Assembly: GCA_964016885.1 (NCBI GenBank)
Contig: OZ024741.1
Coordinates: 335,420,001 to 335,484,000 of the forward strand
Direction: 5' to 3'
DNA from: Eledone cirrhosa
Lineage: Eukaryota
Length of the DNA: 64,000 nucleotides
The position numbers and the translations under genes were made by a program. The first letter of the stretch is position 1, and each line of letters begins with the position of its first letter. Shown here one piece after another: positions 1 to 64,000 of this stretch. The notes under the pieces are model-generated. The model had not been told where the DNA came from. It did no database searches and saw only the letters and a program-made list of their open reading frames with translations.

Positions 1-659
1 CGTCTCTAGTACCTACCACTAGGGCACAGAGACAACTACGAAAATCTTATAAAAATTCATACTTATAAACCTACTTTCAAAATTTTCAAAACAAAGTGTT
101 GTGGTGTCGTTCATATCTTTCTTAATGTTATTGTTCCTACTTAAGGTCGACTTATAAATCATTTGGGTGTTCCATAAACTACATCCTCATTTTGTTTCAC
201 ATCTATCTAAACTATATTTTAACCTGTAATCCTTGTTTCATTTCAGTTGCACCCCATTTCTCCACCACCACCCCTCTGCCTCTCTCTTTCTATCTTTCTA
301 TCTGTGATATTTGAATCTACTAGGATTTAGGCTTACCTTATTCCTATATATATATGTTTTTGCATGTCACTTAGATTCAAACTTATAATGATTGGCGTTA
401 TATATACAGTGGTAGGTCTAAAAATATTGGTAGCCAGATGAAAGGGGCCCACCTACATATAGAATGCTATCATTTAATTTTTATAATGAATAAATAACAT
501 TTTCGAAAAATACATAAGTGGAAACAAAACAGTGCAATCAAATTTTTGCGGAAAAATATTATGCATTTTGCGAAATCCAGTGACTTTCAATAATGACCTT
601 TGGTCTTTCACACTGACTCAATATATATGTGTGTGTGTGTGTGTGTATCTATCTATCTA

Positions 660-690
<31 letters not shown>

Positions 691-995
691 CTACATATAT
701 ATACGCCACATTCACCGCTAATTGATTTGACAGATGTCACTAACCCATTGATACCAAATATTATTTGGTCAGTAGTTTGTGTGTAAGTATATAAATATAT
801 ATATATGCTTGTGTGTTCGTGTCTATATATGTATGTATGCATGCATGAATGAATACACTAAGCTTTAGATCTAGATGAATGTACAACCACTGATTCCAGC
901 TATTTGCACTATCGTATATTTTGGTTTCTAGTAATTCCCTGGGGAATTGGTTGATCAAATGCTATATATATAATGTATATATATATATATATCCC

Positions 996-3650
996 AACAT
1001 AGCCTCATAGTTAGTGACCTCATAGTCAGGACTAGACGTACTCGACAACAGAGGAGGACTACCCTGAGGCAAAGAATATAGAAGTTGAAGGACCCCACAC
1101 AGCCAGTAACAAATTTAAAAGCATATTACTTGATGCTTTTGACAGTGAGGAAGAGCAATTAGAGACGTACAATATAGAGGAACAGTGTGAATTCTTGAAA
1201 GTTAAACTGCTGAAGGCGACAGTTGGAATCTGTGGCTGGAGCAGACCTGTGGGCAGGAGGAGAGTAACATGGTGGTGGAACAGTAAGGTTGAGGAGACAA
1301 TCAAAGCCAAAAAAGCAGGATTGGAAAGTAAGGCAGGATGGGGGAAGTAGAGAACACTATCAAGTGGCCAGGAGAGAAGCTAGGAGGCAAGTGTACTTTG
1401 CAAGAAGGGAAGCAGAGGATAGAAAGTTCAAGCATGTTCTACAACGCGAGGACCAAAAATGTGAGGTGTTCAGCATTGCAAGACAATGTGTCAAGGAAAA
1501 CTGTGATATTGTTGGGGAGAAGTGTGTTCATAATGATGATGGTGTACTCACTCTCACTGATACTGATAAGAAGGTGGCTTGGAAGTGATACTATGAGAGA
1601 CTATTAAATGAGGAGAATAAATGGGAAAAAGATAGTCTGCCCCAATCGATCTAATAGAGGGACCAGCAGTGCAAGTTAAAGGTAGTATAATAAGTAAGGC
1701 AATCAAATATATGAAGACAGGCAAGGCAGGTGGGCCTTCGGAGATAGTTGCTGAAATGCTGAAAGCATCTGCAATGGTAGGACATACTATGGTCATCCGG
1801 ATAGTAAACCAAGTAATACAGAATGGGGTCATACCAAATGACTGGCATAGCAGCAGCATCATTAAGTTAGTTGACCAGGTCATGAAGGTCACAGAAAAAG
1901 TTATAGCACAACTAATCAGAGATCGAAATGCAGTTTGGGTTTGTGTCAAGTAAAGGTACCACAGATGCTCTTTTCCTTGTACAACAACTACAGGAGAAGT
2001 ACCTAGCTAAAAGTAAACCCCTCCACTTAGCTTTTGTTGACTTGGAGAAAGCCTTTCACAGAGTCTCCCACTCCATTATCTGGTGGGCCCTTAGAAAACT
2101 AGGTGTTGATGAATAGCTTGTGAGAGCTATACAAGCCATGTATAAAGAAACAGTCAGCAAGGTTAGAATTAACAACGAATATAGTGAAGAATTTAGCATA
2201 AAAGTTGGTGTTCATCAAGGCTCTGTCCTTAGCCCCCTCCTATTTATTATTGCCCTTCAGGCTATAACAGAGGAGTTTAAGACAGGCTGCCCATGGGAAC
2301 TTCTATACGCAGATGATCTAACTCTCATAGCTGAATCTATGGCTGAACTAGAGAAGAAATTCCAAACATGGAAGCATGGCCTAGAATCAAAAGGCCTTAA
2401 AGTTAACTTGTCTAAGACTAAAGTTCTAGTATGTAGAAAGGAAAATAGGGCACAGCTGCCCTCTGGGAAATGGCCATGTTCAGTGTGTAGGAAAGGGGTA
2501 GGTAGGTAGAAATTCCATTTTATGTCCCAAATGCAAACTATGGGTACATAAAAGATGTAGTGGGATCACAGGTAAGCTATCTAAGAACGTAGATTTTATA
2601 TGTGGCCGATGCTCAGGTGCAATAAGTAGCAAGTGCCCACAGGATACTAGCTCTTTCTATTGCCCAGATGGTTCTATAGAAATAGTGGACACTTTCCGTT
2701 ACCTGGGTGACAAAATCAGCAGTGGTGGAGGGTGCTCTGAAAATACAGTAGCCAGAGTCAGAACGGGATGGAAAAAGTTCAGAGAGCTTATACCGCTGTT
2801 GGCCACAAAAGGTTTCTCTCTAAAAATGAAAGGCAGGCTGTATGATGCCTGTATATGAACAACAATGTTACATGGCAGTGAGACTTGGGTATTGTGTGCA
2901 GAGGACCTGCGCAGACTGTAAAGGAACAAAGCTTGCATGCTCCGTTGGATGTGTAATAATAATATACGCGAACAGCAAAACGTAAATGAACTAAGTGAGA
3001 ATTAGGAATAAGAGGGATCAGATGCTGTTTATTTGAGAGAAGACTATGTTGGTATGGTAACGTGATGCGCATGAAAGATGACAGCTGTATAAAAAAGTGC
3101 AGGGCGATCAAAATTGATGGAAGATACGGAGTAGGTATACCCAGAAAAACCTGTGACGATTTGATAAATTCCGACTTTACACACTTGCACCTCTCTAAGA
3201 CAATGTCACTGGACCGAGATCTTTGGCGCTATGCAGTAATACAGAAGACTGCCTTGCCTATGTACAAAGCAAAACCTACTGTCAGTAGGCACCTCTTAAC
3301 TAAATATACAGCCCAATCCACTACCCCTACTCCATCCTCCCACTCCCCCCAGCACCACCCTTCTCTGTAAAGTTATGTTGGTACCACAACATCCAGTCCA
3401 AAATAAATGAGGTTGTGTAGGTGTCACAACAAAAAAACACACAGTCCACGCTGTAATGTGGCCATCTAGGTAACATGGTAAAAACCTCCCAGTCCACACT
3501 GTAAACGTGGTTGGTGTTAGGAAGGGCATACAGCCGTAGAAAACCCGCCAGACAGTCCTGAGCAAGACAACCAATCTTGCCTCAAGTGGGACAATTCCCG
3601 TCCAGACCCATGCTAGCATGGAAGATGGACGCTAAACGATGATGATGATG
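996..3650 (+). mobile_element. Decayed, 5'-truncated RTE-clade LINE with (GAT)n tail
   Basis: Fragmented ORFs give MQFGF..GTTDALF, AFVDLEKAF, GVHQGSVLSP, LYADDL and a C4HC3 finger; colinear with the 9634-12956 copy; many stops and frameshifts; 3' UTR ends GGACGCTAAAC(GAT)n at about 3650. Confidence 0.92.
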
Positions 3651-3691
3651 ATATATATATATGCTTATATATATGTATATACATATATGTT

Positions 3692-3779
<88 letters not shown>

Positions 3780-3904
3780 GCCCAGAGTTTTTGAAGTCAT
3801 AGATCAAGAAAATTAATTCCTCTATATTATGTACAGAGCTAAAATATATTATATGAATAAGATCTCAACACATATTCATGCTACTTAAGGTTTCAAACTT
3901 CAAC

Positions 3905-3956
<52 letters not shown>

Positions 3957-3972
3957 TCATATATATATAGAG

Positions 3973-4004
<32 letters not shown>

Positions 4005-4130
4005 ATGTATATATATATAAATATAGTCAAGAGTTTCCATAGAATAGATAAAGGAGAAAGAGTAGTCTTTGTTAAGTACAGAGCCAAAACATATATACAC
4101 ACACTCACACACAAGCATATTTATGCACAA

Positions 4131-4460
4131 CTTAGACCAATATAAATTGATATATAATATTACATAATCTAGATTAATTCAAACAATCCAAAACAAATAT
4201 ATTAAACAGAATATGTTTTATGGCTGGGACAGGAACATGTTTCTGCTAGCTGAGAGCTTATTAAATACTCAAGCAAACATTATTTAGCCAGTGGACAAAT
4301 AAACTTCTTATTTGTCCATTGGCTGAATTAGTTTCTGCTTATTTATCTAATATCTACCCAACTAGCAGAAACTATTTTGTACATGTATTTCAATATATAT
4401 ACCCAGGTTGGTTTTTAATTGAAATAGACTATGTAACATATTAATTTATATTGCCCTAAG
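4131..4460. mobile_element. Fold-back/MITE-like imperfect palindrome
   Basis: CTTAGACCAATATAAATT at left pairs with AATTTATATTGCCCTAAG at right; inner arms GTTTCTGCTAG/CTAGCAGAAAC and TGGACAAATAA/TTATTTGTCCA. Confidence 0.6.
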
Positions 4461-4659
4461 CCATTTGCTTATTGAACTCAGGCTAGAATTCTGCAAAAGC
4501 TCCAAGCATAGTTTAAACCTAATCATATTGAGGCAGCTTGCTGTAAATTTGAATTCACAGATATTGCATCTTAACATCTACACTGCATGTCTTAAGTTGT
4601 CTATTGCTCAGGTATACTGTATATAACTTACTTTAATTTAAATTATTTTATTTATCTTC

Positions 4660-4772
4660 ATGAAGACACAAGGCTTAGTGGTTAGGGAACTGGATTCACA
4701 ATTGTGAGGTTGTGAGTTCGAATCCCAAACCGTGTTATGTCTTTGAGCAAGATACATTATTTGATATTGCTT
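4660..4772 (+). mobile_element. tRNA-derived SINE family 2, truncated
   Basis: A-box GGCTTAGTGGTTAG, B-box GAGTTCGAATCCC, core TTGAGCAAGATAC; similar to 63609-63752. Confidence 0.7.
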
Positions 4773-5125
4773 TTTCTGCCAAGAGTTGTGACCAGTACAT
4801 GGTATTAGCAATTGTTTCGTTTGTCCAATTTGACAGGCAAATGAGGTCTAGGTTCTTGTCAATTGATAAAATAATTATAATATATTTATCCACCAGCTAG
4901 AAGATTACTCCATCAACTAGAAGATTATGTTTGTGTATTCGATATACACAAAGTTGCCAAAACATATATATCTATTCCAGATATATAATATATATTAGTC
5001 AAATTTCTAAGATAGTGGTGGTAAGAAACTCTCAGGATCATGGGCAGCAGAAGATTTTCAGAGATGAAGACGATTGACTTAGCTCTTATAGTAGAGAATA
5101 CTGTGTTGTATGGGAATATGAGATC

Positions 5126-6790
5126 TAAGTCTATGTCTACATCTACGGCTGAGTTTGCAATCGTAAAGATTCAGCATGCTTTCTCCAATCATCCCGGTCG
5201 AGCATGACATTTCTCAGTTCATCAATGTTATCAATGTTGGCATCTCTCAGCAGGGTATCAATGAATCAGACGGCCTGTCTTCCCAAGCTTCTTCATCTGA
5301 CCGTCAGTTTCCAGAGCACAAGTTGTGATGCCATCTCATCTGGATGATGGATGCAGTCCCCAGCCAGTTTCATTTGTCTGCAGGCAACTTTTTTTGAGGC
5401 TGGTGATATTGATCTGTATAATTCCCTATTTGTCAGATTCTGTTTCCAAGAAATGTTGAGAGTCATTCTCAACATCCTCATGTAACATCCATTAAGTCAC
5501 TTGCATATCACTTTGTCAATAGTCCACATTTCACTGTCGTAAAGCAGGACAGACTCAACAGTTGCTAGGAAGAGGCACTCTTTGATTTTGCGGTTTTGGT
5601 TGAACTTCCCCACCTTCAGTAACTTGTGGCATGTCGACCATGCTAATGCTTTTCTAACTTTAATTCCTTGTGTGAGCTGTGCATCCATGCACCAAGATAC
5701 TTAAAGTTCTCAACTGTTTTAATTGTTGTACCGTCCTTAGCAAGAACTGGAGCTGAATCAACCTGATTGTAGTGCATGATTTTGGTCTTCTTTGCATTGA
5801 GATGCAGTCCTATTTTGCCTGATTCAACCTCGACACATGTGATCAGTGCTTCAACTTGGCTGATTTCCTCTGTGATCAAGGCAATGTCATCGGTGAAGTC
5901 TGTGTCAGTGACAACCTTTGGATGCTAACGACAACTCCTTCAATCCAATTTGAAACCCAACTCTTCTTCCTTCCCATAAATGGCCTGTCTCATTGCATAA
6001 TCGAGGACAATTTCAAATAGGAAGGGTGCAAGCGTGTCACCTTGGAGAACACCTGCGAGAATCTCAAAGTAATCAGTGTTTCCGTCCGGTGTCAATACGC
6101 GAGCTCGAGTACCCTCGTACATCAGACCTATAGCTTGAACTATCTTTTCAGGCACATCATATGCTCTCAGGATCTGGAGCATTCACTCTTGGTGGATACT
6201 GTCGAATGCTTTTCGAAAGTCTATAAATGTCACAACAGCCTTTAAGTTGTGTGATTGGACACCCTCGATTAATCTCCTCAATGCAAGAATATGTGCAATA
6301 GTCAACCTTCCTGATCGGAAGCCATTCTGATTCGGATGTAGCTGTGGATTGATTTTTGGTTGAATTCTGTTGAGGAGCATTTGATTTGCTAATTTGGCTA
6401 CAATGGAGGATAAAACTATTCCCCTGTAGTTGTCTGTATAGTCAAGATCACCCGACTTTGGTAGTGGCTTTATATAGCTTGCTGATCATTGGTCAGGCTT
6501 CTCGCTGACCATCAGCTTGTTGACATAGCCATGCATGATGTCATCCAGGTTGCAATGCTTGAGAACTTCTGGGCCGATGCCATCAGATCCAAAGGCTTTC
6601 CCCTCCATCAGAGACTTCTTGGGTACTGAGTATTCAGCAGGTGTGAAGAGTGTTTCTGAAATTCACAGAATTTTCAGCACTGGTACAATTTCGCCAATCT
6701 CACCCACAACCTTAGGCTCTTTTCCAAGTAATTCCTTGAAGTGTGAGTACCACTTCTTGATGCGATTTCCTTAGTTTGCTTTTATTATGG
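5126..6790 (-). mobile_element. Decayed RTE-clade LINE (different family), RT region plus 3' end
   Basis: Fragments NQNGFRSGR..HILALRRLIE..FIDFRKAFDSI, GVLQGDTLAPFLF, FTDDIAL, FKYLG; many stops. Confidence 0.9.
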
Positions 6791-7094
6791 CTTGTTATCT
6801 GTCTGAATATGTGATAGATCAAATGAATCAGGGAAAATAGGACAAAATATAAACAAATGGGATAGCACAGAAATGGGAAAAATAAATGGTAAATGTGATA
6901 AACACAAAAACAATGGATAATTCAAGTTTAGAAATCAACTGATTGGAATTTTTTTTTGTGATTTTTGTATTTGTTACATTTCCCCACTTTTTTTTTACTT
7001 CTTTCTATACCATCCTGTTTCTTTGCATTTCATCCCATATTCCATTATATTTCATTACATTTGATTTATTTTATCTATATATATATATATCCCA

Positions 7095-7263
7095 CACTGT
7101 ATATGTGGTTGGTGTTAGGAAGGGCATCCAACTGTAGAAAACCTGCCAGACAGTCCTATGCAAGCAAGACAATCACTCTTGCCTCAAGTGGGAAAACCCC
7201 CGTCCAAACCCATGCAAGCGTGAAACACGGACGTTAAACGTTGATGATGATGATGATGATGAT
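7095..7263 (+). mobile_element. RTE 3'-UTR-derived short repeat with (GAT)n tail
   Basis: GGTTGGTGTTAGGAAGGGCATCCAACTGTAGAAA...GGACGTTAAACG(TGA)n matches the 3' ends of the RTEs at 3510-3650 and 9634-9800; a second copy lies at about 7575-7860. Confidence 0.8.
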
Positions 7264-7343
7264 ATAATGAAGCAGGTGTCATAAGGAACCAGATGGACCA
7301 TAATGTACCAGAGTACTCAATACTTAGGGTAGTAGAGTGGGTA

Positions 7344-7459
7344 ATAGGAAAATGTTTGATCCCGACAGCAGAGCTCAAGCTGTTTCGACAGCTATTTCTG
7401 GACAGAAATAGCCGTCGAAACAGCTTGAGCTCTGCCATCGGGGTCAAACATTTTCCTAT
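7344..7459. repeat. ~56-bp inverted repeat with 4-nt spacer
   Basis: ATAGGAAAATGTTTGATCCCGAC...GCTATTTCT-GGAC-AGAAATAGC...GGGGTCAAACATTTTCCTAT. Confidence 0.85.
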
Positions 7460-7830
7460 ATATATATGTATATATATGAGTTCCAGGTTCAATCAGGTGT
7501 AACCACAGTAAGTAAGGTACACAATTCATTCGTTGAGTATATATAACAAATATAAAAATATATATATATGTGGGTGTCTTGACAAATAGCACCCAGCCCA
7601 CACTGTAAAGTGGCCATGTAGGACACACAGCAAAAAGTACCAAGCACACACTGTAAATGTGATTGGCAATAGGAAGTGCATCCAGCCATAGAAATCTAGC
7701 CAGAAACAGTCCTATATGAGCAATACATGGTCATCCGACCCAACTAGCCTCTAATGAGGCAAACCCATCTAACCCATGCTACCATGGAAAATAGACATTA
7801 AAGCATCATCATCATCGCCGCCGCCATCGC

Positions 7831-7862
<32 letters not shown>

Positions 7863-7929
7863 CTATCCTTGCTTGGCTGGTGGAAATAAACTCCCTACTG
7901 AAACTTTATAATAACTTTATTAATTATTG

Positions 7930-8400
7930 GCTGGCCTTCATAAAACATGTTTTATTTTGAATAGTATAATGGTAGAAGTACTGCACAGTATTAAAATTCT
8001 ACATAGACACCAGCATTGTCCACCAGTGTTTGTAATCGCCTGGGTATCCTCAACTGACTTCCTCAGGAACTCATGTGGTATGTTGGTCCGTACATGACAT
8101 GCATTCCTCCAACTGAGTCAGAGTTTTTGGTTTTGAATTATAAACTTTTTCCTTCGCCACCTCCAGAAGAAAAATATTAAAAGGCATTAAGTCAGGGCTT
8201 CTTGCTGGCCAGTCATGTGGATTTTGATGACCCAGCCAACATCCTGGAAATTGGACACCAAGCCTCTCATGGACAGTGCATGCAAAATGAGGTGGGCCCC
8301 ATTTTGCATGAATGGGAGGTCATTGATGTTGTTGCAAGTGGTCTCAGTGGGCCAAAAGTTATATGTAATTTTCAATATGGAGTTTCTTTCCACACAACAT
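7930..8400 (-). pseudogene. Tc1/mariner transposase C-terminal remnant
   Basis: Minus strand reads FMQNGA.HF, then WPARSPDL..F..F...KEKVY, the QDGAPPH and WPxxSPDL motifs of Tc1/mariner catalytic domains; frameshifted. Confidence 0.75.
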
Positions 8401-8870
8401 ATATATAGTGTAAGTCAACAGGTTAAAATTAACTAAATTTATTCATATTCACTGTTATATATATGTATTTTGGTGATATCAGTGAATATAATTATGCCTA
8501 TAAATCTGCCTACAGAGGGATCTTATTGCAATCACTCTTTATGTGAAATGGAGTGTAGAACTTGCCAATCTCTTTTGCATTACATGTGTTGATATGACAA
8601 GATAATTATTTAAGTAGGAGATAGTATCTGTGTACAACACAGCATATATTAGAAGATCTAAGATACCTTTAAGATACCCTTAAGTATAGTTGAATATTTT
8701 AGATTATAAGCCTTGCTGTTGCCACTATTCATAGAAAATCATAAGATACTACCTCCATGCATTGCAGAGATACATATTTGTTCATCAAGTAATCCTTTAT
8801 GTTTTTCTTTGTACATTCTCATAGGAAATAATAGAAAGTGTTGGCAACTTCTTTTTTTTGTTGTCTTTAA

Positions 8871-9391
8871 GGGTCTTCATCTTATTTTATAAGCTATTAT
8901 ATAGCTTATATAGCTCTGCATGAGCACACCATTCTTTATATTAAATTTATCTCCTCAGCACTTTGTGAAAGTCCAAGCATTTGGCTTCATATATACAATA
9001 GAATGTGTGTTTCCACTTCAATATTTGCAGGTGGATTGGATTGGCAGTATCGGTAGAGGGTTGGATGCCATGCTATGCAGCATAGATTTATAGCCCTTTA
9101 TGGTCTGAGTTCAAATCCTGCCATGGTTAACTTTGCCTTTCATCCTCATGGGGTTGATAAAATAAAGCACCAGTGACGTACTGGCGTCAGTTTAATCGAC
9201 CTTCCCATCCCCAAATTACTGGCCTTGTGTCTATACTAGAAATCATTATTTTCCCAGTGTGGCTTATAAATAAAAAAAAAATTGTAGTTGTATCTATATT
9301 GAATTTATCTTCGATGAGATAATTTTAAGAATGGTATGCTTATTATGCATGGAGGTGCTATAAAATAGCTTATAAAATAGAGTGAAGACCC
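8871..9391. mobile_element. TTAA-flanked MITE with GGG...CCC termini (Kolobok-like), containing a SINE
   Basis: TTAA|GGGTCTTCATCTTATTTTATAAGCTA ... TAGCTTATAAAATAGAGTGAAGACCC|TTAA; a related left end occurs at 13038-13150. Confidence 0.6.
9031..9250 (+). mobile_element. tRNA-derived SINE family 1
   Basis: A-box TGGCAGTATCGGTAG, B-box GAGTTCAAATCC, core GCCTTTCATCC..GGGGTTGATAAAATAAAG, tail TGGCCTTGTG..TAGAAA; more than 12 copies in the window. Confidence 0.85.
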
Positions 9392-9935
9392 TTAAGGATG
9401 GACAAAGAGGTTGTTATCAGCAACGAGCTGTATCTGGCATTTAAACGAGCCGTATCTGGCCAGAATTCTCCCAACTCTTTCTGTTCAAACCAACTGTAAC
9501 CGGCCATTCATACTGATGTTAAGGTATTGTTCTTAAAACGAATAATATCAAAATCTCATAGTTTCGATATTATGGGAGATAATTATGTGCGATAAAGTGT
9601 TTACCATAAAAATACAAAAGTAAATATAGAGTAATCATCATCATCATCATCATCACCGTTTTACGTCCGTTCTTCCACGCTAGCATGGGTTAGACGGGTT
9701 GTCCTGTTGTGGGCAGTGTCTGGTCGGCTGACCATGCCTTGCTCATACAGGAACTGATCTGGCTTGATTTCTACAGCTGGATGCCCTTCCTAACACCAAC
9801 CTCATTTACAGTGAGTGCTGGGTGCTTTTTCGTGGCGCCTACACGTCCACTTTACAGTGTGGGCTGGGTGCTTTTTTGCCGTGGCACCTCCACGACCACC
9901 TTGCGGTGGGGGGGGGGGCATATTGTTTATATGCT

Positions 9936-12008
9936 TCAGCATGTACCCATGGGAGGTCGGGTACCCTGTATTACTGCGTGACGCCAGAAGTCACGGTCGT
10001 GTGTCATTGACTTTGAGAGGTGTAGTTGGGTAAGGTCGGCTTTTATCACCTCATCCCAAGTCATCTTGGGTCTCCCCACTCCGCGGTTTCCATCAACTTC
10101 TAGTGCTCTGCACCTTTTTATGCAGCTGTCATCCTTCATACGCATCACATGTCCATACCAGCGTAACCGCCTCTCCTGCACGCAGCATTTGATTCCTCTT
10201 ATGCTCAGTCTCTCTCTCAATTCATTTATGCTTTGTCGTTCACGTATATTACTGTTACACATCCATCGGAGCATGCAGGCTTCGTTTCTCTCTAATCTAC
10301 GTAAGTCTTCCACCTTCAGCGCCCAGGTCTCACTACCATGCAACATCGCTGTTCGGATACACGCATCATACAGTCTGCCTTTCATTCTGAGGGAGAAGCC
10401 TTTTGCAGCTAGCAGTGGTAGTAGTTCCCTAAACTTCTTCCATCCCGTTCTTACCCTAGTTATTGTACTTTCTGAGCACCCACCTCCGTTGCTAATTCGG
10501 TCACCTAGGTAGCAGAAGCTGTCTACTGTTTCTACAGGGCCCTCCCAGAGATTGGTGGTACTTGTTTCCTGTGGCTGTTTGCTTGCTGTTTCAGCACAGC
10601 TGCTGCATGTGAATCCTACATTCTTAATTAAGCTTCCTGAGATCCCGCTACATCTCTTGTGTACCCATTGTTTGCATTTGGGGCAAAGAATGGAGTTCCT
10701 ACCTACACCTTTCCTACATACTGAGCAAGGCCATTTCCCTGAGGGGATCTGGGTTCTGTTTTCTCGTCTACTTATAAGGACCTTAGTCTTTGTCATGTTG
10801 ACTTTGAGGCCCTTTCTCTCTAGTCCCTGCTTCCAGGTTTGGAATTTATTCTCTAGTTCTACCATAGATTCAGCTATGAGTGCGAGGTCATCAGCATACA
10901 GGAGTTCCCATGGGCATCCGGTCTTAAACTCCTCCGTTATTGCCTGCAGGACTATGATGAACAGGAGAGGGCTAAGAACAGAGCCCTGGTGGACCCCAAC
11001 CTGTACGCTAAATTCCTCGCTATACTCATTGCCAATCCTAACTTTGCTGACTGCTCCCCTATACATGGCTTGTACCGCTTTCACAAGCCATTCATCTACT
11101 CCTAGTTTTCTAAGAGCCCACCAGATTACTGCACGTGGAACTCTGTCAAAGGCTTTCTCAAGGTCGACAAATGCCAAGTAGAGTGGCTTACTTTTAGCTA
11201 GGTACTTTTCCTGTAATTGCCTCACAAGGAAGAGCGCATCAGTGGTGCCTTTCCCTGGAACAAACCCAAATTGCATCTCGTCTATATTCACCCGGTCCCT
11301 AATCAGCTGTGCTATAACTCTTTCTGTTACTTTCATGACCTGGTCCATCAACTTTATACCTCTATAGTTTCCTCTATCTAGTGCATCACCTTTACCTTTG
11401 TAGCAGTTGACAATGATGCTACTGCACCAATCTTTTGGTATGGCCCCCTCTAGTATTACCTGGTTAACGATACGTGTGGTTATAGTGTGACCTACAGACC
11501 CAGATGCCTTCAGCATCTCGGCAGCTATACCCGATGGACCGGTTGCCTTCCCTATCTTCATATCTCTGATTGCCTTACTTACTACGCTGCCGCTGACTTG
11601 TACTGCTGGTCCCTCTATAGGGTCTACGTAGGGTAGGGTCTCTTCTTCCCATGCATTCTCCTCATTTAGTAATCTATCATAATGACTCTTCCATGCATCT
11701 TTCTTCTCAGCACTTGTGAGGGCAAGCTCACCTTTATCATTCCGGATACACTTCTCTCCAATGACATCACAACTATCTCTGACACACTGCCTCGCAATCT
11801 TGAATACCTCCTGTTTCTGGTCCTCACGTTGTAAAACATGCTTGAATTTTCTATCCTCTGCTTCCCTCCTAGCTAAGTATACTTGTCGCCTAGCTTCCCT
11901 CTTGGTCTCTATGTAATGTACCCTGCTCCCCCCATTCTTCCATTCTTTCCATGCCTGTCTCTTGGCCTTGACTGCTTCATCTACCTTATTGTTCCACCAC
12001 CAAGTCAC
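9936..12008 (-). CDS. RTE reverse transcriptase portion (690 aa)
   Basis: NYRGIKL, MQFGF, AFVDLEKAFDRV, GVHQGSVLSP, YADD, FCYLG, MLHGSETW, RRLRWYGHV; no internal stops. Confidence 0.92.
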   Translation of the reverse strand: MTWWWNNKVDEAVKAKRQAWKEWKNGGSRVHYIETKREARRQVYLARREAEDRKFKHVLQREDQKQEVFKIARQCVRDSCDVIGEKCIRNDKGELALTSAEKKDAWKSHYDRLLNEENAWEEETLPYVDPIEGPAVQVSGSVVSKAIRDMKIGKATGPSGIAAEMLKASGSVGHTITTRIVNQVILEGAIPKDWCSSIIVNCYKGKGDALDRGNYRGIKLMDQVMKVTERVIAQLIRDRVNIDEMQFGFVPGKGTTDALFLVRQLQEKYLAKSKPLYLAFVDLEKAFDRVPRAVIWWALRKLGVDEWLVKAVQAMYRGAVSKVRIGNEYSEEFSVQVGVHQGSVLSPLLFIIVLQAITEEFKTGCPWELLYADDLALIAESMVELENKFQTWKQGLERKGLKVNMTKTKVLISRRENRTQIPSGKWPCSVCRKGVGRNSILCPKCKQWVHKRCSGISGSLIKNVGFTCSSCAETASKQPQETSTTNLWEGPVETVDSFCYLGDRISNGGGCSESTITRVRTGWKKFRELLPLLAAKGFSLRMKGRLYDACIRTAMLHGSETWALKVEDLRRLERNEACMLRWMCNSNIRERQSINELRERLSIRGIKCCVQERRLRWYGHVMRMKDDSCIKRCRALEVDGNRGVGRPKMTWDEVIKADLTQLHLSKSMTHDRDFWRHAVIQGTRPPMGTC

Positions 12009-12066
12009 TCTCCTCCTGCTTGAGGTCTTACTCCAGCCACAAACCTCATCCGTCGCCTCTAGTAAG

Positions 12067-12956
12067 TTATTTTTTTAGGAACTCCCAGTTCTCTTCTACG
12101 TTAAATGTCTCTATCTGTTCTTCTTTACTGTCGTAGGCGTTGAGTAAAATATCTTTAAATCTGTTACTGGTTGAGGGGACTTTCAGCTTCCAGATCTTTC
12201 TTCTCCAGGTTGGCCTCTGTTTCAGGGCTCGTCTAGTTCTGACCGTGAGGTCGCTGACAACTAAGCTATGTTGGGATGTACATTCCTCACTAGGGAAGGC
12301 TTTTGTGTTTACGACCGTCCATCTGTCACGTCCTCTGATGAGGATAAAATCTAACTGACTAGAGTGCTCCCCTGATCTATAGGTGATCAGGTGGTTGTCG
12401 GGTTTTTTAAAGTTTGTGTTACATATCGACATGTCATTGGCGTCGCAGAATTCTAGAAGTCTGAATCCTTCCTCATTCCTTGTGCCAACTCCATGGCCTC
12501 CATGTACTCTATTGAAGCCGTCGCAGTGTTTACCTACGTGTCCGTTAAAATCTCCTGCAATGATTAGGAAGTCCTTGTCGTCTGTTAGAGCAGTAGTGTG
12601 TATTAGGGACTCGTAAAACCTATCCTTAAGTTCGTCTGGCAGCCCCGATTGGGGTGCGTAAGCTGATATTATTGTGGTAATTGTCTTATTCAGGACTAGT
12701 CTGAGTTTAATGATTCTTGCATTTACCCTGTACACTGAGATTACTTTATCTACCCACTTGTCAGCTAATAGTATACCTACACCACCCATCCCATCGTCAT
12801 TTCCCACCCAGAAAAATTTGTAGCACTGGCTTTTTCCTACAAGGACTCTAGCAGACCCTCCTCTCCATCTAGTCTCTTGCACACAGCATACATCAACTTC
12901 CTTTCGCTCTAGCATTTCTACGATTTCTCCTGCTCTTCCTTTCATTGAGCCTACAT
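12067..12956 (-). CDS. RTE APE-type endonuclease portion
   Basis: CVQETRW, GVGIL, SAYAPQ, AGDFNGHVG, TY, SQLDFIL, QHSLV; the first N of the NVG motif is lost at the truncation. Confidence 0.9.
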
Positions 12957-13770
12957 ATTTTTTCATGACGTTATTATTGTTAATTTTACTGATGTAGTAT
13001 TAACTTATTAACTTGGATATTTAATGTAAATGCTAAAGGGTCATCACCCTATTTCATAAGTTATTTTATAGTATGAACACACCATTCACTATATTAACTT
13101 TATATTCTCGGTGCTTTGTAGAAATCCAAGAGATCTGCTACATATACACAGTGTTTGTTGAGATATTTATTTTAATAATTTAAATATTTATCATATAATA
13201 CATTAAACTTTTCTGACATAAAAAATATCAAAGCACAAAATGCAAACATGATATGATTAGCCATATTACACATAATCAAATAGCAAATTAGACACAATTA
13301 GTGAGATAATTAAGATAGAAACAGGTAAAAGCATGAGGGGGTGGGTAAAAGGTATGTTCAAAGGAAATAGACATTTGTATCTGATTTTAGGGAAAAGGGA
13401 CATAATCACAGTGTATTGCACTTACTAGCTAATTTGTCTTCCCTACAAAGTGCTAGGCATATAATTTTGCTTTTGATCTCAAATTAATATTTATCATTGG
13501 CTATATTAAAATCACAAACACTTATTGCTAATCAATAATAATATGTGTGGGTGTATATATATATATATTACTCTGTGTTCTTTATTCTATGATTGGGCTT
13601 CTTAATCTTCATCTTTGGATTAAGATCTCATATATATGCACACACATACATATATATATATATATGCATGTGTATATATATATATATATATATACACACA
13701 TAGATATATATATTTGTATGTACACGCTCACACACACACACACACACATATACATATGTATATATATATG

Positions 13771-13966
13771 CGATGGTGGGCTGTAAAGTTCATAGGCTAA
13801 CCAACATACTCTCATGGAATGATCAAATGAGGTTTATTTTTCAACATAGTTACTGGAAAGAAACTATGCAGTTATTAATAAGAAGAGTTTAAATTAATGC
13901 TTGGAAGATTTCACAACTCTAGCATCACTCCTTTATATTTAGCCTATGAACTTTTCAGCTGACCCA
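13771..13966. mobile_element. Mariner-type MITE (~195 bp)
   Basis: Imperfect TIRs GGGCTGTAAAGTTCATAGGCTA / TAGCCTATGAACTTTTCAGC; reverse-orientation copy at 16487-16681. Confidence 0.7.
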
Positions 13967-14597
13967 TACACACACATTTATATTTGTATATACATTTGCA
14001 CATAGATATATATTTTTATGTACACACGCACACATACATAGATATATATTAGTATATACACACTCACACACATAGATATATATTTATATATACTCACATA
14101 CACAAACACATTTATATTAGTAAAAGTATGTAAGTTTTTTTTAGTAGAAATCAAGAATACTGCACTCAATGTAAGATATTATGTGTACTATATTTTGTCG
14201 CTTGAAATCCAGAGTTGGAGACACATTCCAACATTTCATATGTAACACACAAATAACTGTATTTATGCATCATGCACACATAACTGTATCTGCTGCAACC
14301 CTATTCCTTGTGTGTGTATCTGCAGCCAACTATATAGAAGATATAGAGCAGAGAAGCTGCAGATATAATATAGCTGCAGTATTTAAACCAAGGGCCATAA
14401 TTTGTAGCAGTAAAAAGACCAAGTCTCTCTCTCTCACTCTCAGTCAGTAGTTTCTAAACTTGTTTGAATATTGCAGCATACATTAGAGCAACTAAAAAAT
14501 GTTTTAGTGTATGTTGTATATAAAGTCTAAAAATAAGAAATTTAAAATACGTATGTCCCAACGTAAATGATCCATAATAATAGTTGATCACTATAAA

Positions 14598-15175
14598 TAA
14601 CTGTTTCTATTTTAGGCACAAAGCCAGTAATTTTGGTGGAAGGGAAAATCGATTAAATCGACCCCAGTGTGTTACTGGTGCTTTATTTATTGACCCCGTA
14701 AGGATGAAAGGCAAAGCTAACCTCGGCAGGATTTGAACTCAGAGCGTAAAGAACCGTAACTCTATGCCACGAACCATGTTGTAGGCATTCTACCAATCAC
14801 TGTAAATAATGGGTTCTGATTTAGGCACAAGACAAACAATTTTAGGGAAAGGGAAAATCAATTAAATCAACCCCCGATCTCTTAAGGATGAATTGCAAAG
14901 CTAACCTCGGCAAGATTTGAACACAGAACATAAAGGGCTGTAACTATATACTGCAAAGCATGGTGTCCAACGCTCTACCAATTACTGCCAAAATCACTGC
15001 CCTCTTCATTAAAAGTAATGGTTTCAGAATAAGGCACAAGGCTAACAATTTCAGGGGAGGGGAAAGTAGATTAAATTGACCCCAGTGCATTACTGGTACT
15101 TTAATTTATCGACCCCATAAGGATGAAAGGCAAAAGTAACATTTGGGAGATTTGAACTTAGAATATAACGGGACA
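14598..15175 (-). mobile_element. Three head-to-tail SINE family 1 copies
   Basis: The block GGCACAAG..AAGGATGAA(AG/TT)GCAAAG..GATTTGAAC repeats at about 14600, 14810 and 15020. Confidence 0.8.
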
Positions 15176-15667
15176 TAATTATATGCCAATCACTACAAAT
15201 AATGAGAAAATCAGGTGAAGTGGCCCCAGAAAAGAGAATAATAATAATAAAAATATTGTGTACAGTGCTCAGGTGCACTACAACTCATCAAAAAGTGTAT
15301 GTAGAGTACATAGGGTAATGTACAAACGTCAGGAAAATGAACAGTGCATGAGTCATGATATACACATGTGTGCAGTGCATGTGTATGGAAGGGGTACATC
15401 TGGTGTAGTTTTGGTAAATTTCGGGAAGCATGAGGGTTTTAAAGGATGACAGTGGGGACTGCAAGAAATCAAACCTGTGCACTTTTTCCTACCTCCAGAG
15501 TTACTTTACATTTTTCTCAGCAATTATTGTGGTCATTTGCATTGGGATGCATGCATTTCAAATTTCACCTAATGCTTCTTAAGGTAACTGCTTCTAACTA
15601 TATATTTCTTTAAAAGCTGTACTTACATATATATATGCGTGTGTGTATGTGCACCTGCTTGTGTGCA

Positions 15668-15863
15668 TATAAAACGTGTAAAAATATAAATAACGAAAAC
15701 AAAATAACAAGTAAAATACAACAATGAAAAATTCCCCAATAGGGGGGGGGGGGTAACCACTCAGGGTTGACTCAGGCACCCCACCAATCCTGAACCACCT
15801 GACGCTTCGAGAGCCCCCGGGAAAGGTACCCATCTCCTCCTCAAATTCACCAGCCTACAGGCG
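15668..15863 (-). mobile_element. Orphan 3'-UTR fragment of a Tx1-like family related to the array
   Basis: Shares CGTGTAAAA, TCCCCAATAGGGGG and CTCCTCCTC..CCTACAGGC with the 3' UTRs at 25416, 31281 and 31717. Confidence 0.6.
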
Positions 15864-16086
15864 AATTTTATTATATATATTTCGAAGATGTAAAGTTTTA
15901 TGTATAAAATAAAGCAAAATACATACAAGATGTATAATTTTTTCATGATATTCTGGTAGACAAACGAGCTGGACAGATCGGTGACCACTCCAATAATAAT
16001 ACGCCGGATAAATTTATACCTTTGAGTGCTTGGCATCTGTTACAAGAATCAGTTGATTACAAATCAGCTAACTCTTTATTTCATTG

Positions 16087-16120
<34 letters not shown>

Positions 16121-16486
16121 CATACATTAATGTCGCCTCAAACCACAGAATCCGACACCAGCAAGTCATCTTAGCAACAACAACAAAAAAAAGCGAAGTG
16201 TTTATATTGACGTGATAAAGCCACTAATGTAAGAGGGATAACTCTACCTACTTCAAGAAAACATGGTTTTAGTTTCGACAAAAAATCTCGTGTATTTTTT
16301 CGATTTAATTTTTTTTCTGGAAATTTTTAAATAAATTTTTTTACTTTAAAAATTCTCTGCAGTATATTCTATGATTGACAAAGAATATTGGTGATTTAAT
16401 TGTTGAATTAATAACTGATAAAAAATATTTTACTTTTAAAAGTGTTTTGTGTGATAATGTATGTATGTGATGTCTATATGATTATA

Positions 16487-16681
16487 CATGGGTCAGCAGG
16501 TAAGTTCATAGGCTGACTATGAAGGAGTGATGCTAGGGCTGTGAAATCTTGCATTAATTTCAACTTTTTTTTATTAATAACTCTATAGTTTCTTTCCAGT
16601 GACTATGTTGAAAAATAAATCTCATTTGGTCATTCCATGAGAGTATTTTGGTCAACCTATCAAATTTTCAGCCAACCCTCA
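16487..16681. mobile_element. Mariner-type MITE, second copy
   Basis: Reverse-complement similarity to 13771-13966. Confidence 0.7.
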
Positions 16682-17427
16682 TCTATATATATATTATTAA
16701 ATATTCTATTCACTCTGCGTGAATAACACGCTATAACGCATTTGGTTTTTAATTTTTTCATTTATTAGAAATTTAGACTTGAATTACGCAAATTTGCTTT
16801 ATGTGCCACATTGATGAACGCATCTTCATGTAAGAAGCGAACAGACTGTATATACATTATCATCATCATCATCATATTCATTATCATCGTCGTTTAACGT
16901 CCATCTTCGACGCTAACATGGGTTGGATGGGTTTGTCCTACTTGAGGCAAGATTGGTTGGGTGATCGGGTCTCACTCATATAGAACTGTTTCTGGCAGGT
17001 TTTCTACAGCTGGATGTATATGTACGAGGGTGGGATGAAAAGTCCATATATGTTGCTAATTGCTTTGAATTTATTATCAAAATATTTCTTTACATTGCAT
17101 CTTGTTAGTCCACTTGTTGTTTTTAAATTAGTATGTAATTAATTAACAAACATGTTTACATAGCCTAATGCTTAATGTACGATCATAATGTCGCCAGTTT
17201 GACTTTATTTTACATTACCCCAGCACACTCATCTGAGAATGAATACCAGCAGTAGTTGGGGAATTTAAACTGTGATAGGCTGGCACCCTATCCAGGAAGA
17301 GTCTTGTACTCTCAATCACTTAACGCCAAGGAAACCAAGGATAAGCACCGGACTGATGAGCCTTTAGCTTAGAACGGACTTTAACTTAACTAACTTAAAT
17401 AACTCTATTTTTAGCATAATCAAGTGG

Positions 17428-18626
17428 TTCATGTTAAAAGCCTTAAATAGAGCTATTCCCTGGCTGACTCATGTGTGCCAGGTGGCCTGGATCTCTGGAA
17501 AGGCACCTAAACAATTGCAATTGGGTGGGATAATCCCGATTTTCAAAAGGAGCGATAAGAGAGATTATTCCAATTACAGAGGGATCTCCTTGCTAAGCCT
17601 CCCCGGTAAAGTCTATGCTAAGTATCTGACAAAAAGATACAGGGAGATTGTCGAGTTCAAGTTAGCTGATGAACACTATGGTTTTCACCCTGGATGCAGC
17701 CTCAGCCAGCCAAATATTCACACTGCAGATGGTCTTTGTAGACCTTGAAAAGGCATATACCATGTTCCTTGGGACCTGCTGTAAACGGTTGTACAGGAGT
17801 ATGGGATTGATGGTCAGCTTCTTGCTGCCCTGATGTCCCTATAGAAATGCCCAAGTATTTGTGTTCAGATAAATGGTACTAAATCGAAATGCTGAGTGCT
17901 GCATGGTTGGAATGAAAATCAGTGCTGTGAAAACTGAGACACTCATCCTCTCAAGGAAGCCTGCACAGTGCACTCTACATGTGAATAGAGTTCCACTGAA
18001 GCAGGTAGAGGAGATTAAGTATCTTGCTGCCATTTTCATTAGTGATGGAAGGCAGGAGATTGAATTATGAGCAAGAATTGCAAGAGTTGGTGCAGAAATG
18101 TGCAAGCTTCATCATTTTGTAATCAGAAGAAGGGAGGTAGGTGTAAAAGCCAAACTCGCTGTCTTCAATTTAGTATTCATATGAACCCTTACCTATGGTC
18201 ATGAATCTTTGATAATGACTGAAAGAATGCAATCATGAATACAAGTGGCCAAAATAGGGTTCCTCCAAAGGGTCTTTGGAGTAACATTACTCGATAGCTC
18301 AGAGATCAGAGAGTTACTCTAGGTAGAGCCACTATGTCTCCAAATTGAGAGATCACAGCTCCGACAATATGGACATATGGTTAGAATGTCTCAGGAAACA
18401 ATTACTGGACAGATTTTACAGGCAAAACCAACCGGCAGGAAACCCAAGAGTAGACCCCAAGCAAAATGGTTGGATAACATCCATGAACTTAGCTGGTCTC
18501 ACTTGGTGATCCAACAGGATCAGTTGGAGACAGTTGCTTCTGACAGGACCCACTGGAAGGAGTGTTTGAGGACTCTTCCCTCACGACTATCTCAAAAATT
18601 AGTGAGCGAAGAAGTAGAAGAAGAAA
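17428..18626 (+). mobile_element. Decayed RTE/Expander-like LINE with internal deletions
   Basis: IIPIFK..DKR..SNYRGISLLSLPGKVYAK, VDLEKAY, KYLA, LTYGHES, YGHMVRM; GAA-rich tail; 3' fragments of the same family at 36535-36940 (-) and 45975-46117 (+). Confidence 0.85.
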
Positions 18627-19169
18627 ATCATCAGTGGAGAGGGGAGACTGGTATGTATGGGTAACTCCTGGTCTTCCAGAAAGCACCTTTCCCAGACTTA
18701 TATCTCAGATGTATAATTTCTAGGTTCAAATCCTATGGTCATCTGTCATCGAAGGGTGTCTTTACCCTTTTACTCAATGACACAACATGCTGCCAGAAAT
18801 CAATAATTCAATCTTACAATTGTAAGCAATACACATTAACCAGTAAGCCACTCACCTTCACAACACACATGCATACTCACACACACACTCTCTCTCTGAA
18901 ATACACTCACAACCACAAACATTTGCACACACCCACTCACATATACACACATCCATACACAGACCCACACACACACATTCTCACCCCTTCCTCCACACAA
19001 GCACACCGATAAAATACTATTGAAGAAGGACTGTTTACTTCCTAGATTAATAGTTTCTAAAAGAGAGTTGTTAATGGTGAGATATATACCTTAATATGGT
19101 TTATCTCTTTAAATCTATTAATATTTAGCAGACTCTCTATAGCTAGCTATTTCTTCATATTTGTACTAA

Positions 19170-21945
19170 TGAAAAGGAATGGTAATGGTATGGTAATGGT
19201 AATGGTATGATAATGGTATGACAATGGTATGGTAATGGTATGGCAAGGGTATGGGAATGGTATTGTAATGGTAATGGTATGATAATGGTATCGCAATGGT
19301 ATGGTAATGGTATGGCAAGGGTATGGTAATGGTATGGGAATGGTATGGCGATGTTATGGGATGGTATGGTGATGGTATGGTGATGGTACAGTAGTGGTAT
19401 GGTAATAGTATGGAAATGTATGGTAATGGTATGGTAATGGTATGGGAATGGTATGGTAATGGTATGACAAGGTTATTGGAATGGTATGGCGATGGTATGG
19501 AAATGGTATGGGAATGGTATGAGAATGGTCTGGTAATGATATGGTAATGGTATGATAATGGTATTGTAATAGTATGGTAACGGGATGGCAATGTTATGGG
19601 AATGGTATGGTGATGGTATGGTAATGGTACGGTAATGCTATGGTAATAGTATGGTAATGGTATGGTAATGGTACGGTAATGGTATGGTAATAGTATGGTA
19701 ATGGTATGGTAATGGTATGGCAACGGTATGGTAATGGTATGGTAATAGTATGGTAATGTTATGGGAATGGTATGGTGATGGTATGGTAATGGTATGGCAA
19801 TGTTATGGGAATGGTATGGTAATGGTTTGGAAATGGTATGGTAATGGTATGGCAATGGTATGGGAATGGTATGGCAAGGGTATGGTAATGGTATGGGAAT
19901 GGTATGGCGATGTTATGGGATGGTATGGTGATGGTATGGTGATGGTACGGTAGTGGTATGGTAATAGTATGGTAAATGTATGGTAATGGTATGGTAATGG
20001 TATGACAAGGTTATTGGAATGGTATGGCGATGGTATGGAAATGGTATGGGAATGGTATGAGAATGGTCTGGTAATGGTATGGTAATGGTATGATAATGGT
20101 ATTGTAATAGTATGGTAACGGGATGGCAATGTTATGGGAATGGTATGGTGATGGTATGGTAATGGTACGGTAATGCTATGGTAATAGTATGGTAATGGTA
20201 TGGTAATGGTACGGTAATGGTATGGCAATGGTATGGTAATGGTATGGTAATAGTATGGTAATGTTATGGGAATGGTATGGTGATGGTATGGTAATGGTAT
20301 GGCAATGGTATGGTAATGGTATGGCAATGTTATGGGAATGGTATGGTAATGGTTTGGAAATGGTATGGTAATGGTATGGCAATGGTATGGGAATGGTACC
20401 GGAATGGTACCGGAATGGTATGGTGAAGGCAGGAGAATGGTATGGCAATATTATGGGAATGGTATCAGAATGGTATAGTAATGGCATGAGAAATGTATGG
20501 TAATGGTATGGTAATGGTATGGTAATGGTATGGTAATGGTATGGTGATGGTTTTGGAATGGTATGATAATGGAATGGGAATAGTATGGGAATGGTATGCT
20601 AATGATACGGTAATAGTATGGTAATAGTATGGTAATGGTATGGTAATGGTATGGTAATGGTAGCGTAATGTTATGGGAATGGTATGGCAATGATATAGTA
20701 ATGCTATGGTAATGGGATGGAAATGTTATGGGAATGGTTTGGGAATGGTATGGTGATGGCATGGTGATGGTTTGGAAATGGAATGGGAATGGTATAGTAA
20801 TGGGATAGCAATGTTATGGGAAAGGTATGGTGATGGTATGGTAATGGTATGGGAATTGTATGGTAATGTTATGGGAATGTTATAGGAATGGTATGGTGAT
20901 GGTATGGTAATGGTACTGTAGTGGTATCGTAATAGTATGGTAAATGTATGGTAATGGTATGGGAATGATATGGTAATGGTATGGCAATGTTATGGTAATG
21001 GTATGATAATGGTATGGTAATTGTATGGGAATGGTATGATAATGGTATTGTAATGGTATGGTAATGGGATGGCAATGTTATGGGAATGGTATGGTGATGG
21101 TATGATAATGGTATGGTAATGGTATGCTAATAGTATGGTATTGGTACAGGAATTGTATGGTAATGGTATGGCAATGGTATGGTGATGGTATGGTGATGGT
21201 TTTGGAATGGTATCATAATGAAATGGGAATGGTATGGGAATGGTATGCTAATGATATGGTATGGTATGGTAATAGTATGGTAATGGTATGGTAATGGTAC
21301 GGGAATGGTATAGTAATGGTAGCGTAATGGTAGCGTAAGGTTATGGGAATGGGATGGAAATGTTATGTGAATGGTTTGGGAATGGTATGGTGATGGCATG
21401 GTGATGGTTTGGGAATGGAATAGGAGTGGTATAGTAATGGATAGCAATGTTATGGGAATGGTATGGTCATGGTATAGTAATGGTACAGTAATAGTATGGT
21501 AATAGTATAGTAATGGTATGGTAATGGGATAGCAAAGTTATGGGAATGGTATGGTGAATGGTATGGTACTGGTATGAGATTTGTATGGTAATGGTCTGGT
21601 AATGGTCTGAGAAGGGTATGGCAAAGGTATGGTAATTGTATGGGAAAGGTATGATAATGGTATATTAATGGTATGGTAATGGGATGGCAATGTTATGGGA
21701 ATGGTATAGTGATGGTATGGTAATGGTATGATAATGGTACGAGAATGGTATGGCAACAGTATGGTAATGTTATGGGAATGGTATGGTGATGGTATGGTAA
21801 TATCATGGTAATTGTATGGGAATGGTATGGCAATGGTATGGTAATGGGATAGCAATGTTTTGGCAATGGTATGGAAATGGTATGGTAATGATTTGATAAT
21901 GGTATTGATATGCTAATGTTATGGGAATGGTATAGGAATGTTATG
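19170..21945. repeat. Satellite of degenerate AATGGTATGGT (ATGGT-based) units, ~2.8 kb
   Basis: Continuous 5/6-mer ATGGT/AATGGT variants; + strand is strongly C-poor; internal ~540-560 bp duplication. Confidence 0.95.
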
Positions 21946-22101
21946 TAAACAGTATGGGAACTGTATAGGATTATATATATTAGCTGAGTTAATATTGGAG
22001 CATGTCTAGTGATGTTGTAGTTTGTGGAGTGTAACCATTTTGATGCCAAACATTGCCTGAATCCACCACTGCTTCTATGATACATAACTGTTTACCTTAA
22101 C

Positions 22102-22321
22102 CCTTTAGTATTTACATTACTCTATATTTACTATTGTATTTTCATGGTAAAAGCTTTACCTCACATAATTATCTCACATAATATAGAATCTATGAGACTT
22201 TGATATTATTCATTTTGAGAACAATACCTTAACATCAGTATGAGTGGCCAGTTACAGCAAGTTTGAACAGAAAGCTGTGAGAGAATTCTGGCCAGATATG
22301 GCCAGTTTAAATGCTAAAGGG
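22102..22321. mobile_element. piggyBac-like MITE (TTAA|CCC...GGG|TTAA)
   Basis: TTAA-CCCTTTAGTATTTA ... TAAATGCTAAAGGG-TTAA; reverse-orientation relative at 9430-9633. Confidence 0.75.
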
Positions 22322-22335
22322 TTAAAGTATTTATC

Positions 22336-22367
<32 letters not shown>

Positions 22368-23552
22368 CGTTGTCATGATTGTTATCATCATCATCATCAT
22401 CATTGTCATCATCATTGTCATCATCATTGTCATCATCATCATCATCATCATCACCATTACCATCATCATCATTATCATCATTGTTTAACATCCTTGTTCT
22501 TTGCTATGACACAACTAAAGGATCCTTTCAACCCTTTAATGTTTTCAGGTTTTCTACAGCTGGATGCCCTTCCTATCACCAACCCCTTCACAGAGTGTAG
22601 TGGATGTATTTATAACGTAATTCACCAACACTAGAAAGGCTGTTGTACCCTTGACACAACTACAAGTCTTCATGACGTTTTTGGCCTGGTTTCTACAGTG
22701 AGGTGCCCTTCCTATTGCTAACTACCTTACTAGGTGTACTGAGTGCATTTATCATGGCACTATCACTAGAGATGAGTTTGTTGTCAGTGACTTAACTGAA
22801 GAGCCCTCTCTATCCTAAAGATGGGGCTCGGGTGTTGCCAAGTGATGAGGAATTTAACAGTGTTAGGGATAGTGGATGGTAAGGGGATATCCAGCAGTTT
22901 GGGGTTACTGTGATGATGACAGCTACTAAGGAGCTTCAACTGGTGTCGAATGTAAGTGTTTACATTTACGAGGGGTGGAAATATCCCTAGATGGAGTGTG
23001 GACAGTGATGAGGGTATACAGGGATACTGAGAGTAGCTACTACAGGTGTGTGATGGGGTGCAGTAATAGTGATGATACCTAGTAAGGGATGATAGTGGGG
23101 AAGGAGGGGATAGATCTGGTCAGATTTTAAGATTTGTTCACATTTATCTAAAACCTTTCCATTATAATTTTATGTAAAACCTTTTGTTAAGTCATGTTCC
23201 AAATACCAGTTTAACAATATGGATACCAAACTGTCTGATACAAAATTGTTTATCTTGAAGTGTATATATTTATCTAAAACCCTTCCATCATAATTTTATG
23301 TAAGATTTGCTAAGCTATATTTCAAACACCAGCTTGGCTCTTAATGTCTTGAACAGTATGAAACTGCATTAGCAATACTTTCTTGGAGAGTACACAACAA
23401 CACTGTGCCTACATCATATAAAAAATTAAAATTTTCACAATTTGTCTGTTAGTGAAGAAACTATAAATATTTGAACAAGTCTGTTTTTAAATGTTTCCTT
23501 CTAAATCATTCCAGGATGTAATGGCTTTAATATTGAAAAATTTAGTTATATT

Positions 23553-23741
23553 GGTGGATTGGCAGTATCGGTAGAGCATCAGACACCATGCTTTGCAGCA
23601 TAGAGTTATGGCTCTTTACATTCTGAGTTCAAATCCCGCCAAGGTTAACTTTGCCTTTTATCCTTACAGGGTCGATAAAATAAAGCACCAGTAATACATT
23701 CGGATAATTGTTGGTCTTGTGCCAAAAGTAGAAACAATTAT
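23553..23741 (+). mobile_element. SINE family 1, inside AT-rich MITE remnants (23130-24012)
   Basis: Full A-box, B-box, core and tail as at 49739. Confidence 0.85.
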
Positions 23742-24607
23742 TGATTATTTTTTGGAATATTTGAAAATAATAGGCAGTATATTTCATTAGAAATATGGTA
23801 AAGAAAGGGTTAAAATATTTATATTTATCTAAACATCTTTCATCTTAATTTTATGCAAGAACCTTGAAGTTATACTCTAGACACCAACTTAATAATGAGA
23901 AAGTTAGTTATATTACTAAATCCCTCCAAATGTTTCATTATTTTCAAAAATATTTGAAAAATCCTAGGCAGTATGTTTCACAAAAAAAGTAATATGATAA
24001 CGAAAGGGTTTTAAACTGCCTTATCTCCAATTATTTAGATAAACATGAGCATGGTAAATAATGTACAGAACAAATATTAGAAAGTTTATCTGGAATTTCC
24101 ATTGCTTTACAAAGAACTCACAGTAAATACGAGGAATATTACATCAAAGAAATTGAATTATAATTCCATTGGACAGATTAATAAAAGCCAAGCAATATAT
24201 ACTGAGAGAGAGAGAGAGGGAGGGAGGGAGAGACAGAGAGAGTCACATACATGTTTATACTCATAGCATATTTGATTTCTACTGTACTATAATAGTGGTG
24301 GTGGTGGTGATAATGGCAGTCAGATAATTGGCAATGTACATATTTGTAGGCTGCATGTCTATGATATATATGAAGGTGCATGGCTTAATGGTTAGAGTGC
24401 TGGGCTTACAATCGTTATGTTGTGAGTTCAATTTCCAGACCGGGACAACATCAGTGGCGTAGAGAAGGGAGACTGGTATGTATGGGTGACTGCGGATCTT
24501 CCACAAACAACCTTGCCTGGACTTGTGCCTCGGAGGGCAACTTTCTGGGTGCAAATCCCATGGTTACTCATGACCGATGGGGTTCTTTACTCTTTACCCT
24601 ATATATA

Positions 24608-25365
24608 TCAGCATCATCATCGTTTAATGTCCATGTTTCACACTGGCATGGGTTAGACAAGTTATCTTGTGAGTAATGCCAGGTCAGGTGACCATGTCTT
24701 GCTCATAGTTTCTACAACTGGATGCCTTTCCTAACACCAACCTCATTTCCAATGTGCTAGGTGCTTAGTGCTATGATGCCTACATGACCACTTTATAGTG
24801 TGGACTGGGTACTTATTGCCGTGACACCTACACAACCAGTTTGCAGTGTGGACTGGGTATGTTTTGCCGTGACACCTACACGACCACTCTACAGTGTGGG
24901 CTGGGCACTTTTTGCCGTGTCACCATCATCACCCCTTTACAGTGTGGGCTAGGCACTTTTTGCCGTGTTGCCATCATGACCACTCTACAGTGTAGGCTAG
25001 AGGCTTCACTGGATGTATGCTTCATGGGAAATATATAGGAGTGGGTGGGGTGGTGCTATATATATGCTTCAGTCTCGGCTTGTGCTCATGGGAAGTCTGA
25101 TCTTCTGTAATGCTGTGTAACACCAGAGATCTCAGTCCTGTGTCATCGCCTTTGAGAGGTGCAACTGGGCAAAGTCAGCTTTTATCACCTCGTAACAAGT
25201 CTTCCTGGATCTCCTCACTCCTTGGCTTCCATCAACTTTGAGAGCTCTGCACCTTTTTATACAGCTGCATCCTTCATATGCATCACATGTCCATACCATC
25301 ACAATCTCCTCTCCTGCACACTGTATCTGATTCCTCTTTGGCCTAGTTTTTCTCTCAGTACATTT
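24608..25365 (-). mobile_element. RTE 3' fragment with five ~48-bp tandem units in the 3' UTR
   Basis: 25080-25365 matches the RTE C-terminus (WYGHV..MKD..CIK.CRAL); ACCTACACGACCACTCTACAGTGTGGGCTGGGCACTTTTTGCCGTG-like units at 24778-24998; (CAT)n tail. Confidence 0.85.
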
Positions 25366-25654
25366 ATATATATATATTGAGAGAGAGAGGAGATGAATAG
25401 ATAGATAGATAGATATGTTTCTTTATTAGCCACAGGGGCACAAAAGAAGGGGACAAATACAAAGGGGAAAGTTTACATACAATAAAAACGTGTAAAATGT
25501 TATCACAAATGCAATTTAAAAAGTTAGTCGATTTTCCCCAATAAGGGGAGACAGTTTATATGGGTAACACATACCCCCGAAAAAATGTGCAACCCTCATC
25601 TCCAGGAGTACAAAGAGTTTGTACTCCTTCCCTCTCCTCCTCCTTTTCCTCAAC

Positions 25655-28600
25655 CTACAGGCTGATATAGAGAGAAGGCCCATTCACTCGGGCCATTCTC
25701 GCCACTTTCACCCACCTTTCATAAAACTTGCTGGGGTACAGCACCTCTCTCTCCATCCTGATTCTTCTTCCAAAGTGGTATTTGAAAAAAAGAATCAGTT
25801 GTTGGCCGGAGAGAAAGGTGTCTGAACTCAGCCCTTTCAACCTTGTCCACCATACAACCTCTTTCGCCATAGCTATCACACAAAGGAAAACCACCTCTCC
25901 TTCTTTTTTGAAGGAGGGTGGCGGTTTGATCATGACAATGGACTCGGTGGTCAACTGGATTGGTCCCACCCGCGACAATAGTCGTTCTACATAGCCCCAC
26001 AGGTCAGTGACGCCCGGGCAGTGTATGAATGCATGCGCGATGGTTTCTTTGTCTCGCACGCACCTCGGACAGATCTTTTTTGCAGGGTCCCTGCCCGGGC
26101 GCCCATGTCTGTAGAGCTTGTCTCGAACTGGTAGAGCTCCTCAGTACCACTGCCAGGCCAGGGACTTTTGAAAGTTGTCCATCGGTCCCGGGCGGAAAGT
26201 CCTACCGAACAGACTGGCCAGTTCATTTTCCTCTACGCCTAGAGTTTCACCGAGCGCATCGTCGCACTTGCTGCGGATCAACCCTCTATAGAATGACGAA
26301 GTGGAGTCTCCACTGATCGCCGGGTCCGCCTGCCAGAGGGCTGTGAGCGCCTGAGCACATTCGATGTGCCAGTCGCCCATTTTCCTCAGTCTTTGCTTGA
26401 CCCAGGACTGCAGCTCGGTCAGCGAGACGAGTCGTGGGAAGGCTCGCCTCATGAACGGGGCCCACACCGGTTGTCCGGTGAGGAATATGTAGAGATGCCG
26501 CAGCCTGAACGTGTGTTTGTGCATCGTCAAACACGGCATCCCCAGCCCTCCGTTAGAAGGGTGTTGGCAGCAGATGGATCTTCTCACCAAAGGAGCCTGC
26601 CTCTTCCAAAGGAATTGGAAGAGCGCGCGCTCCATTTTGGCGAGCGTTTTGGCTGGACAAGGCACGACGGTCAAGCGGTAGTAGATGGTGGACGCTATAC
26701 AAGTGTTCGCCACCTCCGCTCGACCTTTCAAGGATAGTTTGCACTCGGCCCACTTCTGGGTGAGTGCAAACACCTTGGCCGTCACTTTGTTCCAGTTCTT
26801 CTCCACCTGGAAGTCCGGACCAAACCAGACCCCGAGCAGCTTTACCGGTCCTTCCGTCCAGCGTCCGACGACGCCATCGGAAGGCATCGGTTTGCCTCTC
26901 CACGATCCGAGTTGCAAACCGATGGACTTGTCCCGGTTCAGCTTCGCTCCTGTGAAACTTTCGTATTCCTTCAGGAAGGTGCCGACTTCCTCGATTTGCG
27001 AGGCGCTCGACATCATTAATGCTACGTCGTCGGCGTAGGCCGACGCCGCTTTCCGCAGTCCCGGTTCCAGAGGGAAGCCCTGCAATAACTCCAACTTCCA
27101 CAGTAGTGGCTCAAGAGTCAGTACGTACAGAAGGGAGGAGAGAGGGCATCCCTGTCGAATGGATCGCGTAATATGGAACGGCTCCGAGAGATAGCCGTTC
27201 ACCTTGACCCTTGAGCAGATGTTGCTGTTGTGCATTGCAGCAATCCAGCCCCTGAACACGGGTCCGAAGCCTGCCGCCTCGAGCACCGCATCCAGGTAAC
27301 GATGGTCAACCCTATCGAAAGCCTTAGACTGATCCAAGTTGATCAGGGCCCCACCGAAGCCGGGTTTACACCCTACCCTCTCTATGATGTATCGCATGAG
27401 GTGGAGGTTGTCGTGTATGGACCTGGTCGGGATTGCGCATGTCTGCGCTTCTCCCACCAGGTTCTCGACGACAAGCGCCAGCCTCTTTGCCAACACCTTG
27501 GCCAAAATCTGTAACTCTGTGTTTAGCAGAGTTATGGGCCGGAAGTTGCCTATGTCATCCCCCTTATTCTCGTCCTTCCTGATTAGTGTGACTACACCCC
27601 CAGTTACAGAACTGGGAATTCTCCCGTTCTGTTGCCAGTTGCAGTAGACCGCTTCCAGGAGACCGGAGAATAAGTCCGGCATTGCTACGTAAAATTCGTA
27701 GGGTAGACCGTCAAGACCTGGAGACTTGCGTTTGCCGCATTGGCTCAGCGCATCCCCTATCTCAGCGGCTGAAATTGGCTTTTCGTAGAACTTTGCCTCG
27801 CTGTCCGAGAGTCGCGGTAGGCCATCGAGGTATGGACCGAAATCCATAGCCCCTCCCGCCCCCCCCCCCCCCCGAACGGTCGAGCAAAGTGCCGCTGAAA
27901 GGCCGCACACATCTGCTTCGGCTCACGTATCACGTTTTGGTCCTTCAAAGACCGAATCGTGGACTTGTTGCCACTTTTTGCCTCCATCACTCGGGCCCAG
28001 CTAGCAGCTTTGGCTCCCTCGTTTCCCAGAGCACGTATTTTGCTTCTGACAACGCAGCCCTCGTGCTTTGCGTCGAAGAACTGGTCCAAGGCCGTTCTCG
28101 TTGCTAGCACGCTGGCTACGTTGCCACTTCTAATTGCCTCTTCTACTTTATCTACCAGTTCATTCTCGGTTCTATTTCTATCTAACGCTAATTCTTTACT
28201 AAAAACTAACGAGCCTAATCTAACTGCCCTCTTAAGAGAGTACCACCATCTGTTGTTGACAATGGTCCCTGTCAAGTGCTGTTTAACTGAAGTGCTAATC
28301 CGTCTACTGTAGGCTTTGCTTGTCGGTAACGACAAGTTCAGCTTCCAGTAGCCGGGTCCTTGTCTATGGGTTCTATCAAGGTTGGCCATGCAGGTCACTA
28401 GTTTGTGATCTGAATAGGCAACCATGAACATTTGTGGACAGCTAAACATTTCCCTATCCTTATTTCTAACTAGAACCCTATCTAGGTACGATCTAGATGT
28501 TCCGCTACGATTAGTCCACGTCCACAGTGGCGCAGTCGGAAAATCTAGTCGATATCTATCGGCCAGGTCAAATCGGTCGATTAACTGTTTGAGGCTGTTA

Positions 28601-29055
28601 CACCCCCCCCCCCTTTATTGGGACATGCTCCCACATAGTCCCAACGTGCATCTAGGATTCCATTCCAGTCCCCCACTAAAAGCAAGGAGCGGGACGTTCC
28701 CAGAAAAGTCTCTAGACGTTTGAAGAATTCTGGCCGCGGTGTCCCGGATGGGGCATATGCGGCCACCAGCCTGAAGGCTCCACCTTCACTACCGTCAACG
28801 TCTAGGACCAACAGTCGACCCTCTACGTCGAGATGTACCGTCTGTGTTACGAGGCCCAGGTGTTTCCGCAGCAAAACAGCAACTCCGCCCCCACCCCTCG
28901 GTTGACAGAGAGATGCGTCGCTCCCTGTGGATCCTGGACTCGCAAATGGCTACCACATCCATACTGTGCGACCTGAGGTCGTTTAAGAGTTTGCCCTGTT
29001 TCCAGGGCATCCCCGGGCCGCGTACGTTCACACATCCAACTCTTATATTGGCCAT
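25655..29055 (-). pseudogene. Element A ORF2 (APE-RT-CCHC), disrupted
   Basis: Pieces GCVNVRG, GDWNG, YSDH, KSPGLDG, NFRPITLLN, DQSKAFDRV, RQGCPLS, AYADD, ETIAHAFIHC; colinear with 32380-35817; several frameshifts, some at G homopolymers. Confidence 0.92.
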
Positions 29056-29092
29056 GTTGGTGCTGAAAAGTTAAAAGAGGAAAAGAGATCAC

Positions 29093-31051
29093 TCACCCTT
29101 CGTCTCCTGGGGACCAGGCCACACGATTTCCATGGGGGGTGTTGGAGGGGTTGTCTGGATGGGTGGTGGTTTCCGGCGGGGTGGGGACGCAGATGTTTGG
29201 TGGGGTGGGGTCTGGTGGGATGGGGGTGTCTGGGGTGGGGAGGCATTTGAGAAGGACGCGGTTGAGTGGTTTCACGCAGGAATTACCCACATCCTTCTCA
29301 AATGTTTCTTTTAGGGACCTATAAGTTTGTATAGGGACCCTAATCAGTTTTAGGTTCAGTTTGTTGCTATTTTTAATAGAGTGGGCGAAAGTTTTCCCTT
29401 CGGTGAAAACCGAAGGGTCGTTCGTGATGGTCTCCATTAGTGTTTTGTTTTCAGTGTTTATGTAAGTGTAAGTGTAATTTTCTTGTGTTGTGTTTGTTTT
29501 TGTCTGTAGTTCTTGTGTGTGCTTTCGTTTTGTTGTAGGTATTTTGTTTTCAGGAGGTGGGGGTTTTGTTTGTGATGTTTTTGTTGTTTGTGTTGGTGGT
29601 TGTATGTTTGTGGTAGTGTTTGCTGGTTTTTTGCTTTTGTGATGTCTTTTCTTTCTTTTCGAGGGAGAACCCCATCGCTCGAGCGATGGGGTTCTCCCTC
29701 GTCTTCACTGGGTGATGGCGAGATAGCCTCATCTGTTGTATCGTCTGTGTGATTGGGGAGGGGTATGTCTTGGGGAGCTGTTGTGTCTGTATGTGATTTT
29801 GCAGTCGTTTTAGGTGGAGTGGGGTTGGGTGGGACTGTGTTTGTTGTGGTTATTTTTGTGTGTTGGTGTTGTTGTTGTTGTGGTGGTGTTGGTGGTTGTG
29901 TTGTTTTGATGGGTGTCGGCAGAAGAGCCTTTTTTTGGTTCATTAGTTTAGGACAGGAAGCCCTCAGGTGACCCCTGCTAAAGCAATGGTAACATGAAGG
30001 CCGCCTACCCTCAACCGAAAGGTTTATGTAGGTGAGTCCGTCCAGGAGTACACGCTGTGGGATCATAGCTATTCGCTCTGGGCTCATTTGCACCAGAACT
30101 TCAATGCTAGTCCCATTGAATACATCTCTGGGGGACTTTCCTACTGACAGTATTGTGTCTTGATCAAAATTGATGAAGCCGCACAGTATCCTCCATATGT
30201 TCACCTTTGGTGTGACCTTCGTGATTTGGATCTTTTGTGTCCTTTTCCCCATGTATGTAGGGAAAAAGGTGTACAGGTTGGATACAATTGGCGACACAGA
30301 GTAATTTTGGGCCGTCAATTGATCCTTCATGAGTACCGAAATACTCCCAAAAAGTTTGCTTCTTTGAATGAATGCAATATCATTCATTGAATTTTTGAAA
30401 ACCAGTTCAATTTCTTTCTGTGACAATTGGACTGGTTTTCGGGTAGAATTGGAAACTGTCCTAAAAACTATCGTTTTGAGAGCAGTTTCCTTGAGAATTT
30501 CTACCGGAGAATTGATGCTGAAAGCACCATTTTTTTCGAAAGTGACATATCTCCTAGCGTCCTTTAAAAGTTGTTCGGCATTTGTTATGTCGATATATAT
30601 CAGTTCCTCCTTTTTTTGAACTGTCTGTGCAAAGGAGATTTTGGTTTCTTTGTGGAATTATCCGTGTTGGTGGTGTTGTCATTATTGTTGTTATTGTTGT
30701 TGTTATTCTTGTTGTCACTGATGTTGATATTATTCGTATTTTCCTAGGTGTTGGTGTTGGTGTTGTTGTTGTCTTTGATGCTGGTGTTATTGGTGTTGTC
30801 TTTATTTTTTCTTTGTTATTGTTATCATTGTTGTTTTTATCATCATTATTGGTGTTGCTGTTATTTTTGTTGTCATTGAACTGTTTGGTGTCATTTGTGT
30901 TGTTTGGATATGAATTTGTTTTTACATTTTCATTTCGTCTTTCCATCTCTATAGTATCTATTGAGAAGGAAAGGGAAGAAGACGATGTTGACTGCGAGCT
31001 CTGTAGTCTTACCGACTCTCCACCACCATTATCGTTGAACGCAGCGTTCAT
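29093..31051 (-). pseudogene. Element A ORF1 (gag-like, CCHC zinc knuckle), frameshifted
   Basis: CYHCFSRGHLRASC (C-x2-C-x4-H-x4-C) at about 29952-29993; low-complexity N/T/P linkers; C-terminal block shared with element D. Confidence 0.8.
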
Positions 31052-31280
31052 AACGTAATCAAATTCTTTATTTCCAAAATTCGATGGAGAAAAAATTTTC
31101 AAACGAATATTTCGCCCCTGTAGGGGCGAAAATGAGTTGACCCACCATCTGAAGGTCCAGACGGGGGGGGGGGGGGTCAAGTTACTCAATAATATAAAAT
31201 TTAACTGAAAACTCACGTTTTTTCTTACATAAAATAACGGAAACTTCTCCGCGAAGTTACACACGTCTGATAGATAGATA

Positions 31281-31654
31281 TATTTCTTTATTAGCCACAG
31301 GGGCACAAAAGAAGGGGACAAATACAAAGGGGGAAGTTTACATACAATAAAAACGTGTAAAATGTTATCACAGATGGAATTTAAAAGTTAGTCGATTTTC
31401 CCCAATAGAGGGAGACAGTTTATATGGGTAACACAGACCCCCGAAAAAAATGTGCAACCCTCATCTCCAGGAGTACGAAGAGCTTGTACTCCTTTCCTCT
31501 CCTCCTCCTTTTCCTCAACCTACAGGCTGATATAGAGAGAAGGCCCATTCACTCGGGCCATTCTCGCCACTTTCACCCACCTTTCATAAAACTTGCTGGG
31601 GTACAGCACCTCTCTCTCCATCCTGATTCTTCTTCCAAAGTGGTATTTGAAAAA

Positions 31655-31657
<3 letters not shown>
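31281..31657 (-). mobile_element. Tx1-like element B, 3' stub nearly identical to A
   Basis: Matches 25416-25792 with few differences; bounded by (GATA)n on both sides. Confidence 0.92.
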
Positions 31658-31716
<59 letters not shown>

Positions 31717-32092
31717 CTCTTTATTAGCCACAAGGGCGCAACAAGAAAGGGGACAATACAAAGACATGCCGGGGATTTTACATACAGTCGTGTAAAAAAT
31801 ATAAAAACAAACAATTTCAACAATCGAAATCCCCAATAGGGGGGAGGCGCCACAAATGGGTTGTTTAATACCCCCGTCGATAGAACAACCCTCAACTCAA
31901 GGAGCGTGTTGTGTAAGTGCTCCTTTCTTCCTTTTGCTCTCTTCCTCAACCTACAGGCTTATAAACAGAGAAGGCCCAATCACTCGGGCCATTTTCGCTT
32001 CATTCACCCACCTTTCAGTAAATTTACTGGGTGCAGTGCCTCTCTCTCCACCCTGATTCTCCTTCTAAAGTGATACTTAAAGAATGGAATCA
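31717..32092 (-). mobile_element. Tx1-like element C, 3' stub of a diverged family
   Basis: Encodes the ORF2 end (RWVNEAKMARVIGPSLFISL*) plus a diverged 3' UTR; bounded by (GATA)n. Confidence 0.9.
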
Positions 32093-32115
32093 ATAGATAG
32101 ATAGATAGATAGATA

Positions 32116-35100
32116 AGTTTCTTTTATTTGCCACTAGGGCATCAAAAGTGGGACAAGTACAAAGGGGGGAGTTTACACAAAAAGGCGTCCTCAATAAGGA
32201 GGAGGCAATAACAAAATATAAAAATAAAATAAGATATAACAAAAAATAAAATTTTTAACAAAATCCTCAATAGAGAGGAGGCGCCTTGGGGGGTCGCACA
32301 CACCCCCGAAAAAAGTGTGCAACCCTTTTCCTCAGGAGCACAGAGAGGGGGTGCTCCCTCGTTCCTTCCTCTTTTCCACCTACAGGCTTATGTAAAGAGA
32401 AGGCCCATTCACACGGGCCATTCTCGCCACTTTCACCCACCTTTCATAAAAACGACTGGGGTGCAGCACCTCTCTCTCCATCCTGATCCTTCTTCCGAAA
32501 TGATATCGGAAGAAACGGACCAGTTGTTGGCCAGAGAGAAAGGTGCCTGACCTCAGTCCTTTCAGACGCGTCCACCATACAACCTCTTTCGCCATGGCTA
32601 TTACGCACAGAAACACCGCCTCTGCTTCATCTTTGAAGGGGGGAGGCGGCTTGATCATTACAATAGACTCGGTGGTCAACCGGATCGGTCCCACCCTTGA
32701 CAGCAGTTGTTCGACATAGCCCCACAGATCGGCTACGCCCGAGCAGTGTACCAATGCGTGTGCAACGGTTTCCTCGTCGCACACGCATCTGGGACAGATC
32801 TTTTTGGCGGGGTCCCTACCCGGGCGCCCGTGTCTGTAGAGCCTTTCTCGAACGGGTAAAGCCCCTCGGTAGCACTGCCAGGCCAGGGACTTCTGGAAGT
32901 TGTCCATAGGTCCCGGGCTGAATGTCCTACCGAACAGGCTGGCCAGTTCGTCCTCCTCCATGTCTAGGGCTTCTCCGAGGGCGTCGTCGCACCTGCTGCG
33001 TACCAGCCCTCTATAGAATGTTGCGGTGGAGTCTCCACTGATAACCGGATCCGCCTGCCAGAGGGCGGTGAGCGCCTGGGCACACTCAGTGTGCCAGGCG
33101 CCCAGTTTTCTCGGTCTTTGCTTGACCCAGGATTGCAGCTCGGTGAGTGAGACGAGTCTGGGAAAGGTTCGTCTCACAAACGAGGCCCACACCGGTTGTC
33201 CGGTGAGGAATACGTAGAGGTGCCGTAGCCTTAATGCGTGTTTACGCATCATTAGCCACGGCATCCCCAGCCCTCCTTTCGAAGGGTGTTGACAGCAGAT
33301 GGATCTCCTCACCATAGGAGCCCGCCTCTTCCAAAGGAATTGGAAGAGCGCGCGCTCCATCTTGGTGAGGGTTTCCCTTGGGCAGGGCACTACGGTCAGG
33401 CGGTAGTAGATGACGGACGCTATATAAGTGTTCGCCACCTCCGCCCGACCTTTCAGGGATAGTTTGCAACTGGCCCACTTCTGGGTCAGTGCAAACACCC
33501 TGTTCGTAACCTCCGCCCAGTTTTTCTCCACCTGGAGGTCCGGTCCGAACCAGACCCCGAGCAACTTCACCGGGCCCTCCGTCCAGCGTCCGACGACGCC
33601 ATCAGAGGGCATCGGTCTGCCCCTCCACGTGCCGAGTTGCAAACCGATCGACTTGTCCCGGTTCAGCTTAGCCCCTGTGAACTTTTCGTACTCCTCCAGT
33701 AAGGTGCCGACCGCCTCGATTTCGGAGGCCGTCGACACCATTACTGTCACATCATCGGCGTAGGCTGACACCGCTTTCCGCAATCCCGGTTCCAAAGGGA
33801 TGCCCTGCAACAACTCCAACTTCCGCAGTAGTGGCTCGAGAGTCAACACATACAGAAGGGAGGAGAGAGGGCACCCTTGTCGGATGGACCGCGCGATTTT
33901 GAACGGCTCCGAGAGGTAGCCGTTCACCTTGACCCTAGAGCAGATGCGGCTGCTGTGCATAGCAGTGATCCAGCCCCTGAAAACGGGTCCGAAGCCTGCC
34001 GCCGCTAGCACCGCATCCAGGTAACCATGGTCGACCCTATCGAACGCCTTAGATTGATCCAAGTTGATCAGAGCCCCACCAAAGCCGGGTTCGTTCCCAA
34101 CCCTCTCTATGATGTATCGCATGAGGTGGAGGTTGTCATGGATGGACCTGGACGGGATAGCGCATGTCTGCGCATCTCCCACCAGGTTGCCCACGACAAG
34201 CGCCAACCTCTTTGCTAGCACCTTGGCCAAAATCTGTAACTCTGTATTTAGCAGAGTTATGGGCCTGAAGTTACTTATTTCGTCCCCCTTGTTCTCGTCC
34301 TTCCTCACTAGCGTGACTACGCCCTTGGTCACAGTACAGGGAATTCTCCCGTTCTGTTGCCAGTTGCAGTAGACCGCCTCGAGGAGATCGGGGAACAAGT
34401 CCGGCATAGCTAGATATAATTCGTAAGGAAGACCATCGAGACCCGGGGATTTGCGTTTGCCGCATTGGCTCAGCACGTCCTCTATCTCAGCGGCCGAAAT
34501 CGGCTCCTCGCAGGACTTCGCCTCCCTGTCCGAGAGGCGCGGCAGGCCGTCGAGGTATGGACCGAAGTCCACGTTCCCAACCGGCTCCCCGCCCCTCCCG
34601 AACAGTCGGGCAAAGTGCCTTTGAAAGGCCTCACACATCTGCTTAGGCTCAAGAATCGCCCGTCCATCCAGGTCTCGCAAAGACCGGATGGTGGATTTAG
34701 TTCCACTGTTGGCCTCTGTCACGCGGGCCCAGCTAACAGCTTTGGCCCCCTCGTTCCCTAGAGCACGTATTTTACTTCGGACAACGCAGCCTTCGTGCTT
34801 CGCGTCGAAAAACTGGCTCAAAGCCGTTCTCGACGCTAGCACTCTGGCCACGTCGCCGCTTCTAATTGCCTCTTCTACTCTATCTATTAGCTCCCTTTCC
34901 TTCCTATTCCTATCCGCAGCTAGAACCTTACTAAATTCAATCGAGACTACTCTAATCTCTCTCTTTAGAGATACCCACCACCTGCTGTTGACGATCGCTC
35001 CAGTCAACCGTTCCTTAACTAACGTACTAATCCGATTCCTGTAGGCTCTACTTGCCGGCAAGGACAAGTTGAGCTTCCAGTAACCGGGGCCCTGTCTATG

Positions 35101-36159
35101 AGTTCTGTCAAGGTTGACCATGCAGGTCACTAATTTGTGGTCTGAATAGCCAACCATGCGCATTTTTGGACAACTTAAATAGTCCTTATCCTTAATTCTA
35201 ACTAAGAACCTATCTAGGTACGACCTAGATGATCCGCTACGATTTGCCCAAGTCCAGGTTGGCGCAGTCGGAAAATCTAGTCGATATCTATCGGCCAGGT
35301 CAAATCGACCGATTAACCCTTTGAGGCTATTACACCCCTCTCTATCGGGGCAGGCCCCTACGTAGTCCCAGCGTGCATCTAGGATACCATTCCAGTCCCC
35401 CACTAATAGCAAGGAGCGGGACGTCCCTAGAAAAGTCTCCAGACGATGGAAGAAGTCCGGCCGCATTGACCCGAAAGGGCCGTAGGCGGCTACCAACCTA
35501 AACGCTCCACCTTTACCACTGCCAAGGTCCAGAACCACTAGTCGACCCTCCGGGTCCAAATGTACCATCTGTGTTGCGAGACCCAGATGTTTTTGCAGCA
35601 GAACGACAACTCCACCCCCACCTCCGGGCTGACAGAGAGATGCGTGCATCTCAAAGTCATCAAAGGTGGGGGCCAGCTGTCGCACGTTGCTGATCCGGGC
35701 CTCGCAAATAACCATCACATCTATACGTTGTGACCTGAGGTCATTTAGAAGCATTGCTTGCTTCCAAGTTGAGCCCAGGCCACGCGCATTTAAGCAGCCT
35801 ACTCTTAGCATAGCCATGTTGGTGGTGAAGAGAAAAGGCACTTACCTCTCTGCGTCCCGGGTATCGGGCTGCACAATTTCCATTAGGGTGGGGGATGGGT
35901 TGTTGGGTGGGGTGGTGGTTTGTGGAAGTGTGGGGGCATCAGTGTGTTGTGTGGTTGGGGAGCTTGGAGTTGTGAGGGTGTTTGGGGAGGGGGTGGGATA
36001 GTTTTTTAGGAGGACGCGGTTAATGGGCCCGACGCAGGGGGGACCCACGTCCTCTTTAAAATTGTTTTTTAAAGTTTTATAGGTGTCCTGTGGGGCCTTA
36101 ATCATTTTGAGGTGGGGGAAATCCCCTGCCTGGGTGAAGTTAGGCCCTTGTGTTTTTAT
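32116..36159 (-). mobile_element. Tx1-like element D, truncated within ORF1, ORF2 intact
   Basis: Bounded by (GATA)n at 32093-32115 and 36160-36190. Confidence 0.93.
32380..35817 (-). CDS. Intact ORF2p: APE endonuclease, reverse transcriptase, CCHC zinc finger (1145 aa from ATG 35817)
   Basis: CLNARG, ICEAR, GDWN, SYLDRF, YSDH; PGYWKLN; KSPGLDG, NFRPITLLN, DQSKAFDRVDH, RQGCPLS, YADD, LLGV, GGLG; CPRC-x8-H-x4-C; no stops. Confidence 0.95.
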   Translation of the reverse strand: MAMLRVGCLNARGLGSTWKQAMLLNDLRSQRIDVMVICEARISNVRQLAPTFDDFEMHASLCQPGGGGGVVVLLQKHLGLATQMVHLDPEGRLVVLDLGSGKGGAFRLVAAYGPFGSMRPDFFHRLETFLGTSRSLLLVGDWNGILDARWDYVGACPDREGCNSLKGLIGRFDLADRYRLDFPTAPTWTWANRSGSSRSYLDRFLVRIKDKDYLSCPKMRMVGYSDHKLVTCMVNLDRTHRQGPGYWKLNLSLPASRAYRNRISTLVKERLTGAIVNSRWWVSLKREIRVVSIEFSKVLAADRNRKERELIDRVEEAIRSGDVARVLASRTALSQFFDAKHEGCVVRSKIRALGNEGAKAVSWARVTEANSGTKSTIRSLRDLDGRAILEPKQMCEAFQRHFARLFGRGGEPVGNVDFGPYLDGLPRLSDREAKSCEEPISAAEIEDVLSQCGKRKSPGLDGLPYELYLAMPDLFPDLLEAVYCNWQQNGRIPCTVTKGVVTLVRKDENKGDEISNFRPITLLNTELQILAKVLAKRLALVVGNLVGDAQTCAIPSRSIHDNLHLMRYIIERVGNEPGFGGALINLDQSKAFDRVDHGYLDAVLAAAGFGPVFRGWITAMHSSRICSRVKVNGYLSEPFKIARSIRQGCPLSSLLYVLTLEPLLRKLELLQGIPLEPGLRKAVSAYADDVTVMVSTASEIEAVGTLLEEYEKFTGAKLNRDKSIGLQLGTWRGRPMPSDGVVGRWTEGPVKLLGVWFGPDLQVEKNWAEVTNRVFALTQKWASCKLSLKGRAEVANTYIASVIYYRLTVVPCPRETLTKMERALFQFLWKRRAPMVRRSICCQHPSKGGLGMPWLMMRKHALRLRHLYVFLTGQPVWASFVRRTFPRLVSLTELQSWVKQRPRKLGAWHTECAQALTALWQADPVISGDSTATFYRGLVRSRCDDALGEALDMEEDELASLFGRTFSPGPMDNFQKSLAWQCYRGALPVRERLYRHGRPGRDPAKKICPRCVCDEETVAHALVHCSGVADLWGYVEQLLSRVGPIRLTTESIVMIKPPPPFKDEAEAVFLCVIAMAKEVVWWTRLKGLRSGTFLSGQQLVRFFRYHFGRRIRMEREVLHPSRFYERWVKVARMARVNGPSLYISL

Positions 36160-36190
<31 letters not shown>

Positions 36191-36534
36191 GTAGAAAGTG
36201 AGATAGAAGGATAGAGAGAGAAAAAAAGAAAAAGAGAGAGGAAATGAGTGTGCAAAACAATATAGAACAATATAGAACCTGTGATTGGCTGGATAGAGTA
36301 AGGCACGCTTATGATACTGCCAAGTTCTTCCAGCTGTACTGCATTAATGTTATTGTTGTTGTTGCCGTGGTCGTTATTGTTGTCGTTATGGTTGCTGTTG
36401 TTGTTGCTACAGTTGTTGTCATCATTGTTATTGCTGTTGTCATTGTTATCAATCCTGTTGTTATTGGTGGTGTTGTTGTTTTTGTCATTGTTATTAATAT
36501 TGTTGGAGTTGTTATTGTTATTTAGCTCTAACCT

Positions 36535-36940
36535 TCTTCTTCTTCTTCTTCTTCTTCTTCTTCTTCTTCTTCTTCTTCTTCCACCCACATATTTCTGGAA
36601 GGGTCATGGGAGGCAGAGTCCTCAAACACTCCTTTTAGAAGGTCTTGTCAGAAGCAACTGTCTCCAATTGATCTGGCTGGATCCCCAGAATTCTTTCCTG
36701 AGACATTCTAACCAAATGCCTGTAATACTGGAGCTGAGATCTCTCATTTTAGAGAAGTAGTGGCTTTAATTTAAACAACATTGATCTTCAAGCTGCATAC
36801 TCTATCAAGTAACATTAGTCCAAAGACCCTTCGGAGGAACCCCATTTCAACCACAATCGTATTCTTTCAGTTATTACCCAACATACATGACCATAGATAT
36901 GTGTTGGCATGAGCACCAAATTGAAGATAACGAGTTGACT
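36535..36940 (-). mobile_element. RTE/Expander-like 3' fragment with (GAA)n tail
   Basis: Reverse complement resembles 18170-18626; (TTC)n at 36535-36581. Confidence 0.75.
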
Positions 36941-37399
36941 TTTACACCTACCTCCTCATAATTCTATGTAAGCTCATTTATGAAGCTAAGTTCCAAACAC
37001 AAATTAAATAATGAGAATGTTAGTTATTAAATACCACTGATTCTTGATTATTTTCATAGACAGTGTCTTTCCTGAGAAATATGGTAATGGAAGTGTCAAT
37101 CCCGAAGGCAAATGAAACAACACCGCCTCTTCCCCAATGCTGAACCCATATCTTCCAGTAAGATTGTAAATGGTATACACCACTCAAGTATCATAACATT
37201 CACTTTAATTAAAAGCCAGCAGCTTGTCTGACTTTTCTGTTCGACAAATATGATATAGGCTTTCTGCTAGTTAAAGTAAACCACTACAGCCATGTTTTTA
37301 TTGCTGTTGGTTTCTGACTCTATCTGTGATACATTTGTTAATTAACAATTTGTCTATTCCACCAAATACTGCTTGGTAGATACCTATCTGACTCCCCTT

Positions 37400-38600
37400 G
37401 TGTGTCACATGTCATTTTGATCAACATCTTTCTGCCTATCAGTTGCTAATATTTCATCAGAAATATTGCTTCAGGTTCTTATATAAGTGATTAACTTGTA
37501 ATTCTCTTTGGCACGCAAGTTTTCCAACATAGGTAGAAGAAAAGACAGTTGAAGCCAAGGCTTTCTAATTTAAAATGGCATGGAGATTAAGAACCCATAC
37601 TTGCATTACATGACTCATTACTTTCCAAAGAGAGCAGAAGTTCTTCCGCCAATTCTTATGAATACTATCAATACTCAGTACAAATCAATTTCCCATTCTT
37701 TTTTTCTAAGAATCTCTTGAATGTCTTTCACACTTATGATAAAGTCTTTTGCACTTTTCACCTCCCCTCACAATTTCTCAGCTATTCTTTCTATCCATTG
37801 TTATGCTGGTTTTTGTACTTTTTCCTTCTGATATTCTAACTTAGAACTCTAACTAATCTTTACTTAGTCTCAAACCACTTATCCGATTTGCAACCCACAT
37901 CCTATCTTTCACACAACATTAACTTTCAGCAAGCAATAGTGGTATTCTTTACTTTTCTACCTTTATATCTTTCTGTCTCTCATAGCATTTTACTAAGTCT
38001 TATTTCATGTAACAACTTGTAAATCATTAACTCTTAATACTTTACAATCTGTAATTATCTTTCAAAAATATTCTTTTTTTTTAGCTTGATCCTGTCTTCT
38101 ATTCCTACATTCATAGATCAAGCTATGAATGTGGGAAAAGAAAACTGGATGCTATGAACTTATCAAAACTATATATTAGGCTTTTAGAGTGGTTTATACC
38201 CTCTATCATCTGCATTTTTTTCTCAAGTAACCATGTTCAACTTTCTCAGCGAACTTGTCTATTTTTCATTTTGCTCAATTATTGAGTAGAGTCTTCCAGT
38301 GTTCCAATGAGAAGGATTTATGTCAGCTTATATTTTATATCCCTCTCTAAACCAGTTTTTCCTATCCTCAATAAACTTAGGCAAAATGGTTACTGACTTT
38401 TTCATCTGTTGAAGATGTTTCTTCAGTGATACTATTTGGGTCTTGTGTGATGTTAATATGGATTTTAAGCTCCAACAACACTTCTTACACAGGAAATATA
38501 GCTTATCCATGTCACCATTCATGTTACAGTTTCCAGTAACACTGAGCAGCTTGTGAGTCCTTATATCCATCTCATTCAGTTCTTACAATACCAAATGCTG
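37400..38600 (-). pseudogene. Possible decayed LINE ORF1 (PHD-like plus coiled-coil)
   Basis: Remnant ..HKL..LYFLCKKC followed by heptad-like sequence; minus strand is purine-rich; heavily degraded. Confidence 0.3.
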
Positions 38601-39282
38601 GAGTTAGGATGGACATAGCAAAAGTATTATGGACAATATGCTTGTTGTACACAGTGAATTCTGATGATTATATTCTCTTTATACTCCTGAGATATTTATT
38701 CCTAGTCTTCTCCTTATTTGTGGTGCCATCATATCTGACATGCTCATCCTGTCCAAGACATGTGGTTGTCACCTGACAGTAGATGCTCAATTGTCAAGCC
38801 ATTTATTTTCTGTGTGTGTGTGTGTATATGTCTGTTCATGTGTTTCTCTGTGTATATATGTATGCATATACATGAATATATATATATTTATGTACATATT
38901 ATGTATCTATATTTGTGTTTGTTTGTATGTGTATTTTATACATAAATATATATATATATATATATATATACATAAGTATTTCTGTGTGTATTATGTACAT
39001 ACATAAATATGCATGTATTTAACTAAGTATGTGTGTATGTATGCATGGATGTATGTATGTATATGTGTATGTTTGTTTATATGTGTGTATATATGTATTT
39101 ATATGTATGTATGTTATATGGCTAGTGTGGCAATATAATCCCTTGACCACAAAGCAAGATGACACTGTCATATTTATCAAATTTTAAATGAATATATATC
39201 ACTGGGTATATACATGTATGTATGTGTCTATGTATGTGTGTATGCAAATATGTATGTGTGTGTGTATAGATGTATGAATGTA

Positions 39283-39329
<47 letters not shown>

Positions 39330-40231
39330 GTATGTGTGAGTATAGATGTATGTATGTGCATGTATATATGTATGATTCTATGTATGTGTCTATGTATGTA
39401 TGTATATTTGTGCATATGTATCTAGGTGCAGATTTATGTATGTGTATGTGTTTATATAGATGTGTGTGTGTGCATTGATGTATGTATGTGTGTGTTCCAT
39501 CTTTCACACCAGTGTGATCACACAGCATTTAAAATCTATCAAATTACAAGATACATGTATAAATGCAAGTATATCTCTCAGTGTGTGTATGTGTGTATAT
39601 GTGTGCATGTCTGTGTGTTTGTGTGTGTATGTATGCATGTATGTATGTGTGTGTGTGCATGCAGTATCTATTTGTACAATTATTTATGTATGTATTCACT
39701 TGCCATCCTATTTGTACATAGCATATTGAAATTTAATAAATTACCATAATCATGCATATATTCATTTATATACATACATACTTAGGAAAGTATGTGGCTT
39801 GCTGGTTAGGGTATTTAAATCATTGTAAGAACGGGAGTTCAATTCCCAGATGTGCGTTATGTCCTTGAGCAAGACATACTTCCCATTGCTGCAGTCTACA
39901 GTGGATTGGTGGTTAGAATATTTAGCTCAGGATTATTTATAAGGACATGAGTTTGATTCCCAGTGGTATGTTTGTCCTTGAGCAAGATTTATCTCATATT
40001 ATTCCACTCTATTGTGGCTTGGTGGCTAGAGTATTTAACTCAGAAATGTAAAGAGATGAGAAAATATAATCCGCTATGTGAGAGCGAAAAATCAAATTCT
40101 AATTTTGTTTTTAACTTTCAGCAAAATCAACTGTCAAATCGCTCAGTATATAAATGAGGCTAATCAGCCGATGTATACATTAGAAAATATTATATATGTT
40201 CAACAGTTCAAGCAAGTGGCAGAGAAATACA

Positions 40232-40268
40232 GTCTTGACAAAGGGCAATAACCCAGAAACATGTTGAC
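40232..40268 (+). ncRNA. Minimal type I hammerhead-like motif, U3-A8 variant
   Basis: GTC-TTGACAA-A-GGG/caataa/CCC-A-GAAAC-AT-GTT-GAC: stem I GTC/GAC, stem II GGG/CCC, palindromic ACATGT stem III. Confidence 0.55.
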
Positions 40269-40660
40269 AGTTTTTCTATGTCACTGCTAGAACAAACAGA
40301 TGACGATGAAGATCTAAGAAACGAATTGAATATTAGTATTAATATTCAATATAAAACTCATAAATATATTTATGTAACTTGCTATGTGAGAATGAGAAAT
40401 AAAACTCTAATTTTGTTTTTATATTTATATATATATACGAGCGAGACACGGTCTCCTGACCAATCTTGCCTCAAATGGGACAATTCCAGTCTACTCCATG
40501 CTAGTGTGGAAGATAGACGTTAAAAGGTGATGATGATATATATATATATATATTAATCAATGAAAAAAGAGTTAGTCGATTTGTAATCAACTGACTCTTA
40601 TATATAAGAGTTTCCAAGCACTCAACGGTATATATTTATCTGGAGTATTATTGTAATAAT

Positions 40661-40849
40661 AATTATTTCTACTTTTGGCACAAGGCCAGCAATTATCCCA
40701 GTGTATTACTGGTACTTTATTTTATCGACCCCGTAAGGATGAAAGGCAAAGTTAACCTCGTCGGGATTTGAACTCAGACCATAAAGGGCCGTAACTCTTT
40801 GCTGCAAAGCATGGCGTCCGACCCTCTACCGATACTGCCAATCCACCGC
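40661..40849 (-). mobile_element. SINE family 1, young full copy
   Basis: Close reverse-complement match to 49739-49929. Confidence 0.9.
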
Positions 40850-40854
40850 AAACC

Positions 40855-40906
40855 AAAGATATATACTTTATATCATCTCTAGAGATGATATAAAGTATAT
40901 ATCTTT
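40855..40906. repeat. Perfect 52-bp spacerless palindrome
   Basis: AAAGATATATACTTTATATCATCTCT|AGAGATGATATAAAGTATATATCTTT. Confidence 0.95.
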
Positions 40907-41312
40907 CATTTATTACTATTATTATTATATGTATATATATATATAAACACACACATATATATATGCCTATAAAAACACATGTACAAGTTGTGTTTCACTT
41001 CAGTTTATTATTATAATTTCCCATCAGTTAGTTTAATAACTGGATGGGTGTTTAGTTGTTGATTGTCAAAGCTTTTTGTCACACATTCTGTGACCTCTTC
41101 AGTGACTACATTTAAACTAATTGACAGGAAACTATAAAAATAAATTGAAGTGAAACTCAGCTAGTGCATGTGTTTTTATTGGCAGCATGACTCTTCCAAA
41201 GTGTAACAATATCTGTTTCAACACGTTTTCACATAAAAATCTTGCAAAATAAATTCAAAAACAAAGTATATATGTGTGTATGTGTGTATATATATGTGTG
41301 TATGTTTATACA

Positions 41313-41365
<53 letters not shown>

Positions 41366-41375
41366 GTATGTTTAT

Positions 41376-41450
<75 letters not shown>

Positions 41451-42052
41451 TATATATATACATATATATATGTTTATATATATAGATATATATGTGTATG
41501 TTTATATATATATATAAATATATATATATACATATATATGTATATATACATAATTTATATATATGTGTGTGTGTATGTTTATATATATATATATTTATAT
41601 ATATATTTGCCATGTGTATGTTTATATGTAGCAAATATAGAATGAGTATGATTTATATATATCAAACTTTCTTTATATATATAGCAATAGATGGCTTATA
41701 ATATAAAGTTTGTAAAGGGTTTCTATCATTCATCTTGCTGTTCACAACATATAAACATACAAATTAGATATACTTGTCTTTAAAGTAAATTTTTTTCTCT
41801 ATAAATGGCCAGCTGATTAACATTTATCTGTGTATAGAGACATCCATCATGATATTGTCACGCCATCTCTTCAACTCTTTCATGTAAAGAGGATACAATA
41901 TTTCTGTGATGTCTACTATAAAATTCTATAAAGTATTCGTGGTTTTTGTTGTTGTCGTTGTTCAGCCCTCAGGTCAGATCAAATTGAGCGACCCCATGAT
42001 CAAAGGCATTCCAACCATAATAATCCCATTACTATATATATATACATATATA

Positions 42053-42168
<116 letters not shown>

Positions 42169-42645
42169 TGAAAGAGATCAGGATTATACCAGTTTTAAAC
42201 TACTAAATCTATTATTCAGCAGAGACTCAATACATGGGATAGTAGAGTATAAATATAGTGTAGAGTCGGGGCCCGACAGGTGAGCTGTTCCCGTGTCAAC
42301 AGCAAATCCCAACCAGAGTCTGGAATTTGCTGTCAAAATGGCAAGAGCTCAGCTCTTGAGCCTCGATACTCTACTATATATATATATATATATATAATTA
42401 TATCGTGCACTATTCTCCAAAGTGTTATAATCTGTGTTTTAGTGTTGTGAAGAGCTTGGGGTAATTTGGTTATTACATCTAGAAGGTCAAACAACCATAT
42501 AGAGGTTTTCCAATAGCGCTGCCTACACCTGTTTTTTGTGTAGGTAAATACTGTATATATATATATATATATATATTTACATATATATAATTATATGTGA
42601 GAAAAGTAAATGAGATGAAAATAAAATTTACCAATTTACTTTGAT

Positions 42646-42740
42646 GTCCCAACTGCAGTTTCTCTGTGTAATGGCAGCTTTGAATATTCTAATAATTTAG
42701 GATATTCCTCACTATGAGACTTCACAGCTCCTCAGGGAAC
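42646..42740 (-). ncRNA. Type I hammerhead-like motif with long branched stem II
   Basis: Minus strand GTTCC-CTGAGGA-G-CTGTG...CACAG-A-GAAA-CTGCA-GTT-GGGAC; stems I, II and palindromic III all present. Confidence 0.65.
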
Positions 42741-43847
42741 TTCTCAATCCAAGAAAAATGCTTTCAAGTGATCCATTACCAGTGATAATTTCGAATGGGA
42801 GATATATAGTCAACAGAAGGGTATCAGTAGGTAGATGATGGCTACTAGAACAAAATTATAATTTTGTTCTATACTCCCTTATGGTTGAGTAAAATATTAG
42901 GCTGAAACTAACTGCTCCTTCCAACTTTTGCTAGCAGGGAAAGCAATCATTAAAACAATGATGATGATAATATATATATATACAGATATACATCTATATT
43001 TTGTTGTGTGCTCAATCCTCCATATACTAGTGATGGTTAATTGACTAACACAAAAATATACCAAATATATATAGATATATACATACATATACATATATAG
43101 AATAACAACTGATGTTATTACATTGAGCTATTTATCTTACTGGTAATAAGGTAGTAAGAAATTACTGTCTTTCACTGTTTAGGGTTTAAAATATATATAA
43201 CTATAAAAAGTTTTAGTATATACATAACCATAAATAGTATCCTTAATACTACATATACATATATACATTTATATATATACACATATATATATATAGAGAG
43301 GGGGGTAGTGAGAAACATACGTAGATACATCCAAACATAAATACATACATACATTTATAAATATATTTTCCAAGAGATAGCAAAATGAACAGACCAACTT
43401 TTTCTCGAAGAGATTTTTTCATTACCACCCCTGTTCACTCTCCTCTATCTTTCTATTTCTTCTTTAATCTCTCATTATATTGTCTGACAAAGGACTAGCG
43501 TCCAAAACATTAAGACTTTTCCCACTATATAAAGCATGGAACTAATATATATCTTCATTGTACTTCATCAACTATTGTTTTTTCCATTTACGTTTTGCAC
43601 ATATATATATATATATCATATTTGAGCTCTAGAAATTTGTTTTCTTTATATCACAATGTGTCTTCTGCTTTTCAACGAATGTTATATGGCTATGTTTGTT
43701 GATAGTATATTGGTCAACGACCTGAAAGATTGCTGATTCATGCCATGTCATGTCACAAACACCGCATTATATCGATGGCTAGCAAAACGCCTTTGTTTCA
43801 AATGGCTGGGTACAACTAGCTATTAGTTGTTATTGTTGCTGTTTAGC

Positions 43848-43848
<1 letters not shown>

Positions 43849-43881
<33 letters not shown>

Positions 43882-44210
43882 GCCATCATTATCATCATCA
43901 TCATCATCATCATCGTCATCACCACCACCATCAGCATCACCACCACCATCATCATCATCAAAATCACCATCAACATCATCCTCATCACCATCACCATCAT
44001 TGTTATCGTCATCACCACCACCATGATTTTCATCATCATCATCAACATCACCATCATCATCACCCTCGTCTTCTTTGCCACCATCACCACCATCATCCTC
44101 GCCATCACCACCATCATCACCATCATCATCATCATCATCACTACCATAACCATTATCATCATTCCCACCACCACCATCATCATCGTCCTCATCATCATCC
44201 TCATCATCAT
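43849..44210. repeat. (CAT/CAC)n trinucleotide repeat
   Basis: Direct reading; similar tracts at 22331-22480, 57376-57465 and 62070-62360. Confidence 0.95.
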
Positions 44211-44791
44211 TTATAGCATCATTGACAAAATCACTGGTGATCACAGTGGCCACTGTATTTGAATTAATTAATGAAAATTTTTGGGGGATTTATTAAAATT
44301 ATTAATTATTTCATTATTAAGATAATTGTTTCTCCTTTTGGCACAAGGCCAGCAATTACCCAGTGTATTACTGGTACTTTATTTTATCAACCCCATAAGG
44401 ATGAAAGGCAAAGTTAACCTCGGCGGGGTGGGTTAGCAGTATCAATAGAGCATAGGAAAAATGTTTTGTGTTTTTCAGTTATGAGTTTCTACATTCTAGT
44501 TTTAAATCCTACTGAGGTCATTATCGTAGTAAAGCACTGGGGTTGATACCAGTAAAGTACTGGGGTTGATATAATCATCTTTCCTGTCCGCTTCAAATTG
44601 GTGACTTTGTGCCAATGCCAATACTAGACAGAATTCTAAAGATGTTATATGTAACATAACCTAACAAATGGTTCTTATATCAAATTATGTTGCAGGATTT
44701 TGGTTTAAACCATTGATTTTGTTTCATAGAACCAAAGTCAGTTTTGAGGGCAAGTTGTTACAAAAGGAGTAACATTTTTGTTGCCATATTA

Positions 44792-45170
44792 ATAATGGTT
44801 TCTACTTTTGGCACAAGGCCAGCAATTATCCCAGTGCATTACTGGTACTTTATTTTATCGACCCCCGTAAGGATGAAAGGCAAAGTTAACCTCGGCGGGA
44901 TTTGAACTTAGAATAGCAAGGGCCGTAACTCTATGCGTCAAAGCATGGCATCCGACCCTCTACCAATACTGCCAATAGGCACAATTTATGAAGGAGGGGA
45001 AAGGCAATTAAATTGACCTCAGTGCATTACTGGTACTTTATTTTATCAGACCAAAAGGATGAAAGGCAAAGCTAACCTCAGCAGGATTTGAACTAACAAC
45101 CCAAAAGGACATAACTATATGCTTCAAAGCATGTTGTTTCACTCTTTACCAATTTAGTCAATTCACCACC
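44792..45170 (-). mobile_element. Two tandem SINE family 1 copies
   Basis: Core and B-box repeated at about 44860-44910 and 45030-45095; more partial copies at 44323-44630 and 45400-45543. Confidence 0.8.
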
Positions 45171-45810
45171 CTTGTTATCATATTAATAATGAAATACACT
45201 GCCTATGCGTATCAGATAATTCCCAAAACAATAAAATATTTTGAAGAATTTAATTAAATAACTAAATTTTTAATTAGTAAGCTGATATTTAGAACATTAA
45301 TTAGCAAAAATTTCTAAAATAAATTATGATGGTATGAATACCATCATTGTCATCATTTTACATTGACTTATCCATTCCGGCATGGGTTTGGCAAGTTGGT
45401 ATAAGTTCAAATACCACTGAGGTTAGTTTTGCCTTTCATCCTTATGGGATCAATAAAATAAAGCACCAGTAATATACTGGGATTGATTTAATTGACTTTC
45501 CTATTTCCCAAAATTGTTGGCCTTGTGCCTAAATCAAAAATCATACTGAGTTCAAATCATGGTGTGCCTATTCTGAAAACCATAAGTATAAACATTTAAA
45601 AATGAGCAGTTTTGTGTCATAAATGCAGGCTTGTATCAAGCAGTTCAGTATCAAAGCAATCAAAATGATCCCTCCATCCCCTTTAAGAGTTTATCTCTTT
45701 ATCTCTTTTTTTTTTTCTTTTTTAATTATTGCAAGATTTCCTTCTGACTAAGGCGTTGTTTCAGAATGATAAGATTTCTTCTTTCTTTTCTTTCATGGTG
45801 TTTCCAACAG

Positions 45811-45961
45811 GTAGCTAAGGCATCACTTGATAGGAAAGATACTGAAAATGCAGTCCATCCACCCTATCGTTACAGTGAGATGTCTACAATATCAAACATT
45901 GATAACAATGGACACAGTACTTCTAAGAAAGGAAATATCCACCACATTGAAGAACAATCAG
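45811..45961 (+). CDS. Probable internal coding exon of an unidentified host gene
   Basis: Pyrimidine tract + CAACAG acceptor; open non-repetitive frame VAKASLDRKD...HHIEEQS; donor CAG|GTATGA; ends in phase 1, matching the next exon. Confidence 0.6.
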
Positions 45962-46151
45962 GTATGAATTTAAACTCTTTAACATCCTGCAATGATTTTG
46001 CTTGGGGTCCTAGTCAGATCAATTGGATCAGTTGTTTCTGACAGGACCTGCTGAAAGGAGAGTTTAAGGACTCTGTCCTCAGGACCCTCCCAGAAATAAG
46101 TGGAAAGAGGAGGAGAAGCCACCATTGTTATCTAAATATGGGTCTTTTTAA

Positions 46152-46745
46152 CCCTTTCATTAATGCATTTCTAATGAAATACACTCTATTTTAATTAATT
46201 AATAAAGAGTTTTGAGAGATTTACTAAAATTATTAATTATTTCTTTACTAAGATAGTAACTTTGTGTAAGGTTCTTTTATAAAATAATGTTGGAAGATTC
46301 TAATTTAAATTGGAAACATTTAAAATGGGTGATTTTATTTCATAGAACCAGAGCCAGTTTTGGCTGGGTTGGTAATTAAAGGGTTAACCCATTTGATACT
46401 AAACGACCTCATTTTTATGATATGAAAATGTTTATTATAAAGGGTTTATAGTTATTGAAAAATATTCCATCATAACTTTATAAAAGATCCTTTAACCCTT
46501 TTGTCGCCAACCCCGCCCAAACTGGTTCTGGTTCTATGAAATAATGCCACCCATTTTAAAGGTTTCCAATTTAAATTAAAATTTTCCAATATGAACGGAT
46601 ATAAAAAAACTTTGTTAAGTCATGTTCCAAACACCAGCTTAATAAGGAGAAAGTTATATTACTAAGTCCATCTAAATTCTTGATTATTTAAAAAAAAATT
46701 GTTTGAAAACTATAGGCAGTGTATTTCATCAGAAATATAGTAAGA
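46152..46745. mobile_element. Cluster of TTAA|CCC..GGG|TTAA piggyBac-like MITEs
   Basis: TTAA-CCCTTT (46148) ... AAAGGG-TTAA (46387); a second start shares that TTAA; inverted relative from 46496. Confidence 0.6.
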
Positions 46746-46778
46746 GCTAATGTCCAGTAATAATTTGCCAGATGGCTA

Positions 46779-48918
46779 CCGTATATACTCGCGTATAGGT
46801 CGCCCCGGCAGATAGGTCGCATACCCACTTTTCATTTAACAAATAGGCTATTTGCCATTGACTCGCAGATAGGTCGCACTGAAATTTGGGCTGTCAAACT
46901 ACTATTTTTTATGATAATTGAAACTAATAATCTGTTAGCTTTCCATTACTTCGCCGTTGCGATATATACTCCAAACCATGTTTTATATATAAAATAAACA
47001 TTAACGTCATCGAAATCTCGTCAATTTGAGATTACTGCGAGATAAAGCCTTTAAGCGTGAAAATTAACTCTTAATATAGTGAAACAAATTAAAATAACAC
47101 GTGTTTTTTAACGTTGAAAGTGTAACAGATTTTTTGCATATCAACATGGCTTCCCAAAGTAGCGAATACCGACTTTGAAGGTTTTACATGCGACGACATT
47201 CAGAATGAAAAAGAAACACAAGATAATATTAGTGATTTATCTTCAAATGAATCAGACATATTTATTTCTGACGATGATAGTTACTTTGAAGGCGAAAGCG
47301 AAGATCTGATGGACACCATTGAAAATATTACAGCAACGTGGTTGAAAGATACAACACCAATACATGTTCACACCTGTTAATGAACTTATATATTGGGAAC
47401 ATTCTGTTACATAAACTTACACCATACATTGTGTAAGAGTACATTGCAAATATTATTTTGACTGGTGAAAAGGATTTATACATTTTTTTCAATGAAAATA
47501 TTTGCCTGAAATGTAGAGAAAGACTAAAACCTTGTACTGATTATATCTGCATTTTTAATTAATTTACCTGTTCGGAAAACTGCTAGAATTGATGGAAGTC
47601 AACATCTAGGTCATTATTGAATTTTTTTGCAACAAATATAACAGATAAGGCAGATAAAGTTTAAATTTTTGTGTTTATCCATAAAGTTATTACTTTTACA
47701 CCTGTTAATTAATAGTTTTTTCATTTCTTCATCTGTAACTGTGCATTCGTTATAATAGTCATTCAATTCATCTTCACATTCTTCAATATCATCTCCCTCA
47801 TCACTCTCTGCATTTTCTGTCTTTTCACCAACTAAATCCTCATATAACACATCATCTTCAGTCCTGTCCATAGCATTTGATATGCCACATTTTTTGAAAG
47901 CCTTCATTATTAGCTCTTCAGGGATACTTTCCCAAGCCTCCTTCACCCACTCCACCACTAATCTCAAGCCAGGTCTTTTCAATGATCCAACTTTGGTAAT
48001 TTGTCTTTCACCTGATATTATCCAAGAAGTCCAGAGTTTACAGATTTAAGTCTTGAAGGGCTTATTTACTGCCACATCAAGGGGTTGTAAGACTGGGGTG
48101 CAACCACCAGGAATCACTGCTTGTCTTGTTTTACAATCCTTCAGCTTAGCCTTTACAGACTCACAGCAGTGAGATCAAAACATATCCCAAACTAGCAAAC
48201 TTCGTGGCTTCAGTAATGCCCCTGGCCTTTTCATCCACACTTCATCAAGCCATAACTTTGTTCTCGTCCATCCAGCCCTTCGGATGTACGTTCACAATCA
48301 CATCACTTGGAAAATTCTCTTTCGGCATAATTTTCCTTTTGAAAATAACCACAGGGCAAAGTTTTTTCCCATCAGCCTGGCATGCTAGAATAACAGTAAA
48401 ATGTTGATTTTCATGACATGTGGTTTTGACTGTAACAGTTTTGTTACCTACACTATCCACAGTTGTGTTGCCTGGCATGTCAAAGTACATGGGTGTTTCA
48501 TCCATGTTGGCTATATTCTCCATGGCAAAATCAAACATTTTTCTTTCCTTTAACACAAATTTTACAAAATACATGTTCATAGCAACGCTAAGACAATGAA
48601 ATCACATTTTAAATACCGGGTATGCATTTCTATGGATTTTAATGACGGATGGTTCGGTCAGATAGAAAAAAACGTAAACACTACAAAGTTTTAGTAAAAA
48701 ATTTAAAATCAAGAAATATATGTATAAGAAGGTAGATATATGAAATTATTATGTTAAATAATAAAAAATATTAACAAAGTTATTTTTATAAATACTCATC
48801 GTTGATTAAGTCTATGAAAAATCATTGGTCAGTCTGATGTCGATCGGATAGGTCGCACCCCAAAAATTTATACTTATTTATCGTTAAAAAAGTGCGACCT
48901 ATACGCGAGTATATATGG
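46779..48918 (-). mobile_element. pogo-like (Tc1/mariner superfamily) DNA transposon, internally deleted
   Basis: 25-bp TIRs CCGTATATACTCGCGTATAGGTCGC (24/25 match), TA on both sides, subterminal ATAGGTCGCA repeats. Confidence 0.93.
47700..48580 (-). pseudogene. DDE transposase remnant (POGK/pogo type)
   Basis: NMDETP, FTVILAC.ADGKKL, KGWMDE, LLVWD, IPGGCT..LQPLDVAVNKPFK, KAFKKCGISNA; stops and frameshifts; N-terminal HTH missing. Confidence 0.9.
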
Positions 48919-49738
48919 TAAATACAGTTTTTAAATTCAGATATTTATTGTATCATTACTAGTTGACAGATTGTCATGAAAATTTGCAATCCTATAATGA
49001 TTTACCAGAAAATGTATGAAAACTGTTTTTTAAATTCAAATGCTTATAGTGAAAATCTATAGTTTTAGTGTAAAGAGTTTTTGTTATACAGTCATAATGC
49101 TGCTTTATACTTTTTGAGAATGTTTTGGTAATGTGGTTTCATATGGTACAGGATGTTAACAGTTAATTACAAGTGGAACAAACTCTTAAATCCATCACTC
49201 CATCAACTGACACCTCTCATGGTCCAGCAAGTTGTGAATCTACCTATGTGTTCCTTAGTTGTGAAATAGCAGAGCCATTAGTATGTCAGATAGAATATTG
49301 CTGCAATCTGAATTGAAATACTGCTGAGATTGTCTCTGCTTTTCATCTTTATCCAATCCAGGGTCTTCTCACTCCTGTTGGAGGAACCCCTCCCTGGTTG
49401 ACCACCACCACTTTCTGTTTGATTTTGGTCATGTCTTCAGGGATGTAACCATATTCACCATGTTTAGCCAATTGGGAATTGGTGAGGCTATTTAACCTAT
49501 AGTTGACTCTTTTTAAAGCTATTATTTTTTGTACTGCTTGGGTTCCACTAATCCTCCTCACCAGATATAGGTTTTGTTGGGGAGCCAGTTTAGTTGTCAA
49601 CCCCTCGACCTTGAAGCCGGTTGTACTGGATTACATGGTACCAGTAGCAGACAGAATGGTTTTTTAGGGTTGATAAAATAAAGTACCAATGTATAACAAT
49701 GACAAAATGCCACATATTATTTATTCCAACTCTAAAAG

Positions 49739-50093
49739 GGCGGTGGATTGGCAGTATCGGTAGAGGGTCGGACGCCATGCTTTCCAGCATAGTTACGTCC
49801 CTTTACGATCTGAGTTCAAATCCCGCCGAGGTTGACTTTGCCTTTCATCCTTACGGGGTCGATAAAATAAAGTACCAGTAATGCACTGGGTAATTGCTGG
49901 CCTTGTGCCTAAAGTAGAAACAATTATTTATTCCAACTTTCTATGTTCTGAGTTCAAATTCCACCAAAGTCAACTTTGCCTACCTTCTGGGGTGGGGTCA
50001 ATGTATAAAGTAGCAGTCAAGTATTGTGATTGATTTAATAAACATTTCCCTGCTTTCCTCCAAATTGTTGGCCTTGTAACTAAATTAGAAACT
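49739..50093 (+). mobile_element. SINE family 1 full copy (49739-49929) plus a headless copy
   Basis: A-box, B-box GAGTTCAAATCCC, core GCCTTTCATCCTTACGGGGTCGATAAAATAAAGTACCAG. Confidence 0.9.
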
Positions 50094-50349
50094 AGTCTTT
50101 TGTAGAGCAGAACATTTTGTTAGAAAGTGTGAAGGGTAGTTTAAACATCAAGGAAATTGACATGTACTTGATGAAGTCCTTTTCTTAAAAAAAAAATGTT
50201 CTGAGTAAGAACTGACTTAGGGTGAGGCAACTCATTCAGCCCAGGTCAGGAAGGAAAGCATACATAAAACACTGATGATGATGATGATGATAAGCAGATG
50301 TTTGTATTTAGTAATTGAGTAAATTGATGAAGGTTATTATATTTATGTG

Positions 50350-50640
50350 AAGATGCATGACTTAATGGTAAAATTACTTGCTGTATGATCATAATGTTGT
50401 CAGTTCGATTTCTGGACAGTCTGCTGTGTTGTGTTCCTGAGCAAAAAACTTTATTTTACATTGTTCCAGTACACTCAACTGAGATGAGTGAGTACCAGAA
50501 GTAGCTGGCGAGTTAAACCTGTGATAGACAGGCGTCCTGTCAATGGAGAGTCTTATACTCTCAGTCACTTGATGCCAAGGAAACTAAAGATAATCACCGG
50601 CCTGATGAACACTTGGACTTAGAACAGACATTAACTTAAC
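50350..50640 (+). mobile_element. SINE family 2 with GGAAAC..CCGGCCTGATG..TTAACTTAAC tail
   Basis: tRNA-like head, CCTGAGCAA core; tail also present at 17215-17395. Confidence 0.7.
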
Positions 50641-50759
50641 ATGACTACTATATTTATTAAGATCATGGAATTATCTTTCTAAATACAATGGTGTTCAATC
50701 CCATGTAAACAAGAAGAAATTTGAAATTTATATTGATTTTCTTTTCTTTTTTTTTACAG

Positions 50760-51034
50760 ATGATAGATGCAGTAAAATGGAAAAGCTGCAGTCCACACCA
50801 AGGAAATCCTCCTCCCCCAAAACAACCACCATACCTAAGAATACGTACAACAGCACTAGATGTTCCTATCAAACAAATCCTGATAAAAAAATTTGTGATA
50901 ACGAAGTAATTGCCCCAAAGCCTACTCCATTGGTCAGTAGCAATAGCAACATACCTCAACTACCATGGAATCTACCAATGAAAAACAGTTTCACTACATA
51001 TTCTAAACCATTACCAAAACTACCAGACTCCTAA
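50760..51034 (+). CDS. Probable terminal coding exon of the same host gene
   Basis: Strong acceptor (T)nACAG at 50759; phase-1 join with exon 45811-45961 gives an open frame D-D-R-C-S-K-MEKLQ...YSKPLPKLPDS-stop. Confidence 0.6.
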
Positions 51035-51154
51035 GTATTTTCATACAGATAATAGTTTTTTTTGCTATAAATATTAAAACTGAAACAAAGATATTGTTAA
51101 GAATATGAATTGCATTCACAATTTATTTTTAAAATACTACACCTTATACATATG

Positions 51155-51185
<31 letters not shown>

Positions 51186-51358
51186 ATATATGTAGATTCC
51201 TGAGTTGTGTCAGGGGGTAACCAGTGTAAAAAAAGGTACACGTTACATTCATAGAGTAAAGGTATTTTTATTATATATATAGAAATGATTTCTACTGGAC
51301 TAGAACTGTCTCATTCATATGAAATCATCAGGAATGTCCCATAGAAGTCATTTGTCTC

Positions 51359-51392
<34 letters not shown>

Positions 51393-52857
51393 CCTCTCTC
51401 ACTCTCCCTATATATATATATATATACATTTACAAAGAAGTAAAAATACAAACTGGGAAAATAGTTCTAAGTGTATCATGGCATATTTATGGATCGTTTG
51501 TGTAAAAATGAGACTGATAAAGAAAATCAATACAAATACAACAAAAACAATATCAGTAGTGGGGGGAGAGGCAGTGAAAATAATAGGTTTTCATGATATA
51601 TTATCTCATACACTATTTAATAATGACAAATAGGTGATAGATGGTTTATACTAATTGGTTGAGATATAGAGCTAAATTATAAACATCACGAAAAGTCACC
51701 AAAGATTGCTAACTTCTCTGGGAATCAGATTCACAGAAAACAATAAAAAAAGGTTTTAAATAAAAAAAAAATTTTTGAATAATAAAATTATCATCGATAA
51801 AAATATGTTTTATACAAAATCTTATCCCCCAAAACCTTCAATTTAATATCTTAAACATCTTAAAACTGCTACATTAACATTGTATAAAGACATAGCTATA
51901 ATTTTATTGTTACTAAATTCAATGTACAGTTTGTGCAATTCTTGTAAATTTCCTTTTATAATGTTTGTGTTTAAACAGAGACCCTCTCCCTGTGATGCTG
52001 CTCTATATGTGTATTTATATATTTTATTAAAGGTTTTTATTGGATATCACAGACTTCTAAGCAATATTATTACTGATTAACAATGAGTAAGTGAGTAAGA
52101 GACTTTGTTTGACTGCTAAACACTGTTTTCCAGGGTTTCTGATATTATTCAAACAAGGCTAATTTATCAATGTCTTGTCTATGTAAATTCATTTGTTCCT
52201 AATTTTCTTTCCCTGATTTATTACTCTTATTTGCTCCGGTATTATGAAGATTTTGTTTGAATATTCTTTGCAATTGTTATGTGAGAGAAGGTAAGTATTG
52301 AATTAAGACAAACAACTATTTGCAGTCTGTGTAGTAAGAGTAATATTGATTTTGGAAAGGGGTAATAATGTGTGCAATGAACACTTCTAGTGAAAGATAA
52401 TTGCTTTTATAGCATTTTGCTTGGATTGCCGATAGACAGTTTCATTACTGGAATGAACAGTCCACTTGATGAACAGTTTTCTAGACCAATAATTGATAGA
52501 TGCTCGAATTTTCAATAATTTTCTATATTCTCTTGGTCTTCCACAGCCATTCAGAGAAAGCAGTATTAATTGAATGTGATCAATTTGGTGTTTTATATAT
52601 CATGTGAACATTTCTAACAATCCATTTTCTCTTGTCTTGTAAAACTTAGTTTGCACTTGCAATTTAACCAGTGGCAAGGTGTCATCGCTATTTTTTTTTG
52701 GGGGGGGGGGGGGGGGTCATTACAGGTGTATGCTATAGGTATTTTTAACTTCAGTGGAAGTGAATTGTAAATAAGCTGTTATATAAAAACTGGAGATAAC
52801 TAAATATTAAAAGAAATAATAATAATAGTAGTAATAATTTTAGAACTAATGCAAATA

Positions 52858-53131
52858 TATATAATTATTTGTTCATATAGTTTTACATATAAAAAGATAT
52901 ATATATATATACAATTATTTGTTCATATAGTTTTACATACAAACAGATATATACACCAGATTATATATAATTATTTGTTTATATAGTTTTACACATAAAC
53001 AGATAAATATAAACCAGAATATGTATAATTATTTGTTCATATAGTTTTATATATAAACGAGATATACTCACACAAAATTATATATAATTATTTGTTCATA
53101 TAGTTTTACACATATATATATAACTCGGTGT

Positions 53132-53162
<31 letters not shown>

Positions 53163-53171
53163 ACTCGGTGT

Positions 53172-53219
<48 letters not shown>

Positions 53220-53237
53220 GTGCATGCACACACACAT

Positions 53238-53270
<33 letters not shown>

Positions 53271-53460
53271 GATGTGTGTATATATATATACACCAAGTTA
53301 TATACAATTATTTGATTATTTAGTTTTATTTATCAACATATATACATATACAATTATTTGTCCATATAATTTTATTTATAAACACACATATATATATACA
53401 TATATAAACCAGAATGTATACAATCATTTGTCCATACAGTTTTATATATAAACAGATATA
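52858..53460. repeat. AT-rich minisatellite (~50-60 bp unit)
   Basis: ATAATTATTTGTTCATATAGTTTTAC recurs about 7 times. Confidence 0.85.
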
Positions 53461-54691
53461 TGTCTGCATTGCTTACAGCCAAATATAACATCTCTGTCTC
53501 CTGTCTCTTTCTTTATATTGTTTTGATTGGTTATAAGGAATTTCACCTAGAAAGAATATCTTGTTTTTTGTTGTGAGTTGTTAGTATTGCATTTTATTAC
53601 TGTCTCCAACATTACTACTTGCTTCTCACTGTTATTTTCTAACTGATCTCAGGGTACAGATATGTGTCGTTTGAGTTTAACATCATAGTAGAATTGCTTC
53701 ATATTGTTTTCCTATTTCTAAAATTAACTAGATTTTCATTTAGATTCCACCCATGAAACAGAAACCATTAACTGGAATTTAAAATATTAATATAGAAACC
53801 TTACTTTCTATTTATTGAAGGTGCTTGGATTAAGGGTTAAGGTATTTGGCTTGTGATTGGAAGATCATGGATAGATCCCAGCAGTACATTGTATCTTTGA
53901 GCAATACATTTTATTCCACATTGTATACAGTCCACACAGCTGGTAAAAATGAATTTTACCTGTATTTCAAAGGAACAACCATATCACATGCTATATCATG
54001 CTGAATCTCACTGAGAATTGCAATAAGAGTACATATGTTTGTAGAATGGTCAGCCACTTGCACATTAATTTCATGAGCAAGTTCTTCCATTGTTCCAACA
54101 ACTAGTACACTTGCTGTCAAAATCATCAGAGCTCCAACACCAACACTTTCTAATGATAGATTTATATAAATTTGAAGTTCTAAATTGCCAACATCCACAC
54201 ATCATATTTAAAACTAACATTCTATATCCATTTCAGCTATATCACTAATGTGTAGACATTATATTGTCTCAATAAACACACACACACACTGTTACACATA
54301 TGTGTACAGACATTATATTTACCAGAATAAACATACACATACACATATACTCATATACACACACATACATACAGAAGTTTACCTTCGTATATGCTGACAC
54401 TGTATCCCTATTTATACCTCAATAAATACACACACATAATGTTACCCATATGTATACAGACACTATATTTACCTGAATAAACATACACATACACATATAC
54501 TCACATACTCACACACATACATACACATACTGTTACCTACATATGTTTGCAGACACTATGTATACTTCAATAATCACACATACACACACACATACAATGT
54601 TAGTTATATATGTGTGTGTGTACTTCAATGAATACACACATATATCAATAAACACACACATATATAAACACACATGCACACAAACATACAT

Positions 54692-55039
54692 ATATAATTG
54701 TTTCTACTTTTGGCACAAGGCCAGCAATTATCCCAGAGTATTACTGGTACTTTATTTTATCAACATACATATATAATTGTTTCAACATTTGGCACAAGGC
54801 CAGCAATTATCCAGTGTATTACTGGTACTTTATTTTATCGACATACATATATAATTGTTTCTACTTTTGGCACAAGGCCAGCAATTATCCCAGTGTATTA
54901 CTGGTACTTTATTTTATCGACCCTCTAAGGATGAAAGGCAAAGTTGACCTCGGCGGGATTTGAACTCAGATCATAAAGGGAGGTAACTCTATGCTGCAAA
55001 GCATGGTGTCTGACCCTCTACCGATACTGCCAATCCACC
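54692..55039 (-). mobile_element. SINE family 1 with its 3' end triplicated
   Basis: ~78-bp unit ATAATTGTTTCTACTTTTGGCACAAGGCC...TTTTATC(A/G)ACATACAT present three times. Confidence 0.88.
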
Positions 55040-55720
55040 ATAATGTTACCTATATATGCGTGTGCAGGCACTATATACATCTCAATAAACATATACACAC
55101 ACACACTAACACCCACATAAACACACACACATGCATATACATATACCATGGTACCTACATATGTCTATGTGTGTGTACAGGCACTATGTATGCCTCAATA
55201 AACACATACACACACACATACACTCACATATACTATGTAACCTACATATGTCTATATGTGTGTACAGATAATATATGCCTCAATAAATACATACACCATA
55301 CACACACATATATACACTGTTACCTACATATGTGAGTGGAGGAACTATATATGCCTCAATAAACACACACACACATACTAGATATGTCTATATGTGAGTG
55401 GAGGAACTATATATGCCTCAATAAACATACACACACACACACACATACACACATACACACACATACTACATGTCTATATGTGAGTGGAGGAACTATATAT
55501 GCCTCAATAAATACACACACACACATATACACATACACACACACATATACAAACACATACTAGATATGTCTATATGTGAGTGGAGGAAGTTTATATGCCC
55601 CAATAAATACACACACATGCACATACATATACATATGCACATACACACACATATGCACACATACACACACACATACTACAATGTTACCTACATATGTCTA
55701 TATGTGAGTGCAGGCATTAT
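55040..55720. repeat. Compound minisatellite with (CA)n spacers
   Basis: ATGTCTATATGTGAGTGGAGGAACTATATATGCCTCAATAAA recurs; related units at 54260-54600. Confidence 0.85.
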
Positions 55721-58694
55721 GATGCATGCAAATTAATTATTGAGTTTGTTTCAGGGAAACTAAGCTAACAATTTTCTGTGAATATCTGGGACTATTTTCA
55801 CAAGATCCATTAGAATATGTTGTGATAGCTCAATCAATGTTTACTTTAACTAGTCTACTGTAAGCTGGGGCAACTCAGCACGATATCTATAATAAGATAG
55901 AGATAAGTAATTAGGAAGCTATTGTGCAGTTATTCAGAGTACATGTTGTATTGCAAAGTTAAGCCTATTGCATGAAATACAACAATGTTATATATATGAA
56001 GCAATATCATGATTTACCTATTGTTCATTTTTTTCTTCTTTTCGTTCTATCTGTTAACTCATTGTGATATTTTTCAATTACCTTTTCTCTTATATCTCTT
56101 TGATTCTTTAATTGAGCTTCAGCATCTGTTTTAGTGCAGATGTTTACACGTTACTTGTAAATATTGAAGTGGGTTTTGTGGTGAGTTATGTTTTGTTTTG
56201 TTTTATTATTATTATTTTTTTTTGTGTGTGTTATACATCGACAGTAGTATTGTTGTGCTGCAAATGAAAATAGGGAGGGGACCCCCCCAAAAAAAACAAC
56301 AACAACAGAACAAGGAAAAATGACTCAAAATGTTCCTGTTTATTCGTCATTTATTTCAAAGTAGTCAAGGACATATTCAAAAGCATTAGATAAGTGTTCC
56401 AAGTTAATAACAAATATTCTATTTGTTTCATATAATGATATATCAGAAAATAGATATATAACTTTAAAAAATATTTAATTATATTTGAATCTTTTAACAA
56501 ATCTCACAATATTTTTATTTATTATTCCATTGGAAATTTTGCTATGCTGGAGTGTAATAGAAAATTTAGAAAAATAAAATATCTAAATTTGAAACAAAAA
56601 CTATAAATAAATAAACTGACAGAGAAATTTTGATGGCATTTATTTAATAGAAGAATTATATTTGTCTTTAATTTTTAACTTTGTATAAAATTGGTTACAT
56701 GTTTTATCCAATTTACATATTAATTTGATGTTTAGTTAATATTCAACAAATGAAAAAAATAAAATTAATTCTAAATTTAATAATATAAAAACGAAATGTA
56801 ATATAATATAATATAATATAATATAATAGTGTATAGTATAATATAATATATATTTAAATAATTCTGAAAAATTATTGTTGACACAAAGAAAACCAAAAAC
56901 AATACTCTCCATCACCACTATCAAAAATTAGCAAAAAAATAATACAAAAAAGTAAAATATAGAGATAAAGTTGGGAGAAGGGGGGGGGGGGGGGAATCAA
57001 TATTTTTCTCTCAATATTGAACATTGATTAAAATCATGACACAATATCCTATATTTTCTGGACTTCGAAAACCATCAAATCTCTTCGAGGCAATGTATAG
57101 AACTTTTTCTTTATAAGTGAAGTGCCTCTTTCAAAACTGTTAACCATTTATTCCATCTTGCTTAGTAATGTTGTTGTTTTTTTGTGTGTGTTTTTTTTGT
57201 TTTTTTAGAAAGGAGCAGATGGTTGGGTGGGGAGTCAAAAATATGCTTTTTGTGTTAATTTTATTTGAAATTTAAATTAAATTCGAAATAAATAAAAATA
57301 GAAATGTTATCCAACAACATCACAAGAAAAAAAAGAACAAAAGATTAATTCAGAAGCTTGTAAGATAATAAAATATCATCATCATCATCATCCTCATCAT
57401 CATTTTCAATATCATCATTGTCATCGCCATTATCGTCATTGTCAGCATCATTTTCATCATCATCAATTAATATTAGTCCTCACTGCTTGTGTGGGTTTGA
57501 TGGGTCACTAAAGACTAAGTCAATAATTAATTGGAGTCAATGATCCTTCTGATTGGTTGAGGTCCATATTTTGTTTACATACATTCCTGCAATCTACAGA
57601 TTGTTACTGGGTTAATTTTATTGTGGCACTAGGACTATGGAGGTCATTATGTCTTTAACATAGCTAAAAATTGCTCTCTAACCTTTGTTTGGTAATTTCT
57701 CTATAACTGGATGCTCTTCCTATTACCAACCACCTACAAAGTGTACTGAGAGTGCTCTGTCATGGCACCATGAAAAAGGGAGGTAGTACATCATTGGCTT
57801 CACCATAGAGAATACTTATCCCACCTCCTTCCAGCCCCCCTCAGATCCTCGGGAGACAAGGCCTAGTTCTCACTGCCATGTAGCATCACTTATCGCAAAG
57901 AGGCATCATGCAGCCTACCACACATTCTGAGAGAGAAGCCTATTATTGCCAACTTCCTAAACCTTCTCCAGCGATTTCTTACTCCCAGACCTGCACCAAT
58001 GCCACCAAGGATACACTCAGGCTACAAAAGCTATCAACAACCTCTAGGGAGCCTTTTGAGTAACCGAGAGAATTTATTTCATGTGTGCTCCTAGTGCATA
58101 TATCCCCTATCCATCTGACATACACAAACCTACAATCCTACTGGTCTCTCTCTCTATATATATATATATATATTATATATATATATGTATACACATACAT
58201 ATCTAAAATATACACTCACATATAGATATACATATTTCTTTCTCTTTCTTTCTCTGTGTGTGTATATATATATGTATGTGTGTGTGTGTATGTACATATA
58301 GTCATATAGGACAGACATAAGATAATAGATATACATACTTATAAGCATATGTTTAGACTAAAATATAGAAGTTTTAAGTGAGACATTGTTTTTCAAAGTC
58401 TGGGCTATTTGGCCAAAAGGTTTCTTTCAGAACCCACTTGTCAGCTGAGCAGCCTGTCTGTTTGTCTGTCATCGATAATATTTGGCATTACATACATTGT
58501 AGGGCTGAAGAACTAGTCCATGAGGGCTAACTTACCAACATTTGACCCTTTCATTACAATATTTCTAATGAAAGACACTGTCTATTATATTCAAATCATT
58601 TTGAATAATATTCAAGAATTTGTAAGGATTCAATAATATAATTAACTTACTCATTATTTATCTGGTGTTTGGAAAATAACTTAATGAAGGTTCT

Positions 58695-61060
58695 GACAAC
58701 ACCAGCAACACCAACACCATCAATAACAACCCCACCACGAACAACAACACCACCATAACCAACATTAACACCAACATTCCCAACCCCACCACAACATAGC
58801 ATCTGCTCCACCACCAACAACAACAATCCCCAATAGCCACTGCCATTATGAACAACACCACCAACCCCACCACAACAAAACAGCTCCCCAACCAACAACA
58901 CCATCACCTGCAAAACACCTCCCCACCGACACCACCACCACCTACAACATTAGCACCAACAAAACACCTCTCTCAACAACACCACAACAGCCGCTACCAC
59001 CACCAACACTACCCCCAACACCACCACCTGCAAAACTCCTCCCCACCAACACCCCCCACCAGCAAAACACCTCCCCGCCAACACCACAACAACAACCACC
59101 ACCACCAACAACAACAACACTACCACCAACACCCCCACCAGCAAAACACCTCCCCGCCAACACCATCATCAACATTACCACCAACACCCCTACGGCCACC
59201 ACCAACAACAACACAACAACCGCCACCAACAACAACACTACCACCACCAACACCACCAACAACACTACCACCAACACCACTACCACCAACACCACCACCA
59301 CAACAACCACCAGCACCACCAACACTACCACCACTACGATCACAACAACCACCACCACCAGCACCACTACCACCACTACCACCACCACCACCACAACAAC
59401 CACCAGAACCACCACCACTACCACCACTACAACCACAACAACCACCAGCACCAGCAACACTACCACCACCACCACCACAACAACCACCAGCACCACCAAC
59501 ACTACCACCACTACGATCACAACAACCACCACCACCACCACCACTACCACCACCACTACCACCACCACCAGAACCACCACCACTACCACCACTACGACCA
59601 CAACAATCACCAGCACCAACAACACTACCACCACCACAACAACTACCAGCACCACCAACACTACCACCACTACGATCACAACAACCACCACCACTACCAC
59701 CACCACCACCACCACTACCACCACCACCACCACCACTACCATCACCACCACCACAACAACCACCAGAACCACCACCACTACCACCACTACGATCACAACA
59801 ACCACCACCACTACCACCACCACCACCACTACCACCACCACCACCACAACAACCACCAGAACCACCACCACTACCACCACTACGATCACAACAACCACCA
59901 CCACTACCACCACCACCACCACAACAACCACCAGCACCACCAACACTACCACCACTACGATCACAACAACCACCACCACCACCACCACTAGCACCACCAC
60001 TACCACCACCACCAGAACCACCACAACTACCACCACTACGACCACAACAATCACCAGCACCAACAACACTACCACCACCACAACAACTACCAGCACCACC
60101 AACACTACCACCACTACGATCACAACAACCACCACCACTACCACCACCACCACCACCACTACCACCACCACCACCACCACTACCATCACCACCACCACAA
60201 CAACCACCAGAACCACCACCACTACCACCACTACGATCACAACAACCACCACCACTACCACCACCACCACCACTACCACCACCACCACCACAACAACCAC
60301 CAGAACCACCACCACTACCACCACTACGATCACAACAACCACCACCACTACCACCACCACCACCACAACAACCACCAGAACCACCAACACTACCACCACT
60401 ACGATCACAACAACCACCACCACAACAACCACCAGAACCACCAACACTACCACCACTACGATCACAACAACCACCACCACTACCACCACCACCACCACCA
60501 CCACCACAACAACCACCAGAACCACCAACACTACCACCACTATGACCACAACAACCACCACCACCACTACCACCACCACCACCACCACAACAACAACCAC
60601 CAGAACCACCACCACTACCACCACTACGACCACAACAATCACCAGCACCAACAACACTACCACCACCACAACAACCACCAGCACCACCAACACTACCACC
60701 ACCACTACCAACACTACCACCACTACCACCAACACCACCACCACCACCACAACAACCACCACTACCACCAACACTACCACCAACACCACCAACACCACCA
60801 CCACTACCACCAGCACCACCAACACTACCACCAGCACCACCAACACTACCACCAACACCACCACCACCACTACCACCAACATCCTCACTAACAAAACACC
60901 TCTCCCTCCACACATCACCAATAACAAGACCACCACTGCCAGCGCCAGCACCATCACTGCTTCCACCATCGTCATCGCAGCAATACTGCTGGCACACAGT
61001 GGAAAGCAGCAGCAGCAGCAGCAACAGCACCAGCACCAGCAGCAACAACAGCAGCAGTAG
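58695..61060. repeat. (CAC/CCA/CAA)n-based complex repeat with a 444-bp higher-order duplication
   Basis: CAATCACCAGCACCAACAACAC recurs at 59604 and 60048; CTACGATCACAACAACC subunit recurs many times. Confidence 0.95.
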
Positions 61061-61189
61061 TAATAAGTACTGAACACAAATCTACAACAGGATAGACACT
61101 TCCTATATTACCACTGATGAGGATATACAACTACAAGTGAGTTATACCTGATTCGTTTCTAACTTTACTTGCTTTTATTTACTTGTGCA

Positions 61190-61220
<31 letters not shown>

Positions 61221-61286
61221 CGTTATTCCGGGTTGAATCGGAGGTAACCACAGTAAGTAAGGTACTCAATACATAGCAGAGTATAA

Positions 61287-61412
61287 AAGTTTTAATATAG
61301 ATGAGATTCTACAGGACTAGAACTGTTTCATTCATTAGAAATCATCAGTATTCCTGATGATTTCTAATGAATGAAAAAGTTCTAGTCCTGTAGAATCTCA
61401 TCTATATTAAAA

Positions 61413-61415
<3 letters not shown>
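61287..61415. repeat. 62-bp inverted repeat (1 mismatch, 5-nt spacer) carrying hammerhead core motifs
   Basis: Arms 61287-61348 and 61354-61415; each reads CTGATGA-TTTCTAATGAAT-GAAA outward from the centre. Confidence 0.9.
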
Positions 61416-61448
<33 letters not shown>

Positions 61449-61571
61449 CACATGTGTGTGTGTATGTATATATATATATATATATATATTGATATATATA
61501 TATATATATACACACATGATATCATGTGTCTGTGTGCATGTGTGCACATGCATGAGACTGTGTGTTTGTAT

Positions 61572-61621
<50 letters not shown>

Positions 61622-61742
61622 TAATAATCATCATCTATATTCATTGTTGTTGTGTTGTTGATGATGATGCTATATATATATATATATACATATATAATAA
61701 TCATCATCTATATTCATTGTTGTTGTGTTGTTGATGATGATG

Positions 61743-61781
<39 letters not shown>

Positions 61782-61874
61782 GATGTTTCTCTGAGTGACT
61801 GTCTTTGTATGTATATATAAACATATAAATGTATATAAATACACACATACATACATCCATATATATATATATAC

Positions 61875-61923
<49 letters not shown>

Positions 61924-62787
61924 AAGGAATCAAATTGGTAGTTATGTATTATATATGCTATTAATCCTGTGTTAATAAATTGTGAAGCAAATCAAGAGAA
62001 ATTTCAAAAGAAATAACCCTATGTTATTATTTAGTTATTTAGAAAACAAACTATTTAAAAATATTGAATGGAATAATAATGATGGTGATAATAGTGGTGG
62101 TGGGGTGGAGTGATGACGATGGTGGTGGTTGTGTCAATAGTGTTGGTGGAGGTGATGTTGATGATGATGATGATTGTGGTGATGATGATGTTAATGATGA
62201 TGTCGATGATAATAATGATAATGATGAGGTTGATTGGTGGTGGTGGTAGTGGTATTGGTAGTGATGATGATGATGATGATGTTGGTGGTGGTGGTGTTGG
62301 TGGTGGTGGTGGTCATGATGGTGATGAAGTTAATAATGATGATGGTGGTGGTGGTGATAATTGTTTCTAAATTTTGGGCATGAGTCCAGTAACTTGGCAG
62401 GGGGGGGGGGGTTGCTTAAATCAACCAGCAGTGTATTACTGGTACTATATTTTATCAATGTTAGAAGGATGAAAGACAAAGTTGACCTCAGATAATAATA
62501 ACAACAACAACAATAATAACAATAATGACAATAATAATTAGTGATAAGAACTCATCTCAAGAATTTTAAATAAGTTTTCATAAGTTCATTGATTTTATTT
62601 TTTTTTTGTTTGTTTATTTTATTTTATTTTAATGTAAAAAAGGAAAAGTTTTGAAATAGTTTTCAATTCACTTCTCATAAGAACTTTTGTCTTGGTTTCA
62701 AAGTGATTGATTTTTTAATATATATCTGAATAATGTGTTACATTATTGATTAATGGACTGATTTATTATTAGATTTGGTTAAGGGCA

Positions 62788-62995
62788 GGGGATTGGATGA
62801 ATCTGTAGAGCATCAGACAGAATGCTTGGTGATATTAGCATAAAACTTTCTATGTTCTGAGTTCAAATCCTGTTAAGGTTGATTTTGCATTTCATTCTTC
62901 CAGGTTCGATAAACTAATGTACCAGTTAACTACTGGGGTTGGTTGATATAATTAATCACATGTCCCTTCCCCTCAAATCGTGCCAATGTTAGAAA
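62788..62995 (+). mobile_element. SINE family 1, diverged copy
   Basis: B-box GAGTTCAAATCC and degenerate core; minus-strand partial copy at 62360-62490. Confidence 0.7.
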
Positions 62996-63235
62996 GAAAA
63001 AAAAAATATATATATATACATATATATATTACACACAAACACAACTCAAAAAGATGTTTATAAAAAAGTAAAGAAAAAGCAAGCTCACTAAACAACACCT
63101 TTTTGTACATGTTATAAAGTCCCCTCTTATTTATATATACACAAAGTGCATTTTCTTTTATTATCCTTTTCATTATATAACATGATTTGTATAGAATGTT
63201 TTGTAATGTCCACACTTTTTTTCACTACAGATATA

Positions 63236-63308
<73 letters not shown>

Positions 63309-63500
63309 TGTGTGTGTGACTTTTGAAGTGGTTATGCCAGTGGTTTAATAGAAATGCCCTGAACACATATGAAATGTGGTTGGCTTTAGGAAGGACATCC
63401 AGGAAAATTGGAACATATGAGCAAGGCATCATCATCGTCACTTCCCACAAGGCATTGTCACCTGTTCTCAGGCTGTCAGGTCACCCTCTCTCTCTCTCTG

Positions 63501-63954
<454 letters not shown>

Positions 63955-64000
63955 TATATATATATATATATATATATGTCGACATGCATATACATGCAAA

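Follow-up and report, generated by a model that had tools for sequence, protein, structure and literature searches.

Four LINE copies arrayed within a single (GATA)n microsatellite of Eledone cirrhosa very probably represent three young L1/Tx1-type families whose insertion target is (TATC)n, entered in a single orientation and partly duplicated in the process. The likely route is nicking by the APE endonuclease of the element, followed by target-primed reverse transcription. The occurrence of the target on both flanks, the duplications, the lack of poly(A), the fixed 3' end and the same-orientation stacks are directly supported.

Architecture of the array and its elements

In the window (the whole 64,000-nucleotide stretch analysed), four L1/Tx1-type copies (A to D), all on the minus strand, lie between five (GATA)n tracts, with the tract positions and the element strand that had been predicted from the sequence:

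25397..25415, plus strand: (GATA)n tract 1, target repeat at the 3' end of A
25416..31268 (5853 bp), minus strand: element A, full-length LINE
25658..29061, minus strand: ORF2 of A (EN-RT), split into four pieces, the frame shifting three times relative to an intact family copy
31269..31280, plus strand: (GATA)n tract 2, between A and B
31281..31656 (376 bp), minus strand: element B, 3' end of a young A subfamily
31657..31716, plus strand: (GATA)15 tract 3, between B and C
31717..32092 (376 bp), minus strand: element C, 3' end, family C
32093..32115, plus strand: (GATA)n tract 4, between C and D
32116..36159 (4 kb), minus strand: element D, 5'-truncated copy of family D
32125..32142, minus strand: 3'-terminal hairpin of D, GCC-N5-GGC, followed by AATAAA; the motif also ends A, B and C
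32380..35841, minus strand: ORF2 of D, ATG at 35817, 1153 codons from stop to stop
36160..36190, plus strand: (GATA)n tract 5, at the 5' truncation point of D

Outside the array, the window contains just one tract of at least three GATA/TATC units, (TATC)4 at 646-661. The fifth tract does adjoin the truncation of D, as had been described, and at this junction microhomology to a full-length D copy extends over about 5 nt.

Element A is the oldest of the four, being approximately 92-94% identical to unbroken full-length copies and having both ORF1 and ORF2 broken, although two of the three frame changes in its ORF2 fall at C runs and may reflect slippage or sequence error. B is 97% identical to the 3' end of A and 100% identical to copies at other loci, while C shares 73% identity with A and 99.2% with other family C copies. 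For D, identity is 81% with A (3.8 kb compared), 99.1% with a full-length copy and as high as 99.8% with others, and all 40 scored matches of D copies are 100% identical over 385 bp. Copies of the families number in the thousands, AATAAA sits 3-7 nt ahead of the element 3' end, and families A, C and D each have intact ORF2s.

Assembly collapse or local tandem duplication could also generate such an array, and would be compatible with the equal lengths of B and C and with the reads, which leave the array junctions unbridged (multi-copy signal, skipped repeats). This origin is extremely improbable, given that no two of the four copies come from the same family or subfamily (73-97% identity), that each has its own truncation point and resembles copies at other loci more than those beside it, and that mixed-family stacks occur at many other loci. 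The right flank of the array (36244-36520) is represented in the reads by single, low-depth contigs.

Target junctions, duplications and stacking across the genome

The genome-wide sample consisted of 117 copies, with families A, C and D contributing 39 apiece. These were the sequences that best matched the 3' 380 nt and are therefore young and at least 380 nt long; older or shorter copies are represented solely by the few met in random regions. Background frequencies came from 530 kb taken at regular intervals along the genome. When both flanks were tabulated, as the original prediction had proposed, the 3' junction fell in TATC in 91 copies, in TA in 13 and in other sequence in 13, compared with 0.074% (TATC) and 2.9% (TA) at random positions, and a strict TATC run of at least 12 nt was present in 59 of 117 versus 0.026% of random positions. 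The 25 full-length copies begin with a short TC-rich lead of their own and were for that reason excluded from the 5' count; among the 92 truncated copies, the 5' flank was TATC in 59 (background 0.78%), TA in 4 and other sequence in 29. TATC in the opposite orientation was found at none of these 92 junctions, and no run of at least five A followed the 3' end in any of the 117 copies, so that the proposed fixed orientation and lack of a poly(A) tail both held. Both flanks exceed the level at which target preference has been defined, namely a single type of sequence at over 20% of flanks (excerpted text of PMC4494074). The suggested specificity for (GATA)n is real as targeting but not as strictness, with 26 of 117 copies lying in (TA)n or unrelated AT-rich sites; TATC is a strong preference rather than a strict requirement. 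Likewise, the (TA)n tracts described as free of such insertions are so in the window, whereas 13 of the 117 best-matching copies genome-wide lie in (TA)n.

Passive accumulation, with insertion anywhere and survival in repeat-rich neutral DNA, might be favored by a genome rich in microsatellites. It is scarcely credible here, as (TA)n of at least six units is about 40 times commoner than (TATC)n of at least three units (3.4% versus 0.084%, the latter being its coverage of the sampled 530 kb), yet holds a seventh as many copies, and the bias is already present, in exact phase and orientation, in copies that are 99-100% identical.

CR1, L2 and RTE LINEs end in a microsatellite tail that is supplied by the element and found on the 3' side only. 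A comparable tail carried on the RNA, combined with roughly random insertion, would agree with the first three bases past the 3' end, which are nearly invariant across the 117 copies, and with TATC confined to the 3' side in 13 of the 92 truncated copies (two explained by long duplications, a few with a short or degenerate 5' repeat and most without a duplication). Such confinement in most copies had been named as the outcome that would count against targeting. The tail explanation is very improbable, since the repeat occurs on both flanks, its duplicated stretches include variants particular to the locus, copies lying in (TA)n or elsewhere have no TATC run, and no flank duplication stands directly behind a TATC run, where a tail would place it.

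Duplications of at least 9 nt were found in 58 of the 92 truncated copies, and in 20 of the 92 they included locus-specific departures from the repeat, whereas 500 flank shuffles averaged 1.19 such copies and never gave more than 5; this stricter control was used instead of a looser one (27 versus a shuffled mean of 7.6). The repeat is therefore the target and not a tail, in agreement with the earlier view that it is more than a simple 3' tail. The locus-specific duplications span 9-31 nt, two long duplications measure approximately 190-310 bp, and two copies without TATC beside the 5' junction have long duplications that start inside a TATC tract. A T immediately precedes the duplication in 16 of 16 A copies and 16 of 17 D copies.

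A related element lies within 150 nt of 68 of the 117 copies, and neighbour calls are overwhelmingly in the same orientation (84 versus 4 opposite). Stacking of the kind seen in the window is hence the normal state of these families, and the notion of the four-element array as a special system was not borne out. Four of the six TATC tracts of at least six units in the random 530 kb adjoin a family member; the elements are tied to microsatellite growth, which bears on the design of GATA markers in the host group. Two shared downstream flanks were considered as candidates for 3' transduction, but seem to have arisen by insertion into the same multicopy repeats.

Classification and ATT-targeting sister families

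Several features place the families in the L1 group, including two ORFs, an ORF2 with an N-terminal APE endonuclease, RT and a C-terminal CCHC-type zinc finger, frequent 5' truncation (92 of 117) and target-site duplications; a 3' poly(A) tail, as mammalian L1 typically has, is found in none of the 117 copies. ORF2 of D matches the Pfam profiles Exo_endo_phos, RVT_1 and, at a score under its cut-off, zf-RVT; matches in the ESM Atlas are RT/EN clusters only, and the best PDB match is human L1 ORF2p (8sxt and others; E 7e-48), far ahead of R2. ORF1, about 600 aa long in full-length D copies, contains a single CX2CX4HX4C knuckle, which scores 17.8 bits against zf-CCHC (E 0.0035) where the cut-off is 20.8, with no match to RRM or Transposase_22 in the profile search. 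Membership in the Tx1 clade would fit this anatomy as read from sequence; Tx1 Type I ORF1 is described as combining a CCHC zinc knuckle with an RRM (excerpted text of PMC5203782).

Relatives at approximately 26-37% identity include elements beside U2 snRNA sequence (Rfam) and others bounded on either side by (TC)n. FastTree RT trees, one built without two family A near-duplicates, the degraded F copy and P0048 and the other limited to loci with at least 330 RT residues, place the lineage in an unresolved deep fork and do not establish a sister grouping with the (TC)n-flanked relatives.

New here is the presence, side by side in one genome, of TATC families and sister families in (ATT)n; ORF2 of the sisters is 63% identical to that of the TATC families, and their 3' hairpin is the same. 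A (TAG)n flank assigned to one locus (L248) was rejected, its family sitting in ATT. The loop between the EN anchor residues is of equal length and similar in the two groups, while their endonucleases differ at other surface segments, such as YVGACP versus CV(G/R)LAD. With its intact, recently active TATC ORF2s, this close natural pair is suited to separating protein from RNA determinants of targeting.

Candidate mechanism and relation to known systems

Insertion would likely begin with a nick by the APE endonuclease of the element, followed by target-primed reverse transcription. The nick would fall on the GATA strand at AT^A, its phase being ambiguous owing to the overlap of the element end with the target, and the last 2-4 bases of the RNA (AUC or AU) may pair with the freed end, adding to the bias for TATC over (TA)n. 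Because insertion would leave a TATC tract on either side, any family of the group could find the site again, and arrays would build up.

It is possible, if on balance doubtful, that specificity derives mainly from this pairing of the RNA 3' end with the nicked target and that a generic AT^A endonuclease is common to the ATT sisters, which would refine the targeting model rather than replace it. The 3' end of each family does run into its own target repeat (..AT(C) in the TATC families, ..ATT in the ATT families), the EN hairpin loops are alike in the two groups, and all nine non-TATC copies of family C read ATC+AAT, none reading ATC+TATA. RTE elements, whose 3' repeats are reported to be linked to the first base of the duplication (excerpted text of PMC6007223), offer a parallel. 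Against a dominant role of the RNA stand the evident overlap of just 2-4 nt, the divergent EN surface segments, and the finding of no 3' transduction of donor flank among the 117 copies, which leaves long read-through into the target unsupported. An unlikely extension is a radiation of octopod LINEs that moved between ATT and TATC targets mainly through the last RNA bases, with a near-generic AT^A endonuclease; if true, these elements would be a naturally retargetable, uncatalogued APE LINE and the main builder of the long GATA tracts of the host.

Collinear EN and RT and an EN hairpin loop of equal length are shared with human L1 ORF2p, whereas families A, C and D lack poly(A), have an ORF1 with a CCHC knuckle and use a microsatellite rather than T tracts. 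Other clades also contain LINEs with a microsatellite as insertion site, Waldo, Mino, Dong and Togen being assigned among the R1, R4 and NeSL-related groups. Their targets are ACAY for Waldo, AC for Mino, TAA for Dong and TG for Togen, and none is given a GATA or TATC target in the excerpted text of PMC3812793 and PMC4640811; the TAA target of Dong matches that of the ATT sister families. Closer in kind are Kibi in (TC)n and Koshi in (TTC)n of teleosts and the crocodilian Tx1 families in (TTCC)n/(TTTC)n (excerpted text of PMC4494074 and PMC3812793), which are likewise L1/Tx1-type APE-RT LINEs preferring a microsatellite, but differ from families A, C and D, which target (TATC)n first and (TA)n second: one of the 117 copies runs straight into (TC)n (L218) and none into (TTC)n. 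A TATC target for a LINE was not found in the literature text, as distinct from Repbase, Dfam and the supplements and Fig. 3 labels of PMC4494074. (TATC)n is likely a new target within a known kind, the microsatellite-preferring Tx1-type LINEs, rather than a new class of mechanism. The basis of microsatellite preference in APE LINEs has been described as poorly understood (excerpted text of PMC3812793), and grafting the EN loop alone failed to transfer specificity (excerpted text of PMC1950540). Tandem SINEU-3 insertions that sandwich a target duplication (excerpted text of PMC4494074) resemble the present case in serial insertion at a regenerated target, leading to same-orientation stacks, but there the target is a Mariner element and the passenger a SINE.

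A 63% identical protein is named from Argonauta hians, in keeping with a host that is likely an octopod. Sixteen other organisms share 5-47% of sampled words with the sequence, and the one examined contains pieces near-identical to D together with other host repeats in common, for which a related species, rather than transfer, is the simpler reading.

Stacked elements and their surroundings

The five (GATA)n tracts that bound and separate four minus-strand LINE copies (A to D), as originally noted, were recovered at their positions, and pairwise comparison within the window confirmed A and B as near-identical (97%) and C and D as distinct (73-82% for all other pairs). An origin of the array by assembly collapse or local duplication is argued against, because each window copy is more similar to copies at other loci (closest match 100% for B, 99.2% for C, 99.8% for D) than to its neighbours; sequencing reads did not bridge the array junctions.

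Features of the window
25416-31268, minus strand: element A, full length
between GATA tracts, minus strand: elements B and C, 376-bp 3' ends
32116-36159, minus strand: element D, 5'-truncated
9936-12999, minus strand: unrelated LINE encoding APE and RT followed by a PHD finger; two ORFs
19178-21905: satellite with 11-bp unit AATGGTATGGT, ~249 copies, strong G skew
24779-24993: 48-bp tandem repeat, 4.5 copies
58996-60878: (ACC)n-based array, 444-bp higher-order period, long ORFs on both strands
49780-49930 (plus), ~40620-40810 (minus), ~14560-14770 (minus): SINE-like repeat copies

The RT of the unrelated LINE is 82% identical to copies at two other loci (L258, L266), and the 48-bp tandem repeat recurs genome-wide, as indicated by a very high summed read depth in each of four runs. 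A perfect 42-bp palindrome (29660-29701) lies within the ORF1 region of A.

The ORF2 of D retains 1153 open codons with domain matches to APE endonuclease, RT and zf-RVT, human L1 ORF2p being its best solved relative (E 7e-48). A named protein from Argonauta hians is 63% identical, which makes an octopod the likely host. The ORF2 of A, aligned to an intact family copy, is broken into four pieces. Full-length D copies at other loci encode an ORF1 of ~600 aa with one CCHC knuckle.

Insertion sites across the genome

Searches with the 3'-terminal 380 nt of D, A and C, from which the repeat was excluded, initially returned 1306, 1421 and 797 candidates, respectively, of which 40 per family were scored; for D, all 40 of those scored among the 1306 were 100% identical. 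After removal of the window's own copies, 39 per family (n = 117) were retrieved outward until the 5' junction. Selection by identity means that young copies were sampled, and the few older ones met in random regions likewise end in TATC, the same repeat as GATA on the other strand. At the 3' junction, 91 copies adjoin TATC, 13 (TA)n and 13 other sequence, against background frequencies of 0.074% (TATC) and 2.9% ((TA)n) of positions in 530 kb sampled as 53 stretches at fixed spacing; a strict 12-nt run was present in 59/117, compared with 0.026%. The 25 full-length copies were omitted from the 5' count because a short TC-rich lead is part of the element at their 5' ends. Among the 92 truncated copies, TATC lies no more than 24 nt from the 5' junction in 59, (TA)n in four and neither in 29, with a strict 12-nt run in 40.

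Overall, the results show a real and recently active LINE group that prefers TATC, with sister families that prefer ATT. The predicted GATA-targeting lineage stands as a strong preference but not as strict specificity, given that 26 of the 117 copies lie in (TA)n or elsewhere. Fixed orientation and the lack of a poly(A) tail were both borne out: opposite-orientation TATC was found at none of the 92 truncated 5' junctions, and an A run followed none of the 117 ends. Passive survival in repeat-rich DNA fails as an explanation, since (TA)n is ~40 times more abundant.

The four-element array, first read as a candidate GATA-targeting integration system, is the ordinary state for the family: a related element lies no more than 150 nt away from 68/117 copies, and for 18 of these on both sides; neighbours were called in the same orientation 84 times and in the opposite one four times. 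In the random regions, a small sample, 5/17 TATC tracts of at least three units and 4/6 of at least six touch a family member, and the group occupies 6472 of 530,000 bp.

Target duplication and the proposed mechanism

The repeat is the insertion target rather than a 3' tail of the element, consistent with the earlier view that a simple tail would not suffice. An encoded tail could account for the 13 truncated copies that have TATC solely at their 3' end, far fewer than the 59 with 5' TATC; two of these 13 have duplications of ~190-310 bp starting in a TATC tract (A copies at L057, ~310 bp, and L058, ~190 bp), in a few the 5' repeat is short or degenerate, and most others lack a duplication and are unexplained. 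However, such a tail would supply a TATC run at (TA)n or other sites, where copies have none. Moreover, duplications of at least 9 nt occur in 58/92 truncated copies, and in 20/92 the two flanks share departures from the pure repeat (e.g., ATCTATCTATCTTGATAG, TATCTATATGTCTATATGTC), compared with a mean of 1.19 and a maximum of 5 in 500 flank shuffles within families. Two pairs of C copies (L141/L204 and L143/L194) share an insertion position within other multicopy repeats.

The data thus demonstrate target sequence on either side of the element, its duplication, a single orientation and a fixed 3' end without poly(A). Target-primed reverse transcription is the established insertion route of APE-type LINEs. 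When AT is taken as the start of the duplication, a T precedes it in 16/16 A and 16/17 D copies, which would fit nicking of the GATA strand at AT^A; the phase is ambiguous because element end and target overlap. All nine non-TATC copies of family C read ATC+AAT. Five of these have a duplication, and there the AAT belongs to the target. This pattern suggests that the last RNA bases pair with the primer. Each insertion would regenerate the target on both sides, explaining the same-orientation stacks.

The endonuclease is considered the main determinant of target choice (PMC4494074). Specificity set mainly by the RNA seems rather unlikely: it would accommodate the uniform ATC+AAT of family C and the endonuclease hairpin loop, which matches that of L1 in length and is similar between the TATC and ATT groups, but another endonuclease surface segment differs between these groups. 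Loop grafting in L1 failed to transfer specificity (PMC1950540). Protein read-out, aided by short pairing, is the model we put first.

Sister families and known relatives

Related elements in random regions (~70% DNA identity) carry the same end motif followed by (ATT)n. ATTATT ends 27/29 copies of family E (a count slightly biased by the query, which reached the repeat edge and contained ~5 nt of it) and 15/20 of family F (20 of 39 other matches retrieved), with TATC in 0/29 and 0/20. Because their 5' junctions are mostly unreached or rearranged, apparent ATT targeting rests on a few duplications (e.g., L305, L314, L323). E and D are 63% identical in ORF2; in a FastTree analysis A, C, D, a fourth TATC family (Z, from L208) and the Argonauta protein form one group with support 100, outside which E falls. 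At the end of every family a 3-bp hairpin precedes AATAAA: GCC-N5-GGC, for which E has ACC-N5-GGT, a single compensatory change.

Comparison loci elsewhere
L231:4797-8458, L235, L242, L248, L282-L330: E/F elements in (ATT)n
L351, L352, L378, L405, L407: (TC)n-flanked distant relatives, metagenome contigs
L331-L337, L356, L373: distant relatives beside U2 snRNA sequence, metagenome contigs
L346: distant relative in a U1/5S cluster, metagenome contig

Tx1 families have been reported in (TC)n, (TTC)n, (TTCC)n and (TTTC)n (PMC4494074), and other LINEs target ACAY, AC, TAA and TG repeats (PMC3812793, PMC4640811); the part consulted of a report of L1-Tx1 expansion in coleoids states no target (PMC8967140). 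Full-text literature searches, judged mostly by titles and the start of abstracts and with Repbase and Dfam outside their scope, yielded no evident description of a TATC/GATA-targeting LINE, and the group may already be catalogued. It operates like Kibi and Koshi but differs from them in target. Tx1 membership is probable; an RT tree gave the lineage no clear position among distant relatives, some of which adjoin U2 snRNA sequence and others (TC)n, as would be expected for Tx1.

E/F copies are often located in the ATT terminus of a short, abundant SINE-like repeat (19 cores in 530 kb), presumably an octopus-type tRNA SINE. Its end, GGC-CTTGT-GCC..AGAAACAATTATT, shares its 5-nt loop with the hairpin at the LINE 3' end but has a reversed stem, which makes the repeat a possible partner of the ATT families. 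Within family D, two 5' variants (L129 and L126) are 87% identical overall and near-identical across ORF2 and the 3' end, a pattern suggestive of exchange of the 5' UTR and ORF1.

Follow-up and report, generated by a model that had tools for sequence, protein, structure and literature searches.

Does the long open reading frame at positions 32380..35817 of the window, a 64,000-nt stretch of the Eledone cirrhosa genome, belong to an element that can still move, and why does it lie within a tract of GATA repeat? The frame (ORF2 of an element that we call D) is on the minus strand and runs from an ATG at 35817 to a TAG at 32382-32380. As the preliminary description had stated, it consists of 1145 sense codons with no internal stop; an EN-RT frame of this length is real and not a product of chance. 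Its start context is strong, with a purine at -3 and G at +4. An intact LINE ORF2 is to be expected in an octopod genome, since Octopus vulgaris carries hundreds of recent L1-Tx1 insertions (421 insertions, with 13 of its 80 L1-Tx1 consensus families recently active and a mean length of ~5.4 kb per recent insertion; PMC13282606). No target site is reported for them there, and the word 'target' is absent from that paper and its supplement. The context of D, one of four copies in a GATA tract, is a stronger finding than its intact ORF2.

Pfam searches of D ORF2 placed Exo_endo_phos at residues 23-227 (E 5.5e-8), RVT_1 at residues 512-755 (the RT core; 33553..34284, minus strand; E 5e-26) and zf-RVT at residues 976-1032 (E 4e-5, under the curated cut-off). 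Numbered from the Met, the endonuclease motif residues are N10, E39, Y112, D141, N143, D202, D226 and H227, and the RT catalytic residues are D587 and the YADD at 686-689 (33751-33762, minus strand). The C-terminal CCHC, C1008-x2-C1011-x8-H1020-x4-C1025, is encoded at 32743..32796 (minus strand). The APE catalytic motifs, YADD and CCHC finger claimed previously were thus all located, by residue table and Pfam, and with its catalytic residues complete the encoded protein looks catalytically complete. An AlphaFold model of D ORF2p (pLDDT 88.1) gave human L1 ORF2p as its top Foldseek match (E 2.9e-53), and the predicted fold is human L1 ORF2p-like. The two proteins share domain order (EN-RT-CCHC), fold and catalytic residues (PDB 9k6i, 9hdr, 8uw3 and 1vyb), although structural identity is only ~17-18% and the human protein has 1275 residues compared with 1145 in D. 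The APE-type endonuclease domain (residues ~1-236; 35110..35817, minus strand; model pLDDT 94.1) aligned with the L1 EN 1vyb over 228 residues (Z 29.0, rmsd 2.6) and equally well with the L1 chimera LTx (PDB 2v0r, Z 28.7). A comparison with the Tx1L EN, suggested earlier, could be made only through this chimera: the model folds as both L1 EN and LTx, and no structure of the Tx1L EN itself was among the PDB matches in our EN searches.

The integrity of the frame suggests that D is probably young. Under neutral decay, an unbroken frame bounds divergence at d <2.1-2.6% from stops alone, or <0.6-1.0% with assumed indel rates. D ORF2 would be intact because purifying selection acted on the master from which it was recently copied. 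In a neighbouring copy, A, ORF2 has lost 35 nt and is further broken by frameshifts in two homopolymer runs and by one TGA. A and D are 83.6% identical at the nucleotide level over 1126 codons (80% over 4045 columns in self-BLAST), with dS 0.55 and dN/dS 0.18; since it is measured against another subfamily, this low ratio reflects selection on past masters. Of the 107 columns on which 85% or more of 111 relatives agree, D conforms at 100 and departs at 7; six of the seven departures are also found in A, leaving A448V as the only one private to D. Among 365 conserved columns, 4 departures were confined to D and 13 to A (p 0.049), and with close relatives only, 21 were confined to D and 34 to A among 688 (p 0.10). 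The residue aligned to K541 of human L1, a template/primer contact (PMC10830420), is changed in D (K528Q); an Argonauta copy carries the same change, which makes it a lineage trait and not decay. C38, beside catalytic E39, was seen in none of the 100 relatives that cover the position and is also present in A. Base composition had been offered as a further sign of youth. D is indeed richer in GC and CpG than the rest of the window, which is AT-rich and abounds in microsatellites (GC 0.553 and CpG o/e 0.84, compared with 0.342 and 0.33), but broken copy A is equally rich (0.537 and 0.83), and A-D transitions show hardly any excess at CpG (47/219, against 41/237 at GpC). GC and CpG content was therefore rejected as a clock.

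Self-BLAST to A and the junctions delimit D as a 5'-truncated L1/Tx1-type LINE copy of 4046 bp (32116..36161, minus strand). It starts inside ORF1, at 36161, and what is left of that frame (35842..36161, minus strand) is the last ~106 codons and a TAA, which 24 nt of spacer separate from the ORF2 start codon; this remnant aligns with the piece of A that encodes the C terminus of ORF1. The earlier claim that D lacks its 5' UTR and most of ORF1, and is non-autonomous, is thus borne out. Without a promoter and a whole ORF1, D is most likely immobile, judging from its sequence. Element A (25416..31268, minus strand; 5853 bp) is probably full length. It retains ~1.9 kb of ORF1 plus leader, with ORF1 in pieces that appear to encode an RRM-like domain and a CCHC knuckle (atlas 0.90-0.92; Pfam zf-CCHC only E 0.13). 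Mammalian L1 ORF1p is not known to have a CCHC knuckle, unlike that of D's family as seen in A. The 3' UTR of D (32116..32379, minus strand) contains candidate conserved stem-loops and, close to the junction, an AATAAA, with no poly(A). It folded only slightly better than shuffled sequences (z -1.85, 8/200), and an Rfam scan of 22000-40000 returned no match.

The family belongs to the L1 group (L1 plus Tx1) of APE-type non-LTR elements, as is evident from its EN-RT-CCHC ORF2, L1-type RT, separate ORF1, 5' truncation (in three of four copies: B, C and D) and lack of terminal repeats, none of which were found by self-BLAST. With the RT, L1 was matched far better than R2 in a PDB sequence search (E 1e-47 versus 3e-19) and in a profile search (2e-221 versus 3e-72). 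A quick tree with 68 rows placed D and A inside a group of 58 that is separate from 8 plant L1s (SH-aLRT 95), weakly (85) beside Xenopus tropicalis and Pundamilia proteins of no assigned clade; this tree includes no named Tx1 or animal L1 reference. The nearest named relatives, at 63% identity, are the Argonauta hians hypothetical proteins Ahia01_000009400 (P0003), which groups with D and A (SH-aLRT 99), and Ahia01_000463900 (P0052), which is the copy that shares Q528 and also has F115 and a 9-residue hairpin loop in common with D. Protein searches (8000 candidates scored in each of three; the whole library in another, with the best 150 listed) gave no relative reaching 80% identity, the closest matches among the candidates scored or listed being 69% identical over 80% of the length and 79% over 19%. 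This is not evidence of absence, because the protein sets searched are probably poor in repeat-masked animal ORFs.

Beyond the truncated 5' end of D lies (GATA)7 (36162..36189, plus strand, as are all the runs given here), which grades into degenerate GA-rich microsatellite. Between the 3' end of D and the 5' end of the next copy is (GATA)5 (32096..32115). That copy, C (31714..32095, minus strand), is a 382-bp 3' fragment of a third subfamily, 75-78% identical to the other copies in the UTR, rising to 84-85% over the coding end. It is separated by (GATA)14 (31658..31713) from B (31281..31657, minus strand), a 377-bp 3' fragment of A's subfamily that matches A at 365 of 376 positions. (GATA)3 (31269..31280) then precedes A, whose 3' end is flanked by (GATA)4 (25400..25415), grading into GA/AT microsatellite; read on the element strand, both outer flanks pass into repeat rich in TC. 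All five junctions of these four copies, which lie on the same strand and represent at least three subfamilies, thus consist of (TATC)n, in one fixed 3' register and with no poly(A). The repeat begins 6 nt past the AATAAA(A) motif in every copy. All five plus-strand runs of (GATA)3 or longer in the window are element junctions, a short (TATC)4 at 646-661 holds no element, and no other pieces of D's family were found in the window. AGAT-class repeats make up 152 of 53,342 host bases, so that the chance of three further random insertions falling in repeat is p ~2e-8, or 1e-4 if insertion is restricted to simple repeats; both values are optimistic because they come from one locus chosen after the fact. 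By the criterion of PMC4494074, an element counts as target-specific when one sequence type occupies >20% of its flanks; here the repeat is at both ends of four out of four copies, all at one locus. The proposal that the family is site-specific for (GATA)n fits every junction of this single locus.

Altogether, we consider it likely that D is a young, 5'-truncated, non-autonomous L1/Tx1-type non-LTR insertion of a family that targets (GATA)n/(TATC)n microsatellite. The element is of an ordinary kind, and its target repeat may be unrecorded: among the papers listed in our searches of the published literature, which did not extend to Repbase or Dfam, there was no Tx1 targeting (GATA)n/TATC and no octopus case. 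By analogy with known target-primed reverse transcription, ORF2p would bind its own RNA through the 3' UTR, and its APE endonuclease would nick the GATA strand. From the freed 3' OH, cDNA synthesis would start at the 3' end of the RNA, probably with help from base pairing between the GATA primer and a few UAUC units gained by read-through. Frequent early stops in synthesis would have produced B, C and D. The target duplication would be masked within the repeat and fresh target left beside each copy, so that later copies could stack in tandem.

The strongest alternative, possible but clearly less probable, is that targeting is real and depends mainly on RNA-DNA pairing, with a read-through (UAUC)n 3' end annealing to any GATA strand that is nicked or broken, while the endonuclease, L1-like and loosely specific, only supplies nicks. 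It differs from the preferred reading only in which part picks the site. Since poly(A) is lacking in all four copies, unlike in human L1, and the repeat starts 6 nt past AATAAA(A), the transcript would end within the repeat. In SART1Bm, RNA ends that resemble the target help priming to be accurate, and R1Bm is said to require them (PMC7265360). The endonuclease loop points the same way. Using the L1 anchors T192 and S202 (PMC1950540), we placed the beta-hairpin loop of D between T189 and S199 (35221..35253, minus strand). Its 9 residues equal the length of the loop in human L1, a promiscuous enzyme that inserts at T-tract/A junctions and not in (TATC)n. Tx1L has an 11-residue loop with an RDGH tip. 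Moreover, the loop varies among close relatives of D (compared as ungapped segments; identities from gapped alignment columns are distorted), and L1 loop grafts alter nicking but do not transplant specificity (PMC1950540). The preliminary description had placed a segment of D at the L1-type hairpin and seen in its likeness to A a hint of target choice. The placement holds, and so does the near-identity, only 2 of 15 positions (residues 188-202) differing. However, this likeness was rejected as evidence that A and D share a determinant of specificity: 13/15 identity is reached by 56 of 179 15-mers of the endonuclease (p 0.26), which is its background. Against a main role for RNA pairing, wild-type Xenopus Tx1L endonuclease, a sequence-specific APE EN of the clade that D most resembles and known here only from PMC1950540 and the LTx chimera, nicks its own target, the Tx1D transposon, almost exclusively. 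Two reviews (PMC4494074, PMC3812793) also take the endonuclease as the main determinant. The junction sequences fit both models alike.

That there is no true targeting, the (TATC)n being a tail made by the element and the cluster a local hotspot, nesting or partial tandem duplication, seems improbable. CR1 and L2 LINEs do make their own repeat tails, the repeat is found at the 3' end of every copy, local duplication could account for B, whose identity to the 3' end of A is 97%, and the evidence comes from one locus. However, the (TATC)7 at the outer 5' junction of D is not a tail, because no element lies upstream of it. All four 5' junctions abut repeat and no copy interrupts another, and A, C and D are only 75-78% alike in the UTR, which implies at least three independent events in the same small tract. 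Finally, that selection has kept D ORF2 as a host-transcribed or domesticated protein, able to mobilise SINEs or truncated copies in trans, is very unlikely: the truncation does spare the entire ORF2, the spacer and the strong start context, and D is intact beside a decayed copy, but youth alone explains the frame and the low dN/dS belongs to past masters.

Targeting of (GATA)n can be compared with that of other Tx1 families, here likened by description and not by sequence. Kibi, Koshi and crocodilian Tx1 are, like D, APE-endonuclease non-LTR elements found in simple repeats, namely (TC)n, (TTC)n and (TTCC)n/(TTTC)n, respectively (PMC4494074, PMC3812793). The unit of D, (TATC)n at five of five junctions, is none of these, lying one base from crocodilian (TTTC)n if units are written on the element strand, and the hosts named are fish or crocodilian, in contrast to a cephalopod. 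If true genome-wide, (GATA)n specificity would extend the TC/TTC/TTTC microsatellite-targeting Tx1 series by a further repeat unit and to another group of animals. More speculatively, and with low probability, the specificity for (GATA)n might have persisted through deep subfamily splits in an octopod-wide L1/Tx1-type lineage that lacks poly(A) and homes by pairing a read-through (UAUC)n RNA end with its target. The ORF2p encoded by D would then be a working protein, compact at 1145 aa, with an insertion site that the RNA tail could determine, and GATA tracts and tandem element arrays would be built by the family genome-wide. One review (PMC3812793) notes that the way in which these elements locate microsatellites is poorly understood, and D ORF2p offers a natural protein, in need of no repair, for testing whether the endonuclease recognises the target or the RNA tail anneals to it. 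In such a host, GATA microsatellites used as markers may adjoin mobile insertions.

The window holds four copies of the LINE family, all on the minus strand and delimited by self-comparison: A (25416-31268, probably full length), B (31281-31657; 377 nt), C (31714-32095; 382 nt) and D (32116-36161). A tblastn search found no further piece of the family elsewhere in the window. All five element junctions coincide exactly with (GATA)n runs of 4, 3, 14, 5 and 7 units, and the sole other run of at least three units in the window, (TATC)4 at 646-661, carries no element. At all four 3' ends, AATAAA(A) is followed by four purines, two variable bases and (TATC)n, and poly(A) is absent. B is 97% like A; the 3' UTRs of A, C and D are just 75-78% alike, which implies that at least three lineages arrived independently. 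On its outer 5' side D abuts (TATC)7, which passes into a degenerate TC-rich repeat, and no element lies upstream; the repeat is therefore a target and not merely a tail. Of the 53,342 host bases, 152 belong to AGAT-class repeats. Three further random insertions into this class would have p of about 2e-8 (1e-4 among simple-repeat bases), values that stem from one locus chosen after the fact and are no substitute for a genome survey; target-site duplications are not measurable inside the repeat. We consider (GATA)n targeting itself very probable. The 5' truncation points of B and C (window 31657 and 32095), two copies of different subfamilies, differ by only about 5 nt and lie some 135-140 nt within the end of ORF2; an RT stall, a hotspot of microhomology with the repeat, or a short element form that is not autonomous could account for this.

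By the established steps of target-primed reverse transcription, as outlined in the available part of PMC10830420, the endonuclease (EN) most likely nicks the cDNA-priming strand, which here would be the GATA strand. As read from the junctions of A, B and D, the primer ends on the last A of a GATA unit, with a 3-nt ambiguity in C, but an RNA ending in UAUC units would allow the true nick at any point of the repeat. That transcripts may end within the repeat is suggested by the AATAAA six bases from the junction. Target-like RNA ends improve SART1Bm priming, and R1Bm is reported to require them (PMC7265360, available text). Between the endonuclease and the RNA end as dominant site chooser, we take the endonuclease as the default by analogy with Tx1L. 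Candidate 3' UTR stem-loops (window 32116-32379 and the UTRs of A, B and C), with both sides changed in 5 of 27 pairs, covary more than 500 of 500 shuffles; they rest on four sequences, three of them independent, and the structure was derived from the same four. They may offer a lead for RNA recognition by ORF2p, not proof. D is missing its promoter and ORF1, in keeping with its earlier description as non-autonomous, and is most likely inert.

ORF2 of D runs on the minus strand from an ATG at 35817 to a TAG at 32380 as a single open frame of 1145 codons. By Pfam the frame carries an endonuclease of APE type and an RT, and towards the C-terminus a weak zinc region. Every catalytic position is present in D and almost invariant across the 111 relatives aligned with it: N10 (97 of 97 covering relatives), E39 (98/100), Y112 (95/102), D141 and D202 (103/103 each), N143, D226 and H227 (102/103 each), and in the RT D587 (104/104), D688 and D689 (105/106). 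The zinc ligands C1008, C1011, H1020 and C1025 are likewise present and almost invariant. The intact EN-RT-CCHC frame of the preliminary description is confirmed. AlphaFold models were confident (EN pLDDT 94.1; full length 88.1), although they rest on the relatives' alignment and inform on fold, not activity. The EN model matched human L1 EN 1vyb (Z 29.0, rmsd 2.6, 228 aligned), with the LTx and LR1 chimeras tying, and the full-length model matched human L1 ORF2p (E 2.9e-53). D belongs to the L1 group, and an intact ORF2p is ordinary for a genome of this kind.

Of the 107 columns that at least 85% of relatives conserve, D agrees with 100 and departs at seven, namely Q38C, L254P, A448V, K528Q, G556S, Y621H and R784C. 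A departs too at six of these, five identically and with Thr at 556, leaving the conservative A448V as the sole departure private to D. K528 aligns with human L1 K541, a primer/template contact according to the accessible part of PMC10830420; Gln at this position is also carried by one Argonauta hians copy, so K528Q predates D. D-only departures were fewer than A-only ones in three sets of conserved columns (4 vs 13 of 365, p 0.049; 6 vs 16 of 440, p 0.052; 21 vs 34 of 688, p 0.10). Since conserved columns are mostly matched and private departures are fewer than in A, the ORF2p of D looks competent, as far as sequence comparison can tell. At codon 38 (window 35704-35706), Gln precedes the catalytic Glu39 in 95 of 100 relatives and Cys does so in D and A, a candidate subfamily-specific active-site change.

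T189 and S199 of D align with L1 T192 and S202, the hairpin-loop anchors in the available text of PMC1950540, which confirms that the 15-residue segment singled out from the sequence lies at the EN hairpin loop. With 9 residues the loop is as long as that of human L1; those of Tx1L and TRAS1 have 11 (PMC1950540, same text). The segment is indeed nearly the same in A (13/15 residues, 7/9 in the loop, against 76% across the EN domain), but its reading as a sign of target choice is not supported, because 56 of 179 EN 15-mers match as well (p 0.26). Three closer relatives keep the loop length and share 4, 7 and 6 of 9 residues, and loop grafts change nicking without transplanting specificity (PMC1950540, in part). 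The loop therefore gives no indication either way on GATA recognition. A large sister group of full-length ORF2p (P0004-P0019; about 40% identity) has 11-residue loops in 11 of 16 members, whereas the loops of the D lineage have 9 residues.

The youth of D had been argued from GC and CpG richness. Compared to host DNA (GC 0.342, CpG o/e 0.33), ORF2 of D is rich (0.553, 0.84), but the broken ORF2 of A equally so (0.537, 0.83), making this a family trait rather than an age mark. A/D transitions at CpG sites (47/219) showed little excess over the GpC control (41/237). ORF integrity is the better clock, and on this count the claim is supported: because 3.4-4.1% of random substitutions in the D ORF would give a stop, the unbroken frame caps neutral decay at about 2.1-2.6% (95%, stops counted), or at 0.6-1.0% when frameshifts are taken to amount to 5-10% of substitutions. 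At the rate that the available part of PMC13282606 implies (distance 0.09 = 25 Myr), D would be at most about 2-7 Myr old. A and D are 83.6% identical in nucleotides and 82.6% in amino acids (1126 codons; dS 0.55, dN/dS 0.18); A belongs to another subfamily, and no near-identical master of D was found within the window. Protein searches gave 48 matches among 8000 scored candidates (best 69%) and 26 among another 8000 (best 79% over 19% of length); with further searches covering the best 150 of 53,660 representatives and, by profile, the best 120 of 142, they found no relative at 80% identity or more. Recently active relatives of D are plausible.

Among named proteins, the closest are hypothetical proteins of Argonauta hians (63% identity), one of which (P0003, Ahia01_000009400) groups with D and A in a quick tree (68 rows, none dropped; SH-aLRT 99). 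This kinship makes an octopod the probable host. Judged by anatomy (animal host, CCHC in ORF1, target preference), D is likely, though not firmly, a member of the Tx1 clade. For Tx1 elements, the main text of PMC4494074 names (TC)n, (TTC)n, (TTCC)n and (TTTC)n as microsatellite targets, and its supplements may list more; for other clades, the review list of PMC3812793, as available, adds ACAY, AC and TAA. The available text of PMC13282606 reports 80 L1-Tx1 families in Octopus vulgaris, 13 of them recently active with 421 insertions, and contains no target analysis. No GATA target appears in the accessible parts of PMC10294476, PMC8967140, PMC8869645 and PMC5753468, and no (GATA)n-targeting Tx1 was found in searches of the open literature, which did not extend to Repbase, Dfam and subscription papers. 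What stands out is the apparent (GATA)n specificity common to three subfamilies, seen at one locus and likely new among microsatellite-targeting Tx1-type LINEs. A 62%-identical piece (P0054), labelled a Herbaspirillum MAG protein on a 1.8-kb contig, is probably mis-binned animal DNA.

Between ORF1 and ORF2, D has an in-frame spacer of 24 nt (35818-35844) and A an out-of-frame one of 37 nt (29056-29095), so a read-through fusion is not conserved; the A spacer resembles a splice acceptor, and that of D has no AG. Two of the three frameshifts in A lie in long C runs (window 28601-28612 and 27855-27874), from replication slippage or long-read assembly error, and a perfect 42-nt palindrome (29660-29701) lies within its ORF1 near a frame change. 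An unrelated minus-strand LINE at 9936-12999 encodes EN, RT and a PHD finger over two frames (GC 0.457, CpG o/e 0.50), and its flanks lack GATA runs. Several spurious long ORFs are explained by an 11-bp satellite (19178-21905, about 249 copies) and by an array of (ACC)n at 58996-60878, whose roughly 630 units show a higher-order period of 444 bp.
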